In this document: in pieces, positions 1 through 64,000 of the stretch
Position numbering within the stretch: the stretch's first letter is position 1
How the letters are laid out: every line of letters begins with the position of its first letter
Source of the DNA: Alphaproteobacteria bacterium
GTDB lineage: Bacteria; Pseudomonadota; Alphaproteobacteria; MPNO01
Assembly (NCBI GenBank): GCA_965248835.1
Contig: CBDFLJ010000002.1
Coordinates: 832,001-896,000 of the forward strand
Length of the DNA stretch: 64,000 nucleotides
Direction: 5' to 3'
Translations under genes and position numbers: made by a program
The notes under the pieces: generated by a model
What the model saw: only the letters and a program-made list of their open reading frames with translations
What the model was told of the DNA's origin: nothing
Databases searched by the model: none

Positions 1-966
1 CGCGACCTCGAGACGCTGGTGGAAGCCATCGGCTCGGCCCGGGCGCGCCGCGCCGTGGAAATCACGCCGTTGGTCGAGGGGCGCGTGGTCGCGATCAATT
101 TCCGCGCCGGCAAATCGGTCGAAGCCGGCGAGGTCCTGCTGCGCCTCGACGACGACATTCAGCGCGCCGACCTCGCCGAAGCCCGCGCACGCGTCACCGC
201 GGCGGCGAAGGCGCTCGACCGGGCGCGGGCTTTGCGGAAAAGGAGCGCCGTCGCCGCCGCCACGGTCGACAAGCTGGTCGCGGAGCTGGCCATCGCCCAG
301 GCCGATAGAGACCGCGCGGCGCGCCGGCTGCGCGACCGGACGGTGGTTGCCCCGTTCGCCGGCATCGTCGGTTTCTCGAATGTCGAGCTGGGCGCACGGA
401 TCGAGGAGGGCGACACCGTAACCACGCTCGACGATCTGTCGCTGCTCGAGGTCGAGCTGTCGTTGCCGGAAGGCCTGTTCGGCCGGATCGCGCGGGGGCA
501 GCGCATCATCGCCAATGCCGCGGCCTATCCCGGCCGGACGTTCGAAGGCACGATCGAAACCATCAGCAGCCGGGTCGATCCGCAATCGCGCTCCTTCAAG
601 GTCCGCGCCCTGGTGGCCAACGCCGACCGCGTATTGCCCGCCGGCATGTTCATGCACCTGTCGGTCGTGCTGGGCGCGCAGCGCGCGCTGGTGGTTCCCG
701 AAGAGGCCCTGGTCGTCGACGGCAGCACGGCGTTCGTCTTCGCCGTCGTCAAGCACGGCAAAGCCGAACGCGCCGAGCGCCGAACCGTCACCATCGGCAG
801 GCGAGCGTTCGGCGTGGTCCAGATCGTCTCCGGTATCGAACCGGGCATGGAGGTGGTGACGCGCGGCGTGCAAAAGCTGCGCGACGGTTCGCCGGTGCGC
901 CGCGCCGCGCCGGCGGCAAAGTCGCCGGCGGCAAAGTCGTCTTCGCAAGGCGGCGCGGCGGGATGA
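1..966 (+). CDS. RND efflux periplasmic adaptor (MFP) subunit, 5'-truncated by window edge
   Basis: Open frame from base 1; lipoyl/hairpin motifs (GRVVAINF..G..V..G..L..LD; APFAGIVG), SRVDPQSRSFKVRA; directly upstream of RND permease. Confidence 0.92.
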   Translation, partial: RDLETLVEAIGSARARRAVEITPLVEGRVVAINFRAGKSVEAGEVLLRLDDDIQRADLAEARARVTAAAKALDRARALRKRSAVAAATVDKLVAELAIAQADRDRAARRLRDRTVVAPFAGIVGFSNVELGARIEEGDTVTTLDDLSLLEVELSLPEGLFGRIARGQRIIANAAAYPGRTFEGTIETISSRVDPQSRSFKVRALVANADRVLPAGMFMHLSVVLGAQRALVVPEEALVVDGSTAFVFAVVKHGKAERAERRTVTIGRRAFGVVQIVSGIEPGMEVVTRGVQKLRDGSPVRRAAPAAKSPAAKSSSQGGAAG

Positions 967-1024
967 GCACGGCGGCGATCGGCCGGCCGCCACGCAGGAT
1001 CGCCGACGCTCGGGCGGTCCTGAG

Positions 1025-4000
1025 ATGACCCTGTCGGATCTGTCGATTCGGCGCCCGGTCCTGGCGATCGTCGCCAGCCTGCTGATCGTCGTTTTCGGCA
1101 TCGCGTCGCTGTTTTCGATCCCGGTGCGTGAACTGCCCGACGTCGACGCCGCGGTCGTGACCGTGTCGACCGTCTACACCGGCGCATCGCCGCAAATCGT
1201 CGACACCGACATTACCGAGATCGTCGAAAGCGCGATCGCCGGCGTGGCCGGCGTCAAGGTCATCGGCTCGCAAAGCCGCCGCGGCCGCAGCCGGACCGTC
1301 ATCGAATTCGAGATCGGTCGCAATATCGACGAGGCGGCGAACGACGTGCGCGACGCGATCGGGCGCATTCGCGCCAACCTGCCGGACGGCGCCGACGAGC
1401 CGCGGGTCATCAAGAACGACAGCGACGCCGACCCGGTGATGCGGATCGCGGTGACCTCCGACCGCCAGTCGCCGGAGGAGATTACCGACTTCGTCGAGCG
1501 TAACCTGGTCGACAAATTGTCGACGCTCGATGGCGTGGCCAGCGTCAATATCCGCGGCGAACGCCGCTACGCCATCCGCATCTGGATCGACCGCCGCGCC
1601 TTGGCCGCACACAACCTGACGGTCGGCGACATCGAAGCGGCGATCAAGCGAAACAACGTCGAACTGCCGGCCGGCGAGATTACCTCGAGCCAGCGCATGC
1701 TCGATATTCGCCTCGACAGCCGTCTGGCGAGCGTCGAGGAATTCCGCGATATCGTGCTCGACAACGTTGCCGGCCATCCGGTCCGGCTCGCTGACGTCGC
1801 CCAGGTCGAGCGCGGTGTCGCCGACGACGAGATCATCGTCCGCGCCAATGGCTCGCCGGCCGTCGGGCTGCGGGTCCTGCGCCAGAGCCAGGCCAACGCG
1901 ATGGCGATCTCGCGGGCCGTGCGGGCCGAAATTCGCACCCTGGAGCCGACCCTGCCCGCCGGCATGAAAATCATCGTCGGCTCCGACGATGCGCTTTTCA
2001 TCGCCTCGTCGATCCGCGAGGTGCTCATCGCGCTGGGCATTTCGATGGCCCTGGTGATCCTCGTCATCCTGGCGTTCCTCGGGTCGCTTCGCACCACGAT
2101 GGTGCCGGCGGTGACCATTCCGGTCGCGCTCATCGGCAGCATCGCGCTGATTGCCGCGTTCGGGTTTTCCATCAACGTGCTGACATTGCTGGCCCTGCTG
2201 CTCGCCATCGGCCTGGTCGTCGACGACGCGATCGTCGTGCTCGAAAATATCAAACGCCGTGTCGATGACGGCGAGACGGCGCTGGTTGCAGCGGTACGCG
2301 GCACCCGCCAGGTGACCTTCGCCGTGCTGGCCACATCGGTGACGCTGATCGCGGTGTTCGTGCCGATCTCGTTCCTCGGCGGCAAGGTCGGCCGGCTGTT
2401 CGGCGAGTTCGGTCTGATCATGGTGGCAGCGGTGGTCATCTCGACGTTCGTCGCCCTCAGCCTGTGTCCGATGATCGCGTCGCGGGTGCTCAAGCATGCC
2501 GCAAGACACCGCCCGCCGGACGCGGTGCCCGACAAGGATTCCGCGGTTGCCCGCTCGGGTTTTGCCCGCGCCTATCGCAGGATCCTCGATCCGGCCCTGA
2601 AAGCGCCGCTCGTGGTCATCGCCCTGTCGCTGTCGTTTGTCGCCGGCGCCGTCGGCCTCTACCTGCAGCTGCCTCGGGAGCTGGCCCCCAAGGAAGACCG
2701 CGGCGTAGCGTTCGTTCCGATCACGGCGCCGCAGGGCGCGACCGTCGCCTACACCGACGCGCAGGCGCGCATCATCGAGCGAACCCTGGCGCCCCAACAG
2801 GCCAACGGCAATATCGACACCCTCTATTCCCTGGTTGGCTGGGGCAACCGCCCCTACCGCGCCTTCGTCGTCCTGCGGCTGGCGCCTTGGGGCGAACGCG
2901 CGGCCAGCCAGGCCGAGATCGTCGCCAAGCTGCAGCCCGCCGTGCGCCGGCTGCCGGGCGCGCGCGCCGCCGTCGCGAGCCCGGCCGGTCTGGGTCTGCG
3001 CGGCAACTCGACGCCGCTGCGCATCGTCGTCGGCGGATCGGATTTCGAACGGGTCAAGCAGTGGGCGGCGCAGCTGCTCGAACATGCCGAGGCGAACGAC
3101 CGGCTGATCAATCCGCAAATGGATTTCGAGCAGAACCAGCCCCAGCTCGGCCTCTCCCTCGACCGCGCGCGCGCCAACGATCTCGGCATCAGCGCGGAAA
3201 CCATCGCCTCGACGCTGCAGGTCCTGTTCGCGTCGCGGGAATTGACGACCTATGTCGACCGCGGCCGTGAATATCCGGTCATCGCCCAGGCCCGGGCCGA
3301 GGACCGGCGAACGCCCAGCGATCTGGCCAACGTGTTCCTGCGCACCGGTGCAAGGGTCGAAGGCGGGTCGTCGCTGATTCCGCTCAGCGCGCTGATCACC
3401 GCTTCGGAGCGCGCGGCGGCGGCGGAGCTCAGGCGCTACGACCGGCTGCCGTCGATCACCATTCGGTCCGGCTTGGCCGACGACTATGCCCTGGGCAGCG
3501 CACTCGCCTACATGGAACAGGGCGCGGCGCGGCTCCTGCCCGATAGTGCGCGCTTGGGCTTCGCCGGCCAATCGGCGACCTTCAAGGACACCTCCGGCGA
3601 CATCGCGGTCATTTTTGCCGTCGCATTGCTGGTTGTCTTCCTGGTGCTCGCCGCCCAGTTCGAAAGCTTCATCCACCCGATCGTGATCATGCTGTCGGTG
3701 CCGCTGGCCGTCGCCGGCGCGGTGTATGCGCTGAGCCTGGCCGGGCTTACGCTCAACGTCTACAGCCAGATCGGCATCATTTTGTTGATCGGCCTGATGG
3801 CCAAAAACGGCATTCTGATCGTCGAGTTCGCCAACCAGCTGCGCGACGCCGGCGCAAGCGTGCGCGATGCCGTCGTCGATGCGGCGGTGCTGCGGCTGCG
3901 GCCGATCGTGATGACGGTGATTTCGACGATCCTCGGTGCGGTGCCGCTGGTCCTCGCCACCGGGGCCGGAGCGGAGAGCCGCATCGCCATCGGATCGGTC

Positions 4001-4147
4001 ATCGTTGGCGGCCTCGGCCTGGCCCTGGTGTTCACCTTGTTCCTGACGCCGGTGCTCTACGCGCTGCTCGCGGGTTTCTCGAAGCCGCGCTCGGCGATCG
4101 AGAAAGCGCTCGAGGCGGAGCTTGCGGGCGCCAGCCTGTCCGAGTGA
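1025..4147 (+). CDS. RND efflux permease, AcrB/AcrD/AcrF family
   Basis: 1040 aa; SIRRPV start, GLVVDDAIVVLEN, KNGILIVEFA, RLRPIVMT motifs. Confidence 0.96.
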   Translation: MTLSDLSIRRPVLAIVASLLIVVFGIASLFSIPVRELPDVDAAVVTVSTVYTGASPQIVDTDITEIVESAIAGVAGVKVIGSQSRRGRSRTVIEFEIGRNIDEAANDVRDAIGRIRANLPDGADEPRVIKNDSDADPVMRIAVTSDRQSPEEITDFVERNLVDKLSTLDGVASVNIRGERRYAIRIWIDRRALAAHNLTVGDIEAAIKRNNVELPAGEITSSQRMLDIRLDSRLASVEEFRDIVLDNVAGHPVRLADVAQVERGVADDEIIVRANGSPAVGLRVLRQSQANAMAISRAVRAEIRTLEPTLPAGMKIIVGSDDALFIASSIREVLIALGISMALVILVILAFLGSLRTTMVPAVTIPVALIGSIALIAAFGFSINVLTLLALLLAIGLVVDDAIVVLENIKRRVDDGETALVAAVRGTRQVTFAVLATSVTLIAVFVPISFLGGKVGRLFGEFGLIMVAAVVISTFVALSLCPMIASRVLKHAARHRPPDAVPDKDSAVARSGFARAYRRILDPALKAPLVVIALSLSFVAGAVGLYLQLPRELAPKEDRGVAFVPITAPQGATVAYTDAQARIIERTLAPQQANGNIDTLYSLVGWGNRPYRAFVVLRLAPWGERAASQAEIVAKLQPAVRRLPGARAAVASPAGLGLRGNSTPLRIVVGGSDFERVKQWAAQLLEHAEANDRLINPQMDFEQNQPQLGLSLDRARANDLGISAETIASTLQVLFASRELTTYVDRGREYPVIAQARAEDRRTPSDLANVFLRTGARVEGGSSLIPLSALITASERAAAAELRRYDRLPSITIRSGLADDYALGSALAYMEQGAARLLPDSARLGFAGQSATFKDTSGDIAVIFAVALLVVFLVLAAQFESFIHPIVIMLSVPLAVAGAVYALSLAGLTLNVYSQIGIILLIGLMAKNGILIVEFANQLRDAGASVRDAVVDAAVLRLRPIVMTVISTILGAVPLVLATGAGAESRIAIGSVIVGGLGLALVFTLFLTPVLYALLAGFSKPRSAIEKALEAELAGASLSE

Positions 4148-4334
4148 GGCAACGCGCCTGAAATCCGCATCGTGGGGACACCCCCGCGGCGGCCGATCTG
4201 CGTCTCGCCCTCGGCAAACGCTGCTGCGGCCGCCCGGGCCCCAGCGTGATCGCCCGGTCCGCCGCGACCATCCGGGCCGCCGTCGTCATCGGTCTTCCCG
4301 GCGGATAACCGGTCCCGGGCTTCGGTATCGCCTA

Positions 4335-4400
4335 GCGTTGGCCGAATGCAGCTTGGCGCGGTGTTCCTTGGGGAAGCTCATGTAGGCGAGGACATCGTGT
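4335..4400 (-). pseudogene. IS256-family transposase fragment
   Basis: Translates EHDVLAYMSFPKEHRAKLHSAN, similar to LAFYDFPAEHWKHLRTTN in the intact IS256 transposase at 44991-46253. Confidence 0.7.
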
Positions 4401-4713
4401 TCGGCGTTCAAGCTCTGCACATCGGCGGCGGGCCGATACGATCGCCGCCGGCGACAGGCGCAGGCCGGACCGTGCGAGCGCGTCGAGCGCGGATTTGACG
4501 CCTTCGGCGATGCCGGGATCGCAATCCTCGAAGTACCACTCGCACAGCCCGACATGGAAGTCGGCGAGATGGGCGGCCGCCAGCCGGCGTGTCCAGGCGA
4601 CGGCGTCCTCCTCGACGCCCGGGTCGATGGCGGCGAAGCCGATCGTCATGTCGGCGACCGAGCGCGCGAGCACGCCCGCCGTGTCGAGCGCCGGGCTCAA
4701 CGGCACGATGCCC
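4399..4713 (-). pseudogene. Internally deleted partial duplicate of the amidase gene at 15490-16905
   Basis: 4399-4445 matches ~15481-15526 and 4440-4713 matches ~16015-16289 with only a few SNPs; joined at GATCG microhomology. Confidence 0.9.
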
Positions 4714-5504
4714 TGATCAATCCGCTGTTCGACGCGTGGGACGGAGAGCCGCTGACCGGCCCGCGCACCGTTGTCACCACGGCGGCGCCGACACCCGCCC
4801 CGCTCCGGCGCAAGCTCGCCGAGATGTTCCCGCAAGCCGATATCCTGGCAGCGGCCGGGCTGAGCGAAAGCCTCAACATGGCGACCCAGAGCCCGGGCGA
4901 GCTGCTCAGCCACCCGGACGGCATCGGCGCGCCGCATATCGATACCCGCGTGCTGATCCTGGACGATGACGACCGCGTCGTCCCGCGGGGACAGCCCGGC
5001 CACATCGCGATGCGCAATTTCAACACCGCGCTCGGCTATCACCGCAACCCGGAAGCCGCAGCGCTCACCCGGCGGCCCCGGCGGGATGACCCGGAGGGGC
5101 TGCACTGGTGTTTCACCGGCGATGTCGGCGTCATGGACGAAGACGGCCGTATCACCATCGTCGACCGGTCGAAGGACATTATCCTGACCGGCGGCGAATC
5201 CGTCCCCTCGGTGGAGGTGGAGACGGTCTATGCCGATCATCCGGGTATTGTCGATTGTGCCGCCGTCGGGGTCGAGGACGAACGCTGGGGCGAAGCAATC
5301 CTGCTGGTTGCGGTGCCGAAAGACCCGGAGGTCCCGGAACGCGACCTCGCGGCGGACCTGTTCCGTTTCGGACGCGACCGGCTGGCCGGTTTCAAGGTGC
5401 CGAAGCGCGTGGCCTTCATCGACGCCCTGCCGCGCAGCCATTTTGGCAAGGTGCTGAAACGGGATTTGCGGGAATACAGGTTCGAAACGGTGTTCGACCG
5501 ATAG
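4713..5504 (+). pseudogene. AMP-binding acyl-CoA synthetase, C-terminal part only (5' end lost)
   Basis: FTGDVGVMDEDG, VDRSKDIILTGGESV, LPRSHFGKVLK motifs; N-terminal AMP-binding P-loop absent and replaced by the amidase fragment. Confidence 0.85.
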
Positions 5505-5589
5505 CGCGGCCCCTCTTTCCGACCGTCTGCACGGGTATTCCGTTACTCGTTGCTGTCCGGTTTCCGCTGGGCGGCGGCGCTTGCTGCCG

Positions 5590-5770
5590 CCGACGGTGAG
5601 CGCCCTCGCGAGCGCCGGTCCGACAAATCTAGCGCGGCTATCGGACACCGCCGAGGAGGTGCGCGGCATCGCATCGGCGATCAATGCCGATCTCGGCCGC
5701 GACGTGTTCACCGGCAAGGCGGCCGGACAAGGCCGGGTCAAGAGCATGACTCTCTCGGGCCGGCGGGTCC
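5590..5770 (+). pseudogene. CHAT (caspase-like) domain protein fragment
   Basis: LARLSDTAEEVRGIASAINADLGRDVFTGKAA..RVKSMTLSGRRV resembles the CHAT segment just before the FATHG catalytic motif, which is missing. Confidence 0.55.
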
Positions 5771-5789
5771 CTGTGCAACGCTTTGCAGT

Positions 5790-8009
5790 TCAGTCCCTTC
5801 GGAACCGTCGCAACACGTTGTCGAGCATGTGCGAGATGTTGTTCTCGAAGTCGTTGTGGGGGAGGCTTCCACAGAACGTGATCGAGCCGACCGAGAACAC
5901 CGCGCCGCCGTTGGGCGTCTCGAAGAACACGATCTCGGAGCGGATGAGATCTCGGGTCGGGACGCCGGGACGGGTGGCGTGGTGGTTCAGGATCTCCTCC
6001 GGCACCAGCATGAAGGTGTCGTCCTGCTGCTCCGAGCGGGCGAGCACCAGGGCATGGGGTGGAGAGCCGAGGCTTGGGTCCAGCCAGTCGAGTTCGAAGC
6101 CGGCCGCCCCGCCGCCGCTCAGGCCGAAGTCGCCGAGGCGTTGGTCATCGTCGATGCCCTCGAAGATCCAGGCGGCGCGGGGATCGCGGGAGGCGGGCAG
6201 CCGCCGGTAGGCGGTGCCGTGAAAGTCGCCCTGAGCGATGAATCCCACCCCGGCGAGGCGCTGGGGCGCGCGGCCGCTGTTTCTCCACAGCCCGCCGTAG
6301 CCGCCGTCGAAGGCGTTGTAGTACTCCCCCGGCTCGGCCGCCCAGGCGCGGATTCCGGTCTCGCCGCGGCGGATCTCGACCGCGCCGGGCAGCTCCGGGT
6401 TGACCGCGACGCGCCAGTAAAAGCCGTTGCCGCCGAGATACATCAGGCGTCCGCCTCGTTCGGTGTAGTCGGCGAGCGCGTCGAGCGAGCGCGGGGTGTG
6501 GTATTCCGGGTGGGAGGTCGTCATCACCACTTTGTATTGTGCGATCGCGCCGGCGCCGTCCGCATCGAGATCCTCGTCGGTTATGACGTCGAAATCGTGG
6601 CCAAGCGCATCCAGCCAGGCGAGAAGATGGGTGTCGGCGGCGAAGTGGCGCAGGCAGGAGCCGCCCTGCGGATCCGCGTAGGCACAGAACCCGGAACGCT
6701 GGTTGAGAATCGGGCGAAGCCGTGACGAATAGCTGACCCCACTGCCGTCGCGATGGCTGTTATAAGTCGAGATCCCGTATTCGGGATGCTCATCCGGCGT
6801 CCACGGGCGCGCGCCCCAGCGCGCGACTTGCTCGCGGTAGGCGTCGTCGACATTGCCGCGGGCGAAGTTGGCGTAGACGGTATAGGTGAAGACGGGGATG
6901 AGCACGCAGGCGCTCGATTGCGCCCGGCCCGGCGCGGCGCGCACAAAGAAGGGCACCATGTCCTCGTGGCCGCCGCCGCGCAGGCGCACCGCGTACACGC
7001 CGCTCTTGAAGTCCTCCGGCACCTCGAAGCTGAAATCGGTCTCCCAGCCGCAGTCGTAGAGGTCGTCGTCGTGAAAGTGGATCGCGCCGTACTGCGCCGG
7101 AGCGTGGCGCCAGCACATCTCCTCGCCTGTCCAGCGCGCGCCCTTCATCGCGCGCGCCGGCAGATTGACGGTCTCGCCGTGCATCGCGTGAGGGCCGGTG
7201 TCCAGGATGCGCACGGACGACATCTCCCGTGAGAAGTCCCACGCGGCGAGAAGGTCCTCGCCGGATCCCGTGCCGGGGTCTTCCCCCGCGGTGCGGAATG
7301 CCGCGTCCGGGTCGAGAGCGGCCGCCATGATCCGCGGCGCTTCGAGCTTGCCGTTATAGTGGTCGCCGGCAGGCGAGCCCGCCCGCGCCGCGAACACGAG
7401 ATCGCCGCTCCCGGTGCAGCGCCCCTCGAATGCTACCGAGGCGGTGGCGGTGCCCGAATCCTCGACCGTCATCGCAGGCGCCAGGGCCCGCTGGCCGACG
7501 CGGACCTCGCCCACGCCCGCGTCGTAGCTGAGGAAGACCCGGTACCAGGCGCGGGCGCGCAGCGCCTTGCCGGCGTTGAGGACGACCGTCCCGGCGCCGT
7601 CGCTCAGCGTAGCGGCAAGCGCGCCGGCCTCGTCGATCTCGAGGGTGAAGCCGGCTCCGGTGGCGTCATCGACACGTGACACGAGACCCTGCCGGCGGGA
7701 GAGACCAGGCAGGGTAGGCCAGACGGTGGCGGTCACCGTGAAGCTCCTGAGCGTATCCAGGGGTGCGGTGGCGACGACGCGCGCCCAGGAGCCGTTGTGG
7801 ATCGGCTGCACCCGCGACGGGTAGCGGCCGGCAAAGGCGGCCTCGACGGGCTGCTCGCATATGCCGGGGCCGGCCGGATTGGGGTCGCCGCTGATCACGC
7901 GCACCAAGCGCGCCTCGTAATCCTCCGGCGCGGTCGAGGACACCTTGAACGCGATGGATTCGCCGGGCGGCACCGAATAGCGGTCGGCATAGCCGGTGAT
8001 CGGAAGCAT
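5790..8009 (-). CDS. N,N-dimethylformamidase large (beta) subunit family protein
   Basis: 739 aa; GYADRYSV.PGE, AIHFHDDDLYD, YTVYAN, HPEY, YLGGNGFYW, GGAVFSVGSI motifs. Confidence 0.88.
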   Translation of the reverse strand: MLPITGYADRYSVPPGESIAFKVSSTAPEDYEARLVRVISGDPNPAGPGICEQPVEAAFAGRYPSRVQPIHNGSWARVVATAPLDTLRSFTVTATVWPTLPGLSRRQGLVSRVDDATGAGFTLEIDEAGALAATLSDGAGTVVLNAGKALRARAWYRVFLSYDAGVGEVRVGQRALAPAMTVEDSGTATASVAFEGRCTGSGDLVFAARAGSPAGDHYNGKLEAPRIMAAALDPDAAFRTAGEDPGTGSGEDLLAAWDFSREMSSVRILDTGPHAMHGETVNLPARAMKGARWTGEEMCWRHAPAQYGAIHFHDDDLYDCGWETDFSFEVPEDFKSGVYAVRLRGGGHEDMVPFFVRAAPGRAQSSACVLIPVFTYTVYANFARGNVDDAYREQVARWGARPWTPDEHPEYGISTYNSHRDGSGVSYSSRLRPILNQRSGFCAYADPQGGSCLRHFAADTHLLAWLDALGHDFDVITDEDLDADGAGAIAQYKVVMTTSHPEYHTPRSLDALADYTERGGRLMYLGGNGFYWRVAVNPELPGAVEIRRGETGIRAWAAEPGEYYNAFDGGYGGLWRNSGRAPQRLAGVGFIAQGDFHGTAYRRLPASRDPRAAWIFEGIDDDQRLGDFGLSGGGAAGFELDWLDPSLGSPPHALVLARSEQQDDTFMLVPEEILNHHATRPGVPTRDLIRSEIVFFETPNGGAVFSVGSITFCGSLPHNDFENNISHMLDNVLRRFRRD

Positions 8010-8560
8010 CTCGCGTCTCCAAGCTGTCGGGGTCGTGCCGCCGCTCGCGGGCCGATGCGCCGACGGCGAACGCTTCGCCGCACGAGGGAAAGCGCCTCCG
8101 TCGGACGGAAAAGCGTATTGAAATGCCGGTAAGACCGCAAATCCCCAACGCGTTAACCGCAGGATGTCGCAATCGGCGTTCTGGAGCTCTGCGCATCGGC
8201 GGCGGGCCGGGCGCTCGGCGTGTTGACCGCGGTGAGACTATGTATCGGCGCCGCGATCTCGGCACGATCCCGGAAGGGACGGGAAACGGGGCCGAAAAAG
8301 AAAACACCGACACGCCTGCCTCGGGAACAATTTCCTCGGCTGCGGAGCCGAGCCGCAGCATCGCGCGGCGCGCGTCCGCCGTGAGGGTTCCGGAAACGGC
8401 GCACCCGACGCGCCGCCGCAAACCCTCCTCCCATCATGTCCACCGACCGACGGCGGACATCTCGGATCTGTGGACCTTCACCATCGGAAACTGCGGCTTC
8501 ACACAGACCCGCCGCAAGGGCGATCACGCCGGACGCGCACACCGATCGGAATGCTCCGAC

Positions 8561-9793
8561 TCAGTCCCGGCGAACCTGATGATGGCCGCTGGAGTGGTCG
8601 TATCGCTGGTGGTGCTGGCGCAGGAGGTCGGCGCCGTAGTCGCCGCCGTTGGGCGTTCGTACCACCGTGTGGACGTGATGGTGAGACGGCACATGGTTGT
8701 CGAACACAATGCCCGGAAGGTGGTCGAACTCGATCAGCACGACCGGGCTCTGCACCCGATAGTAGAACGGGCCGTCGTCGCCGGTGGGGCCCATCCAGGC
8801 GAACCAGGTTTCATCGAGATGCTTGTTCACTTCCGCCATCTTCACGCCGGCATGGCCGTCGCGCGACCACCCGACATAGGTGCCGATGAGCGACTCCAGA
8901 AGACGGCGCTGCGCGTCGCTCAGCGCGGTGGCGCACACCCCCGCATGGTCGATGCGGGCGTTGTCCTGGTAGGCGCCCGAAACCATGCGGCCATCGAACG
9001 GCTGGGCCAATTCTTCGGGCAGGTCGTCGGGGTGGAGCGACGGGTAGAGGATCGCCTTCGACGCCTGTTCGCCGTGCAGGCTCCGCACCAGGTCCAGCCC
9101 CGCCCGCTGCTCGGTCGCGAAGACGCGAACCCCCGCCAACGGCCCGTGATCGATCGCACACGGCTCCGAGCCCATGAATGCCGGCGTCATGACCATCTGA
9201 TCGCCGATGATCACGCAGTTGACGATCAGGTGGTGACCGTCGATTTGCCAGCCCCAGGGTTCGTCGGCGGACGGATGCCCGAAAATCGACAGGAAGTAAG
9301 GCCATTCGCCGTATTCGCCGGCGCGGTCGGTTATATCCACCAGAAACCCGTTGATGCGCATGATGTCGCGCGTCTGCTGGAAGCCGCGCTCGGAAAGGGT
9401 GGCGCGGAGCAGCGCCAGACCGAGCTCGCGTGTCGCCGGGGGCAGCTCTTCCAGCATGACGCCATGCCGGGACAGGTTGAAATGCATGTTCAGCCAGGTC
9501 CGCCACTCGGGCGCCGCGATCGGAAAGCTCGCCCGTTGGCGCTGCTCGGCAGTCAGCGCATCGAGGAACGCGCATGCCGCATCCAGAATGGGTTGGGTGC
9601 TGACGCCGGTCGCGTGCAGCGGAAACAGTCCCGGCCGGAGGTCGGGGCCGGATTTGATGCCCTCCAGCGGTCTTGCGAGCAATTCCCGCCAAGAATCGAT
9701 CAGCGCTTGAAGCGGCGGCGGCAGCTCGGTGATGCGCTCCCGCGCCGACAAGGGTGGAAGATTGCCAAGTCCGAACTCTGTCCAATCGGTCAT
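8561..9793 (-). CDS. DUF3500 domain protein
   Basis: IFGHPSADEPWGWQIDGHHL, PAFMGSEP, FYYRVQSPVVLIEFDH, HVHTVVRTPNGGDYG; AGGAGG RBS before ATG at 9793. Confidence 0.85.
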   Translation of the reverse strand: MTDWTEFGLGNLPPLSARERITELPPPLQALIDSWRELLARPLEGIKSGPDLRPGLFPLHATGVSTQPILDAACAFLDALTAEQRQRASFPIAAPEWRTWLNMHFNLSRHGVMLEELPPATRELGLALLRATLSERGFQQTRDIMRINGFLVDITDRAGEYGEWPYFLSIFGHPSADEPWGWQIDGHHLIVNCVIIGDQMVMTPAFMGSEPCAIDHGPLAGVRVFATEQRAGLDLVRSLHGEQASKAILYPSLHPDDLPEELAQPFDGRMVSGAYQDNARIDHAGVCATALSDAQRRLLESLIGTYVGWSRDGHAGVKMAEVNKHLDETWFAWMGPTGDDGPFYYRVQSPVVLIEFDHLPGIVFDNHVPSHHHVHTVVRTPNGGDYGADLLRQHHQRYDHSSGHHQVRRD

Positions 9794-9931
9794 AGCCTTA
9801 CCTCCTGGAGGCCGCGGCTGAAAGGGTCGGGCGCCCGATCGCCCGGATGTGCCGCTTCCCGGACTCGCGGACCGGGAATCCCGCAGGGATCGCGTCCCGC
9901 CGATCACCTGAAGCCGCAATCATACCTTAGC

Positions 9932-11613
9932 CCGGATATCCCAGATAGGAGCCGATTTCGCTGCCTACCGAAGCATGATAGTCCAGCCATTGCAGCAGGT
10001 TAGCCATGGAGGAGCGGGGATTTGGCGGTGAACGCGACGGGTGAAGCAGAATCCGTCCCGCTGCGGCTCCAGTTTGACCGCTCGGTGAAGCTGGCGTTCT
10101 GCGGCTCTTCTATCAGTTCCGACGGTGGTCTGCTGCTTCACCGCGAACTCGATGATGCCCTTGGCCTCACCGGCATGGCGGCCGATCTCCTCGCCGATCC
10201 GCGCACCGGGAAGAACGGCCGTCACCATCTAGCGGCACTCCTGCGGCAATCGATCTTCTCTCGCCTGGCGGGATATGAAGACGTCAACGACGCGGATCGT
10301 CTTTGCCGCGATCCGGTGATGCGTCAGCTCGTTGGCGGACGGGCGGTGAAGCACGGTGCGGCCTCGGCGAGCGCCATGGGCCGGTTTGAGACGGAGATAT
10401 TGACCCAGCCTGATAACCTTACTGCTCTCGCCGATCTGCCCGGCCGCTGGATTGATGCGATCCATGACAGGCGACCACCGAAGAGCATCACGCTCGACAT
10501 GGACAGTTCGGAAAGCCCGGTGCACGGTAGTCAGGAGGGCTCCGCCTGGAACGGTCACTTCCAGTCGAAGTGCCTGCATCCGCTGTTCGTGTTCAACCAG
10601 TTCGGTGATCTGGAGCGGTGCTCCTTGCGTCCCGGCAACGTCCACAGCGCCGCCGGCTGGGAAGATGTGCTGCGGCCGGTTCTGGCGCGCTACTCCGCGT
10701 CTGCCCGGCAATCGATCACGCGGCGGCGGTTCCGGGCTGATGCTGCCTTTGCCATCCCGGCGTTGTTCGACCTGCTGGAAGCCGAGGGCTGGGACTACGC
10801 CATCCGAATCAAGGGCAATGCCAAGCTCCACGAGCGCATCGATTGGCTGACGAAGCGCCGGCCTGGCCGGCCGCCGAACCATGTCGTGCGCCTCTACACC
10901 AGCTTCCATTACCGGGCGAAGAGTTGGTCGAAGCCGCGCCGGGTGGTGGCCAAGGTGGAGTTCCATCCAGGCGAGCTGTTTCCGACCGTCGGCTTCATCG
11001 TCACCAACCGAGGCCTGCCCAACGAGCGGGTGCTGGCCTTCTACAACGACCGCGGCACCGCCGAGCAGCACATCAAGGAGGGCAAGTATGCGCTGAAGTG
11101 GACGCGTCTCTCCTGTATGCGCTTCGCGGCAAACGCCGTGCGGCTCCAATTGCATGCGCTCGCCTACAACCTCGCCAACTTCCCGCGGACAGCGGCGACG
11201 TCTGAACTGATCGAGCGCTGGTCCCTCACATCCTTGCGCGAACGGCTGATCAAGACTGGCACGCGGCTCGTGCGCCACGCCCGCTATGCGGTGTTCCAGA
11301 TGGCGGAGGCCGCGCTGCCCCGCTCTGTCTTCGCAGGCATACTCGGCCTCATCAACGGACTGCGGGGGCCGCCAGCCGTGACGGTGCCAGCATGATCAAC
11401 GGTCATCTTCGAGCCGCGATGCGCACGGCCGGAGGCGCGAGAGGTGCGACCTGCGGGAGCCAAAATGGCTTTCCTCGCTGCGCCGAACCGCTACCGGCAC
11501 GCTTTGCAGGCTCGACGTCGGCCGAACGAGGCGAAGCACAGGCATTCGTTGGCTTGATCAGCGACCCCACAAATGGCATCGTCAGTGGGAGTGTTCCATA
11601 TGGGGAATGCCGG
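9932..11613 (+). mobile_element. IS1380-family insertion sequence
   Basis: Imperfect terminal IRs ccggatatcccagata / catatggggaatgccgg around the transposase; boundaries approximate. Confidence 0.75.
10022..11395 (+). CDS. IS1380-family DDE transposase
   Basis: ISSDGGLL, GYEDVND, LDMDSS, LRPGNVHSA, RADAAF, YNDRGTAEQHIKEGK motifs. Confidence 0.93.
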   Translation: MAVNATGEAESVPLRLQFDRSVKLAFCGSSISSDGGLLLHRELDDALGLTGMAADLLADPRTGKNGRHHLAALLRQSIFSRLAGYEDVNDADRLCRDPVMRQLVGGRAVKHGAASASAMGRFETEILTQPDNLTALADLPGRWIDAIHDRRPPKSITLDMDSSESPVHGSQEGSAWNGHFQSKCLHPLFVFNQFGDLERCSLRPGNVHSAAGWEDVLRPVLARYSASARQSITRRRFRADAAFAIPALFDLLEAEGWDYAIRIKGNAKLHERIDWLTKRRPGRPPNHVVRLYTSFHYRAKSWSKPRRVVAKVEFHPGELFPTVGFIVTNRGLPNERVLAFYNDRGTAEQHIKEGKYALKWTRLSCMRFAANAVRLQLHALAYNLANFPRTAATSELIERWSLTSLRERLIKTGTRLVRHARYAVFQMAEAALPRSVFAGILGLINGLRGPPAVTVPA

Positions 11614-11616
11614 CTA

Positions 11617-12294
11617 ATGGCCACGGCCAATGGGGCTATCCGACAAGAGGTGATAACCGTTTGCCGTGTGCTGGACGGGTTGGGGTTGGTGGAGGGTTTC
11701 GGCCACGTCAGCGTTCGCCAGCCGGATGGCAACGTACTCATCACCCCTGCCCGAGCGCCAGGGCTCGTACGACCAGACGAATTTCTAACGTTTAACCTGG
11801 AAGGCGAATTGGTCGCCGGAGACGACGGAACAGGGCCCTTGGAACGCTGGATGCACTTCGCCGTATACCGGGCGCGACCCGACATCCGGGCGATTGCTCG
11901 CACCCATTCTCGAATGGCTGCCGCGCTGGGTGTGGCGAATACGCCCATTTTCACCGCGCACGGCTTCGGCGGAATGTTGGGCGCAGTCGTACCTGTTCAC
12001 CCAGAAAACGACCTGATTACGGATGATGCGATGGGTCAGGCCGTAGCGGCGTCCCTGAATGGCAACGCCGGAGTGCTTCTGCGGGGAAATGGAGCGTTGG
12101 TGACAGGGACTACATTACCTCAAGCCTGCGTCCGCGCCATTTATCTAGAAGAGGCCGCTTGGTTGCAGGTAACAGCAGCCGGGGTCGGGGGGGTGGTTCC
12201 ATTCACAGTGGACGAGCTAAACGCGCGGTCACGCTGGCACGAAGCTGAGATGGAGCGCGCCTGGCATTACTACAGCGCCAAATTCGGCGTTTAG
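11617..12294 (+). CDS. Class II aldolase/adducin family protein
   Basis: GFGHVSVR, ERWMHFAVYRARPD, RTHS, LLRGNG motifs. Confidence 0.88.
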   Translation: MATANGAIRQEVITVCRVLDGLGLVEGFGHVSVRQPDGNVLITPARAPGLVRPDEFLTFNLEGELVAGDDGTGPLERWMHFAVYRARPDIRAIARTHSRMAAALGVANTPIFTAHGFGGMLGAVVPVHPENDLITDDAMGQAVAASLNGNAGVLLRGNGALVTGTTLPQACVRAIYLEEAAWLQVTAAGVGGVVPFTVDELNARSRWHEAEMERAWHYYSAKFGV

Positions 12295-13021
12295 GGGTCG
12301 CGTGTGCGACATAGCTGGGGATCAATAGCTGACATCCTCGCGTCCGCTTGTCATCACACGTCGGACGCTCACGTTGCCTGTCTGCAAATCGAGTGATTGC
12401 GGGCTTAGATCGACCGCCAGGCCGTCCGAAAAGGCCGGGCCGCCTCGATCGGGCCTGGAACCGCAGGAAAAGGGACCCTTCAATGCGTCATGGTCTCCAA
12501 CGCCTTCCGGACGCTCGCCGGTCGGGGAAGCCGCGCCCGGCGAGCGTCCGGTTGCGGGCCCGAAGGTTTGGCATTTCGGGGTCGGGAATTCGCCGAGCGT
12601 AATTGCTTTCATGATGCATCTCCGCGGGTCGTTGCAGGGCGGCAACCGGAGCCGGCAAGAGCGATCAGAAGCAAAATGTCCGATGCGCGGGATCAATCGA
12701 AGCGGATCTTCCGCGGCGCCGGGATCGCGCAGGCGGCGGCGCCCACCTGCTGAAAGCCGACCCACGCGGTCCGGCCGCCAAATTCCGCTCCGGCCTGAAC
12801 GCGGACCTGCTGCGGCCGGGTGCCCCGTGCCGTCGTCCGACGCCGCCGGCCATGGGCTTGCCGGTCGCGGCGCAATCGCCCTACGCTGAAACCGTCCGCA
12901 CGCGCGCACTGAGATCGGCCTCCTTGTCGGCGGCAGGCCGAGTGCTTTCGGGCGCGAAGCGGGCCGATGCGTCGGCAGAGGCCGAGGGATCACCGAACGA
13001 CCGACGGGGCACGGGCGCAGC

Positions 13022-14050
13022 GTGGCAGGCAAGCGCATCGCAATGGTGGGGACCGGTGCGACCGCAGCGGGGTTCGGCGCCGACATGGTGGGCGCGGCGC
13101 TGGATGTCACCTTCATCGATCAGTGGCCGGCCCATGTCGAGGCGATGCGCGCCAACGGCCTGCGCGTCGAACTGCCCGACGAGACGGTGACGACGCCCGT
13201 GTCCGTGCTCCATATGTGCGACGTGGCGACGCTGCGCGCGCCCTTCGACATCGTCCTGCTCGGCGTCAAGGCCTACGACACGCGATGGGCGTGCGAGCTG
13301 ATCAAGCCGCTGGTCGCCCGCGATGGGCTGGTTGTCGGTCTCCAGAACGGCATGACGATGGACGGCGTGGCCTCGATCGTGGGGCCCGCGCGCACGCTTG
13401 GCGCGGTGATTGAAGTCGCGGCCAACATGTTCGAACCCGGCGTGGTCGTGCGGCAGACGCCGCCGGCCGGAACCTGGTTCGCCATCGGCGCGTATGACGA
13501 ATCGACGCGCGGCCGGGAGGCGGAGGTCGCCGACGTCTTGCGGCATGCCGGCGCGGTGGAGATCCGCGACGATATCCGGTCGGCGAAATGGATGAAACTG
13601 GTCGCCAATGCAGCGGAGTTTCTGCCGTCGTCGATCCTCGACCTGCCGCTCGCCGAGGCGGTCGAGCTACCCGGCATTTACGACGTGATGAAAGCGGCCG
13701 GGCGCGAAGCGGTGCGGACCGCGATCGCGCTTGGCCACAAGCTCGTGCCGATTTTCGGCGACAAGCGCATCGACGTGAACGACCCGGACCACTATGCGAC
13801 GGTCCTGTTCGATGCGGTCCTGACCGGGTGGACGCTGCCCGACACGAGGGTTGCGACCCTTCAGGACTGGATCAAGGGCCGGCGGGCCGAGATCGACGAC
13901 ATCAACGGTCTTGTCGTTGGAGAGCAGGCGAGGCTTGGCGGCGAGGCCCCGGTCAACCGGCAACTCGTCGAGATCGCGCATCGGATCGAGCGCGGCGAAC
14001 GCGCGCCCGATCCCTCGAACGCCGATTTGCTGCGGTCGCTGCTCGACTAG
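13022..14050 (+). CDS. Ketopantoate reductase (ApbA/PanE) family oxidoreductase
   Basis: N-terminal GTGATA, VKAYD, LQNG, KWMKLVAN, LQD..GRRAEIDDING. Confidence 0.88.
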   Translation: MAGKRIAMVGTGATAAGFGADMVGAALDVTFIDQWPAHVEAMRANGLRVELPDETVTTPVSVLHMCDVATLRAPFDIVLLGVKAYDTRWACELIKPLVARDGLVVGLQNGMTMDGVASIVGPARTLGAVIEVAANMFEPGVVVRQTPPAGTWFAIGAYDESTRGREAEVADVLRHAGAVEIRDDIRSAKWMKLVANAAEFLPSSILDLPLAEAVELPGIYDVMKAAGREAVRTAIALGHKLVPIFGDKRIDVNDPDHYATVLFDAVLTGWTLPDTRVATLQDWIKGRRAEIDDINGLVVGEQARLGGEAPVNRQLVEIAHRIERGERAPDPSNADLLRSLLD

Positions 14051-14420
14051 GGCCTGTCGACAATCGACGGAGCCAGACCATGGCGCCGGCGTGGATCGGC
14101 CTGCGGCATGGTCTGGAACCAAGCCGCTCCGAAGGACCACACGCGGAACCGGAAGGAATTTGAATCGACTTTGACGGAGCTGGAACGGGAGCGGACGGTC
14201 GATGTCCGCGAAGTCCTGAACGGCAACGTGCAGGACCGCGATGGCGCGGCCGCGCTGCTGCGCCGGACACGCCGGCTGTTTCCGTTCATCGAGGTGATCT
14301 ACGCCGACGGCGGCTACCAGGGACCGAAGACGGCTGCCGTGGTGGCGAAGATCTGCCGTCGCCTTCATCCACCTCGCCATGATCCGCATCATGCTGCGCC
14401 GCTTGACCCGGCCAAGCCGT
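14051..14420 (+). pseudogene. Internally deleted IS5-family (IS1031-type) remnant
   Basis: Spliced pieces VDVREVLNG / VQDRDGA..LLRRTRRLFPFIEVIYADGGYQGPK homologous to the IS5 at 20647-21588. Confidence 0.8.
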
Positions 14421-14610
14421 CCCAGAAATGTTCAAGCCCGAGCTGGCGATCGCGCTCCGCCAGTCCGGGGTCGAGGATCAGTTGCAGGGCGCGAATAAAG
14501 TTGCTTTTGCCGACTTTGTTTTCACCGACGATAACGATGCTGTCGCCGGTCTCAACGTCGACCTCCGAAAAATTGGCGAAATTACTTATCTTTATCCGCG
14601 AGATGCGCAC
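14412..14610 (-). pseudogene. OLD-family / ABC-type ATP-dependent nuclease N-terminal fragment
   Basis: MRISRIKISNFANF..IVGENKVGKSNFIRALQLILDP (Walker A); truncated after ~66 aa at the IS5 remnant. Confidence 0.7.
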
Positions 14611-14669
14611 GTTATCCCCCTCGCACTAAACGATCTATGTCATTTCCGTTATCTCACGCGCACAAGCTG

Positions 14670-14760
14670 ACAACGAAAGCTGAACGTCCATCTGCGCACG
14701 ATTCAGCGCTGGGCCGATGACACCCAGACCATACCCGGCCCAGTCGCTGCCTTCATGTAA
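14670..14760 (+). pseudogene. XRE-type helix-turn-helix fragment
   Basis: Translates LNVHLRTIQRWADDTQTIPGPVAAFM*; no clear start codon. Confidence 0.4.
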
Positions 14761-14810
14761 ATGCTTGTGAAGCGGCAACCGGCCGTCGGCGCGGAGTCCG
14801 AGCGTTAGGC

Positions 14811-15341
14811 TCATTGGCCCGGCTTGTCGTCGTAGTAAGCGTCGACTATGGCGGTGAGCGCTCTGTCAATTTCGCCTATCTCAAACGTGATGCCGCCGCC
14901 GCGGATGATTGTTTCATAGCTGTACCTCCAGCGTTCAAATGCGTCTTTGTGAGAACACAAAACGTCGCGAAGGGGATGCTTTGTTAGCAACAATGCTGCG
15001 GGTGGGCTCAATTTCCGCATCCTTGCTTCCAGCATCTCTTGGGTGCCCAGTTTCAAACTTTCGAACAATGTCAGCAAGTCATGAGTCTTGCCAGGCTTTT
15101 TCTTGCCTTCTCGGACCTGCCATGCCTTCAGTGCGATCTCTGTCGCCAGTGATAGCAAGATGGGGACAGCCCGGCGTTTTCCCCTGGAAAGAAACGAGTC
15201 CGACTGGGAAGATTCGGATCCGTTCTGTTTCAGTTCCTTCGCAACACGCTGCAATGACTTCGCTTCATCGATCATCTCGTGCGGAAACGCGGTCATCAAC
15301 TCCCGAAAAGAGATCTCCTCGCGCTTTCCCTTTTTTTCCAT
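14811..15341 (-). CDS. HEPN-domain-like protein
   Basis: LATEIALKAW, KTHDLLTLFESL, FERWRYSYE motif series; GAGGGG RBS; visibly lower GC than surroundings. Confidence 0.6.
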   Translation of the reverse strand: MEKKGKREEISFRELMTAFPHEMIDEAKSLQRVAKELKQNGSESSQSDSFLSRGKRRAVPILLSLATEIALKAWQVREGKKKPGKTHDLLTLFESLKLGTQEMLEARMRKLSPPAALLLTKHPLRDVLCSHKDAFERWRYSYETIIRGGGITFEIGEIDRALTAIVDAYYDDKPGQ

Positions 15342-15489
15342 CAATGAATTACCCCTCGCCGTAGTGATCTGATACTGCGCAGTACCTGCTTCCATATGCT
15401 GGCATTCTGCTATCCTTGTCGGATCGCGCACAAAGCGCTTCTCCGGGCGCCGCCGTCGCCGTCGGCGCGCCATCGGTTCGGTTCGGCGT

Positions 15490-16905
15490 TCAAGCTCTGC
15501 ACATCGGCGGCGGGCCGATGCGATCGCGCGCCCGGCCGAGCACGCGCTCGCAGGCGAGCGCGAGGGCGAGTGCGGTTTCTTCGCCGCCGCCGCGCGCGAC
15601 GATGTGCAGCCCGACCGGCATTCCGGCGCTGTCGAGGGCCACCGGCAGCGTGATTGCGCACATGCCGAGCAGGCTCGCGGTGTTGGTGTTGCGCACCAGA
15701 AGCAGGTTCTGCCGGAGATGTTCTTCGGGGCCGGTGATCTCCGCCAAATCGGGCGGGGTCAGCGGCAGCGTCGGCCCGACCAGCGCGTGCAGCCCGTCGA
15801 AGGCGCGATGCGCCTCGCGCGACAGCGCGCCGAGGCGGTGCACGCGCTGCAGATGCTCCGACGCCGGCAAGGCTTCCGTCTGCTCGATACGGATCGCCAC
15901 CGCCGGATCCAGGTCGGCGCGGTAGGCCGCCATCTCGTCGTTGAGGAACCGGGTGAAGTCGCCGACATGCAGCCCGCCCTGGCGAAACAGCGCGGTCGCG
16001 GGCTCGAATTGGGGGATCGTCGCCGGCGACAGGCGCAGGCCGGACCGCGCGAGCGCGTCGAGCGCGGATTTGACGCCTTCGGCGATGCCGGGATCGCAAT
16101 CCTCGAAGTACCACTCGCACAGCCCGACATGGAAGTCGGCGAGATCGGCGGCCGCCAGCCGGCGCGTCCAGGCGACGGCGTCCTCCTCGACGCCCGGGTC
16201 GATGGCGGCGAAGCCGATCGTCATGTCGGCGGCCGAGCGCGCGAGCACGCCCGCCGTGTCGAGCGCCGGGCTCAACGGCACGATGCCCTCGGTCGACCAG
16301 CGGCCCGCCGTCGGACGGATCCCCGCGGTGCCGGTCATCGAGGCCGGGATGCGCACCGATCCGGCGGTGTCGGAGCCGATCGCCAGCACGGCCGATCCCT
16401 CCCACAGGCTGACCCCGGCGCCCGAGCTCGAGCCGCCGGGCGAGCGGTGGGCGGCCGCGTCCCACGGGTTGCGCGGCGCGCCCCAATGGGGGTTGGCGCC
16501 GAGCCCGCCATAGGCGAACTGGACGGTGTGGGTCTTGCCGCTGATCACCGCGAGCTGGCGGCGGAGCGCGCGGACGACCGGCCCTTCGCGGCGCCATTCG
16601 CCCGGCAGCTCGCGCGGGCAGCCGGCAAAAGTAGGATAACCCGCAACCCCGAACAGGTCCTTGATCGACACCGGGATGCCTTGCAACGGGCCGAGATCGT
16701 TGTCGGCGGCGCGCGCCGCGTCGGCGAGCGCGGCCTCCGCGCGCACGCGGTCGGGATCGAAGGTCTTGTATGCGTGGAGCGCTTCGCCGCGGGCCGCATG
16801 GTTGGCGATCGCCCAGTCGGCGATAGCGGCCGCACTCAGCCGGCCATCGCGCAACGCGGCCACGATCGTATCGAGTGCGGCGGTCTCAATGTCCGGATCG
16901 GCCAT
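15490..16905 (-). CDS. Amidase (amidase-signature family)
   Basis: GIPVSIKD, PGGSSSG, GSDTAGSVRIPAS (Ser-cisSer-Lys triad). Confidence 0.93.
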   Translation of the reverse strand: MADPDIETAALDTIVAALRDGRLSAAAIADWAIANHAARGEALHAYKTFDPDRVRAEAALADAARAADNDLGPLQGIPVSIKDLFGVAGYPTFAGCPRELPGEWRREGPVVRALRRQLAVISGKTHTVQFAYGGLGANPHWGAPRNPWDAAAHRSPGGSSSGAGVSLWEGSAVLAIGSDTAGSVRIPASMTGTAGIRPTAGRWSTEGIVPLSPALDTAGVLARSAADMTIGFAAIDPGVEEDAVAWTRRLAAADLADFHVGLCEWYFEDCDPGIAEGVKSALDALARSGLRLSPATIPQFEPATALFRQGGLHVGDFTRFLNDEMAAYRADLDPAVAIRIEQTEALPASEHLQRVHRLGALSREAHRAFDGLHALVGPTLPLTPPDLAEITGPEEHLRQNLLLVRNTNTASLLGMCAITLPVALDSAGMPVGLHIVARGGGEETALALALACERVLGRARDRIGPPPMCRA

Positions 16906-17134
16906 CGCTGCCCCATCGTCTCGAAATTTCCCCGCCTTGTCGGACAGGTTGGCGGCGCGGTCAAGCTGTCGTCCGGCTGCCGGTCACGCCGCCACAATAC
17001 CAGGCGTCGATCCGATCCGGCAGGTCATCCGGGCGCGGCCGCGAACGACGCTGTCGATCGTCGCGACATGGGGCGCGCATGGACTTCCTTCGATCCCGCA
17101 CCTAGGATTTTCTCCGCCAACGGGGAGCAAGGTG

Positions 17135-18238
17135 ATGGCCAGACGCGAAAAACCGCCGTTCCGCGCCGATCACGTCGGCAGCCTGCTGCGCCCTGCCGCG
17201 CTCAAGGCGGCGCGCGAAAAACATGCCGGGGGCGAGCTCGACGCGGCCGGGCTCGAGGCCGTCGAGGACCGCGAGATCGCGCGCGTCATAAGGAAGCAGG
17301 AGGAAATCGGCATCCAGGCCGTGACCGACGGCGAGTTCCGGCGCTCGTGGTGGCACCTCGACTTCCTGTGGGGGCTCGACGGCATCGAGCGGCACGTCAT
17401 GGAAGCCGGCGTCGCCTTCGCCGGAACCACCACGCGCGCCGAGGGGGTGCGGGTCGCGGCGAAAATCGGTTTCTCCGGCCATCCGATGCTGGAGCATTTC
17501 GCGTTCGTCGATGCACGGTCCGACCGGCTGGCGAAAATGACCATCCCGGCGCCGTCGGCGGTCTACGGCCGGCCCGTGAAGGTGCCGATCGATGCGGCCG
17601 CATATAAGGAGCTCGACGCGTTTTTCGACGACCTCGGCCAGGCCTACCGCAAGGCCGTGCGCGCCTTCGCCGACGCCGGCTGCCGCTACCTGCAGCTCGA
17701 CGAGGTGTTCATCGCCATGTTGTGCGACGAGAACTACCGCCGCCGGATGATCGAACGCGGCGACGATCCGGAGAGGCTCGCCGATCTCTACGCCGATCTC
17801 ATCAACACGGCCGTATCGGACATCCCCGCCGACATGACCGTCACCATGCATCTGTGCCGCGGCAACTACAAATCGACCTTCATGGGCACCGGCGGGTACG
17901 AAGCGGTGCAGGAGGTGCTGTTCGGCAAGACCGCCGTCCACGGATACTTCATGGAGTACGACAGCGAACGCGCCGGCGGCTTCGAGCCGCTGCGCCTGCT
18001 GCCGAAGGACAAGACCGTCGTGCTCGGCCTGGTGACCACCAAGCGCGGCGCGCTCGAAACCAGGGACGAGATCATGCGGCGCATCGACGAGGCGGCGAAG
18101 TTCGCCGACATCGACCAGCTCTGCCTGTCCGGCCAGTGCGGCTTCGCCTCGAGCGAGGAAGGCAACACGTTGAGCGAGGACGAGCAGTGGGCCAAGCTCG
18201 CCCGCATCGTCGAAGTCGCCGACGAGGTCTGGTCCTGA
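17135..18238 (+). CDS. Cobalamin-independent methionine synthase II family (MetE C-terminal-like) protein
   Basis: PPFRADHVGSLLRP, TDGEFRRSWW, Zn ligands HLCRGN and QCGF. Confidence 0.92.
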   Translation: MARREKPPFRADHVGSLLRPAALKAAREKHAGGELDAAGLEAVEDREIARVIRKQEEIGIQAVTDGEFRRSWWHLDFLWGLDGIERHVMEAGVAFAGTTTRAEGVRVAAKIGFSGHPMLEHFAFVDARSDRLAKMTIPAPSAVYGRPVKVPIDAAAYKELDAFFDDLGQAYRKAVRAFADAGCRYLQLDEVFIAMLCDENYRRRMIERGDDPERLADLYADLINTAVSDIPADMTVTMHLCRGNYKSTFMGTGGYEAVQEVLFGKTAVHGYFMEYDSERAGGFEPLRLLPKDKTVVLGLVTTKRGALETRDEIMRRIDEAAKFADIDQLCLSGQCGFASSEEGNTLSEDEQWAKLARIVEVADEVWS

Positions 18239-18318
18239 CAGGTTTTCCCCGGCATTTCCCATGTGACGCGAGGACGGTTGCCGGTCTTGCGCACCGGGGC
18301 ACCCACCTGCCGCGCCCG
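18042..18318 (+). repeat. Direct repeat copy 1: 3' end of MetE-like gene plus downstream sequence (~277 bp)
   Basis: Aligns by eye with 20132-20408. Confidence 0.9.
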
Positions 18319-18991
18319 ATCCAGGGGCCGCCTTCAGCGACAAGCCAAAAGTGAGAAATTTTGGGTCGCCAAAAATGGGAGATTTACTAGTCCCACGGAC
18401 ACTTTCCAACTCTCAGTTTCTTATTACAGTTGTGGAGTCTTGCGGCATCGAGCCAGCTTACGGTCGCTGTTGACTGGTGCTGACCATACGGCCCATTTAT
18501 GCCCCTACAAGTTGCGGAGATCGCGCACTCAGCGTTGCTAGTGGCGGTGGCGGTTTCATCCTTGCACGAATCGTCCGCGGAGCTGGCCTCGAACTGCTCA
18601 AGGCACGAATCGTCGTCGACGACGTCCGCCTCGTTGCAGAGATCGCCCAGATCTTTGCAGCAGTAAACCCCGTTGACCTGGGTGGCGGACTGTTCTGCCG
18701 TGTTGCCGGTGGTCAAATACACTATCGTATCCGCCAGTATCTCTTTGTCGATCTTTGCGACGACCTCCCCGTGGTCCGGGCACAGGTTTTGGATTTCGAC
18801 AGTTTGTCCGCTTGCAACCGTGCTTATCTTGACGCGTAGGCAATCCGCGCTCTGGTGATTGATTCTCTGGCCATGCCGCGCAGCCGGCATGGGCCTGACC
18901 GGCAAGCAGCGCCGCCAATGCGAGCGCGAACACGGCCGAGAGCGCGTGGGCTTTATTCCAGGTCATTTTCGGACCTTTCCGTTGCGCGCCG
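18306..18991. repeat. Tandem gene cassette copy 1 (~686 bp)
   Basis: Homologous to 19116-19801 including near-identical non-coding flanks. Confidence 0.92.
18387..18966 (-). pseudogene. Secreted Cys-rich protein, paralog 1 (net +1 frameshift just after the signal peptide)
   Basis: Same signal peptide as 19198-19776; 580 bp vs 579 bp; indel at ~18870-18882; mature part is an open frame. Confidence 0.8.
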
Positions 18992-19115
18992 ATGCGCCGT
19001 TCGTGGGGCCTCATTGCCCTGATGGTGCGTATCGCGCTGCGCTCGAATGTCGGCTTTACGCCGCCTGATTGCGCCCTTCTCCCCGGTCGGCCTGACGTGA
19101 TCGGCACATAACGTC

Positions 19116-19801
19116 CCTGCCGCGACCGATCCAGGGGGCCGCCTTCAGCGACAAGCCAAAAGTGAGAAATTTTGGGTCGCCAAAAATGGGAGATTTACTA
19201 GTCCCACGGACACTTTCCAACTCTCAGTTTCTTATTACAGTTGTGGAGTCTTGCGGCATCGAGCCAGCTTACGGTCGCTGTTGACTGGTCCTGACTATAC
19301 GACCCATGCATGTCCCTACAAGTTGCGGAGATCGCGCACTCACCGTTGCTAGTGGCGGTGGTGATTTCATCCTTGCACGAATCGGCCGCGGTGCTGCCCT
19401 CGAACTGGTCAAGGCACGAATCGTCGTGGACGATGTCCGACACGTTGCAGAGATCGCCCAGAAGTGTGCAGCAGTAAACCCCGTTGATCTGGGTGGCGGA
19501 GCGTTCTACCGTGCTGCCGTTGGTCAAATACACTGCCAGATTCACCTGTATCTTTCTGTCGATCCTTGCGACGACCCACCCGAGGTCCGGGCACAGGTTT
19601 TGGACTTCGACAGTTTGTCCGCTTGCAGCCGTGCTTATCTGGACGCGTAGGCAATCCGCGCTCTGGTGATTGATTTTCTGGCTGCCGCTGCAGCCGGCAT
19701 GGGCCTGACCGGCAAGCAGCGCCGCCAATGCGAGCGCGAACACGGCCGAGAGCGCGTGGGCTTTATTCCAGGTCATTTTCGGACCTTTCCGTTGCGCGCC
19801 G
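19116..19801. repeat. Tandem gene cassette copy 2
   Basis: Homologous to 18306-18991. Confidence 0.92.
19198..19776 (-). CDS. Secreted 12-Cys protein, paralog 2; C-terminal half weakly cyanovirin-N (CVNH)-like
   Basis: 192 aa; Sec signal peptide ending AHA; 12 Cys; F..S..SC.D....ISATCR..GSY....LHNCN..L pattern. Confidence 0.8.
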   Translation of the reverse strand: MTWNKAHALSAVFALALAALLAGQAHAGCSGSQKINHQSADCLRVQISTAASGQTVEVQNLCPDLGWVVARIDRKIQVNLAVYLTNGSTVERSATQINGVYCCTLLGDLCNVSDIVHDDSCLDQFEGSTAADSCKDEITTATSNGECAISATCRDMHGSYSQDQSTATVSWLDAARLHNCNKKLRVGKCPWD

Positions 19802-20131
19802 GGGCATCATTGTGCCACCGGCAGGACAGCGTACTCGTCACCTGGCGCCAGAATTATCCGGCAGCGTTGCTGCGCCGTCAATGTCAATTCGTGCCTTGAA
19901 CGGTTCAAGGGCAGCGACGCGGGTGGTTCATGCCGCGATCCAGCCGCCGGCGTCGATGCCATCTATCGGTGCAAGGTCACCGCTTCGTGTGAAAACGGGA
20001 ATGGCGGCCGTCGAAAGGCGAGCGCGACCGTGGCTGGCGCGACGTCAACGATCTCCGCAACTGTGCGGGCCATCTGGAAGTCGGAGCGTGCGACCCTCAG
20101 CCGGATCCAAAGTAGCATTGTCGATAACGAG

Positions 20132-20408
20132 AGCGCGGCGCGCTCGAAACCAGGGACGAGATCATGCGGCGCGTCGATGAGGCGGCGAAGTTCGCCGGCA
20201 TCGACCAGCTCTGCCTGTCCGGCCAGTGCGGCTTCGCCTCGAGCGAGAAAGGCAACACCTCGAGCGAGGACGAGCAGTGGGCCAAGCTCGCCCGCATCGT
20301 CGAAGTGGCCGACGAGGTCTGGTCCTAACACGTTTTCCTCGGCGTTTCCCAGGTGACACGAGGACGGTTGCCCGTCTCCCGCACCGGGGCACCGACCTGC
20401 CGCGCCCG
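20132..20408 (+). repeat. Direct repeat copy 2: orphan 3' fragment of the MetE-like gene
   Basis: Encodes ALETRDEIMRRVDEAAKF..QCGFASSE..EVWS*, then the same downstream sequence as 18239-18318. Confidence 0.9.
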
Positions 20409-20646
20409 GCGTCCCGAACTGGCCTTTCGCGGCGGCAAACCCGACCGCCGCCCCCGTGCCTTCCGAAGCGATGGCCGGGGCCTTTTCCGTTTCAGGACAG
20501 CCACCTGCTGGCGGAGGGCAAGGATTTCTGTATGAAGCGCTGCGCGGCCAAGGACGGTTTCGCGGAAGACGGAGATGAGGACATTGATGATTTTGTGCTT
20601 GCCGGAAAAGGTATCCGGTGGTGATGCGAAATTCCAAGGTTTCTAA

Positions 20647-21588
20647 GAGCCCTTCCGGAAAGTTCTTGAATCGGAAGAATCGTTTGTGATTCTGTGCTGG
20701 GCATCCGGTTTACAGGAGGAAGCCCGATGTGGACTGCGGAACACCGCCGCGCGGCGGAGCGTCGCGGACTTCGCTATCCGAGTGATCTGACCGACGCCGA
20801 GTGGGCGCTGATCGCGCCAATGATCCCGCCTGCCAAGCGCGGCGGGCGCAAGCGCTCAGTCGACGTGCGCGAGGTTCTGAACGGCATCTTCACCGTGCTG
20901 TCCACGGGCTGCCAGTGGAATGCACTGCCCAAGGATCTGCCGCCGAAGTCGACGGTGTACGACTATTTCGATCTATGGGAGTGGGATGGCACGCTGGAGC
21001 GGATCCATCATGAACTCTACGTCGCGGTGCGCGATGAGGAAGGACGCGAAGCCAGCCCGTCGGCCGCGGTCATCGACAGCCAGAGCGCCAAGGCGGCGCA
21101 AAAAGGGGGGCGTCGATCGACGATCAAGGCTTCGATGCGGGCAAGAAGGTCACCGGTCGCAAGCGGCACATCATGGTCGACACGCTCGGCCTGATGCTGG
21201 GCATCGTGGTGCATTCCGGCGACGTTCAGGATCGCGACGGTGCCCACGAGCTCTTGCGCCGCACCCGGCGACGGTTCCCATTCATCGAGGTGATCTACGC
21301 CGACGGCGGCTATCAGGGACCGAAGATGGCCGCGACTGTCGCCAAGACCGGGGGGTGGCGGCTCGAGATCGTCAAGCGCAACGACGTGCCCCGCTTCGAG
21401 GTGCTGCCAAAGCGTTGGATTGTCGAACGCACCTTCGCCTGGATCAGCCGCAACAGGCGCCTCGCTCGCGACTTCGAACGTCACGTTCGATCCGTCGTCG
21501 CCTTCATCCGACTCGCCATGATCCGCATCATGCTGCGCAGACTCGCCGCAACCCACTCACCATAGATTCAAACTTTCCGGATCGGCTC
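20647..21588 (+). mobile_element. IS5-family (IS1031-type) insertion sequence, copy 1
   Basis: IRs gagcccttccggaaagtt / aactttccggatcggctc; 942 bp; near-identical to 42325-43268. Confidence 0.92.
20727..21565 (+). CDS. IS5 transposase split into two ORFs at an A5G6 slippery run (~21100-21110)
   Basis: YPSDLTDAEW, TGCQW, IDSQS, then KRHIMVDTLG, ADGGY, RWIVERTFAW. Confidence 0.88.
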
Positions 21589-21717
21589 TTACAGAACGAC
21601 CGATCTGATGTTCGCAGTGCGGCTGAAACGTTAGTTCCTGGAATCAGGAAGTGGGAGGCCCAGGAACGACAGCACGAGCGGTCCGAGGACCAGCAACGCG
21701 AGCAGCGATTCGAGTGA
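21589..21717 (+). pseudogene. Orphan C-terminus of an unknown gene cut by IS5
   Basis: ..IRKWEAQERQHERSEDQQREQRFE* begins exactly at the IS end. Confidence 0.4.
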
Positions 21718-21864
21718 CCGGGCACAGCCGGACACCGCACGGAGCCGCATCAGGAGGCTTGCGCTTCATATTGCGGCAGCGCTGCGCGGCTTTCGGTCGA
21801 TCATGGACACACCTCGCCCGTCGGGTTCCTATCGATGGTTGGTCGCGCTTCTCATGCCGGGAGC

Positions 21865-22000
21865 GGCGACGACCGTGGCCGCAGTTCGGCGATTAACCGC
21901 AGGATGTCGGCAAACAAGTCGCGCGGGATGGCAACCTCCGCCAGCTGGCAAGTGACATACCGGCCGTGGCTCACCACCTTGGCGCCGATCTTGATCACCC
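21865..22000 (-). pseudogene. IS1380 transposase C-terminal fragment
   Basis: IKIGAKVVSHGRYVTCQLAEVAIPRDLFADILRLI. Confidence 0.8.
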
Positions 22001-22206
22001 TTGATCGGCTTTGCCGCTCAAGCCCTGGGCGTGGTCAGAGACCAGTGCTAAACCGCCTTCGGTTCGCCGGCTTGAACCGCACACGGCCGATTCGGGACTT
22101 TCCTTTGCCGGCCGCGGTCAGCCCGGGCTGGTATCGTCCGGGGAAAGTCGATTGCTACACTTGAGGCGGCCGGCGGCACGGGCGCAATGAAAACGAGGAG
22201 GCGGAG

Positions 22207-23235
22207 ATGATCCCGACCCAAGTCCATTTCGTCGGATCGATCGGGCTCGATAGCGTAAGGGAAGTCTTCCGGACGTTGGGGCCGCTGCTCGGCAAGCGCC
22301 TGCGCCGCATCCCGGACGGCGAGCCGGGCGGGCGGCGCGCGTGGATCGGATGGCAGCAGGTCGTCCTGCGCCTCAACCCGTTCCTCGCGTTCGATCCGGA
22401 CAGCAGCGCGGCGACCATCCAGACGCCGCTGATGGTCCTCGCCGAGGGCGTGAAGCCGAGCGCGGTGAAATTCGGCGAGCTCGGCTACGCCCACGAGGCG
22501 CGCGCCTCCTATCAACTGTTCCGCGAAGCGCGCAAGGCCGGCGACATTCCCGAGGGCGTGCGGTTCCAGGTTTCGCTGCCGACGCCTTCCGCCGTCATCT
22601 CCACGTTCGTCGCATCGCGCGATTTTCGCGTCGTCGAAAAGCCCTACGAAAAAGCGATGCTGCGGGAGGTCGCGGAGATCTGCCGGGCGGTCCCGCACAG
22701 GGATCTCTGCATTCAATGGGACGTATGCCAGGAGATGCTGACCTGGGACGGCCAGATCGATACCTTCAAACTCCCCTATGACGACCAGGGCGCGGCAATC
22801 CTCGCGCGGCTGAGGCGGTTATGCCAATCCGTCCCGAGCGGCGTCGAGCTCGGCCTCCACCTGTGCTACGGCGATTTCAACGGCCGGCACATCGTCGAGC
22901 CGCGGGATATGACCAGGCTGGTCGCGCTCGCGAATGCCGTCTCGAAACGGGTGCCGCGGCTGATCGACTATGTTCACATGCCGGTGCCGATCGCGCGTCA
23001 TGACGACGCCTATTTCCGGCCGTTGGGCGATCTCGCGCTCGACCCGAGGACGGAGCTCTATCTCGGCCTGGTCCACGCCGACGGCGCCCGGAGCGTCAAG
23101 GCGCGCATTGCCGCGGCGGCCAGATACGCGCCCTCTTTCGGTATCGCGACCGAGTGCGGGATCGCGCGCGCACGCAAGCCCGGCGTCGTCAGGAAACTCA
23201 TCAAGGCGCATGCCGAGGTATCGCAAGACGCATAG
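22207..23235 (+). CDS. MetE/UROD-like superfamily protein (methionine synthase II-like)
   Basis: VHFVGS, RIPDGEPG, FQVSLPTP, HLCYGD, ATECG. Confidence 0.82.
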   Translation: MIPTQVHFVGSIGLDSVREVFRTLGPLLGKRLRRIPDGEPGGRRAWIGWQQVVLRLNPFLAFDPDSSAATIQTPLMVLAEGVKPSAVKFGELGYAHEARASYQLFREARKAGDIPEGVRFQVSLPTPSAVISTFVASRDFRVVEKPYEKAMLREVAEICRAVPHRDLCIQWDVCQEMLTWDGQIDTFKLPYDDQGAAILARLRRLCQSVPSGVELGLHLCYGDFNGRHIVEPRDMTRLVALANAVSKRVPRLIDYVHMPVPIARHDDAYFRPLGDLALDPRTELYLGLVHADGARSVKARIAAAARYAPSFGIATECGIARARKPGVVRKLIKAHAEVSQDA

Positions 23236-23555
23236 CGGACGATCGGGCCGCCGCTTGGTTGGCGGCGGCAGCGGCCGGCGGACACCCCGGAACGGCCGAT
23301 TGACCGGGACGCGGAGGGGGCAGCTGCAGGTTGTTCCGGGTCGACGCTGCGGCTCGGCGCGCGGCTTTGAGCCTCGTGAGCGGTTCGAAATCAATCGGTT
23401 GGCGTGCCGATCGGCTGTTCAGCGGTCATAGCGTCTCGCGGGCGGTCGGGAGACACCGACGGGTTGCGCCAATCCGATCACCTACAACCTGTCGGTCTGT
23501 CGGGAAGCAGGTCCAAGCGGTGCGTCCGGATATTTCCGAGACACGCTATTGCACG

Positions 23556-24407
23556 CTATTGCACCGAGGCGATCCATTCCTTTTTCCAGGCTCCGGCGCT
23601 CTTCCCTGTGACCCTCGAGATGCTTCCGCTGGTATCGTCGGCGGAATAGATCTGCATGATTTTTGCAACGCTCGTGTTCTTTAGGAGATAGCCGACATAG
23701 GAGCCGGCAAAGATGTAGAACGTCCGTCGGACGCGCCGATTATGAAATCGCGGAACGCCGTTTTTACCGATGAGATCCAAGGCTTCCAACGCTGTGTGTT
23801 GCCCCTCACGCAGCAGGTCTCGTGTCAATTCGTCAACCGGCGTTCCGAGATTCGGGAACGTCGGAAAGCCACCCAAGCGGTCGTTCAAATGCACCGCCAG
23901 CCCCTCCTTCAGCCACAGTGCGTTCCAATCCCAACCGATAATATGAACCGTCTCGTGAAGATAGGGCGTCCGTTGTCGCTTGGCGAAGGAGAGGAAGACG
24001 ATGGGGTGCAGGTATTTTCGGGGCTGGTAGCCGGTTATCGTGTGCGAGGGCGCGCGCCGGCTATGGACGAAATATTCGATCCTTTTCTGCTTGTAGATAT
24101 TGCTTGGAAACGCGACCCCCAGGAACGTTTCGACTTCGACAATCCCCTTGTCGATCCGGCGATGCAGCCGCCGCGAAACGTCCTCGGAAAGGTAATCCGC
24201 TTCCACCCAGACTATGGAACGTTCCGAGGTAAGCTTGCGGCCACTCTCTTTGATCGACTCGATCATGCGGATATCGCGGCAGTTCCCAGCGATTGGGCCG
24301 TGTGAGCATTCTGCGGCCTGTCCGCCCCCCGGCTGAGCGGTTGCGAGGACGCACGCGAAGGCCAGCACCGAAGGTCTGAAGGCCGAAGTTTTCCATCCGT
24401 GCATCAT
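23556..24407 (-). CDS. Secreted gluzincin-like metallopeptidase
   Basis: Signal-peptide-like N-terminus; HETVH followed by WLKEGLAVH (third ligand Glu). Confidence 0.65.
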   Translation of the reverse strand: MMHGWKTSAFRPSVLAFACVLATAQPGGGQAAECSHGPIAGNCRDIRMIESIKESGRKLTSERSIVWVEADYLSEDVSRRLHRRIDKGIVEVETFLGVAFPSNIYKQKRIEYFVHSRRAPSHTITGYQPRKYLHPIVFLSFAKRQRTPYLHETVHIIGWDWNALWLKEGLAVHLNDRLGGFPTFPNLGTPVDELTRDLLREGQHTALEALDLIGKNGVPRFHNRRVRRTFYIFAGSYVGYLLKNTSVAKIMQIYSADDTSGSISRVTGKSAGAWKKEWIASVQ

Positions 24408-24717
24408 GATCGCCTGCCGCTTGAATGGCCCACGGTCGAGGGATGGTTTCCGTCACCGAACCGTTGAATAGCCCGCTTGGCCAGCCGCCACGAGATTGTC
24501 CCGCTCCTGTGAGCCGGGGTTCCCTCTATCCGGGATTCGCCATGTGGACCCCTCTCAACCGGTTGAGCGTGACTCGAAACCGCTCGACGTGCAATCCGCC
24601 TTCGAATGACGGCCGTCTTCGCGTCGATCCCGATCATTGAGGGCCAGTTGGCAGTGTTGGCGGCGTGGAATGGCGCTCCCGCCGGCATCTCCGGGCGCGG
24701 CCTCACCCTGGCGGGCG

Positions 24718-25140
24718 CTATTTCGTCTGGTGCACGCTTGGACAGATCCTCACACGCTCCGGGGTGAAGGGGACTGTGCGCAGGCGCTTTCCGCTGGCAT
24801 CGAAGACGGCGTTGGCGATGGCGGCTGCGGCGGGCATGGTCGCGATCTCGCCGGCAACCGACGGCGGCTCATCGAGCCTCTGGATGAGCTCGACACGGAT
24901 ATCCGGGACCTCCGTGAAACGCAGGACGGAATAGTCGGCCCAATCGAGCGTCGTGATCCGGGCGGTGTCGTAATGGATCTCCTCCTTCAGCGATCGGCTG
25001 ACCGCGTGAACCACATTGCCCTGCACCTGGTTCAGGACGCCGTCCGGGTTGACCATCAGGCCGCAATCCTGGGCGACGAAGACCTTCGGGACCGTGACGA
25101 GACCCGTCTCCCGGTCGACCGCGACGTCGGCGACCATGGC
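24718..25140 (-). pseudogene. Molybdopterin-binding large subunit (xanthine dehydrogenase/isoquinoline oxidoreductase family), C-terminal fragment
   Basis: DCGLMVNPDGVLNQVQG, GE....AAIANAVFDASGKRLRTVPF; only ~140 aa. Confidence 0.82.
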
Positions 25141-25389
25141 GATGAAGCTCGGGCTCAGGCTGGATCGCGGATCACCACCGGGGTGACCTCCCGGCGGCGC
25201 GCTCTGCTTCGCACTGCGCGCGGCCGGCTTTCTTCGGCGTATCCACGCCGCGCAACCGGACGCTCAGCCGCGCCAGCTCGGACGGCAGATCGGCCGACGC
25301 GTCGACCGCGACTGTGTCGCCGTCTACCACACGCACCACGGGCCAGCACTAGTCGGCGCCGTGAGCCGGAGCCGGTCGGAAGGCGACCA

Positions 25390-25746
25390 TCAAGAACAGG
25401 ATCGGTAGCAGACAACCACATGCCCTCCCCGGTCCTCCACCTCGTACACGTAACCAAAATCGTTGCATTGGACCTTAAATCCTCGACCCGTGAATAGTGG
25501 TCGAAATGAACTTATGCTGTCGCAACGATAGCCCCGGATTTTGATGAGATTGACGATGGGAGTGATGTTTTCGGAAGCCGATATCCCTTCTGAGATCACC
25601 GCGTCCGGTTCTATAATGTACGCAGCGCCTGCTGGCGCCATCGGCACCGACTTTTTTTGCTCCCTCTCTTCGCGGTCGCCCGTGGACCACGCAATCGTGG
25701 CGATGACCACGACGACGGCTGCAACCACCAGCAAACGATTCCACAC
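25390..25746 (-). CDS. Hypothetical membrane-anchored/secreted protein
   Basis: N-terminal hydrophobic helix; IKIRGYRCDSIS..FKVQCN..YEVEDRGG. Confidence 0.6.
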   Translation of the reverse strand: MWNRLLVVAAVVVVIATIAWSTGDREEREQKKSVPMAPAGAAYIIEPDAVISEGISASENITPIVNLIKIRGYRCDSISSFRPLFTGRGFKVQCNDFGYVYEVEDRGGHVVVCYRSCS

Positions 25747-25810
25747 GGCTCTGCCCCGTCACCATCTGTCCGGCCGCATTTCGGACCCTAAACCAATTTC
25801 GGCCGCCTAC

Positions 25811-26341
25811 CTAGCGATCGACGCCGAGCAGGATGTCCTTGGCGCCGGCGACTGCCGTCCGGGCCCGTGCCGCGAGGTGTTCCGTGGTGGCGCTGCTGAT
25901 CGGATGGTCGATGACGACGAAGGGATAGTCCTGCGCCCCCAGCACCCGGCTCATCAGCTCGGCGGCGGAGACGAATTTCGCGGTCATGATGGCCGCGGAC
26001 GGCAGGCCGAGGCGCTCGCCGATGATCGCGTCATGCAAACTGCACGACGAGCAGCTGCCTCAATCGCCGACACCGGCGACCAGCGCGTTCCAGCGCTGGG
26101 CGTCGTCGAGCAGGCCGGGTTCGGCCGGCGCGCTGTAGTTGGACTTGGTCAGCCGGGCCACTTCGGCGACGCCGTGATTGTCGACCAGCTCGCGCGCGAA
26201 GGCATCGAAGAAGGCGATGGTGCCCCGCTTGCCGTTCGACAGCAGCGCGATCCGCGCGCCCTCGAGCGTGCCCAGGCGCGCCGCCGCCGTGAAGGCGGCG
26301 CTGCTCCCCTCGTGGGTCGGATCGAGTATTTCCAGAGCCAT
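25811..26341 (-). CDS. UGSC-family selenoprotein (in-frame UGA = Sec)
   Basis: ORFs 26060-26341 and 25811-26038 are in one frame, joined as GVGD-[TGA]-GSCSSCSLHD; SECIS-like hairpin follows. Confidence 0.85.
26029..26049 (-). promoter_or_regulatory. Putative bacterial SECIS hairpin
   Basis: mRNA cgucgugca-guu-ugcaugacg, stem starts 10 nt after the UGA, G first in the loop. Confidence 0.6.
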
Positions 26342-26374
26342 CGACGCTCTCTCCCTGCCTGCTCCCTGCCTGGC

Positions 26375-27427
26375 CTAGACCTCGCAATCCACGCAAGCGC
26401 CGATCGCCACGCTCACCGCATGGCTCTTGCTGCCGAACCAGGGCGGGATCACCGCGCCGAAGCCGCCCGCCGGGCCGCCGGCGGCGATGACCAGCAGATG
26501 GTCGGGATCGGGCAGCGCCGCATACTCCTGGCCGCCCTTGCGGCCGACCACGGCGCCCTTGCCGCACGCGCTCCACTCCGCCCGGCGGATCCTGGCGTGG
26601 GCGTGGACGTAATCGCGGATATCGGCCTTGGACCAGCCGGCGGAATCGAAATGCCCGCGCAGCTGCGGCGGCACGACGATGGCGTAGTTGCCGGGCCAGA
26701 TCGAATAGTGCCGCATGTTGGCGCGGATCTCGGCAACGAAGGTGTCGAGGATCCGTTCGGGCTCGACCGTCCACTCGTTCATCAGCTGGCGCGGGGCGCC
26801 GGCCGCCATCACCGTCACCGCCGAGACGCCGTCCGGCACCCCGCGGTCGGCTGCGACCGGGCGCCAGGGCGAATTGCCCTCGTCCTCGGCGATGCAGTAG
26901 CTGAACTTGCCCGGATGGCCGAGCGTGGAGCGGTCGACGCCGCCCGGCCGCGCGTCCAGCAGGTTGCAGACGATCAGCCGGACCGCCCGGCCGATCACCG
27001 TCGTCGCACGGTCGGAGGAGGCGAGCGCGTTGAAGCCGCCGCTCATCCCCAGCGCGTCGCGGACCGGGCCGTTGACGACGATCAGGATGGCGCAGCCCCC
27101 GGTGCTGGCGGTCGCGCCGTGCAGCATGAACGGCGGCTGCAGCATCGCCGTGAAGGCGGCGACCACCACCGGGAAATGCATCGGCAGACAGCCGGCCATG
27201 ACCGCGTTCACCGCCAGCTTCTCCGCCGTGATCGGCCGCTCGCGCACCGGTTCGATGCCGATCGGATGGTCGGGCACCAGCATCGCCCAATCGAGGCAGT
27301 CCTGGACCGCCTTTTCGGTCGGCGGCACCACGGGCAGGCCGTCGCTCCAACCGCGCGCGTGGTAGAACTCCTGCGCTTCGACCACGTCCTCGACGCTATA
27401 GCGCTTCGAGGTCAGGCCCATGGCCAT
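26375..27427 (-). CDS. Conserved protein of the type usually adjacent to UGSC genes
   Basis: GWSDGLPVVPPT, EKLAVNAVMAGC, TLGHPGKFSYCIAE; C-terminal CVDC. Confidence 0.75.
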   Translation of the reverse strand: MAMGLTSKRYSVEDVVEAQEFYHARGWSDGLPVVPPTEKAVQDCLDWAMLVPDHPIGIEPVRERPITAEKLAVNAVMAGCLPMHFPVVVAAFTAMLQPPFMLHGATASTGGCAILIVVNGPVRDALGMSGGFNALASSDRATTVIGRAVRLIVCNLLDARPGGVDRSTLGHPGKFSYCIAEDEGNSPWRPVAADRGVPDGVSAVTVMAAGAPRQLMNEWTVEPERILDTFVAEIRANMRHYSIWPGNYAIVVPPQLRGHFDSAGWSKADIRDYVHAHARIRRAEWSACGKGAVVGRKGGQEYAALPDPDHLLVIAAGGPAGGFGAVIPPWFGSKSHAVSVAIGACVDCEV

Positions 27428-27630
27428 GCTCCCCTATTCGGCCGCGCGGTCGGCGCGGGCGTGCTGCGCCGCCGAACCGGACCATATTCTGCCCGCCGTG
27501 GACGGAAGCGCAATCGGACTCTTTCCCGCCGTTTTCGCAGCGTTTCGAAACCGCCGCTCCGATGCAGCCTAGTGAACAACGCCAAGATAGCGCAGGAACC
27601 GGCCTTGCGGACCGCAAAACGGCATTCCGG

Positions 27631-28416
27631 TCACAGGATCGTCCTGCCGCCGTCGACCATCAGCGTCGCCCCGGTCACGAAGGACGCCTCGTCGGAGGCC
27701 AGCCACAGGACCGGGTAGGCGACTTCGCGCGGCTCGGCCCAGCGCTTGAGGAGGTTGTCGGTCCGGCCTTCCCGGCGCATGTCCTCCACCGTCCGCCCGC
27801 TCGCCTTCCGGCGCCCGATGGTGAACGGCGTGAGCGTCGCGCTCACCCCGACCGCGTTGGCGCGGATCCCGTTTTCGGCCTCCTCGCAGGCCAGGCTGCG
27901 CGTCAGCGCCAGCAGCCCCGCCTTGGTCGCGTCATAGGCGGACCAGTCGGCCCGCCCGCTGATGCCGTAGACCGAGGAGACGTTGATCACGCTCCCACGG
28001 CCGGAGCGCCGCAGCGCCGGCACGGCCGCCTTGGAGAAATTGACCGCGCCGAGGAGGTTGACCGACACCACCTCCTTCCAGGTGTCGAGATCCACCGTCT
28101 CGATCGATGCGATGTCGCGGATCGCCGCGTTGTTGACCAGCACGTCCAGCCCGCCGAAGCGCTCGGTCGCGCAGGCGACGGCGGCCGCAGCGTCGGCGGG
28201 GCTGGCGACGTCCCCGACGATCGTCGCGAGCTGCGCATCCGCGACCCGGTTCGCGATCCTGGCCGCGACCGCCTCCAGCGCAGCTTGGTTGCGGTCGACC
28301 AGAACGACGCGGCCGCCTTCCTCGCAGAACAGCGCGCCGATGGCCTCCCCCAGGCCGCCGCCGCCGCCCGTGACGACCGCCGCCTTCCCCGCCATGCGTC
28401 CGCTCATCTGCACCAC
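27631..28416 (-). CDS. SDR family oxidoreductase
   Basis: TGGGGGLG, NNAA, YDATK, VTGATLMVDGG. Confidence 0.93.
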   Translation of the reverse strand: MVQMSGRMAGKAAVVTGGGGGLGEAIGALFCEEGGRVVLVDRNQAALEAVAARIANRVADAQLATIVGDVASPADAAAAVACATERFGGLDVLVNNAAIRDIASIETVDLDTWKEVVSVNLLGAVNFSKAAVPALRRSGRGSVINVSSVYGISGRADWSAYDATKAGLLALTRSLACEEAENGIRANAVGVSATLTPFTIGRRKASGRTVEDMRREGRTDNLLKRWAEPREVAYPVLWLASDEASFVTGATLMVDGGRTIL

Positions 28417-28437
28417 CTGCGTCGATTCAAACCCCGG

Positions 28438-29227
28438 GGTAGTGTCTTAGTTTGAAATCCGCCACTTGCGAAAGGTCTTGGGCCGGTTCGGCTTTGCGGC
28501 CCGCGCGTCGATCAGGTCAACGATCTATTCCATGTCCCGCAGCGTATCGGAAACGCCTGCCGCCATCGCCGGCGACATCCGCCGGCTCGTGTGCATCCGG
28601 CAGAAATTGTAGTGCACGAAGTAGAGCGACAGCATATGAAGGAGGTTCTCGATCTTCTTTGAGAACGCATTGGTCAGCCGGGTGAAGCGGTGCATCCCCA
28701 TCCGCATGGTCAGGTTGTGCTGCTCGACATGGGACGTGCTGACCGCGGCACGCTCGGGTTTTCCGGTGATCCGACGCTTACGGGCTCCGACGCACGCCGG
28801 GGGCTGTAGCGAGCTTCGGTCTCCGGCGCGTCGCCGTAGATCTTGATGAGCTGGGCATCGCCCACATCGCCGCCGAAAGCGCCCTCAACGGCTTCCAGAT
28901 ACGCCTTGTGACCGTCCGTGGTCAGTTGAACCCGGTTCGCCAGCCGACCGCGCAGATCGTCCATGAAGGCAAGCGCATACTCGCTGCGCGCGCCCTGCCA
29001 CCCTTCGCACCTAGCGCCTTCGCGGCGGGGTCCTTGCCGTCGTCCTCGGACTCTTCCTCCTCCTCGCCGACAGCGATCCGCATGACCTTGACGGCGTTGC
29101 CGACCACGTCGGCCGGGCGCTTCTGGCCTCGCGGTCCCTTCGGCATGGCTCCTCCGATGCTTCCCGCTAAGCATACGGGATGCCGGGCCGGGCCGCGACA
29201 GGGCGGATTTCAATGTGATGCACTACC
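28438..29227 (-). mobile_element. Degenerate IS1-family element (deleted, frameshifted transposase plus small passenger ORF)
   Basis: QLTTDGHKAYLEAVEGAFG, RMGMHRFTRLTNAFSKK..YNFCR..PAMAAG; small ORF MPKGPRGQKRPADV; inner end tttcaatgtgatgcactacc. Confidence 0.8.
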
Positions 29228-29239
29228 CCGGGGGGGGGG

Positions 29240-29600
29240 TTAGACGGCCGCCGCGATCTCTCCAAGGAAGTCCCGCAGCCATTTGTTGGCGGCATCGTTT
29301 TCGCGGTTGCGATATGCCATTGGAGATGTTCGGACACGACGGGGAAGTCGATGGCGGGCGCGATGACCCCGAGCGCCAGGCGACCCGCGTAGAGCCGGGC
29401 CAGCCGGCCCGGCAAGGTGGCGATGTTGAACGTGCCGGCGACGAACAGGGGCAGCAGGGTAAAGCTCGGCAATATCGCCGTTACGGTCCGCGCGCAGCCC
29501 AGCTCGTTCAGACAGGCGGCATCGAATGCGAGCGTTCGGTCGCCGTCGATGCTCGGCGACAGCACGACGATGTGACAGAGTCCAGGTTTGTGCCCCATCG
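29240..29600 (-). pseudogene. LysR substrate-binding domain fragment
   Basis: PSFTLLPLFVAGT..IATLPGRLA..QWH; no HTH. Confidence 0.65.
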
Positions 29601-29656
29601 AAATCAGGGCCGTTCCGACAGCCTCCGTGGAGGAAGAAAAGGACCGATCTACCCGC

Positions 29657-29715
29657 TCAACGAAATTGTTGACAACAAATCTGTTGAATATGGTATGCTT
29701 CAACGAATTTGTTGA
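29657..29715 (+). promoter_or_regulatory. Sigma70-like promoter overlapped by three TCAAC-N6-GTTGA palindromes
   Basis: TTGACA 29669-29674, TG-g-TATGCT 29691-29699; palindromes at 29657-29672, 29672-29687, 29700-29715. Confidence 0.65.
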
Positions 29716-29732
29716 AAGCGGGTGCGCAAGCA

Positions 29733-30956
29733 ATGCAATCATCCACCGGCCGTTGGGTAAGCGGCGACAACTTCTTCGACCGCGAGTCCGAGCTGCGGCT
29801 GCTGGAATCCCGGGTCTGCGGCGGCAACCATGTGCTGTTGAGCGGGCAACGGCGCATGGGCAAGACCAGCATCGCCCGAGAGCTGGGTCGGCGGCTCGAA
29901 TCCAAGGGATGGACCTCGCTCTTCATCGATGTCGAGGGAGCGACCTGCCCCGAGGATGTGATCGCCGAAATAGCTGAGGCGGTGCACCCGATTCGCTCGA
30001 TCTCGTCACGTTTTGCCCGCACCATGAAGCGTCTGGTCGACGAAAACATCGAAGAAATCAGTGCGTTCGAATTTCGAGTCAGAGTCCGCGCCGGATTGAG
30101 TGGACGCTGGCAGCGTTATGGAACAGAGCTAATCGGCAGTTGCGCCGATCATGACAAGCGGGTCCTGCTCGTCATCGACGAGTTGCCCATATTTCTCCTG
30201 CGAATGCTCCGTGATGATGAAGGCGCAGGACGGGTCGATGAGTTTCTGAGCTGGCTCCGCGGCGTGCTTCAAGGTCTTGGCAGTCGATCTACGGTCCTCA
30301 TCGTATCGGGCAGCATCGGGCTTGCACCCCTTGTGCAGAGGCTCGGGATACCCGACCGCATCAATCACCTCTATCCCTTTCGTTTAGGGCCTTGGAGCCG
30401 TCAAGCCAGCGTCGAGTGCTTCGAACGTCTCGCGGAGAGCCTCGGGCTCCCGATCGAGGACGGGGTGTCAGATGCGGTGTACGAAGCGCTCGGCATCGGC
30501 ATTCCTCACCACGTGCAATCCTACTTCGCACGTCTACAGGATTTCGCCGTGATGACGGGTCGCGATCGCGTAACGGTAGCGGATGTCGCCGAGGTGTATC
30601 GAACGGAGCTTCTCGGGCCTTCCGGCCAAAGCGATCTCGCGCACTATGAGACCCGCCTCCAGAACGCCTTGGACGAACAAAGCCACCGAATCGCCCTGGA
30701 AGTCCTCGCCGAGGCAGCCACTCAAGGCGTGTTCACCTACCGCGCGCGCCACTGCCTCGAACGCCGGTACTCTCCTGTGGCTGAGGACGCGGTCCGTCAT
30801 ATCGGGGAAGTGCTTGATGTCCTGACGCACGACGGCTATCTCGAAGCTGGCGACGACGGCCACCGTATCCCGTTCCGATTGCTGAAGGACTGGTGGTCGG
30901 CGCGCTTCCGAGACCACCACATCCCCCTCGAAAGCCGTGTCTCGGACAAGGACTGA
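29733..30956 (+). CDS. P-loop ATPase (archaeal-ATPase/STAND-like)
   Basis: FFDRESEL, Walker A GQRRMGKTS, Walker B LLVIDE, SGSIG. Confidence 0.85.
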   Translation: MQSSTGRWVSGDNFFDRESELRLLESRVCGGNHVLLSGQRRMGKTSIARELGRRLESKGWTSLFIDVEGATCPEDVIAEIAEAVHPIRSISSRFARTMKRLVDENIEEISAFEFRVRVRAGLSGRWQRYGTELIGSCADHDKRVLLVIDELPIFLLRMLRDDEGAGRVDEFLSWLRGVLQGLGSRSTVLIVSGSIGLAPLVQRLGIPDRINHLYPFRLGPWSRQASVECFERLAESLGLPIEDGVSDAVYEALGIGIPHHVQSYFARLQDFAVMTGRDRVTVADVAEVYRTELLGPSGQSDLAHYETRLQNALDEQSHRIALEVLAEAATQGVFTYRARHCLERRYSPVAEDAVRHIGEVLDVLTHDGYLEAGDDGHRIPFRLLKDWWSARFRDHHIPLESRVSDKD

Positions 30957-30967
30957 AGGCTCCCCCC

Positions 30968-33900
30968 ATGAACGAATTGCTCGAACAGCCGCGACAGATT
31001 CGAAAGTTCAATCCCGGGACGTTCCAGTCCGATGTGGAAGTGATCAGCCAATTCGTGGTCAGGAACCGCGAGCTTGGCGTCGTGCTGGATGTTCTCCGCG
31101 GGAACGCCGGTTCACCGTCCTGCCAACACGTTCTACTCGTCGGACCCCGCGGTCGGGGAAAGACCATGCTGCTGGCCCGCATTGCTGCCGAGCTGCGCAC
31201 CGACGGCGACCTCTCCGATCAGCTCTTGCCGATCCGGTTCACGGAAGAGAGCCATGAGATATTCAACCTTGGCGACTTCTGGCTTGAGTCGCTGTTCTAC
31301 CTCGCCCGAGAGCGTGGGGTGCGCGACCCGGATCTCGCGCGCGAACTGCGAGATGTGCACGCCGCCTTGGCGGCCGAGCGGCACGGCAGAGAACTCGAGG
31401 AGCGTGCTCGCGCGGCTGTGCTGGAGATAGCCGATCGGCTCGGCAAGCGGCTCGTGCTGATGGTCGAAAACCTGCAGGCGCTGTGTCGAGACGTGGACGA
31501 CGACTTCGGCTGGAAGCTTCGCGGAGTGTTGCAGTCGGAACCCCAAATCATTCTGCTTGCCACCGCCACCAGTCGTTTTCGGGAACTGGAGGACGCGGAA
31601 CATGCGTTCTTCGAGCTGTTTCGGATCGTGCGTCTGGAGCCGCTGGATACCGGCGAGTGCCGCCGCCTGTGGCAGATGGTGACGGGTGACGATGTTAGGC
31701 GACGTGAAATCAGGCCGCTGCAGATCTTGACCGGAGGCGACCCTCGCCTCCTGGTCATCATCGGCGGGTTTGCACAGCACCGATCCCTGGGTCAGTTGAT
31801 GGAAGACCTGGTAAGGCTGATCGACGACCACACCGAGTATTTTCGTGCTCACCTCGAAGGCTTCGCAAAGACCGAACGCCGAGTCTATCTCGCGTTGATC
31901 GACCTCTGGCAACCGTCAACCACCGGAGAAATCGCGGCTCGGGCGCGTCTGGACGTTCGAATCGTATCGACCCTGCTCGGAAGGCTCGTCGAGCGGGGCG
32001 CAGTCGTCGTGGAAGGAAACGGCAAAAAGCGTGTCTATGTGGCCGCACAACGTCTCTACAGCATCTACTACAAGCTGCGGCGTGAACGCGACGAGGCAGC
32101 CGTCGTCCGCAACCTGATTCGCTTCATGGCGGTGTTCTACACCGATGATGAACTGACCGAGATGGCAGGACAGCTGCGTCGGGAGGCCGTGCAGTCGCCA
32201 ATCTTCCGTGAGGGAATTGAGCAGGCGATAGCGGAGACGCCGCAAATCAGCCGTATCTTCGCCCACGAGGAATGGCAGGCCATCAGTTCGGCATCCGAGC
32301 GAGCCATGGCTATAGGCGACAAAGGCGCCAAGCTGAATTTCCGCGAGACTATAGGCGAAGCCGACGAGACGGGAGACCGGCAAGTCACCGAGTTCTTGGA
32401 CCGAGGGTTGGCTTCCCGGAGAGAGAGCTCACCGCACGCGCCGGAACCGGCCACGGCGCCGGTTCTATGGCGAAGAGCACTTGCGCATAGGAACCGTGGA
32501 GAGCACGAAGCCGAAATTGCAACCTATGACCAAATCGTCGCACTCATTGGAGACAGCGGCGTCCCCGAGCTTCAGGTGCTGGTCGCCGAGGCGTTGGTCA
32601 ACAAGGGAGTCACGCAAGGACAGCTCGGCGACGCCCAGGCGGAGATGGCCGCCTACGACGCGGTGGCCGTCCGATTTGGAGACAGCGACGTCCCCGAGCT
32701 TCAGGTGCAGGTCGCCGCGGCGTTGGTCAACAAGGGAGCCACGCAAGAAGAGCTCGGCGACGTTCAGGCGGCGATGGCCGCCTACGACGCGGTGGCCGCC
32801 CGATTTGGAGACAGCGACGCCCCCGAGATTCAGGTGCTGGTCGCCAAGGCGTTGTCAACAAGGGAGCCACGCAAGGACAGCTCGGCGACGCCCAGGCGGA
32901 GATGGCCGCCTACGACGCGGTGGCCGTCCGATTTGGAGACAGCGACGTCCCCGAGCTTCAGGTGCTGGTCGCCGAGGCGTTGGTCACGCAAGGACAGCTC
33001 GGCAAGGGACGACGCGGTCGATTTGGAGACGCAAGGAGCTTCAAGCTCGGCGACGCTCCAGGCGGCGATGGCCACCTACGACGCGGTGGCCGCCCGATTT
33101 GGAGACAGCGACGTCCCCGAGCTTCAGGTGAAGTCGCCAAGGCGTTGTTCAACAAGGGAGTCACGCAAGGACAGCTCGGCGACGCCCAGGCGGAGATGGC
33201 CACCTACGGCGCGGTGGCCGCCCGATTTGGAGACAGCGATGTCCCCGAGCTTCAGGTGCAGGTCGCCGCGCGTTGGTCAACAAGGGAGTCACGCAAGGAC
33301 AGCTCGGCGACGCCCAGGCGGCGATGGCCACTTGCGACGCGGTGGCCGCCCGATTTGGAGACAGCGATGTCCCCGAGCTTCAGGTGGAAGTCGCCAAGGC
33401 GTTGTTCAACAAGGGAGTCACGCAAAGAGAGCTCCTCGGCGACGCCCATGCGGCGATGGCCGCCTTCGACGCGGTGGCCGCCCGATTTGGAGACAGCGAT
33501 GTCCCCGAGCTTCAGGTGCAGGTCGCCAAGGCGTTGTTCAACAAGGGAGTCACGCAAAGAGAGCTCCTCGGCGACGGCGATGGCCACCTACGACGCGGTG
33601 GCCGAGCGATTTGGAGACAGCGATGTCCCCGAGCTTCAGGTGGAAGTCGCCAAGGCGTTGTTCAACAAGGGAGTCACGCAAAGAGAGCTCGGCGACGCCC
33701 AGGCGGCGATGGCCGCCTTCGACGCGGTGGCCGCCCGATTTGGAGACAGCGATGTCCCTGAGCTTCAGGTGGAGGTCGCCAAGGCGTTGTTCAACAAGGG
33801 AGTCACGCAAAGAGAGCTCCTCGGCGACGCCCAGGCGGAGATGGCCACCTACGACGCGGTGGCCGAGCGATTTGGAGACAGCGATGTCCCCGAGCTTCAG

Positions 33901-34926
33901 GCGCAGGTCGCCAAGGCGTTGTTCAACAAGGGAGTCACGCAAGGACAGCTCGGCGACGCCCATGCGGCGATGGCCGCCTTCGACGCGGTGGCCGCCCGAT
34001 TTGGAGACAGCGACGTCCCCGAGCTTCAGGTGGAGGTCGCCAAGGCGTTGTTCAACAAGGGAGTCACGCAAAGAGAGCTCCTCGGCGACGCCCAGGCGGA
34101 GATGGCCACCTACGACGCGGTGGCCGAGCGATTTGGAGACAGCGATGTCCCCGAGCTTCAGGCGCAGGTCGCCAAGGCGTTGTTCAACAAGGGAGTCACG
34201 CAAGGACAGCTCGGCGACGCCCATGCGGCGATGGCCGCCTTCGACGCGGTGGCCGCCCGATTTGGAGACAGCGACGTCCCCGAGCTTCAGGTGCAGGTCG
34301 CCGCGGCGTTGGTCGGCAAGGGAGTCACGCAAGGACAGCTTGGCGACGCCCATGCGGCGATGGCCGCCTTCGACGCGGTGGCCGCCCGATTTAGAGACAG
34401 CGATGTCCTTCAGCTTCAGATGCTGGTGGCCAACGCGTTGGTCAACAAGGCTGAAGCGGAAATCCGGCTCGGCCGCACGGAAGAAGCTCTACATACTTGT
34501 GAGCAAGTTGAACGAAGAGCGGACGTCTTGGCCGGAATCGAGAAAGGTGCGTTGGAACGACGAGCGCGGTGGGTTAGGACCAGGGCTCTCCTCTTGCTGG
34601 AACAACACACAGAGGCCATGGATGTGTTCCGCTCGGTTTACGCTGTGTTCGTCCCTGGCGAAGACACCATGGTGAGTGAGATGTTGGAGCAGGTCCCCAA
34701 CCTGATCGCAGCCGGGGCATCCGAGCGCGACTTGGTCGGCGTCCTGTCCAGTGAAAGTGAAAAGACCGATGCGCTGATGCCGTTGGTGGTGGCGCTGCGG
34801 CAGCGTGCTGGCGAGGTGGTCCGGGCACCGGTTGAAGTGCTGGAGATCGCGGCGGATATCCGCAGGGAAATCGAAACGAAGTTGGGCTCCGGCGACGACG
34901 CCTCTCCTGGCGCATCGTCCGCGTGA
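30968..34926 (+). CDS. STAND-like ATPase + winged HTH + TPR-like repeat array (frameshifted within the array as assembled)
   Basis: GPRGRGKTM, LMVENL, TGGDPR, wHTH STTGEIAARARLDVRIVSTLLGRL; repeats switch frame several times before the unique C-terminus. Confidence 0.8.
32520..34450 (+). repeat. Tandem 129/132-bp coding repeat (~15 copies plus one degenerate), 43/44-aa TPR-like unit
   Basis: Unit MAAYDAVAARFGDSDVPELQVQVAKALFNKGVTQGQLGDAQAA; gatttggagacagc recurs about every 129 bp. Confidence 0.93.
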
Positions 34927-35039
34927 CACGTCTGCGGGGTCAGGGCAACCGCGTTCGCCGTGCCGAACGCGATAGAGGCGTTCGATCTCGACTCACAAAT
35001 GATGGTCGTGAGCGCCGTTCAGGCGCAAGCGCGGACTGA

Positions 35040-35225
35040 CGGGCCGGCGGCAGGCCGGTCATGTTCTGAAGATGCGCCTTGCCGATCAGTGCGGTGCGGT
35101 AGCCGGCATCGCGCAGCAGATGAACGAAGGTGGTCGAATTCAGCGGCAGCGGCAGGCCGTTATGGCGCACCCTGTCGAGCGAGGGCATGCGCCCGATCAT
35201 CAGGCTCGCGCGGTTGGACGGACCG
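35040..35225 (-). pseudogene. Sulfatase N-terminal-region fragment
   Basis: NRASLMIGRMPS..VRHNG..TFVHLLRDAGYRTALIGKAHL. Confidence 0.75.
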
Positions 35226-35342
35226 TCCGCCGCTCGGAAGATTTCAAACTGAGACACTACCAAACCCCGGCGTCGCGTTGCCCATGCCGGCGGCGCGATG
35301 CTACCGTCCGCCGGTCCGGAGCGGAAACCCAGGGATCGGCTT

Positions 35343-36989
35343 ATGCCTTGCGCGCCCATCGTGATCGTCGGCGGGGGCCCCGTCGGCATGGTGCTGGCGA
35401 TGAACCTCGCCGTGTTCGGCGTGCGCACGGTCATCGTCAACATCGAGCCGAGCTCGCGCTGGCACCCCAAGGGCAACACCCACAACGCCCGGACGATGGA
35501 GCATTACCGCCGGCTCGGCATCGCCCGTGCCGTCCGCCGGGTGGGGCTGCCGGCCGATCACCCGACGGATGTCGGGTATTTCACCACGCTCGACGGCTGG
35601 GAGATCGCCCGCCTGCCGATGCCGTCCGAGGCGCGCAAGATCGCCGCGCGCGACGCCGCCGCGGCGACCGATCAGGTCCCGGAGCCTCTGTTCCGGGCCA
35701 ACCAGATGTATGTCGAAGCGGAGCTCTTCCGCCATATCCAGACCATCGAGGCGATCGTTCCCCGCTATGGATGGCGCTGCGTCGAGATCGCCGAGACCGG
35801 CGACGGATTCGAGGTGGCGATCGAGGAGGCGGACTCCGGACGGGTCGAGCGGTTGGACTGCTCCTATGTCGTCGGCTGCGACGGCGGGCGCAGCTTCGTC
35901 AGGCGCTGGCTCGGCATCTCCTATTCCGGCGACCGGCCGCGCGCCCAGCTTTACGGCAGCGGTGCGACGGTCGCCACGCACCTGCGCGCACCGGCGCTCT
36001 ACGAGCGCGGCATCCTCCAGCGGCACTGCTGGCAGTACTGGACGGTCAATTCCGAGGTGCGGGCCAATCTGGTGACGCTCGACGGCGAAGGCGATTTCCT
36101 GTTCAGCACCCGCATCGGCAGCATCGACGAGCCGCCCGATCCGGCCTATATCGCTTCCCGGTTCCGCCGCAGCGTCGGCCAGGACGTCCCGTTCGAATTC
36201 ATCGGCCACTGGCCCTGGACGGCCGGCCACGCGCTGGTCGCGGACTCCTTCGGCCGCGGCCGCGTCTGGCTCGCCGGCGACGCGGTGCACCTGTTCACGC
36301 CGACCGGCGGGTTCGGCATGAACACCGGCATCGACGATGCCGCCAATCTGGGATGGAAGCTCGCGGCGGCGGTGCAGGGCTGGGGCGGCCCCGACCTGCT
36401 GGAGAGCTACGCGGTCGAGCGCCGGGCGATCGCCTTGCGCAACACCGGCATGGCCAAGCGGTTCTCGCTCAGGCTCGCCGACGTGCCGGCGCCGCCCGAG
36501 ATCACCGAGGATTCGACGGTAGGCGAGACCGCGCGCGCCGAAGCGGCCGCCATTCTCTCGACCCTGGGGGAGGAGTTCGCCTCGATCGGCACCCAGCTCG
36601 GCGCGCGCTACGACGGCTCGCCGATCATCGCCGCCGACGGGACCGCGCCGCCGCCCGACGATCACGTCGTCTACACCCCGAGCGCGTGCCCCGGCGGCCG
36701 CGCGCCGCATCTGTTCCTGCCCGACCGCAGCTCGCTGTTCGATCGTTTCGGGCCGGGCTTCACGCTGTTGCGGATCGGCGGCAGGCTCGATGCGCGGCCC
36801 TTCGCGGCCGCGGCCGAAGCGCGCGGCATCCCGCTTGCGCTCCGCGATGTCGAGGCGCCCGAGGCGCGCGAGCTCTACGGCGCCGATCTCGCGCTGATCC
36901 GTCCGGACCAGCATGTCGCCTGGCGCGGCGACCGGGCCCCCGACGACGTCGGCGCGCTGCTCGCCCGCGTCACCGGACACCGGTCCTAG
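35343..36989 (+). CDS. FAD-dependent aromatic monooxygenase (PheA/TfdB type)
   Basis: GGGPVG, GCDG, GDAVH..PTGGFGMNTGIDDA, IRPDQHVAWR. Confidence 0.92.
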   Translation: MPCAPIVIVGGGPVGMVLAMNLAVFGVRTVIVNIEPSSRWHPKGNTHNARTMEHYRRLGIARAVRRVGLPADHPTDVGYFTTLDGWEIARLPMPSEARKIAARDAAAATDQVPEPLFRANQMYVEAELFRHIQTIEAIVPRYGWRCVEIAETGDGFEVAIEEADSGRVERLDCSYVVGCDGGRSFVRRWLGISYSGDRPRAQLYGSGATVATHLRAPALYERGILQRHCWQYWTVNSEVRANLVTLDGEGDFLFSTRIGSIDEPPDPAYIASRFRRSVGQDVPFEFIGHWPWTAGHALVADSFGRGRVWLAGDAVHLFTPTGGFGMNTGIDDAANLGWKLAAAVQGWGGPDLLESYAVERRAIALRNTGMAKRFSLRLADVPAPPEITEDSTVGETARAEAAAILSTLGEEFASIGTQLGARYDGSPIIAADGTAPPPDDHVVYTPSACPGGRAPHLFLPDRSSLFDRFGPGFTLLRIGGRLDARPFAAAAEARGIPLALRDVEAPEARELYGADLALIRPDQHVAWRGDRAPDDVGALLARVTGHRS

Positions 36990-37030
36990 CGCCCGGCCTG
37001 CGCGAGACCGGCCAGGGCAGTGCGGGCTGG

Positions 37031-38206
37031 TCAGGCGAGGATCATGTCGGGCACCGCGAGGTTCTTCCTCGACGGCAGCGTGCGGCAGCCTTCCCGCTGG
37101 GCGCGGAATTCCTCGGCGAACAGGCGGCGGACCTTGAGCACCTCCTGGTCGGGATGGAACAGGAACTCGTCGGCCCGCGACTCGACGAGGCCGCCGAGCT
37201 GCTCGACCAGCGCCCGGTCCTCGCCGTTCACGTGGCGCTGCCGCGGCCCGACGATCTCGTCGAAGAACTTCGCGCACTGCGCGCGCTCCTCGTCGTTGGC
37301 GGCGCGCATGGCGATGAACCGCACGGAAAGCGTGTGCGTCGCGTCGACCGGCACCTGGTAGTGGCGCCCGACATAGGGCGGCACGCCCGGCACCGGCCGG
37401 ATCGGAATGGTGTTGAGCGCCGGCAGCGAAACGTGGTCGCCCTGCCAGTCGCCGAGGAAATGCCCATGATGGATCTGCTTGCCGGTCGGGTCGTAGGCGA
37501 CCCCCCGCAGCCCCTGCGGCGTCTCTATGAGCTTCATGCGGCGGTCTTCGATCGGCACCCCGGCCTGCCTGGGCCGCCCGCTTCCCTTGTACGCCTCGCT
37601 CGCCACGGCCTGGGACTCGGTGTGCAGCATCACCGCGTGATACGGGTCCACGCCGTCGAACGCCTGGAGCCAGTTGCACTTCCAGATCTCGTCGGGGTGG
37701 CGGAATACGGCGAACTGATCGGCCCGCGTCAGCTCCTCGGGCACGCTCTCTTCGAGCGGCGGAACCGGGAACTGCCCGGCGTCGCCGATATAGGCCCAGA
37801 TCTCGCCGGCAAGCTCCCCGGCCGGATAGGCGATGACGCCGACCTCGTCCAGCAGCTTGCTGTCTTCGGCTTCCCACGGGATCAGCGTGCAGCGCCCCGC
37901 GCCGTCGAAGCGCAGGCCGTGCCAGCGGCACTGCAGGTCGCCTGCGAGCACTCGGCCCTGGGACAGCCTGGCCGCCCGGTGAGGACACTTGTCGCGCACG
38001 ATGCAGGGCCGGCCGGACGCGTCGCGCCACGCGACCAGCCTCTCGCCCAGCGCGGTGAACCCGGTCGGCGCGTCCGCGGCGACCTTCCCCGACTCGATGA
38101 CCGGATACCAGTAGTTCCGCAAGCCGAGCTCGAGCCCTTGCGGGACATCGCGGGCAATTTCGCCAACGCCGGAGTCTTTGGCCTTGCGCTGCCGGGCCTC
38201 GTCCAT
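37031..38206 (-). CDS. Rieske non-heme iron oxygenase alpha subunit (VanA/LigX-like)
   Basis: CPHR..CRWHG Rieske motif; DPYHAVMLH mononuclear iron site. Confidence 0.9.
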   Translation of the reverse strand: MDEARQRKAKDSGVGEIARDVPQGLELGLRNYWYPVIESGKVAADAPTGFTALGERLVAWRDASGRPCIVRDKCPHRAARLSQGRVLAGDLQCRWHGLRFDGAGRCTLIPWEAEDSKLLDEVGVIAYPAGELAGEIWAYIGDAGQFPVPPLEESVPEELTRADQFAVFRHPDEIWKCNWLQAFDGVDPYHAVMLHTESQAVASEAYKGSGRPRQAGVPIEDRRMKLIETPQGLRGVAYDPTGKQIHHGHFLGDWQGDHVSLPALNTIPIRPVPGVPPYVGRHYQVPVDATHTLSVRFIAMRAANDEERAQCAKFFDEIVGPRQRHVNGEDRALVEQLGGLVESRADEFLFHPDQEVLKVRRLFAEEFRAQREGCRTLPSRKNLAVPDMILA

Positions 38207-38344
38207 CACAGGCTCCTTCCCTGGCGTCGTCCGCAAAAAAATCTCACCGCGCCCGGCCGGTGTCAATCGACGCCCCGGCGCCGCTCGCGCCCCCCGGCCC
38301 CCGGAGCCTGTGCGGGGGCGCCGGCACACCGGCCAGGCTAGGGC

Positions 38345-39361
38345 CTAATACCCCAGTATCTTCTTGAGCCGCGCCACGGTCTCCTCGGCGGTGGTCGCGA
38401 TCTCGTCGGCCAGCTTCTGTTGCGTCTGCCAGGAGACCGGCCGGAGCGGCAGGCCGCGCTTGCTCGCGTCGGCGACGAAGGCGGGGTCGGCCAGCGTCTT
38501 CGTGTAGGCGCCGCGAAGGGCGGCGAGCCGATCCTTCGGAATGTCGCCGAACGCCACCCAGGCCCGGCCGAGCGCCGCCGTCGCGGTCAGCAGCTTGACG
38601 ACGGCGCGGTCCTCATCGGACTCCAGCAGCTCGCCGAGCGCCGGCACGCCGGCAAGAGCGGGCTCGCGTTCGGATGTGATCGTGACCAGGCTGACGACCA
38701 TGTCTCTGGCGATCCACGACTTCTTGGTCCCGGTGATCGACGCCCACGAGGCCGCGCGGCCGTGCACCTCGCCGTTCTCCATCGCCTGGTGCATGATGCC
38801 GAGGCCGCGATAGCCGCCGATGATCTTGAACTTCGTGCCCAGCAGGGCGTTGAGCAGGGTGGGGACCATGTAGGTCTGGCCGCCTCTGCCCGCCGAAGCC
38901 AGCACGACCTCCTTGCGCTTGGCGTCGTCCAACGAGGCGATGCCGCTGGACTTCATCACCGTGACGGCGACGAAGGGCACGTCGGCGCCGCCGAGATAGT
39001 GCGCCTTGGCGGCGTCGTACTTGACGCCCTTGACCCCGATGCGGGCGTTGAACACCAGGTCCTGCAGCGGGACGCCGATGTTGGTGCCGTCGGCGGCGGT
39101 GGCGTTGTAGAGATAGTTCATCGCCTTGTTGCCGCCCGCCCCCGGCATGAACTGGATGGCGACCTTGGGGTGGCCGGGGATGAACTTGCCGATATGGTGC
39201 CTGATGAGCTGGGCATAGGCGCCGTGCGAGCCGCCCGCACCGCCCGAGCTGAAGACGGTAACCGTCTTGCCTTCGTAAAACTCCGACACCGAATCCGCGA
39301 GCGCCGGAACCGTCCACAACAACGACGCCGACGCCAGTCCCAGAACGATATGTCGATTCAC
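38345..39361 (-). CDS. Tripartite tricarboxylate transporter substrate-binding protein (Bug/TctC family)
   Basis: Signal peptide; FYEGKTV, MPGAGG, GYRG..AMENGEVHG. Confidence 0.85.
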   Translation of the reverse strand: MNRHIVLGLASASLLWTVPALADSVSEFYEGKTVTVFSSGGAGGSHGAYAQLIRHHIGKFIPGHPKVAIQFMPGAGGNKAMNYLYNATAADGTNIGVPLQDLVFNARIGVKGVKYDAAKAHYLGGADVPFVAVTVMKSSGIASLDDAKRKEVVLASAGRGGQTYMVPTLLNALLGTKFKIIGGYRGLGIMHQAMENGEVHGRAASWASITGTKKSWIARDMVVSLVTITSEREPALAGVPALGELLESDEDRAVVKLLTATAALGRAWVAFGDIPKDRLAALRGAYTKTLADPAFVADASKRGLPLRPVSWQTQQKLADEIATTAEETVARLKKILGY

Positions 39362-39639
39362 CGCTCCATCCTCCCTTTTATGTTCAGACCGCCGGTTTTC
39401 CCCTGGTCACGCATCTTGCGCGCCCGCATGCGCATGGACAAGGAGCGCGTGCGTTGCAGCGTTTTCCGCACCGGCGGCATTCCCGGTCGCGGGGGCGCTG
39501 CTCCGCTGCGGTGACGCGGACCGGCAACTTTCGCCGGCTTTCGGAACCATAGCCGACGGCTGGACCGGGACCGCCGCGGACGGGGCGGCACGCTGGTCTT
39601 GCCCGAGATCGCCGCCGATCCCGCCGAAGTGCAGTTCAC

Positions 39640-39810
39640 CGGACACGGCAACAGGTCGTATTCGGCAAGGAAATCACGCCATTTCCGCTCCATCCGCCGG
39701 CGTTGTTCGTCGAAACCCTGCCAGTCGCGGTGAAACGGCGCCACGCCGCGCAGCATGCGCGCCATTTGCCGTCATCGTCGGCCTCGCGCGCCGCAAGATC
39801 GGCGGCGGCC
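39640..39810 (-). pseudogene. Amidase C-terminal-region fragment
   Basis: HRDWQGFDEQRRRMERKWRDFLAEYDLLPCPV. Confidence 0.5.
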
Positions 39811-39985
39811 GCCCCCGGCATCCACCACGACTTGGGAATTGCAGGTTCAGGCAACAACGCACAATCAATACGCTGTCGCCGGGTTTGGCAGTTCCGAGGG
39901 CTGGCCGGCGGATTCGCTTGACACAAACCTTGCGGGGTCTTTGGTTCGCGTGGACAACACCGTCATGGCAAGGGTGTGAGGTGGG

Positions 39986-41467
39986 ATGCCGAAGGACCTG
40001 CGCGGCTTCGTCGAGGCCAATACCGATTTGATCCTGCTTGTGCCGAGGACGGTCGCGCGGGAGCACCTGAGCGCGCTCATCGTCCAGGCCGGCCGGCCGG
40101 TGATGTTCGATGCGGTCGAAGGCTTTCCCGGATGGCGGGTTCTCGATCTTCTGTTCGTGGACCGCCGCGCGCAGGCGCGGGTCCTCGACACCACCACGGA
40201 CAACGTCCTTGCGTGCCTGGCAACCGCCCTGGACAAGCCGCCGGTGCCGACAAGGCTGGTCGATGCCGCGCCGCACCGGCAAAACATCCTGGCCGGCGAA
40301 AAGGCGGATCTTCTCGCCTTGCCGGGCTTCCGGCACGGCGAGAAGGACTCGGCGCCGGCCCTCATCGCGATGAATATCTGCCGCGAGCCGGATGCCGGCG
40401 CGGTCAACTTCTCGTTCACCCGGATGACCCCGATCGGCCCCCGCCGGGCGACCTATCTGATCGGCTCCTCGCCCCACCAGCGCGCCATCCTGGCGGCCTG
40501 GGAGGATCGCGGCGAGGCGATGCCGATGGCGTGTACGATCGGCACCCACCCGGCCTACGAGATCATGGCGTCCTACAGCGTGCCGAGCCACCTGGCGGAA
40601 TTCGGCGAGCTCGAGATGGTCGGAAACCTGATCGGCGAGGCCGTCGAGATGGTGCCCTGCCAGACCGTGCCGCTGGAAGTTCCCGCCCACGCCGAGGTGG
40701 TCATCGAAGGCTGGGTGCGGCCCGGCGTTCGCCACGACGACGGGCCCGGACCGTCGCAGGCGCTCTACTACCTGCCCGGCGCGAGCCAGCAGCCGGTGAT
40801 CGAAGTCAGTGCGATCACCCACCGCGACCGGCCCATACTGCGCCAGCACAACACGCTGATGTTCTCCGATCACCAGCCGCTGCTCAGCCTGCCGCACGAA
40901 GCACTGCTCTACGCCCGGCTGCGCGCCGACGGCCATGACGTGCGCGAGGTGTTCTACGTCCCCTGGGGCGGCACGCTCGCTTGTGTCGTCCAGATCGTGC
41001 CCCAATCCGACGGCGAGGTCCGCAATGTGCTGATGCGGACATTGGGCCAGCGCTGGCCCAATGCCAAGCTGGCGATTGCGATCGATGCCGACGTCGACAT
41101 CGGTTCGGCCGAGGACCTCGTCTGGTCGGTCTCCACACGGGTCGATCCGGGCCGCGACGTGTTCATCGTGCCCGAGGCGAAGGGCCATCCGATCGATCCC
41201 ACCGCGCGTCCGGCTGCGGGCGGGACGCGCAATGTCGTGACCGGCAAATGGGGCATCGATGCGACCCGGCCGCCGCTGAGCCGGCCCGAGGCGCGTGCGG
41301 TGTTCGAACGCACGCTGGCGCCGCACGGCAACGAGGTCCGCCTGGAGGATTTCCTCGACCAACGCCTCGGACCGCGGCGTCGTTATGTTCCGGCGCCTGT
41401 TGCGCGAGGCGATCAAAGCGATCGAGAAGGGCGAGGATCCACCCGGCACCTACCGCGATCCGTCTAA
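39986..41467 (+). CDS. UbiD-family decarboxylase (natural stop apparently lost)
   Basis: DLRGFV, VPAHAEVVIEG, DADVDI..LVWSVSTRVDPGRD, KWGIDAT; reads past RLEDFLD into foreign sequence. Confidence 0.88.
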   Translation: MPKDLRGFVEANTDLILLVPRTVAREHLSALIVQAGRPVMFDAVEGFPGWRVLDLLFVDRRAQARVLDTTTDNVLACLATALDKPPVPTRLVDAAPHRQNILAGEKADLLALPGFRHGEKDSAPALIAMNICREPDAGAVNFSFTRMTPIGPRRATYLIGSSPHQRAILAAWEDRGEAMPMACTIGTHPAYEIMASYSVPSHLAEFGELEMVGNLIGEAVEMVPCQTVPLEVPAHAEVVIEGWVRPGVRHDDGPGPSQALYYLPGASQQPVIEVSAITHRDRPILRQHNTLMFSDHQPLLSLPHEALLYARLRADGHDVREVFYVPWGGTLACVVQIVPQSDGEVRNVLMRTLGQRWPNAKLAIAIDADVDIGSAEDLVWSVSTRVDPGRDVFIVPEAKGHPIDPTARPAAGGTRNVVTGKWGIDATRPPLSRPEARAVFERTLAPHGNEVRLEDFLDQRLGPRRRYVPAPVARGDQSDREGRGSTRHLPRSV

Positions 41468-41534
41468 CCGCATCGTGAAAAATCCGGCGCGAAATGCGAT
41501 CCTGCCGGCGGAAACGGAGGCATTGTCGGACTAA
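41358..41534 (+). pseudogene. Rieske oxygenase (phthalate-dioxygenase-like) C-terminal fragment
   Basis: ASDRGVVMFRRLLREAIKAIEKGEDPPG..RD. Confidence 0.6.
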
Positions 41535-41554
41535 CCGGACAGGGCTCGTGACCC

Positions 41555-41990
41555 TGCAATCGGGCGCGGCACGGCCAAGCAGTGGATCAAGGAAGGCAAG
41601 AAGGCCGTCAAGTGGACACGCCTGTCGTGCCGCAAGTTCCGTCACAACGCCGTCCGGCTCCAACTCCACGCGCTCGCCTGCAATCGCAGCAACTTCATGC
41701 GGACACGCGCGCTGTCCGATTCAGTGGAGCAGTGGTCACGGACCACACTGCGCGAAAAGCTCGTAAAGATCGGCGCGAAGATCGTCCGCCACGGTCGCTA
41801 CATCGTCTTCCGGATGGCCGAGGGCGCTATCCCTCGTGACCTGTTCGCCGACATCCTCCGCCGGATCGATCGGTACAGCGCGACGCCCCTCCCGACATGA
41901 TCATGGTCGCAGAACCCATCGGACTTGCCCTTCGCGCGATTTCGAGCCACGCTCGACTTGGCTGAAGGGTGCCACATGGGAAATCCCGGA
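41555..41990 (+). pseudogene. IS1380 3' remnant with right end
   Basis: QWIKEGKKAVKWTRLSC..LREKLVKIGAKIVRHGRY; end catgggaaatcccgg resembles the end at 11597-11613. Confidence 0.82.
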
Positions 41991-42073
41991 TTACGGCTGA
42001 AGGCGCGTCTCAATTCGAGGACGGGCGGACAAGAACAACGCAACATCAGGCGAATCCAACAACGGAGGATATC

Positions 42074-44208
42074 ATGAAATCGCTACTCAAGACATATGCG
42101 ATACTGCCGGCCGCCACCGTTCTGGGGCTGGCCATCGGGCTCGCAACGGCTTCGGCGGAAACATACAGGATCGGTCTTGCCGTTCCCGTAACCGGCACCG
42201 GGGCCGATGCCGGCAAACGCGAAGCGATCGGCGCCCATGCCGCCGTCACTGCGATCAACAAAGCCGGAGGAATCGGCGGAAGCATGATCGAATTGTTCTT
42301 CGCGGACACCGGCAGCAATCCTCAGAGCCGATCCGGAAAGTTTGAATCTATGGTGAGTGTGTTGCGGCGAGTCTGCGCAGCATGATGCGGATCATGGCGA
42401 GTCGGATGAAGGCGACGACGGATCGAACGTGACGTTCGAAGTCGCGAGCGAGGCGCCTGTTGCGGCTGATCCAGGCGAAGGTGCGTTCGACAATCCAACG
42501 CTTTGGCAGCACCTCGAAGCGGGGCACGTCGTTGCGCTTGACGATCTCGAGCCGCCACCCCCCGGTCTTGGCGACAGTCGCGGCCATCTTCGGTCCCTGA
42601 TAGCCGCCGTCGGCGTAGATCACCTCGATGAATGGGAACCGTCGCCGGGTGCGGCGCAAGAGCTCGTGGGCACCGTCGCGATCCTGAACGTCGCCGGAAT
42701 GCACCACGATGCCCAGCATCAGGCCGAGCGTGTCGACCATGATGTGCCGCTTGCGACCGGTGACCTTCTTGCCCGCATCGAAGCCTTGATCGTCGATCGA
42801 CGCCCCCCTTTTTGCGCCGCCTTGGCGCTCTGGCTGTCGATGACCGCGGCCGACGGGCTGGCTTCGCGTCCTTCCTCATCGCGCACCGCGACGTAGAGTT
42901 CATGATGGATCCGCTCCAGCGTGCCATCCCACTCCCATAGATCGAAATAGTCGTACACCGTCGACTTCGGCGGCAGATCCTTGGGCAGTGCATTCCACTG
43001 GCAGCCCGTGGACAGCACGGTGAAGATGCCGTTCAGAACCTCGCGCACGTCGACTGAGCGCTTGCGCCCGCCGCGCTTGGCAGAGGCGGGATCATTGGCG
43101 CGATCAGCGCCCACTCGGCGTCGGTCAGATCACTCGGATAGCGAAGTCCGCGACGCTCCGCCGCGCGGCGGTGTTCCGCAGTCCACATCGGGCTTCCTCC
43201 TGTAAACCGGATGCCCAGCACAGAATCACAAACGATTCTTCCGATTCAAGAACTTTCCGGAAGGGCTCTCAGGACGCGGTAAACGCGGTACGCAAACTTG
43301 TAGGCGATGACAACGTGCTGGCCATCGTGGGACCGCATTATTCCGGCGTGGCCGAGGCGACCTTTCCGCTGGGAAATCGACTCGGAATCGTTCAGATCGC
43401 CGTGGCGTCGTCGAAGCCGGGTGTCGCGGCGGCGAACCGGCCCTACGCTTTCCGTAACACGCTTACGGAAGACAAGGTGGCGGCGGCCGTGGTGGCCAAG
43501 TTCAAAGCTCGCTACAACCCGAAGAACGTCGCAATAATCACCGATATCAAGGATGCGGTATCGCGCGCGATCGGCACCGCCGTGTTGCCTGCGGCACTCA
43601 AGGCGGAGGGCATCAAGATCCTGAACCAGGGGAATCCGGTCACGTTCCAAACCAGCGACGCTCAGTTCACGGCCCAGATCACCTCGCTGAAAGCCATGAA
43701 TCCGGATGCCGTCGGCCTCGGCGCGCTTGGTCCGGATGCGCTGAACATAATCACGGAAGCACGCCGGCAGGGCATGACACAGCCGTTCTTCGGGACCGGA
43801 CCGCTCATGGAAGGCAATATTCCCGAAAAGGGCGGTGCCACCGTTGCCGGAACCGTCGCCGGCACGATCTGGGACTATTCGCTTGCCAATGAAGGCAGCA
43901 GGCAATTCATCGCAGACTATGAAGCGGTTTCCGAGACCATCTATCCCGGCGAATTTACCAAGCGTCCCGACTACTATGCCGTGAACGCCTATGACGCCGT
44001 TTACATGATAAAGGCTGCCATCGAGTCCGGTGCCATTTCTGCCGAAGGCTCCGATCTGAAAGGTGCCAGAAACAAGATCAGAGACTACATGGCGGCGCTC
44101 AAGGACTTCAACGGCGTTGCCAGCAGCGGCTTCAACGATGTCGGCGATGGTGTGAAAAATGTCGTCGTCTTCGAAATCAAGGATGGCCACTGGGCGCCGA
44201 TGCAATAA
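42074..44208 (+). pseudogene. Branched-chain amino acid ABC substrate-binding protein (LivK-like) interrupted by IS5
   Basis: Reads ..DTGSNPQ | IS | DAVNAVRKL.., in frame once the IS and one TCA are removed. Confidence 0.9.
42325..43268 (-). mobile_element. IS5-family insertion sequence, copy 2 (2-bp insertion in ORF1)
   Basis: Same IRs as copy 1; TCA target duplication at 42322-42324 / 43269-43271; 944 bp. Confidence 0.93.
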
Positions 44209-44893
44209 TGTCCTTGCCGTGATCTTCGCCGGACGGTCTGTCGGATGATCGCGCAGCAGCTCGTCAACGGCCTGATGCTGGGCAGCACGTACGCGTTGAT
44301 TGCGCTCGGTCTCACTTTGGTGCTGGGGGTTTTCAACAAGCTCAATATCGCCCACGGCGACGTGTTCATGTTCGGCGCGTTTGCCGGACTGGCTGCCGCG
44401 GCGGCAGGAGCGTCGTTCGCCGTCGCCATTCTTGCCGGAATGGCGGCGGCGGCGATCGTCAACGTCCTGATTGAACGGTTTTGTTTTCATCCCCTGAGGA
44501 AATCACACTTCCTGGCCCCCATGCTCAGCACGATCGCGTTCGGCATCATGCTCCAGAACGTGGCGACGCAGATCTGGGGGTCTGATCCCTCGCGTTTTCC
44601 AAACGTCGAAGCCACGACACAATTCCATTTCGGAGGTGTGCTCCTCTCTTCCGTCCAGGTCGTCGTCCTCGTCGTCTCGATCGCCCTGATGGCCGTGATC
44701 GACCTGGTGATCCACCACACCCGGATCGGGCGAGCATTGCGCGCCACGGCATTTGACCGGGAAATCGCCGGCATGCTCGGCATCAATACCGGCAAGGTCA
44801 TCTTCTTTACATTCCTGACCGCCGGTGCCCTGGCCGGTATCGCCGGGGTGCTGACGGCCAATGTCTACTCGCAGATCACTCCGCATATCGGAA

Positions 44894-46285
44894 GAGCTAT
44901 GGCCAGAAGTTGGTGACGGGGTGAAGGGTTAAGGCGGCGTATCGTGGGGGTGATCGAGCCTCCACCTCTCCAACGAAGGAGTGATACGCCGTGAGCGACA
45001 ATAACGTTTTGAAGCTTTCCCAGCCATCGACGTTTTCCGATCCGTTGACCGAGGTGCTGCGCAGCGGCGCCCGGTCCCTGCTGGCGCGGGCGGTCGAGGC
45101 GGAGGTTGCCGCGTTCCTTGATGGCCACTCCGAGGCGCGCACCGAAGAAGGCCGCCGACGGCTGGTGCGCCACGGCCACCTGCCCGAACGCGAGATCATG
45201 ACCGGCATCGGCCCGGTTGCGGTTCGCGCGCCACGCGTTCGCGACCGCACGGGCCTGGGCGCCGACCGCATCCGGTTCAGCTCCGCGCTCCTGCCGCCTT
45301 ATGCGCGGCGCTCGAAGAGCCTCGAAGTCCTGATCCCCGTCCTCTACCTCAAGGGCATCTCCACGGGCGACTTCGCCGAGGCGCTGGCGGCCTTGCTCGG
45401 GCCGGACGCCGGCGGCTTGTCGGCCTCGACCGTGGCGCGGCTCACCGAGGTTTGGGCGGACGAGCACGCGCACTGGCTGAAGCGGGATCTGTCGGCCAGG
45501 CACTATGTCTACTTCTGGGCCGACGGCATCCATGTGCAGGCCCGGCTCGAGGACGATGCGCAATGCCTGCTGGTCATCATCGGCGCGACGCCGGAGGGTA
45601 AGAAGGAACTCGTAGGCCTCGTCGACGGGGTGCGCGAGAGCGCCCAATCGTGGCGCGAGCTGCTACTTGACCTCAAACGGCGCGGGCTCGCGGTCGCGCC
45701 CGAACTCGCCATCGCCGACGGCGCGCTCGGCTTCTGGAAGGCGATCGAGGAAGTGTGGCCCCGGACCCGCAGCCAGCGCTGTTGGGTGCACAAGACCGCC
45801 AACATGCTCAACAAGCTGCCCAAGAGCCAGCACTCGAAGGCAAAGCGTGCTCTCCAGGAGATCTGGATGGCCGAGACCAGGAACGACGCAGACAGCGCCT
45901 TCGACGCCTTCATCGAGACCTACGCCGTCAAGTACGACAAGGCGGCCGCATGCCTGGTCAAGGATCGCGAGACGATGCTGGCGTTCTACGACTTTCCCGC
46001 CGAGCATTGGAAGCATCTGCGCACCACCAACCCCATCGAAAGCACATTCGCCACCGTGCGACACCGTACCGTGCGATCCAAGGGATGCCTCTCCAACAAG
46101 ACGGCGCTCGCCATGGTCTTCAAACTCGCCCAGGCGGCACAGAACAGTTGGCGCCGCCTCGACGGACACAACCAGTTGCCCAAGCTGATCGTCGGCGTAA
46201 AGTTCATCGACGGAATCGAAGCCGTCAGGCAACAACCTCAAGCCGCCGCCTGACCCAAGCCGTCACCAAGATTCGGCTATAGCTC
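44894..46285 (+). mobile_element. IS256-family insertion sequence
   Basis: IRs gagctatggccagaagttggtgacgg / ccgtcaccaagattcggctatagctc; 9-bp TSD atatcggaa. Confidence 0.95.
44991..46253 (+). CDS. IS256-family transposase
   Basis: YFWADG, IADGALGFW, QRCWVHK, RTTNPIES. Confidence 0.95.
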   Translation: MSDNNVLKLSQPSTFSDPLTEVLRSGARSLLARAVEAEVAAFLDGHSEARTEEGRRRLVRHGHLPEREIMTGIGPVAVRAPRVRDRTGLGADRIRFSSALLPPYARRSKSLEVLIPVLYLKGISTGDFAEALAALLGPDAGGLSASTVARLTEVWADEHAHWLKRDLSARHYVYFWADGIHVQARLEDDAQCLLVIIGATPEGKKELVGLVDGVRESAQSWRELLLDLKRRGLAVAPELAIADGALGFWKAIEEVWPRTRSQRCWVHKTANMLNKLPKSQHSKAKRALQEIWMAETRNDADSAFDAFIETYAVKYDKAAACLVKDRETMLAFYDFPAEHWKHLRTTNPIESTFATVRHRTVRSKGCLSNKTALAMVFKLAQAAQNSWRRLDGHNQLPKLIVGVKFIDGIEAVRQQPQAAA

Positions 46286-46511
46286 ATATCGGAATCCGGC
46301 AAGGTATGATCGGAATGGTCGCAATGGTCATTGGCGGGCTCGGCAATTTGCGGGGGGCCATGCTCGGGGGCATGGCGGTCGGCGTGGTCGAAATTCTCAA
46401 CGACGCATATCTGGGTGCCGCCTACCGCGATCTTGTGGTGTTTTCGCTCTTCTTTGCCTTTCTCATCGTCAAACCGGACGGGCTGATCCCGCAGGACAGG
46501 GCCATACGCGC

Positions 46512-47363
46512 ATGAGCGTATATATGGAGGGCGTGCTGGCAATCATGGGGATCAATGTCCTCATGGCCTACAGCGCCTATGCCATTATGGCCACCGGGCA
46601 GTTATCCCTCGGCAATGCCGGCTTCATGGCGATCGGCGCCTATTGTGCCGGGTACCTGACGACGGTTGCGGGGGTCGATCTTCTTTTGGCGATCCTCGCG
46701 GGCGCCCTGCTTGCCGGCGCCGTGGGGTTGCTCCTCGGCATACCGGTGCTGAGGTTTCAGGGTTTCTTTCTCGTGCTGGCCACTTTGGGGTTCGGCGAGA
46801 TGGTTCGTGCCTTCTTCGTGAACTTCGAACCAACCGGCGGCGCCTACGGCATGCGTGGTTTGTTCGGTGTCGAACTTTATCATATCGGAAGTGCGGTGGC
46901 CGCTGTCACGCTCCTGATCTGGCTCCTGGAACGCTCGCGTATCGGGCGGGCATTCGACGCCGTCGCGGCTGACGAGGCGGCAGCGGGGGGGATCGGCCTC
47001 AATGTGCGGCTAATCAAGGTCCTGGCCTTCGGCTTCGGTGCCATGATCGCGGGCATTGCAGGCGGTCTCTATGCCCACTACCTTCTCTACATTGAGCCGG
47101 GCAATTTCACATTCCTGATTTCGGCAATGGCCGTGTTGTTCGTCATCCTTGGCGGCATGGAAACTGTGTGGGGTGCACTCCTGGGTGCGGCGATCTTCTC
47201 ACTGTTGCCGGAGGTTCTGAGGTTCATGCATGATTGGCGCCTCAGCCTGTTCGGCGCTGTCCTGATACTGCTGATGATTATTCGTCCGCGCGGTTTGTTG
47301 ACAAGGCAATTGATTCGAAATCTGATCCGGCCGCGGGCGAGAAGTTCCACCGGAAATGCTTGA
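46512..47363 (+). CDS. livM: Branched-chain amino acid ABC permease
   Basis: GQLSLGNAGF, LATLGFGE, VILGG. Confidence 0.9.
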   Translation: MSVYMEGVLAIMGINVLMAYSAYAIMATGQLSLGNAGFMAIGAYCAGYLTTVAGVDLLLAILAGALLAGAVGLLLGIPVLRFQGFFLVLATLGFGEMVRAFFVNFEPTGGAYGMRGLFGVELYHIGSAVAAVTLLIWLLERSRIGRAFDAVAADEAAAGGIGLNVRLIKVLAFGFGAMIAGIAGGLYAHYLLYIEPGNFTFLISAMAVLFVILGGMETVWGALLGAAIFSLLPEVLRFMHDWRLSLFGAVLILLMIIRPRGLLTRQLIRNLIRPRARSSTGNA

Positions 47364-48108
47364 GGTCGACAGGGTCTCGATGCGCTTCGGCGGGGTGCGG
47401 GCGCTTGAAGAGGTGTCGCTGGTGTTGCCGAGTTCGGGCGTATTCGGCCTGATCGGTCCGAACGGCGCCGGAAAGACCACGCTCTTGAACATCCTGTCGG
47501 GATCCTATCAGGCGACTTCGGGATCGGTCCGCTTCCTCGGTCGCGATATCAGCCGGGCACAGGCACACAGGATCGCGCAAGCCGGCATCGCGCGAACCTA
47601 CCAGAACATCCGTTTGTTTACGGCGAACACGGTACTGGAGAATGTAATTGTCGCACAGAACAGCCGTGCGCCACTTCACGGCCTGCGATCGATGTTTTGG
47701 CCTGGCGGGGAGGCGGAACGCGTCCTGGCCGAAGAGGCGAAGGGGTTGCTCAAGCTCATGGATATCTGGGACAAGCGGGACAGTCCCAGTGGCGCGCTGT
47801 CGTACGGGGAACAACGTCGCCTGGAAATCGCCCGTGCTTGTGCGCTCAGGCCGCGGCTTCTGTTGCTCGATGAACCGTCGGCGGGCATGAATGCGGCCGA
47901 GACCGACTCTTTGTGGCATCGGATCGAGGAGCTGCGCCAAAACGGCTTGTGCTTATTGCTGGTCGAGCACGACATGGAGCTGGTGATGCGCCGTTGCGAG
48001 CATGTCTTCGTCCTCAATTTCGGAGAACTGATTGCCGAAGGGAGCCCCGCTGTCATCCAAAGGGACAGTTCGGTGATCGAAGCCTATCTCGGCGAGGAAG
48101 AAGACTGA
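47356..48108 (+). CDS. livG: Branched-chain amino acid ABC ATPase
   Basis: GPNGAGKTT, LSYGEQRRLEIA, VEHDM, EAYLG. Confidence 0.92.
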   Translation: MLEVDRVSMRFGGVRALEEVSLVLPSSGVFGLIGPNGAGKTTLLNILSGSYQATSGSVRFLGRDISRAQAHRIAQAGIARTYQNIRLFTANTVLENVIVAQNSRAPLHGLRSMFWPGGEAERVLAEEAKGLLKLMDIWDKRDSPSGALSYGEQRRLEIARACALRPRLLLLDEPSAGMNAAETDSLWHRIEELRQNGLCLLLVEHDMELVMRRCEHVFVLNFGELIAEGSPAVIQRDSSVIEAYLGEEED

Positions 48109-48857
48109 TGCTTGCGGTCCGCGGACTCGAGGCTGGCTATGGCGCCATCGAAGTGCTTCGTGGCGTGGATCTTGATGTCCGTCGCGGAGAAATCGTCACT
48201 CTGATTGGAGCGAATGGCGCGGGGAAAACGACATTGATGATGACGCTGGCGGGTGCCCATTCGCCAAGTGCCGGAATCATCGAATTCGAGGGCAACCCGA
48301 TCTTCGGGCTCCCGAGTCATCAAGTCGTCGGCAAGGGTATCAGTCTTGTCAGGGAGGGCCGAGGAATCCTGGCGCCGATGAGTGTTGAGGAGAACCTGTT
48401 GCTTGGCGGATATCTGCGCTCCCGGCAGCAGGTTTCAGAGGCGATCGAAAGTATCTATGCGCTGTTTCCCATCCTCGCCGAGCGGCGTCGTCAACCGGGA
48501 GGCACATTGAGCGGCGGCGAACAGCAGATGCTGGCGATCGGACGCGCGCTCGTCGCACGCCCGCGCCTGCTTATGCTCGATGAACCTTCGCTCGGTCTGG
48601 CGCCGAAGATCGTGTCGACGATTTTCGATTGTATCGATTCGCTGAGACGCGAAGACACTGCGATCTTGTTGGTGGAACAAAATGCCAGAAAAGCGCTGAA
48701 AATCGCGGATCGCGGCTACGTCCTGTCAGCCGGAAGGATCGCGATGAAGGGCGCTGCTGGCGAACTGTTGCAGGATCCGCAGATATTCGCTGCCTACCTC
48801 GGAAACGCGAACCAAACCGTTGAGCATGGTGGCGGAAAATCGGCGGCCGGAAAGTAA
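48108..48857 (+). CDS. livF: Branched-chain amino acid ABC ATPase
   Basis: GANGAGKTT, LSGGEQQMLAIGR, DEPSLGLAP, VEQN. Confidence 0.92.
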   Translation: MLAVRGLEAGYGAIEVLRGVDLDVRRGEIVTLIGANGAGKTTLMMTLAGAHSPSAGIIEFEGNPIFGLPSHQVVGKGISLVREGRGILAPMSVEENLLLGGYLRSRQQVSEAIESIYALFPILAERRRQPGGTLSGGEQQMLAIGRALVARPRLLMLDEPSLGLAPKIVSTIFDCIDSLRREDTAILLVEQNARKALKIADRGYVLSAGRIAMKGAAGELLQDPQIFAAYLGNANQTVEHGGGKSAAGK

Positions 48858-49344
48858 CGTGTCCGGTACGAACGCCTGATGTCCGCGTGCATCGCAAGCT
48901 CCGGCAACTGGATACCTAAACGACGCATCTCTTGCGTGCCACCGAACTGTCACCGATCGTGTCCCGCGCCGTGGCGTAAGAGCGAGGTGCTCCACGCGGC
49001 ATCTGGCGGGTAGGGCCGGGATGCTCAGGCTGCCATTGTCGATTTACTCCCGGACAGCAGAGTTCGCCGGGTAACACCGGACGGCATTCAAAACAACCGA
49101 CAAGAGAGACTGCCGCCGTCCGGGCAACGGCGTAGGGCGGCAGATGGCGCTGCTCTGTCGCTGGACATATGGTGCGATGAACAGCAGGGCAGATCTATTC
49201 TGGCACGGCTGGTTCCCATTACCGGTCCGTCTTCGATTACCTCGGCGAACGTTCCGCAGCCTCATGATGCCCGGCCGCCGGCTGGATTGGCGCCGCACTG
49301 TCCGCGGTGCTAGGGTCCGCGCCGCACCGCTTGGCGCAGGAAAC

Positions 49345-51360
49345 ATGAACGAACTCGTGCGGCTCGAGCTGATCCGTGAATCGTTGATCGCCGTGGTCAA
49401 CGAGATGCGGGCGAACATCATCCACTCGTCCTATGCGCCGATCATCTACGAGGGGCACGACTTCTCCTGCGCGCTGATGGCCGCGGACGGACGGCAGATC
49501 GCCCAGGGGCTGGCCGACCACCCGATCCATATCTTTGCGGTGCCCTATTCGACCCGGCAGGTGGTCGAGGCGTTCCCCGGCGACATCAACGAGGGCGATC
49601 TGTTCCTGCACAACGATCCCTACACCGGCGGGACGCATCTCAACGACGTGCTGCTGCTTCAGCCGGCGTTCCACGACGGCGCGCTTGCGATGTTCGCGGC
49701 CATGCGCTGCCACTGGAACGACGTCGGCGGCATGACGCCCGGCAGCCTGTCGGGGCGGGTGAACGAGATCTATCAGGAGGGGATGCGCATCACACCGACC
49801 CGGATCGCCGCCGCCGGCGTGCTGAACGACGCCTTCATCGAGCTCCTGTTCAACAACATGCGCGGGCGCAATGAGCGGCTGGGCGATTTCAACGCGATGC
49901 TGGGGACCGGCCGCAAGGCGGTCGAGCACATCGAGCGGCTGTTCGCCCGTTTCGGCGGGCGGTCGCTGCTCGACGGCATCGAGGCGTTGATCGCCCGGTC
50001 CGAGCGGCTGCTGCGCACGCGTATCGCCGAATGCCCGGCCGGCGACTACTACGCCGAGGGCTATATCGAAAGCGACGGCACCAACCCCGACCCGTTGGTC
50101 GTCCGGCTCAAGCTCACCGTTGCCGGCGAGCGGATCGTCGCCGATTTCACCGGCACCTCGGCTCAGACCAACGGGCCGACCAATTGCGGGCCGGCGATGG
50201 CGCTGAACGCCGTGGGCACGATCGTCAAGGCCTTCCTCGATCCCAAGACCCCGATCAACCACGGCTCGTTCAACCCGATTGAGGTCATCGCTCCGGAGCG
50301 CAGCTTCATCAACGCGCGCGAGACCGCGCCATGCGGCGGCATGGCGGAAGTAAAGTTCCTGATCGATTCGGTTGTCGCCGCGGCGCTGTGCCAGGTGGTG
50401 CCGGAGATGAGCGTCGGCGACCTCAAGGGCGGGGCCAATCACATCCATATCGCCGGCCCCGATCCCGGCGGCTCGGGCGGCACCTACATCCACTACGAGT
50501 GGCCGGCCGGCGGCACCGGCGCCTCTGCCGGCATCGACGGCAACAACGCCGTGCGCAGCTACAACGAGGGCGACTTCAACTCGATCCAGTCGGTCGAGAC
50601 CGTCGAAGGCGCGTTCCCGTTGCGGATCGAGCGCTGCGAGGTGCGGGAGGGCTGCTGCGGCGACGGTGAGTTCCGCGGCGGGTTCGGGCTCCGCCGCGAG
50701 GTCCGGATCCTCGGCGAGACCGCGATGCTCTCGGTGCTGTCGGACAAGAACGTCATCCCGCCCTACGGCGTCGACGGCGCCCGGCCCGGGGCCGCCAACC
50801 GCTTCACCGTCGAGCGGGGCGGAAAGACCGTCGAGCCGTCGACCATGCCGGGCAAGGTGTCGGGCTTCCGGCTGGAGCGGGGCGACATCGTGCGCGAGGA
50901 GACCGCCGGCGGCGGCGGCCACGGTGATCCGCTGGACCGCGACCCGGCCCGCGTGACGGCCGATCTGATCGAGGGCTATCTCACCGCGTCCCAGGCCGAG
51001 CGCCGCTACGGCGTGGTGCTGGGCGCGGACGGCGCGCTCGACCGCGAGGCCACCCGGGCGAAGCGCGCGGACTTGCGTGCGGCGCGCCGTCCGGTGCGGC
51101 TGGAGCCCGCCAACGAGGAGCTGTTCGACGGCCCGCGCCGCCGGGTGATCGTGCCCGAAGCGGTCGCCGAGGCCGCGGGGATCGGGCAGGGCGAGCTGAT
51201 GGAAATCTCCACCGGCCGCGGCGCGCCGCTGCGCGCCTGGGCCGAGGTGCAGGGCGGCGGGGATGCGCTGCTGGTCGGGCCGTCGAGCCTGCGCATCCTG
51301 CGCGCCGCGCCGGGCGATACCGTTGTGATCGCACCCGCCCGACCGGTCCCCGAGCTCTGA
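49345..51360 (+). CDS. Hydantoinase B/oxoprolinase family protein with C-terminal extension
   Basis: DFSCA, NDPYTGGTHLND, HWNDVGGMTPGS, GGGGHGDP. Confidence 0.92.
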   Translation: MNELVRLELIRESLIAVVNEMRANIIHSSYAPIIYEGHDFSCALMAADGRQIAQGLADHPIHIFAVPYSTRQVVEAFPGDINEGDLFLHNDPYTGGTHLNDVLLLQPAFHDGALAMFAAMRCHWNDVGGMTPGSLSGRVNEIYQEGMRITPTRIAAAGVLNDAFIELLFNNMRGRNERLGDFNAMLGTGRKAVEHIERLFARFGGRSLLDGIEALIARSERLLRTRIAECPAGDYYAEGYIESDGTNPDPLVVRLKLTVAGERIVADFTGTSAQTNGPTNCGPAMALNAVGTIVKAFLDPKTPINHGSFNPIEVIAPERSFINARETAPCGGMAEVKFLIDSVVAAALCQVVPEMSVGDLKGGANHIHIAGPDPGGSGGTYIHYEWPAGGTGASAGIDGNNAVRSYNEGDFNSIQSVETVEGAFPLRIERCEVREGCCGDGEFRGGFGLRREVRILGETAMLSVLSDKNVIPPYGVDGARPGAANRFTVERGGKTVEPSTMPGKVSGFRLERGDIVREETAGGGGHGDPLDRDPARVTADLIEGYLTASQAERRYGVVLGADGALDREATRAKRADLRAARRPVRLEPANEELFDGPRRRVIVPEAVAEAAGIGQGELMEISTGRGAPLRAWAEVQGGGDALLVGPSSLRILRAAPGDTVVIAPARPVPEL

Positions 51361-51368
51361 GTCCCTCG

Positions 51369-53411
51369 ATGTCCGCGCGTTTCGTCATCGGCGTCGATGT
51401 CGGCGGCACGTTCACCGACATCGTGTGCCTGGATTCGCAGACCCAAGCGCTGCTCTCCGCCAAGGTGCCCTCGCTGCCGGGCAGCCAGTGGCGCGGGGTG
51501 CTCAATGCGCTGGGCGAGCTCGGCATCGATAGCGCGGAGATCCGCGCCTTCGTCCACGGCACGACGATTGCGACCAACGCGCTCCTGGAGCGCAAGGGCG
51601 CCAAGACCGCGCTGGTGACCACCGAGGGCTTCCGCGACACGCTCGAGATCGGCCGCACGCGGCGGCTGATCGGTGGGCTGTTCGACATCAAGTTCACCCG
51701 GCCCAAGCCTTTGGTGCCGCGCGACCTCAGGCTCGAAGTGGCTGAACGGACGGCGGCCGACGGCACGCTGATCGCCGAGACCGAGGACGCCGCGCTCGCC
51801 GCCATCGCCGCACGGATCCGGGAGGCGGGCTGTGAAGCGGTCGCGGTCTGCTTCCTCAACGCCTATGCCAATGACGCGAACGAGCGCGCCGCCGGCGCGG
51901 CCTTGCGGGCGGCGCTCGATGGGATTCCGGTCTCGGAGTCCGCTGCCGTCGTCCGCGAGAAGGGCGAGTTCGAGCGGTTTTCGACCTGTGTGCTCAACGC
52001 CTATCTGACGCCGATCCTGCGCCGCTATCTCGAAACCCTGAGCGGAGAGCTGGAAGCCCGGGGGGTCGCGGCTCCGGTCAGCATCATGGGCTCGAACGGC
52101 GGGGTGATGACGCTCGCCAAGGCGGCCGAGTTCGCCGCCGGCACCTTCCTGTCCGGGCCGGTCGGCGGTGCCGGCGGCGCGGTCCGGATCTGCGAGATGG
52201 CCGGCATTCCCGGCTGCATCACCTTCGACATGGGCGGCACCTCGACCGATGTCGCGCTGATCGATCGGCTCACCCCCAGGATCAGCCATGCCAACCAGAT
52301 CGACGCCTATCCGCTCCAGGTCCCTCAGCTCGACATCCACACCATCGGCGCGGGCGGCGGCAGCATCGCCTGGGTGCAGGCGGACGGCACGCTCGAGGTC
52401 GGCCCGCGGAGCGCCGGTGCGCTGCCGGGGCCGGCGTGCTACCAGCGCGGCGGGACCGAGCCGACGATCTCCGATGCCAACCTGCTGCTCGGCCGGCTGC
52501 CGACCGACCGCGCGCTGGCCGGCAACCTGCTTCTGTCGGTTTCGCCGGCCGAGGAGGCCTTCACGCGGCTCGCCGGGCAAATTCAGGGTGGCCGCGACCT
52601 TGTCGCCCTTGCCGACGGCGTCCTCGGCATCGCGGTCGCCAAGATGGCCGGGGCGGTGCGCGAGGTCTCGGTTCACCGCGGCTTCGACCCCCGCGACTTC
52701 GCGCTTCTGGGCTTCGGCGGCGCCGGGCCGATGCACGTCTTCCTGGTCGCCGAGGAGCTGGCAATCAGCCACGTCCTGATCCCGCGCTTTCCCGGCCACC
52801 TGTCGGCGCTCGGCCAGCTTCTCGCCGACCTGCGGCGCGATTTCGTGCGCAGCTGGGGCGGGCGGCTGTCGGGACTCGCCACCGCAGACTTCCAGGCCGA
52901 GGCGGCTTCGATGCGCGCACAGGCCGAGGCGCTGCTGGAAGAGGACGGCTTTGCCCGCGACCGCCACGCCCATGCCTTCAGCCTGGACATGCGCTATGTC
53001 GGCCAGTCCTACACGCTCTCGGTGGCGTGCGATCCCGCGACCGCCGCATGGCAGGACGTCCGCAAGGCCTTCGGGGCGCGCCACGCCCAGACCTTCGGCC
53101 ATGACGACACCGAATCCGATGTCGAGATCGTTAACATCCGGCTGGTCTCGCGCGGGTTGATCGACAAGCCCGGCCTTGCCTTCCGGCCGGAGCGCTCCGG
53201 CGATCCGATCATCGAGCGCCGGCCGGTCTGGTTCGGCGGCGCGCGGGTGGATTGTCCGATCTATGACCGCGCAGCGATGCCGGCCGGGTTCACGCTGGAA
53301 GGGCCGGCGATCATCGAGGAGGCCGGCGGCACCTCGGTCGTCCCGCCGCGCTGGCAGGTGACGGTCCACGGCTCCGGCGCGCTCGATTGCCGGTTGCCGG
53401 CCGATGAGTGA
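51369..53411 (+). CDS. Hydantoinase A/oxoprolinase family protein
   Basis: GVDVGGTFTD, HGTTIATNA, SGPVGG, DMGGTSTD, GAGGGS. Confidence 0.93.
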   Translation: MSARFVIGVDVGGTFTDIVCLDSQTQALLSAKVPSLPGSQWRGVLNALGELGIDSAEIRAFVHGTTIATNALLERKGAKTALVTTEGFRDTLEIGRTRRLIGGLFDIKFTRPKPLVPRDLRLEVAERTAADGTLIAETEDAALAAIAARIREAGCEAVAVCFLNAYANDANERAAGAALRAALDGIPVSESAAVVREKGEFERFSTCVLNAYLTPILRRYLETLSGELEARGVAAPVSIMGSNGGVMTLAKAAEFAAGTFLSGPVGGAGGAVRICEMAGIPGCITFDMGGTSTDVALIDRLTPRISHANQIDAYPLQVPQLDIHTIGAGGGSIAWVQADGTLEVGPRSAGALPGPACYQRGGTEPTISDANLLLGRLPTDRALAGNLLLSVSPAEEAFTRLAGQIQGGRDLVALADGVLGIAVAKMAGAVREVSVHRGFDPRDFALLGFGGAGPMHVFLVAEELAISHVLIPRFPGHLSALGQLLADLRRDFVRSWGGRLSGLATADFQAEAASMRAQAEALLEEDGFARDRHAHAFSLDMRYVGQSYTLSVACDPATAAWQDVRKAFGARHAQTFGHDDTESDVEIVNIRLVSRGLIDKPGLAFRPERSGDPIIERRPVWFGGARVDCPIYDRAAMPAGFTLEGPAIIEEAGGTSVVPPRWQVTVHGSGALDCRLPADE

Positions 53412-53455
53412 GCCGGGCATTATGACGGCATATGATCAGTGCGAGGATTCGAGGA

Positions 53456-54796
53456 ATGGCACCGGCTGATACGGTAATCGAAGCGGCCGCCGCCGAGGCC
53501 GAACGGCCCGGCGCGATGAGCCAGGCCGCGTATTTCGAGATCGCCGAACGGGTTCTGCCGGGCGGCGCCTTCGGCAGCTATGCCTTGCCCGAGGACGTGC
53601 GTCTGGTCATCCACCGGGGTGCCGGCTCGCGCATTCAGGATGCCGACGGGCGCTGGTATATCGACTATGTCGGCGGTGCCGGCGCGCTGATCCTGGGCCA
53701 CGCCCATCCGGCGATCGTCGAGGCCGCCCAGGCCCAGGTGGCCAACGGGATGCACTTCTTCGGCACCGTGCACGAGCCGGTGCTCGCGCTGGCGAATATC
53801 CTGATCGATGTCATTCCGTGCGCCGAGAAGATGTGTTTCGCGACCACCGGGTCGGAGGCGACGGCCTATGCCTTGCGCCTGGCGCGGGCCTTTACCGGGC
53901 GCGACAAGATCCTGAAATTCGAGGGCGGCTTTCACGGCAACCACGACTATGGGAATTTCTCGGTTTCCCCGTCCGCGGTATCCAACTACCCGCAGGGCCG
54001 CCCCGATTCCGGCGGCATGCCGCGCGCGCTGCACGATACCGTCCTGGTCGCGCCGTTCAACAACCTCGACACCGTGCGCCGCATCGTCGAGGCGCACCGC
54101 GCCGATCTCGCCGCTATCATCGTCGAGCCGGTCCAGCGGATCATCTTCCCTCTGCCCGATTTCCTGCCCGGCCTGCGCAAGATCTGCGACGACAACGACG
54201 TGCTGCTGATCTTCGACGAGGTGGTCACCGGCTTCCGGCTGGCGCTCGGCGGCGCCCAGGCGTATTTCGGGGTCAAGCCCGATATGGCGAGCTACGGCAA
54301 GATCGTCGGCGGCGGCGGGTCGCTGTCGTGTGTCGCCGGCCGCGCCGACATTATCGCGCTGGCCGATCCGGCCAACCGGGGGCGCCCGGACTACGCCTAT
54401 GTCAACGGCACGCTGCACGGCAACCCGGTGGCCGCGGCCGCAGGCATCGCCTCGATGATCGAGCTCGGCAGGCAGGGGGTCTACCAGCGCCTGCACAGCA
54501 CGAGCGCTTCCTTCCTCAAGGACTGCCAGGCCGTGCTCGACAGGCACCGCCTGCCGGCGATCGTCACCGGCGAAGCCTCGCTGTGGCAGATCCTGTTCAT
54601 GGACAGGCCGCCGGTCAGCCATGCCGACGTGATGGGCTCGGACGGCGCGGCAAGCCGCAGGCTGGACATGGCGATGCTGCGCAACGGGATCTACGTGCTG
54701 CCCAATGTCCGCCGATTCACCTCCCTCGTCCATGACGAGACGGACTACGAGCAGACGCTCAAGGCGCTCGATGGATCGTGCCGCGCCGTCGCCTGA
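53456..54796 (+). CDS. Class III PLP aminotransferase (glutamate-1-semialdehyde aminomutase-like)
   Basis: LGHAHP, GSEAT, FDEVVTGFR, GKIVGGG, GTLHGNP; start uncertain. Confidence 0.9.
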   Translation: MAPADTVIEAAAAEAERPGAMSQAAYFEIAERVLPGGAFGSYALPEDVRLVIHRGAGSRIQDADGRWYIDYVGGAGALILGHAHPAIVEAAQAQVANGMHFFGTVHEPVLALANILIDVIPCAEKMCFATTGSEATAYALRLARAFTGRDKILKFEGGFHGNHDYGNFSVSPSAVSNYPQGRPDSGGMPRALHDTVLVAPFNNLDTVRRIVEAHRADLAAIIVEPVQRIIFPLPDFLPGLRKICDDNDVLLIFDEVVTGFRLALGGAQAYFGVKPDMASYGKIVGGGGSLSCVAGRADIIALADPANRGRPDYAYVNGTLHGNPVAAAAGIASMIELGRQGVYQRLHSTSASFLKDCQAVLDRHRLPAIVTGEASLWQILFMDRPPVSHADVMGSDGAASRRLDMAMLRNGIYVLPNVRRFTSLVHDETDYEQTLKALDGSCRAVA

Positions 54797-55467
54797 TGGC
54801 GGGATCGCTCAAGGGCCAGGCCGTTCTGTTCTCCGAGATGACGCCCGCACCGGGCGACGAGGCGCGGTTCAACGACTGGTACGACAACCACCACACGCCG
54901 TCCCATGTCCAGGGCGTGCCGGGTTTCCTGAGCGCGCACCGCTACGCGGCGCCGGACGGGCCGGGATACTGCGCAGTCTACGAGCTCGACGACTCGGCGA
55001 CGCTGGAGACCGAGGAATACCGGTCGCGCAAATACACGCCCGATGAGCGGACCAGGGCCATGCTCGCCTCGGTCTCCGGCTTCACCCGCTATATCGGCAA
55101 GGAGATCGGCTTTCTTGGCGATCCGCAGACCGCGCTCGATGCCGAGATCCTGCTCGCGGTCTTCTTCGCGGTCCCCGACGACCGCCAGGCCGAGTTCCTC
55201 GACTGGTACGGCAACGAGCACGCGCCGATGCTGATCGAATGCCCGGGCTGGCTGATGGCGCGAACGATGGCGGTCATCGACCACAACCCGGATCCGTTCA
55301 CCCACATGATCCTGCACTATCACGCGCACGAACAGGTGCGGCGCGCGCCGGAGGCGGCCCGCGCCCACGACACCGAATGGCGCAAGCGCCTGGTCGCCGA
55401 GCCCTGGTACGCCCCGCGCTCGGTGATGTACCGCAAGCGCGGCACACGGTTCCTTAAATCCGGCTGA
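54796..55467 (+). CDS. EthD/DUF4286-like duplicated dimeric alpha-beta barrel protein
   Basis: Two repeats FNDWYDNHH..VPGF / FLDWYGNEH..CPGW; TGATG coupling. Confidence 0.7.
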   Translation: MAGSLKGQAVLFSEMTPAPGDEARFNDWYDNHHTPSHVQGVPGFLSAHRYAAPDGPGYCAVYELDDSATLETEEYRSRKYTPDERTRAMLASVSGFTRYIGKEIGFLGDPQTALDAEILLAVFFAVPDDRQAEFLDWYGNEHAPMLIECPGWLMARTMAVIDHNPDPFTHMILHYHAHEQVRRAPEAARAHDTEWRKRLVAEPWYAPRSVMYRKRGTRFLKSG

Positions 55468-55493
55468 GGCCCCCCAAAAAGAGGAGTGATGAG

Positions 55494-55871
55494 ATGACCA
55501 CGCTATTCGAAGACGGGCTGGAGGTCCGCCGCGCCACGCTGGGCGCGCAATGGGTCGACCCGCAGCTCGAAAAAGCCAAGGCGGACGACTTCGTCAACAC
55601 GATCCAGAACCACGTCACCGAGTATTGCTGGGGCATGGTCTGGACGCGCGAGGGGCTCGACCGCAAGACCCGCTCGATGCTGACCCTGGCGATCCTGACC
55701 ACGCTCGGCAAGATGACCGAGCTGAAAGGCCACGTCCGCGGCGCCCTCAACAACGGCTGCACCGTTGAGGAGATCCGCGAGGTGCTGCTCCACGCGACCG
55801 TCTATGCCGGCATCCCGGCCGGCGTGGATGCGTTCCGCAACGCCAAGGAGGCGCTCGAAGCGCTGGAATAG
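55494..55871 (+). CDS. Carboxymuconolactone decarboxylase family protein
   Basis: GLEVRRATLG, WG.VWTREGLDRKTRS, HVRGALNNG, VYAGIPA. Confidence 0.9.
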   Translation: MTTLFEDGLEVRRATLGAQWVDPQLEKAKADDFVNTIQNHVTEYCWGMVWTREGLDRKTRSMLTLAILTTLGKMTELKGHVRGALNNGCTVEEIREVLLHATVYAGIPAGVDAFRNAKEALEALE

Positions 55872-55956
55872 CGCCTGCTCCGGCCGTTGAAAGACGCGTC
55901 ATCGACAGGCACCCTTGGGCGGCTTCCACCCGCTCCGGGGATCTGGAGTTCGAAAG

Positions 55957-57437
<1,481 letters not shown>

Positions 57438-57441
<4 letters not shown>

Positions 57442-58412
57442 AAATGCGCATCGCCGGACGCCGAAGCGAGGGCCCGGGGCTCGCCTGGGTCTGGGGCCAG
57501 ATCCCGCTGCTCGCGCTGCTCGCGGTATGCCTGGCCGCCGCGATCATGTCCGAGCGCTTCCTGTCGCCGATCAACATCAACAATGTCCTCATGCAGGGCG
57601 CGGTGATGACGGTCATCGCGATCGGCATGACCTATGTAATCATCTGCGGCGGGTTCGACCTTTCGGTGGGTTCGGTGATCGCGCTGTCGGGCTGCGTGGC
57701 CGCTTCGGTGATGCTGGAGACCAACATCGTCTTCGGGATCGGCGCGGGGATCGCAGTCGGTGCCGCGGTCGGGCTGATCAACGGCCTGATCGTCACCCGG
57801 CTGGACGTCAATCCGTTCATTGCGACGCTGGCGACGATGGTTCTGTTCCGCGGCGCGACGCTGCTGTTCACCGACGGCCGGCCGGTCGTCGGTGAAGACG
57901 GGCTGCCCGAGCTTTTCATGGCGTTTGCGCTCGAACGGCTGTTCGGCGTGCCGTACCTGGTCTGGCTGCCGATCCTGATCTTCGGCGCCTTTCACTGGCT
58001 GCTTCATCACACGCCTTACGGGATCCGGGTGTTCGCCACCGGCGGCAACACCGAGGCTGCCTACCTCGCCGGGGTGGCCGTGGCGCGGGTGCGGGCGTCG
58101 GCCTATGTCTGGTGCGGCGCGCTTGCCGGTGTCGGCGGGGTGATGCTCGCCTCCCGCGTCCAGTCCGGACAGCCCACGGCCGGCTATTTCTATGAGCTGA
58201 CCGCGATCGCGGCCGTCGTGCTCGGCGGCGCGTCCTTGTTCGGCGGCGAGGGCAAGCTCTACAAATCGGTCATCGGCGTGTTCATCATGATCGTGCTTGC
58301 CAACGCGCTGAACCTCGCCGGTGTGCATTCCTACTGGCAGCAGGTCGCGGTCGGCCTGGTGCTGGTCGCCGCGGCCGCGGCCGACCGGCTGCGCCGGGGA
58401 AGCGCCGTTTGA
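57438..58412 (+). CDS. Sugar (RbsC-type) ABC permease
   Basis: GGFDLSVGS, PFIATL, ELTAIAAVVLGG. Confidence 0.92.
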
Positions 58413-58463
58413 TCGGCGCACAGACGTGGTAGACTTGGCGGCAGATTCGCAGGGAGTCCTACG

Positions 58464-59381
58464 ATGAAAAAGCTGCTTCTGGCCGCCATTGCCTGCGCCG
58501 TGCCGTTCATGGCAAGCGGGCTTGCCGAGGCCAAGACCATCGGCGTCGCCCTCGCGTCTGACACCAACCCGTTCTACATCGCGATGCTCAAGGGCATAAA
58601 GATCCGCGGCAAGGCGCTGGGCTACGAGGTCACCGCGGTGACCGCCAACAACGATGCCGCCAAGCAGCTCGACGGGGTCAACGATCTGATCGCGCGCAAG
58701 GTCGACGGGATTCTCATCTCGCCGGTCGATGCCAAGGCGCTGTGCGGCGTCTACACCAGGGCTAAGGCCGCCGGCATCCCGATGATGTCGATCGCCCGCG
58801 GCTCGGCCTGCAAGGACCAGCTTCTGCACATCTCCGTCGACGAGATCCAGGTCGGCAGCGAGATCGCCGAATGGACCGCCAAGGCGATCGGCTACAAGGG
58901 CAAGGTCGCCATGCTCGCCGGGCCGGCCGGCGCCCAGGCCTTCCAAAACTTCGCCAAGGGCTATGAGGACGTGATGGCGAAGTACAAGGACATCGAGATC
59001 GCCTTCCGGCACGAGATGATCCTGACCCGCGAGAACGGGCTGAAATACGGCGAGGACGCGCTGGTCTCCCATCCCGACGTCAAGGCGATCTACGGCGCCA
59101 ACGACGAACTCGGCATGGGCGCGGCCCAGGCCGCCGCCGCCGCCGGCATGAAGGATAAGGTGATCGTGACCGGCATGAACGGCATCCCGCCGGCGGTCCG
59201 CGCGGTCAAGAAGGGCTCGATGGACCTGACCGTGGTGCTCAACCCGGTCCAGTGGGGCTTCCTCGGCGCGAATACCATGAACGCCTATCTGTCGGGCAAG
59301 ACGTTCGACCGCAAGGTGTTCGTCGGCCACGTGCTGGTCGACAAGACCAACGTGGACAAGTTCATCCGCAAGAAGAAATAG
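58464..59381 (+). CDS. Sugar (RbsB-type) ABC substrate-binding protein
   Basis: Signal peptide, NPFY, VDGILISPVD, ANDELGMGA. Confidence 0.9.
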   Translation: MKKLLLAAIACAVPFMASGLAEAKTIGVALASDTNPFYIAMLKGIKIRGKALGYEVTAVTANNDAAKQLDGVNDLIARKVDGILISPVDAKALCGVYTRAKAAGIPMMSIARGSACKDQLLHISVDEIQVGSEIAEWTAKAIGYKGKVAMLAGPAGAQAFQNFAKGYEDVMAKYKDIEIAFRHEMILTRENGLKYGEDALVSHPDVKAIYGANDELGMGAAQAAAAAGMKDKVIVTGMNGIPPAVRAVKKGSMDLTVVLNPVQWGFLGANTMNAYLSGKTFDRKVFVGHVLVDKTNVDKFIRKKK

Positions 59382-59389
59382 GACGGGCG

Positions 59390-60424
59390 ATGGCCGGCTC
59401 CTCGGGCGCGGTCGAGCGCCCGGACGCAGATCTGATCGCCGCGCTGGAGCGGTCCAACGTCCACCCGCTGTGGACGCGCTACAAGGAGATCACCCCGGCC
59501 GAGCCCGGCGCGGCGGACGGCGCGATGCTGTGGCGCTGGCACGACCTCGCGCCGTTCACCGTGCGTGCCGCCAGGGAAGTGCCGATCGAGGATGTCGAGC
59601 GCCGGGCCCTGATCATGGTCAACCCGGCATTCGGCGGCCGGACCATGACGACCGCCAATCTGATCGCGGCCTTCACCGTTCTGGAGCCCGGCGACAAGGC
59701 GGTGCCGCACCGACATACCGCCGCGGCGATCCGGTTCTCCGCCGCGGCCGATGGCGCGGTCACCATCGTCAACGGCCGGCGCTGCGAGATGAAGAAGGGC
59801 GATCTGATCGTCACGCCGCCGATGTGCTGGCACGGCCACATCAACGAGTCCGATCACCGGACGGTCTGGTTCGATGCCGCCAATATCCCGCTGATCAACG
59901 ACCTTGACGTCAACTTCTTCGAGCCCGGCAGCCGGCAGGCCGACGATTTCTGGCAGGTCGACGAGGGCGAAGAGCGGCTTTGGGCATCGGCCGGGCTGGT
60001 CGCGCCTGCACTCCGGCACGACGGCCCGCACACGCCCAAATACCGCTATCCGGGGGCGGACACGCGGGCGATGCTGGACGCCGTGCCCGCCGGCCCCGAC
60101 GGGGCGCGCTGGATACGCTATGTCAACCCGCTGACCGGCGGCCCGGTGATGCCCTCGCTCGACTGCTACGCCGTGCGGATCGCAAAGGGTGCGCCGACGC
60201 GGGCACGGCGGACGACCTACAACGCCGTTTGCCTGGTGGTCTCCGGCGCCGGCCGGTCGGTCATCGGCGAGCGCGAATTCGACTGGTCGGAGAACGATGT
60301 CTTCTCGATCCCCCACTGGACCTGGGCGAGCCACGCGGCGGAGGGCGGCGCGGCCGACCTGTTCGTCGTCACCGACCGCGCCGTCCAGGAACACCTCGAT
60401 GTGGTCCGCGAGGAGTTGGCCTGA
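59390..60424 (+). CDS. Gentisate 1,2-dioxygenase-like bicupin
   Basis: ERRALIMVNP, HRHTAAAIRF, TPPMCWHGH, YVNPLTGG. Confidence 0.88.
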   Translation: MAGSSGAVERPDADLIAALERSNVHPLWTRYKEITPAEPGAADGAMLWRWHDLAPFTVRAAREVPIEDVERRALIMVNPAFGGRTMTTANLIAAFTVLEPGDKAVPHRHTAAAIRFSAAADGAVTIVNGRRCEMKKGDLIVTPPMCWHGHINESDHRTVWFDAANIPLINDLDVNFFEPGSRQADDFWQVDEGEERLWASAGLVAPALRHDGPHTPKYRYPGADTRAMLDAVPAGPDGARWIRYVNPLTGGPVMPSLDCYAVRIAKGAPTRARRTTYNAVCLVVSGAGRSVIGEREFDWSENDVFSIPHWTWASHAAEGGAADLFVVTDRAVQEHLDVVREELA

Positions 60425-60459
60425 GACGGTCCTTCGGTCCTCATGAGGACCTGCAAGCG

Positions 60460-61203
60460 CTAATGCGCGCGCAACAGCCGGCCGCAGCCGGCAATCCGGT
60501 CCTCGATCCCGGCCGCGCGCAAGCAAGCCCAAAGGGTCGCCGAATTGCTGCTGATCACCGGCTTGCCCAGCGAGTCTTCGAGCGGCTCGATCATGTCGAT
60601 CGCGTTGAAATCGGTGCAGCAGATCAACAGCGCCTCGGCGTCCGGCCGGTCGACGGCGCTTGCATGCGCGTAGACCTCTGCCGGCGGCACCCGGGAAATC
60701 TTCTGGATGCCGGCGAGATCGGTGTTGAGCCCGAGCCCGGAAGCGGCAAGGACCGTGATCCCGTGCTCTTCCAGATAGTGCTTCTCGTGGGCGTTGGTGG
60801 CTGCGGTGTAAGGGGTCGCCATGGTGATCCGGCTCACCCCGAGCGCGCCCAGTGCGGCGAGAATCGCTCCGGCGGTCGAGACCGCGTCCACGCCGGCAGC
60901 CTGACGCAGCTTGCCGATCAGCCGGTCGGCCGGACAGGCCATCGAGCCCGACGTGCAGCCATAGGCGATCAGGTCGACTTTGCACGATGCGAGCGCGGTG
61001 CCGGCGGCGGCGAGATCGTCCATCATCTCGGCGAAATCATCGGCCGCCGGGTCGGCATGGAGCGGCGAGCGGGTGAAGTGGAACGTCACCCCGTCGGGCT
61101 TGAGCCGGTTGAACTCGGTCTCGTTGACCGTGTTGCTGGGCGGCACGATCACGCCGATGCGCGCGCGCCAGCCGCCCGGTCTTTTGTCGTTGAGCGATTC
61201 CAC
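60460..61203 (-). CDS. Maleate cis-trans isomerase / arylmalonate decarboxylase family (Asp/Glu racemase fold)
   Basis: IGVIVPPSNT, YGCTSGS, TPY, ICCTDF, PVISSN. Confidence 0.88.
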   Translation of the reverse strand: MESLNDKRPGGWRARIGVIVPPSNTVNETEFNRLKPDGVTFHFTRSPLHADPAADDFAEMMDDLAAAGTALASCKVDLIAYGCTSGSMACPADRLIGKLRQAAGVDAVSTAGAILAALGALGVSRITMATPYTAATNAHEKHYLEEHGITVLAASGLGLNTDLAGIQKISRVPPAEVYAHASAVDRPDAEALLICCTDFNAIDMIEPLEDSLGKPVISSNSATLWACLRAAGIEDRIAGCGRLLRAH

Positions 61204-61322
61204 CGCGTCCTTCCCTTCCGATCCGAGCCCGAACAGTGCCAAGCGCGCGGCGGCCCGGCAAGGCCGGTTGACCGTGCGGCGGCCCGCCATATCCTTTCGC
61301 GAACCCTGAGCAGGAGGATTCT

Positions 61323-62522
61323 ATGGCGGCGGACGATCGTGTCCTGATCGCGGGTGCCGGCCCGGTGGGCTGCGTGGCGGCGCTCCATCTGGCGCGCGCC
61401 GGGATCCCGGTGACCCTCGTCGAGGCCGAGGCCGACCTGCCGATGGACCTGCGCGCGTCGACCTTCCATCCGCCGACTCTGGACATGCTGGAGGATCTCG
61501 GCGTGGTCGCGCCGCTGATCGAGCAGGGAATCATCTGCCCGATCTGGCAGAACCGCGATTCGGTGCGCGGCGTCGTTGCCGAGTGGGACCTCGGCCTGCT
61601 GAAGGACGACTGCCGCTACCCCTATCGAGTCCAGGCCGAGCAATACAAGCTTACCGGCATCATCGTCGATGTTCTGCGCGGCATGCCGGAGGCCGAACTG
61701 CGATTCTCGACCCCCGCCGTCTCGGTCGCGCAGGACGCCGACCGGGTGCGCCTGCGGGTCGACGGGCCGGACGGTCCCGAGACGCTCTGCGGCCGTTACC
61801 TGATCGCCGCCGACGGGGCTTCCAGCGTCATCCGCATCGGGCTCGGCATCGACTTCCCCGGCCTGACGTTTCCCGAATTGTGGCTGTGCACCAGCACGGC
61901 GTTCGATTTCGCCCGACATTTCGACAATCTGGCGCCGATCGCCTATGTCGCCGATCCCGCGTTCTGGTTCGTGTTCGTCCGCGTCCCGGGCCTCTGGCGT
62001 CTGCTGATGCCGACGTTCCCTGGCGAGACCGCGGAAGGCCTGGTGAGGGATGCGACCGTCCAGGATCGCATGCATCGGGTCTGCCCGATCGAGGGCGACT
62101 ACGAGACCTATCACCGCACCGCTTACGCCGTGCACCAGCGTGTCGCCGAGACCTATCGCAAGGGTCGGGTGTTCCTGGCCGGCGACTCGGCCCACATCAA
62201 CAACCCGCTGGGCGGGATGGGCATGAACGGCGGCATCCACGATGCGGTCAACCTGTGCGAGAAGCTTGTCGCGGTCTGGCGCGGCGAAGCCGGGGAGCAC
62301 GCCTTCGAGCGCTACGACGCCCAGCGCCGCCCGATTGCGGTCGAGTACGTCCAGGCGACGACGCTGCGCAACAAAGCGCTGCTGGAGGAGAAGGACCCCG
62401 GGGTCCGGGCCAAGCGCCTCGATGACCTCAGCCGGACCGCCGAAGACCCGGTCAAGGCCCGCGCGTTCCTGCTCCAGTCCTCGATGATCAAGGCGCTGGA
62501 GCGCGCCGCGGCGCTCGGCTGA
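61323..62522 (+). CDS. FAD-dependent monooxygenase (MhpA-like)
   Basis: GAGPVG, AADGASS, GDSAHINNPLGGMGMNGGIHDA. Confidence 0.9.
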   Translation: MAADDRVLIAGAGPVGCVAALHLARAGIPVTLVEAEADLPMDLRASTFHPPTLDMLEDLGVVAPLIEQGIICPIWQNRDSVRGVVAEWDLGLLKDDCRYPYRVQAEQYKLTGIIVDVLRGMPEAELRFSTPAVSVAQDADRVRLRVDGPDGPETLCGRYLIAADGASSVIRIGLGIDFPGLTFPELWLCTSTAFDFARHFDNLAPIAYVADPAFWFVFVRVPGLWRLLMPTFPGETAEGLVRDATVQDRMHRVCPIEGDYETYHRTAYAVHQRVAETYRKGRVFLAGDSAHINNPLGGMGMNGGIHDAVNLCEKLVAVWRGEAGEHAFERYDAQRRPIAVEYVQATTLRNKALLEEKDPGVRAKRLDDLSRTAEDPVKARAFLLQSSMIKALERAAALG

Positions 62523-62534
62523 GCGCTGCTCTCG

Positions 62535-63734
62535 CTACTCTGCGGCCGCCGCGGTCGCCGCCTCCAGGCCCCGGTAGTTGTCGTCTACGAAGCTCCGCAG
62601 CCCGGGCATCACCTTGTCCGCGAACAGATCGATGCTCTTGCGCGTCAGATCGGCCGGCAGGGTCGCGAACTGCATCATTGCGACGTAGTTCTGGAAGCCG
62701 GTCAGGTTGTGCGCGCGCCGCAAGTGCTCCAGCACCGTCTGCGGGCTGCCGCAGACGAAGGTGCCGACATCGATGAGCTGCTCGATGCTCGGGCCCGCGC
62801 CGCCGCGGAGCTGGCGCTTGTGCTTCAGGACGCCCTTGAGCGAGGACTTGCTCAGATAGCCGGGCGGGAAGTGCATCTCCATCGGCATGGTCAGGAACTT
62901 GGCGAAGAACGCTTCGATATGGGGGCGCGCCTCCTCGACCGCCTGGTCATCGGTCTCCGCGACATAGGTCGGCGCCGCCCAGCCGATCTGCTGCGAGGCG
63001 GCGTCGTAGCCGTGGATGTCGCGGGCCATTTGCCGGTACAGGTTGAGATAGCGCGCAACCGAGGTCAGCGGGCTGTATGTCTGCAGATACACGTAGCGCC
63101 GGTCGGGATGGGAGGCCCACTGGATGGTCTCCGTCGAGCCCTGCGAAGGGCACCAGATCGGCGGATGCGGCTGCTGATAGGGTCTGGGCCAAAGGTTGAC
63201 GTATTCGAAGTGATAGTGCTTGCCCTCGAAGGCGAAGGGTCCTTCTTCGGTCCAGGCGCGCACGACCAGGTCGTGGGCCTCCTGATGGCGCGACAGCGAC
63301 TGGGTCGGGTTGCCGCCCATCGAATAGTATTCCGCGCCGATGCCTCTCACGAAGCCCGAGATCAAACGCCCCTCGGTGATGCAGTCGATCATCGCGTGCT
63401 CTTCGGCCAAGGTCAGCGGATGCTCGCGCAGGCAGAACGCGTTGCCGAGGATGGCGATCTTCGCCCGGCTGGTGCGCCGCGACAGCGCGCCGGCCATCAC
63501 CACCGGCGAAGGCATCAGACCATAGGCGTTCTGGTGATGCTCGTTGACGCAAACGCCGTCGAACCCGACCGCCTCGGCATATTCGAGCTCGTCCAGGAAC
63601 CGGTTGTAGAGAACGTGGCCCTTCTCCGGGTCGAACAGCGCGTTGGGCAGGACCACCCAGGCCGCCCGGTGCTTGGCGCGCTCGGCGAAGTCAAGCTCGG
63701 CATAGGGCATCAGGTGAAACGAGAAGACCTGCAT
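62535..63734 (-). CDS. LLM-class flavin-dependent oxidoreductase
   Basis: GFDGVCVNEHH, LAEEHAMID..GRL, PRPYQQPHPPIW. Confidence 0.92.
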   Translation of the reverse strand: MQVFSFHLMPYAELDFAERAKHRAAWVVLPNALFDPEKGHVLYNRFLDELEYAEAVGFDGVCVNEHHQNAYGLMPSPVVMAGALSRRTSRAKIAILGNAFCLREHPLTLAEEHAMIDCITEGRLISGFVRGIGAEYYSMGGNPTQSLSRHQEAHDLVVRAWTEEGPFAFEGKHYHFEYVNLWPRPYQQPHPPIWCPSQGSTETIQWASHPDRRYVYLQTYSPLTSVARYLNLYRQMARDIHGYDAASQQIGWAAPTYVAETDDQAVEEARPHIEAFFAKFLTMPMEMHFPPGYLSKSSLKGVLKHKRQLRGGAGPSIEQLIDVGTFVCGSPQTVLEHLRRAHNLTGFQNYVAMMQFATLPADLTRKSIDLFADKVMPGLRSFVDDNYRGLEAATAAAAE

Positions 63735-63774
63735 GAAGGGGACCTTTCCTGCGCAGATGCGGTGAAATGCGGTC

Positions 63775-64000
63775 TCAGGCGGCGCGCTGCAGCGGCTTGC
63801 GCTGGCCGTTCTGTTCCATCAGCGGCAGGACCTGGTCGATCCATTGCCGCAACTCGGTCTTGTAGTCGACCCAGGACATGAGAACGCCGTCGACGCCGAT
63901 CGCGATAAGCTTGTCGATCTCATCGACGATCTGTTCGGGCGTGCCGACCAGCGGATAGCCGCCGTGGCCGGCAATGAAGTGAAAGCGGAATTCGTCCAGC
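63775..64000 (-). CDS. LLM-class flavin-dependent oxidoreductase, C-terminus (runs off window)
   Basis: FIAGHGGYPLVGTPEQIVDEI..GVDGVLMSW..VLPLM. Confidence 0.75.
   Translation of the reverse strand, partial: LDEFRFHFIAGHGGYPLVGTPEQIVDEIDKLIAIGVDGVLMSWVDYKTELRQWIDQVLPLMEQNGQRKPLQRAA

Follow-up and report, generated by a model that had tools for sequence, protein, structure and literature searches.

Layout of the locus

The window (the whole 64,000-nucleotide stretch of DNA that was analysed) belongs to a metagenome-type assembly of two contigs (4.89 Mb, 67% GC, 9.5% contamination) and carries, between positions 18387 and 19776, a pair of gene copies, both on the minus strand and co-oriented, at a spacing of 811/810 bp, just where a preliminary description of the locus had put a tandem pair. 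The features of the pair and its surroundings are as follows.

19198..19776, minus strand: copy B (P0001), intact, 579 nt, 192 aa, 12 Cys
18387..18966, minus strand: copy A, 580 nt, the gene as in copy B plus one extra base
18864..18879, minus strand: frame-break patch of copy A, 16 nt against 15 nt in copy B (19675-19689, codons 30-34)
19290..19641, minus strand: variable core of copy B, codons 46-163, containing all 42 base differences
18479..18830, minus strand: variable core of copy A, corresponding to 19290-19641 in copy B
19690..19801, minus strand: 112-nt block, 100% identical to 18880-18991
19853..19881, minus strand: sigma-70-like promoter of copy B, TTGACG, 17 nt, GATAAT, 10 of 12 matches
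19100..19197, minus strand: 3' flank of copy B, repeated behind copy A at about 18290-18386
19877..20035, plus strand: decayed piece of the C-terminal half of the family, upstream of copy B and antisense to it
18042..18318, plus strand: direct repeat of 277 nt, made up of the 3' end of a MetE-like gene (PF01717) plus 80 nt
20694..21565, plus strand: IS4/IS5-family transposase in two frames (PF13340, PF01609), directly after the second 277-nt repeat

The ends of the two copies are conserved, much as had been described. The 112-nt block comprises 25 nt of 5' UTR with the ribosome-binding region and the first 29 codons (signal peptide to Cys29), so that the first 87 coding nucleotides show no difference; the last 29 codons are identical in A and B; and the ~95 nt of 3' flank are set apart by a single indel and one or two base changes. 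A short hairpin-forming stretch lies within the copy B 3' flank, and a terminator scan of 18200-20200 found none. The promoter of copy B aligns with the TTGACA and the ~100-nt leader kept across family members; copy A has no counterpart of this promoter and leader, and the 5' sequence common to the copies before the ATG amounts to just 25-37 nt. This absence goes beyond the preliminary description, as do the frameshift of copy A and the occurrence of A- and B-type alleles elsewhere. The conserved 5' leader was considered as a structured RNA and rejected: its RNAalifold consensus reaches only -2.39 kcal/mol with one covarying pair of nine, and an Rfam search of 17500-21000 at E <= 1 gave no match. 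The gene pair is bracketed by the 277-nt repeats, the second copy of which (94%) lies at 20132-20408, and the decayed fragment was recognized by tblastn (33% identity over 55 aa, E 0.002) and in a second search (E 3.7e-4).

Replacement substitutions between the two copies

The copies align without gaps from I35 to the stop (477 nt each); 37 of the 158 sense codons differ, by 42 bases in all, and not one of the 37 is synonymous; an earlier manual count of about 38 differing codons, none synonymous, is thus borne out, and both clusters singled out at that time (KIDKEILADTI vs RIDRKIQVNLA and GINGPYGQH vs DMHGSYSQD) are present. The differences are split 18/21/3 over the three codon positions (chi-square p 0.0013) and consist of 22 transitions and 20 transversions. 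By the Nei-Gojobori method Sd is 0.5 of S 104.7 and Nd 41.5 of N 369.3, corresponding to dN 0.122, dS 0.0048 and a ratio of 25.4 (Fisher p 2.3e-5), which is the combination of dS near 0 and high dN that the preliminary description had looked for. To our knowledge, few organisms of any kind offer replacement/silent ratios of ~25 across 40 changes. When 42 unselected mutations were simulated 100,000 times at the observed transition/transversion numbers (22/20), a mean of 8.4-8.9 synonymous codon differences arose and the probability of finding none was 3e-5 to 6e-5, which puts the pattern beyond relaxed constraint. An overlapping or antisense reading frame as the cause of the absent silent changes was rejected by reasoning, since codon positions 1 and 2 changed near-equally (18 and 21) and no single other frame could silence such changes.

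Polarization with two outgroup genes assigns 15 changes to A and 17 to B and leaves 10 ambiguous; the changes fall on A and B alike, and both lineages have thus changed. Neutral decay of copy A under relaxed constraint might be read into the frameshift of copy A and the several pseudogenes of the family, but it predicts about 8-9 silent codon differences where 0 are observed, it does not account for the at least 17 changes on the intact B lineage or for the retention of A-type residues in an intact allele (P0005), and the long frame of copy A is free of stops; it is rejected by the simulation at P 3-6e-5, and we consider it extremely improbable. The last 29 codons rank among the most variable in the wider family, and their identity in A and B therefore reflects recency or homogenization, not constraint. 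Of the 37 variable sites 20 lie outside regular secondary structure, as against 46 of the 118 positions of that span, and across the family the sites that differ between A and B show only marginally higher variability (2.75 vs 2.39 bits, p 0.066).

The change spectrum (A>N 16, N>A 10, other 16) agrees with the earlier remark that the changes are not adenine-specific. Targeted hypermutation, by a diversity-generating retroelement (DGR) or a mutator of another sort writing codon positions 1 and 2, would leave a similar trace, in that the 18/21/3 split and the lack of silent change resemble designed DGR template output; moreover, any base could differ between two variable regions written from a single template, so that the adenine argument alone does not suffice against a DGR. 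However, blastn of copy B against the 4.89-Mb genome revealed no template-like third copy (the best match after copy A is a complete paralogue, 79.6% over 465 nt), and the sole RVT_1 match (C2:2218448-2219026) lies 1.37 Mb away with no flanking repeat pair; this ORF has a YADD motif and a maturase-like tail, and we take it to be of the group II intron type. Many adenines in the variable span are identical in both copies, the variation is spread over 352 nt and two domains, and the same variants are inherited on other contigs. A DGR was rejected on the combination of no template repeat, no nearby reverse transcriptase and changes that are not adenine-specific, in keeping with the preliminary description, and hypermutation of any sort is very unlikely. 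The 'directed variation' offered there beside selection has no positive evidence. Its proposal of diversifying selection on a disulfide scaffold fares better, given a replacement excess far beyond chance and a scaffold that in 68 family members comprises 7 invariant and 5 nearly invariant cysteines.

The frame break in copy A as assembled

The indel between the copies within the gene is confined to the 16-nt patch, between Cys29 and I35, and the statement that the copies 'differ only by amino-acid-changing substitutions' does not hold there: with one extra base after the signal peptide, copy A is frameshifted as assembled. Its ATG frame leaves the family frame after Cys29. The family frame itself can be read from a TTG at 18905 as far as the stop (18387..18905, 172 aa) and lacks a signal peptide; stop codons within this long frame were looked for and none was found. 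The 12 cysteines ascribed to both products are thus all present in copy B, and in copy A only when it is read across the frame break. In its assembled form copy A does not encode an intact secreted protein, and, being both frameshifted and promoterless, it is not a gene on which selection can act now.

The pair, or its frame break, could be a product of assembly, either because two strain alleles of a single-copy gene were set side by side or through a consensus indel error. The sample does hold many alleles, with four runs carrying the locus as many short contigs, and the Logan contigs are fragmented across it (60-109 pieces per run, of which 24-42 per run are under 90% alike); the assembly carries its 9.5% contamination; and among the short-read contigs listed none matched copy A exactly over 18729-18908. 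The Logan contigs over that interval lack one base at 18875 and have 6 other differences from copy A, and owing to the latter they represent another allele. Against an assembly product, contigs of all four runs cover the unique sequence that separates the copies (contig depth in bins 18972-19133, with one contig covering 19006-19105 at 1 difference), the source contig spans 2.6 Mb, and two further alleles, P0003 and P0007, likewise share one 36-kb contig in another assembly. We therefore regard this origin as improbable, and the dN/dS result stands even if the copies are alleles.

Close alleles and variants in the population

A protein search returned 11 relatives of copy B, and the close protein alleles are mosaics of one another. 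P0002, a B-type allele on another contig, equals copy B over residues 1-122, and P0005, an intact A-type allele on another contig, equals copy A over residues 46-126; the A and B types are thus not confined to this pair, since both occur elsewhere and in mosaic combinations. Eight close alleles show five residues at site 67 (W, E, D, Y, Q) and four states at each of sites 105, 157 and 163. Metagenome contigs from four runs of one sample show a like bias towards replacement: of 27 positions listed as variant within the two genes, beside which 101 further variant rows exist, just two (18654 and 19672) are silent when taken singly. No RNA run is among the four listed. A scan of JGI metagenomes found no relative, and a scan of genome contigs found three loci, all in one MAG.

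A narrowly distributed family without annotation

The source genome holds about ten further members on contig C2, of which p820, p2384, p2126 and p2127 are intact genes, three more are broken (2125161-2125733, 2128914-2129294 and 2133801-2134196) and two are short genes with the C-terminal half only. A profile search of 1.84 billion cluster representatives gave 397 clusters at E <= 1e-3, or 194 when the limit is set to E <= 1e-10, most of them 190-215 aa long, some 560-855 aa and some with 4-6 repeats of the C-terminal half. Matches occur in 10 of 61 near relatives (counting the source genome), in 8 of 19 genomes of the same taxonomic family and in neither of two of the same genus, and an even sample of the class yielded none in 300 other genomes; the distribution of the family is narrow. 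The earlier description of the proteins as undescribed is upheld in that no library searched annotates the family: searches of Pfam, NCBIfam, PHROGs and PADLOC gave only chance-level matches (at E <= 1 the Pfam scan of P0001 returned just a chance Sperm_Ag_HE2 match), a PDB profile search gave one match at E 0.73, the ESM Atlas gave no usable match, and none of the 15 cluster members listed is named. Full-text literature searches listed no paper on the cysteine-rich family.

Family-wide, the mature-region ratio is 0.23-1.83, a high level for a protein that folds, and the codons of the signal peptide show less silent divergence than those of the mature part. Two shallow pairs allow a comparison with A and B. 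For p2384 and L031 (Sd 6.5, Nd 20.5) the ratio of 0.87 is ordinary, and the A/B pair is thus extreme even within its own family; for the C-terminal half of the broken gene ps2125 and L032, Sd is 1.0 and Nd 16.0. Overlap of the variable sites is uneven: sites variable in the first pair coincide with A/B sites in 8 of 17 cases (p 0.02), in the second pair in 1 of 13, and for the union of both pairs p is 0.17.

No conserved partner gene was found beside family members in the window, at three other source-genome loci or at three MAG loci, in a scan of ORFs of at least 100 aa with high GC3, which a small partner gene could escape, and the term 'system' used in the preliminary description is therefore an overstatement. 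One five-copy cluster has an OEP-HlyD-MacB exporter immediately upstream; being a single case, this is no more than a lead on secretion.

Mobility of the gene and exchange between tandem paralogues

An 887-bp module, consisting of a TTGACA promoter, a ~100-nt leader, the coding sequence and ~190 nt of 3' sequence, is 95.6% identical between the source genome (C2:2383931-2384817) and a named alphaproteobacterial MAG, with its ends inspected by eye. In the same two genomes the syntenic def and COQ9 show only 52% and 46% protein identity and saturated silent divergence, so that the module must have been transferred horizontally and recently; in this form, ~0.9 kb long, the gene moves among alphaproteobacteria that are only distantly related. 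The GC content of family genes is 53-63%, with a GC3 of 0.61-0.78, as against 0.8-0.9 for host genes. Exchange also occurs within arrays, since the broken ps2125 is ~99% identical to its neighbour p2126 over ~330 nt and then ends L032-like, a patchwork that indicates segmental conversion between tandem copies.

Such conversion bears on the reading of the pair as a cassette arrangement, with copy B as the expression site, copy A as a silent donor and the identical ends as homology arms for segmental conversion. Copy A is promoterless and out of frame and keeps (near-)identical ends of 112 nt and ~190 nt; conversion between tandem paralogues is seen in the family (ps2125, p2126); a further, decayed fragment (19877-20035) lies upstream; and some sample contigs join 20131 to 18987/18989 and so show a different array arrangement in the population. 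However, there is one full-length donor only, which unlike known silent cassettes keeps its start codon, ribosome-binding region and signal peptide; the A-type gene is intact in another place (P0005), which makes copy A look like a recently broken gene; no B/A chimeras are seen at the locus; and the only elements nearby are IS transposases, with no recombination-promoting element or recombinase. A cassette origin of the variation thus appears doubtful.

Predicted export and fold, and the long relatives

The N-terminus of copy B reads MTWNKAHALSAVFALALAALLAGQAHA followed by GC, with an AXA-type cleavage site (...AGQAHA, then G-C), both the signal peptide and the site having been judged by eye. 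In 12 members residues A14 to A27 of the signal peptide do not vary, and the residue before the Cys varies among members (G, A, T, V, D), for which reason a lipobox does not fit. The conserved Cys scaffold also speaks for export. In its sequence copy B thus has the marks of a protein exported by Sec and cleaved by SPase I, namely a signal peptide with an AXA site and no lipobox.

An AlphaFold2 model of copy B from a 68-sequence alignment (pLDDT 90.4, pTM 0.76) predicts two domains, a beta-sandwich at about residues 30-107 and a small alpha/beta domain at about 118-189. Foldseek of the model against the PDB gave no match at E <= 0.001. With an exhaustive structure aligner the N-terminal domain (30-107) matched tendamistat (Z 6.4) and Ig-like sandwiches (Z 6.4-6.8), and the C-terminal domain (127-188) matched the CVNH structures 1n02, 5c8o, 2jzj and 2l2f (Z 6.4, 6.1, 5.6 and 5.3) over 49-55 residues at 9-22% identity; all these Z values are below 8, the range that the aligner calls a common arrangement, and the resemblances are weak ones that may serve as leads but not as assignments. 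The Pfam scan of P0001 gave no sequence match to PF08881, the Pfam family of the CVNH lectins. Prediction of a homodimer of the mature domain scored 0.04 against a mark of 0.42, which says nothing either way.

In a sister genus the cysteine-rich domain forms the N-terminus of proteins of about 806-820 aa, and in all seven long relatives examined it is followed by Calx-beta. The AlphaFold2 model of one of them (pLDDT 59) has long antiparallel strands at 428-805, ending ...SRF, and its C-terminal 380 residues match the BrkA beta-domain in Foldseek (3qq2_A, E 4.7e-6, TMt 0.60) as well as EspP (3.6e-4); TonB-dependent receptors and CdiB are also matched by this predicted barrel. In sequence, TIGR01414 reaches E 0.011 and 14.8 bits against a cut-off of 16, and none of the seven long members matches PF03797. 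For copy B a barrel domain is absent from both the 192-aa product and the neighbouring DNA. From their sequences and from the model, the long relatives would place the cysteine-rich domain outside the cell.

Proposed explanation

The explanation towards which we lean, with some reserve, is recurrent diversifying selection, together with recombination, acting on the exposed surface of an exported binding protein that belongs to an undescribed mobile family. The pair would have arisen by recent tandem duplication of a small gene module that moves horizontally, and the product of this module would be exported by Sec and have six likely disulfides, with a beta-sandwich at its N-terminus and a small alpha/beta domain at its C-terminus. 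After the copies separated, both lineages replaced amino acids at ~37 positions while silent sites and flanks barely moved; such a substitution pattern would reflect recurrent positive, diversifying selection on an exposed binding surface (the exposure and the selective agent being presumed), and recombination among alleles and paralogues would reshuffle the variants. Copy B, judging by its promoter sequence, is the putative expressed gene, and copy A, which lies downstream, promoterless and frameshifted as assembled, would be a recently disabled duplicate. Patterns of this type in bacteria usually mark molecules of conflict or recognition, such as phage receptors, adhesins, bacteriocins and kin-recognition proteins, and the protein would most likely be extracellular, a molecule of recognition, adhesion or antagonism and possibly lectin-like.

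A bolder form of this explanation, which we think unlikely, is that the family exhibits venom-like accelerated evolution in bacteria: a mobile module with conserved bookends (promoter, leader, signal peptide and 3' end) whose two-domain disulfide core would be diversified at a rate for which point mutation and ordinary selection hardly account, either by a new targeted or cassette mechanism with copy A as donor or because the product is a strain-recognition molecule of which rare types are favoured. If a dedicated diversification mechanism did underlie the pattern, that mechanism would be new. Diversifying selection on a mobile, exported binding protein, the reading preferred here, already makes the family of interest, as it is unannotated, multi-copy and moving between distant alphaproteobacteria, with a confidently predicted and apparently new two-domain disulfide fold. 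A small soluble domain, a natural allele series and mapped variable sites together offer an entry point for finding what these bacteria recognise or fight.

Comparison with known systems

Several known systems share part of these properties. The variable proteins of DGRs (Mtd, TvpA type) likewise combine replacement-only variation at codon positions 1 and 2 with a ligand-binding scaffold; unlike them, the present pair has neither a template repeat nor a nearby reverse transcriptase, its changes are not adenine-specific, and C-type lectin folds are absent among the structure matches listed. A polymorphic toxin with an adjacent immunity gene differs in its setting, as the neighbours (ORFs of at least 100 aa) are different at all seven loci examined here.

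Neisseria pilE/pilS and Borrelia vlsE are loci of antigenic variation by gene conversion. As in those loci, a presumably expressed copy adjoins a non-expressible one, ends are conserved and middles variable, and segmental conversion occurs in the family; unlike in them, there is one donor only, it has a start codon and signal peptide, and switching is not seen in the data.

With type Va autotransporters the long relatives would share their architecture, as modelled: a Cys-rich head, Calx-beta, a helix and a predicted barrel akin to the BrkA and EspP beta-domains. The products of the window differ in that they stand alone at ~190 aa with no barrel, and the relatives' barrel itself misses PF03797 and falls short of the cut-off in TIGR01414 (14.8 vs 16 bits). 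The predicted domains weakly resemble CVNH lectins and tendamistat-type inhibitors, the C-terminal domain aligning to four CVNH structures and the N-terminal domain to tendamistat, but unlike true CVNH lectins the protein has Z < 8 and no Pfam match, and its C-terminal domain spans about half a CVNH domain.

Myxococcus TraA is a polymorphic kin-recognition receptor. To it the family bears no relation in sequence or fold, and it has no sorting tag; in common with TraA it has a polymorphic extracellular domain, as presumed here, and Cys-rich parts, and strain-specific alleles are to be expected in both when rare types are favoured.

Families of animal venom and defence peptides show a comparable pattern of variation. 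Conotoxins have a conserved leader, a hypervariable mature part on an invariant Cys framework, multiple gene copies and an excess of replacements. Mytilus MgCRP-I (PMC4558851) is a cysteine-rich peptide family of the venom or defence kind. The present family is like such peptides in its conserved signal region, hypervariable mature part, invariant cysteines, multiple copies and replacement excess; those peptides are eukaryotic and a few tens of residues long, whereas the proteins described here are bacterial, with ~165 residues in two domains, and are encoded on a mobile ~0.9-kb module.

Arrangement of the array and its surroundings

The gene pair lies between two copies of a repeat, 94% identical, each comprising the final 197 nt of a MetE-like gene and 80 nt downstream of it:

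window 18042-18318, duplicated MetE-like end, on one side of the pair
window 20132-20408, duplicated MetE-like end, on the other (far) side, adjoining an IS4/IS5 element

The repeat is likely the remnant of a larger duplication of 2090 bp that was shortened by this IS element. Insertion sequences are many in the window (10022-11392, 20694-21565, 42351-42740 and 44991-46250); they include DDE_Tnp_1_4, two IS4/IS5 copies that have an identical 130-aa ORF in common, and a Mutator-family transposase, and are interspersed with catabolic genes (amidase, hydantoinase, ring hydroxylases). In contigs assembled from sequencing runs X1 and X3 of the sample, window 18987-18989 is fused to 20131, a join which implies that the units of the array differ in number or order among strains.

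Exchange between paralogues and a shared module

Sequence exchange is apparent in two adjoining paralogues elsewhere on the same contig (C2):

C2:2125161-2125733, ps2125, broken paralogue, mosaic
C2:2126625-2127221, p2126, its intact neighbor

The central ~330 nt of ps2125 are about 99% identical to p2126, while both of its ends match L032, a gene from another genome; the mosaic is a clear gene-conversion tract.

A module of ~0.9 kb, made up of promoter, leader, gene and 3' tail, is 95.6% identical between C2:2383931-2384817 (L038:5931-6817) and L031:2874-3760, a locus of another genome, and the syntenic def and COQ9 of the two genomes are only about 50% identical as proteins. The module has sharp ends, at which inspection by eye found no obvious terminal repeats.

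Upstream of the family genes (window 19777-19881; the intact paralogues p2384, p2126 and p2127; L031-L033, from outside this genome), a TTGACA box is kept together with a ~100-nt leader, and the coding regions of these paralogues are saturated at silent sites. Neither a conserved RNA structure nor an Rfam match was found for the leader.

Gene context and domain organization

The region C2:2119510-2134196 contains a cluster of five family copies, 2 intact and 3 broken, with the gene of a 1267-aa FG-GAP/ASPIC protein among them. Immediately upstream of the copies are genes for an outer-membrane efflux protein, a PAS-HlyD adaptor, and a MacB-type ABC ATPase and permease; from this one instance, the exporter is a possible secretion route for the family proteins.

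The C-terminal half-domain is an independent module in its behavior, because some database relatives (P0109, P0117, P0124) contain 4-6 repeats of it, and because two short tandem genes encode this half-domain only, with a different signal peptide in front:

C2:495643-496008, C-terminal half-domain gene
C2:496558-496917, C-terminal half-domain gene

Follow-up and report, generated by a model that had tools for sequence, protein, structure and literature searches.

A possible self-repressed, NLR-like conflict sensor encoded by a mobile two-gene module in an alphaproteobacterial genome

Closest described systems

According to a 2026 survey (10.64898/2026.01.04.697583; 589 clades), the sensors of defence-associated STAND proteins are mostly TPR-like helical repeats. 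For fungal NLRs (HET-E/D and NWD, with TPR, ANK or WD repeats), PMC4986451 describes near-identical tandem units, polymorphism in unit number and a few hypervariable positions on one helical face. We analysed two adjacent genes, A and B, in the window, by which we mean the whole 64,000-nucleotide stretch of DNA examined, and compared the module they form with these and other described systems.

Like Avs and related bacterial NLR proteins, gene B places a P-loop NOD ahead of a TPR-like sensor, has a modelled fold similar to Apaf-1 and plant NLRs and is spread patchily and horizontally. It differs in that no nuclease, protease, SIR2 or TIR effector is fused to it and in its tandem near-identical repeats instead of a unique sensor fold, whilst the module as a whole differs in its lack of a PADLOC or NCBIfam defence-model match, its conserved and apparently autoregulatory operator and, in its ancestral form, an obligatorily linked second ATPase. 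The repeat array shares all three fungal features named above; unlike the fungal receptors, however, the module is bacterial, has 43-aa units, lacks an N-terminal HET-type or other effector domain and pairs its sensor gene with an Orc-like partner in one operon of two genes. That partner, gene A, resembles archaeal PF01637 proteins (SSO1545 = 2fna, PAB2304 = 2qen) and Orc1/Cdc6 in its AAA+ core, lid and winged-helix layout, and the palindromes beside it recall origin boxes, although gene A is bacterial, falls under the PF01637 cut-off, is always linked to B in the ancestral form and has no visible replication context around it. With the regulators MalT/LAL, AfsR and GutR the module shares an ATP-dependent switch, a helical-repeat sensor and promoter DNA sites, but Pfam and NCBIfam scans detect no LuxR- or SARP-type domain for DNA binding as a separate part of B, its repeats are hypervariable, and the operator is confined to the promoter of the module itself (six genomes, with one extra site in genome G343).

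Anatomy of the module

The first-pass annotation of this DNA had described two P-loop ATPase genes 11 bp apart, the second with a winged helix and a TPR-like array of about 15 units. Both genes are present and match AAA_16 and AAA_22; the stop codon of gene A ends at 30956 and the ATG of gene B lies at 30968, which gives the 11-bp gap, and in gene B a winged helix of TrmB type (aa 298-360) precedes 14.5 repeat units. The features of the module are collected in Table 1.

Table 1. Coordinates of module features within the window, with the evidence for each
Feature	Position	Strand	Basis
Complete transferable module (operator and promoter, genes A and B, 124-bp tail)	29640..35050	+	shared-stretch comparison, contig divergence, GC3
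Operator-like array, three CAAC-N6-GTTG palindromes	29658..29714	+	motif counts across loci and genomes
Individual palindromes	29658-29671, 29673-29686, 29701-29714		
Putative promoter inside the palindrome array	TTGACA 29669-29674 (-35 box), TGnTATGCT 29691-29699	+	by eye
Gene A, 407-aa AAA+ ATPase with lid and C-terminal winged helix, intact here	29733..30956	+	Pfam, AF2, Foldseek, alignment
Gene B, whole	30968-34926	+	ATPase, winged helix, repeat array, C-terminal domain
Gene B N-terminal NOD (P-loop NTPase, helical domain, winged helix, linker)	30968..32257	+	Pfam, alignments, AF2, Foldseek
Gene B repeat array, 14.5 units of 129 bp (43-aa TPR-like)	32547..34450	+	Tandem Repeats Finder, repeat families, TPR_6/8/1 matches, unit alignment
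Five frame-breaking lesions in gene B	32855..33575	+	three-frame translation, unit alignment
1-nt deletions in gene B	near 32855, 33131, 33269		
37-nt garbled extra piece in gene B	~32985-33060		
8-nt deletion in gene B	near 33573		
Gene B C-terminal helical domain and stop (...SD..KSDALxPLVVALRQ..GE.VRAP.EVLEVAADI...)	34561..34926	+	conservation

The open reading frame of gene A spans 29709-30956, and its start was set to the ATG in Table 1 by alignment with homologues. It carries Walker A (GQRRMGKTS) and Walker B (LLVIDELP) motifs and, in the alignment (32 sequences, mean column identity 74%), a G-x-G-I-P-H motif. Its Pfam matches (AAA_16, AAA_22 and ATPase_2) lie mostly under the cut-offs, with PF01637 ATPase_2 at 24.6 bits below the gathering cut-off of 33.2; some homologues have a precomputed PF01637 match. 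The AF2 model (pLDDT 88) placed 2fna and 2qen at Foldseek ranks 1-2 (E 1e-10, TM 0.56-0.69), followed by archaeal Orc/Cdc6, and agrees with both structures in the fold of its AAA+ core, its lid and its C-terminal winged helix; a profile match to 2qen was also obtained (E 1e-4). The STAND-like reading holds for B, with its NLR-like NOD and TPR array, and is less apt for A, whose closest likeness is to the PF01637 and Orc/Cdc6 AAA+ proteins of archaea, with a typical STAND NTPase further off.

Alongside AAA_16 and AAA_22, gene B matches TrmB and TPR families. Its Walker A (PRGRGKT) is invariant in the alignments, as are E167 and N168 of a Walker B-like LVLMVENL, and this E-N in place of D-D or D-E suggests that B may hydrolyse ATP slowly. 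The helical domain contains a GG-x-PRLL motif, nearly invariant as ILTGG-x-PRLL and thus providing a GxP motif. A GxP motif in the helical domain is a defining feature of STAND proteins. The winged helix (~31859-32047) matches the DNA-binding families TrmB (5e-6 to 2e-7), MarR_2 and Penicillinase_R. An AF2 model of a repeat-less homologue (locus L015), of moderate confidence (pLDDT 74, pTM 0.47), retrieved Apaf-1, 2fna, the NRC NLRs (NRC2/3/4), CED-4, NLRC4 and Orc/Cdc6 in Foldseek (E 3e-6 to 3e-4). TM-scores to NLRs are low (0.19-0.28); as modelled, the layout of NBD, helical domain and winged helix resembles that of Apaf-1 and plant NLRs. The C-terminal helical domain is present in 60/60 loci, including the repeat-less forms L015 and L019, and searches for a family or look-alike assigned none.

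Upstream of gene A lies an array of palindromes that travels with the module and had gone unremarked in the first-pass annotation. In 49/55 loci GTTGWCAAC lies in the 150 nt preceding A, compared with a single occurrence in 805,795 nt of background, and CAAC-N6-GTTG occurs there at least once in 40/55 and at least twice in 31/55. A genome scan found the double palindrome to be unique in genome G000 and, in five further genomes, confined to the module apart from the extra site in G343, with the reversed pattern giving 0 as the control. The promoter assignment within this array is a visual reading, and a promoter consensus scan at the module found none.

Neither gene belongs to a naming family in Pfam, NCBIfam or PADLOC: PADLOC returned only mad8 (E ~1e-3), and NCBIfam only DS8_antiphage (E 0.005; 14.7 bits, where the cut-off is 790). 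The earlier statement that the pair fits no named system is therefore upheld, and so is the report of no recognisable nuclease, TIR or protease effector, no such domain being detected in A or B by Pfam, NCBIfam or PADLOC. Effector domains were likewise not found in the conserved neighbours or in the 120 best-scoring of the 2,642 relatives of B. With none in A, B or the conserved neighbours, a killing or arrest mechanism is missing.

Conservation, spread and state of this copy

Gene A is followed by gene B in 60/60 related loci from other genomes, mostly with gaps of -4 to +18 bp; the pair also recurs in 6/6 places checked (out of 10 found) among relatives that include a subfamily of only ~40% identity, and a search from the B side found A preceding B in 5/5 places. 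This pairing is far above chance expectation, bearing out the two genes' association beyond the window, and A and B are a translationally coupled pair. No third gene is conserved, as no other gene cluster is common to more than 13/61 loci. Locus L003, from a different Alphaproteobacteria MAG, shares with the window only the stretch 29640-35050 (96% and 90% nucleotide identity) between unrelated flanks, a metagenome contig departs from the window exactly at 35050, and GC3 is ~0.69-0.70 in the module against 0.85-0.93 in adjoining genes. A and B thus form a real, conserved and self-contained two-gene module. The module sits inside a 20-kb IS-bounded segment that carries several further gene fragments. 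Signs of a defence island are weak: credible defence genes make up ~7/120 of the nearest neighbours, in 7/60 loci (one neighbour per side, no background control), and are mostly methylases, with one HipA-like gene, one UvrD/NERD-like gene and one PDC-S01; the remaining neighbours are mostly housekeeping or metabolic genes.

The two partners are retained unequally: gene A is degraded in 15/60 loci and gene B in 2/60, and six extra B copies keep the operator without any gene A. The proposed sensor/helper pairing accordingly survives in part, with B as a STAND/NLR-like protein with a TPR sensor and A looking dispensable rather than an obligatory helper for whatever B does. The frequent loss of A fits a costly partner.

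Distribution is patchy. Gene A is found in 8/41 relatives, G000 included, and is absent from both same-genus genomes, whilst gene B is found in 5/301 genomes of the class, again including G000. Identity across phyla is 65-97% (65-79% alongside the A tree), and phyla interleave in that tree, with 4 changes needed for Pseudomonadota, 3 for Acidobacteriota and 3 for Latescibacterota. The module is therefore horizontally mobile and crosses phyla. At least two carriers are sponge-symbiont MAGs, from Aplysina aerophoba (APA_bin) and Ircinia ramosa (SB0661_bin), as read from the MAG naming explained in PMC11706023; the sponge link is documented for these two records only. Among 8,000 candidates scored for each gene, at least 1,944 A-type proteins (E <= 0.001) and at least 2,642 B-type proteins (E <= 1e-10) were detected.

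The number of repeat units across B homologues ranges from 0 to 27, and mean unit identity inside one protein is 0.51-0.85 (maximum 1.00) compared with 0.56 for units taken from different proteins. The entropy maxima within the unit fall at positions 26, 29, 32, 36, 37, 39 and 40, a stripe of seven hypervariable positions. At these sites, which were picked from the same data, pN/pS exceeded 1 in 2/5 arrays (L012, 1.46; L003, 20.9) and was below 1 in the other 3/5, so that positive selection on these positions is only suggestive. The array fits the fungal NLR pattern of high internal conservation.

In the window gene B does not form one open frame. The true frame of B passes from 2 to 1 (~32855), through the garbled piece, from 2 to 1 (~33131), from 1 to 0 (~33269) and from 0 to 1 (~33573). 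Beyond ~32870, therefore, the 1260-aa open reading frame at 30893-34675 no longer represents real protein. The copy in this genome is probably dead. That B is instead intact in the organism, with the breaks arising as assembly or consensus errors in 1.9 kb of near-identical repeats, is rather unlikely, despite some points in its favour: all lesions lie within the array, where assemblers fail, the correct frames contain no stop codon, and B is intact in 58/60 other loci. The short-read contigs of the holder sample list a single indel variant, an A inserted behind 33270, which would restore the frame and is carried by a minority of the depth (11 of 29.7, 3.6 of 12.2 and 5.8 of 30.4) but may stem from another unit or strain. 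Most depth at this site matches the window and the other four sites have no listed indel, a weak argument given how poorly the repeats are bridged. Against an artefact also stand the mixed kinds of lesion (an 8-nt deletion, a 37-nt scrambled piece and 1-nt deletions outside long homopolymers) and the other gene fragments in the surrounding IS-bounded segment.

Competing readings of the module

The explanation we prefer, with a probability of roughly 0.45, is a self-repressed, horizontally mobile NLR-like conflict sensor that is decaying in this genome. Gene B would encode a STAND-type switch built from a P-loop NTPase, helical domain, winged helix, variable array and C-terminal helical domain, whose recognition surface would change by repeat gain and loss and by substitutions at about seven positions per unit, and A, translated together with B, would be a winged-helix AAA+ ATPase resembling Orc/Cdc6. 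The operon's own sigma-70-type promoter would sit within the three CAAC-N6-GTTG palindromes, to which one of the two winged-helix proteins, B more likely, probably binds to repress the operon. A foreign ligand (phage, plasmid or other non-self protein) may bind the TPR array and switch the nucleotide state and oligomerisation of B; the output would then run via DNA binding or derepression and via the partner ATPase A, with no fused enzyme as effector. The sequences establish the anatomy, the strict pairing, the conservation of the operator, the repeat dynamics, the patchy spread over phyla and the broken state of B in this genome, whereas the identity of the operator-binding protein, the nature of the ligand and a role in defence or conflict are inferred.

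The winged-helix matches to DNA-binding families, the palindromic sites conserved at the promoter, the mainly housekeeping neighbours and the absence of an effector domain would suit a regulator unconnected with defence. B would then be a switch like MalT, AfsR or Orc that senses a ligand, binds DNA in an ATP-dependent manner and, with A, answers a host or environmental cue such as sponge symbiosis, its array binding host- or community-derived molecules and not phage parts. The sponge-symbiont carriers (named as in PMC11706023) agree with such a role, but they amount to two records, and with the operator at the module alone in the six genomes scanned, save for the extra site in G343, such a regulator has no regulon on which to act. 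That a protein regulating nothing but itself should spread across phyla is hard to explain, and hypervariable yet internally conserved arrays are typical of non-self recognition rather than metabolite sensing (PMC4986451); we regard this regulator as unlikely. Quite improbable, in our judgement, is a selfish maintenance or replication module, in which two Orc/Cdc6-like AAA+ winged-helix proteins would act on an A/T-rich, iteron-like array as the initiator and origin, or as the addiction unit, of a small mobile element inserting between host genes. The likeness of A, and less clearly of B, to Orc1/Cdc6 of archaea (among them 2qby, the Orc heterodimer bound to origin DNA), the repeated palindromes with A/T-rich spacers adjoining the genes, the discrete boundaries and the patchy, cross-phylum distribution all point in that direction. 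Yet the neighbour clusters of 61 loci include no conserved integrase, transposase or relaxase, no terminal repeats were visible at either end of the module, and it was not found in IMG/VR viral contigs or PLSDB plasmids, the latter yielding one relative at 24% identity. The palindromes moreover overlap the -35 box in the manner of an operator, a long hypervariable TPR array is out of place in an initiator, and A-only and B-only decay are both tolerated, which argues against dependence of the toxin-antitoxin type.

The conflict-sensor reading can be carried further, to a proposal that we put forward tentatively and consider doubtful. The module may represent an effector-less class of bacterial NLRs, in which a self-repressed STAND-wHTH-TPR sensor owes its repertoire to the shuffling of near-identical repeats, in the manner of fungal allorecognition NLRs. 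Its signal would pass by way of DNA and of an AAA+ partner of Orc type instead of a fused enzyme, and it would spread across phyla in dense host-associated communities such as sponge microbiomes. Such a class could police phages, plasmids and even neighbouring cells.

Should the conflict-sensor reading be correct, several thousand unnamed proteins (the A-type and B-type relatives counted above) would gain a frame, that of a compact and portable NLR-like module with three directly testable features, namely a defined operator, an often-shed partner ATPase and a repeat array diversifying like fungal non-self receptors. The module would offer a bacterial model of how repeat shuffling builds recognition diversity and of NLR signalling without a fused effector, as well as an example of a gene exchanged across phyla within sponge-type symbiont communities.

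The gene pair in the window and the state of its second gene

The source genome (4.89 Mb, two contigs, 67% G+C) carries the two adjacent P-loop ATPase genes described in the first-pass annotation, and the winged helix and array of about 15 TPR-like units that it placed in the second gene were found there as well (see table). AAA_16-type P-loop domains were assigned by Pfam to both gene A, an Orc/Cdc6-like AAA+ ATPase, and gene B, an NLR-like ATPase in which TPR matches and a TrmB-like winged helix (amino acids 298-360) were also detected. Pfam, NCBIfam and PADLOC searches of A and B revealed no effector domain, be it nuclease, TIR, protease or another kind, as the annotation had held, and its proposed PADLOC check for a named defence system returned, like NCBIfam, chance-level matches only. 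One match, also at chance level, came from an Rfam scan of 28000-35600. BLASTP of A against B recovered weak P-loop similarity alone (E 0.037), insufficient to establish paralogy.

Protein A has canonical Walker A (GQRRMGKTS) and Walker B (LLVIDELP) motifs and a mean column identity of 74% in an alignment across phyla. Its AF2 model (pLDDT 88) was nearest to the archaeal AAA+ structures 2fna and 2qen and then to archaeal Orc/Cdc6; a profile search of solved structures again found 2qen, and ESM Atlas returned generic 'ATP-binding protein' clusters only. In B, PRGRGKT is invariant, the Walker B (LVLMVENL) is unusual, and a GG-x-PRLL motif accompanies a DNA-binding-type winged helix. The model of a repeat-less B homologue (pLDDT 74) matched Apaf-1, plant NRC NLRs, CED-4, 2fna and Orc/Cdc6, with low TM-scores. 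The helical C-terminal domain of B (~110 aa) is kept even in repeat-less forms; it had no assignable family, and ESM Atlas recognition was low and gave no useful lead. Among the best 120 of at least 2,642 relatives of B, none had an effector domain, and none was named by its source.

Three-frame translation and alignment of the 15 repeat units revealed that B is frame-broken here by five lesions, and since the correct frames are stop-free and the final seven units undamaged, the damage would be recent. An assembly artefact, which would concern this copy only, is an unlikely source of the breaks. In short-read contigs of the single sample in which this DNA was found, where the repeats are poorly bridged, the single indel variant was an additional A behind 33270, in the minority at 11 of 29.7, 3.6 of 12.2 and 5.8 of 30.4 depth; the remaining four lesion sites had no indel variant in these contigs. 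We consider it fairly likely that B is a real pseudogene, and the locus is probably a dead copy of the module.

Features of the gene pair and its surroundings, in window coordinates
Feature	Position	Strand	Basis or remark
Gene A	29733-30956	+	ATG start backed by homologue alignment
Gene B	30968-34926	+	start 11 bp after A
129-bp repeat array in B	32547-34450	+	14.5 copies, Tandem Repeats Finder
1-nt deletions in B	near 32855, 33131, 33269	+	unit alignment, three-frame translation
Scrambled extra 37-nt piece in B	~32985-33060	+	unit alignment
8-nt deletion in B	near 33573	+	unit alignment
Inverted IS4/IS5-family copies	20643-21589 and 42324-43272		949 nt each, 99-100% identical; DUF4096 and DDE_Tnp_1 ORFs
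Molybdopterin-binding domain tail	24718-25263		truncated fragment
UGSC-family first half	26060-26374		truncated fragment
DDE_Tnp_1_4 transposase, last 105 residues	41535-41900		truncated fragment
Periplasmic binding-protein gene	43024-44208		abuts IS copy
BPD_transp_2 branched-chain amino-acid ABC permease gene	44209-47363		apparently split by the transposase gene in the next row
Mutator-family transposase gene	44985-46253		
Local duplication	18324-18623/19135-19434		95%
Local duplication	18880-18991/19690-19801		100%
Local duplication	18042-18318/20132-20408		94%
Direct repeats	4399-4714 and 15481-16289		98% identical (47 + 275 nt), ~11.1-11.6 kb apart

The two IS copies bracket a 20.7-kb segment of composite-transposon-like layout, in which the module lies together with genes for aromatic catabolism and several gene fragments; the fragments near the module are signs of local decay. 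Further along, a permease gene is apparently interrupted, and the duplications within 18042-20408 span two ORFs of ~200 aa without a Pfam match.

Conservation, movement and asymmetric decay of the module

The A-B pair is a conserved module. A search for gene A in one genome per species gave 60 loci, and co-occurrence of the two ATPases elsewhere, on which the first-pass annotation had staked its reading, was confirmed from both sides. A B homologue lies immediately 3' of A in 60/60 loci and adjoins A at 6/6 inspected places in relatives (of 10 places found), including a subfamily in which A is merely 39-41% identical and B is still present; a B-based search of 301 genomes of the class identified five positive genomes, the window's own (G000) included, with A upstream of B at 5/5 places in the other four. 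In most loci B begins -4 to +18 bp from the A stop, and across the 60 loci the downstream B is 58-96% identical in its N-terminal part (NOD; P-loop NTPase, helical domain and winged helix) and 32-91% in its C-terminal domain. All-against-all clustering found no conserved third gene and no other ORF cluster common to more than 13/61 loci. Gene A is present in 8 of 41 relatives, G000 included, and absent from both same-genus genomes among them.

The module moves as a unit. In another alphaproteobacterial MAG (locus L003), 29640-35050 is the only stretch in common with the window (nucleotide identity 96% and 90%) and the flanks are unrelated, and one metagenome contig departs from the window exactly at 35050; GC3 is ~0.69-0.70 in A and B versus 0.85-0.93 in adjacent genes. 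Carriers at 65-79% protein identity span Latescibacterota, Acidobacteriota, Gamma- and Alphaproteobacteria, Nitrospinota, Binatota, Spirochaetota and Thermodesulfobacteriota, with a further carrier in Gemmatimonadota (Longimicrobiales) at 53%. In a maximum-likelihood tree of 46 intact A proteins, which excludes carriers with a broken A, lineages group locally yet phyla interleave on short branches (4 changes needed for Pseudomonadota, 3 for Acidobacteriota and 3 for Latescibacterota), a topology consistent with transfer between phyla and later vertical descent. By the MAG naming convention explained in PMC11706023, two named carriers are symbionts of sponges. No RNA run containing the stretch was listed, and the mere 0.06 of the words present in runs X5 (labelled 'sponge metagenome') and X6 supports no habitat claim.

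Decay of the module is uneven. A deletion, frameshift or interruption affects gene A in 15/60 loci, whereas B is intact in 58/60 and frameshifted in the other two (L037 and L049). Six Latescibacterota loci (L004, L011, L016, L026, L027 and L059) have an A-B1-B2 layout, with two complete B genes each in L016 and L027. The second B is 57-63% identical to the first. It has no A; in front of it lie one or more CAAC-N6-GTTG sites of its own and a leftover piece of the A-B junction, and we infer that it represents a tandem second module after loss of A. Given the A-less second units and the rarer disruption of B, the operator and B would form the durable core of the module, with A dispensable or costly.

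An operator-like array upstream of gene A

The conserved, putatively operator-like array upstream of A is new in this analysis. Three CAAC-N6-GTTG palindromes lie within 93 bp upstream of A; two of them abut, and because they do so a TTGACA -35 box would fall inside their junction, GTTGACAAC, with the third palindrome after a TGnTATGCT element. This putative promoter was assigned by eye, and a consensus promoter/terminator scan called no promoter. Across loci the palindrome arms are kept and the spacers vary. The 5' end of A is intact in 55 loci. GTTGWCAAC lies in the 150 nt upstream of A in 49 of them, against a single occurrence in 805,795 nt elsewhere in the loci; one or more CAAC-N6-GTTG sites are present in 40 of the 55, and two or more in 31. 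The distant A-B subfamily also has such sites. The double site occurs once in G000 and, in five further genomes, at the module alone except for one additional site, and a reversed-pattern control for it found none. Owing to this confinement, the module would have its own putative autoregulatory site, without a regulon. The exception, a second perfect double site at G343:C1:5672040-5672068 in the genome carrying L007, ~196 kb from that locus's module, may mark another module copy. Winged-helix conservation across subfamilies is 0.57 in B versus 0.50 for the whole NOD (N-terminal 430 aa), and 0.40 in A versus 0.46 for the whole protein, a weak hint that B may be the operator binder.

Repeat variation, neighbourhood and possible function

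Intact B proteins contain 0 to 27 repeat units, with mean unit identity of 51-85% within one protein (up to 100%) versus 56% between proteins. Variability is concentrated at unit positions 26, 29, 32, 36, 37, 39 and 40, which line up as a stripe on the second helix and the loop after it; at these positions pN/pS was 1.46 in L012, 20.9 in L003 and <1 in three other arrays. As the ratio is below 1 in those three and the sites were picked from the same data, diversifying selection at these positions is suggested and not more firmly stated. Overall, the B array follows the pattern that PMC4986451 describes for fungal NLRs, whose repeats are strongly conserved within a protein, polymorphic in number and under selection at a few binding-face positions.

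No paper describing the pair was found in a shallow search of literature on STAND/TPR ATPases, conflict systems and sponge symbionts, and no named family fits the locus; A-B is a STAND/NLR-like system without a named family. A 2026 preprint (10.64898/2026.01.04.697583) sorts STAND proteins into 589 clades and reports co-expression screens of Avs families with libraries of phage genes. In a census of nearest neighbours in the 60 loci (n = 120), mainly housekeeping or metabolic genes were recorded (for example PdxA, guanylate kinase, ComF-like, UbiD and GH113), with ~18/120 mobilome- or defence-like by Pfam and ~7/120 credible defence genes by PADLOC, so that any defence-island signal is at most weak. 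In two gammaproteobacterial MAGs (L012 and L013) the genes flanking the module encode an AAA_14/DUF4143 ATPase (PADLOC candidate PDC-S01) and, separately and on the opposite strand, a TPR-only protein (L012:5312-6472, L012:13753-15165; L013:11566-12204).

With such neighbours, a sensing regulator outside defence is one alternative; the module's putative site comes without a regulon, and we regard this alternative as improbable. A selfish unit, in which Orc-like proteins would act with iteron-like repeats in maintenance or replication, appears very improbable: IMG/VR viral contigs queried with the A alignment gave 17 pattern matches and none confirmed, and PLSDB plasmids gave no match by DNA and, by protein, a single relative, from Segatella and 24% identical. 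The first-pass annotation had proposed a sensor/helper pair for phage defence or host sensing, and we tentatively read the module as a conflict- or immune-type NLR-like sensor and not a housekeeping regulator, at a probability of about 0.45, held there by the lack of an effector and the weak island signal. A self-contained, putatively self-repressed operon, its patchy cross-phylum spread, a STAND-like switch with an apparently fast-diversifying repeat surface and frequent loss of the partner gene together point towards such a conflict sensor.
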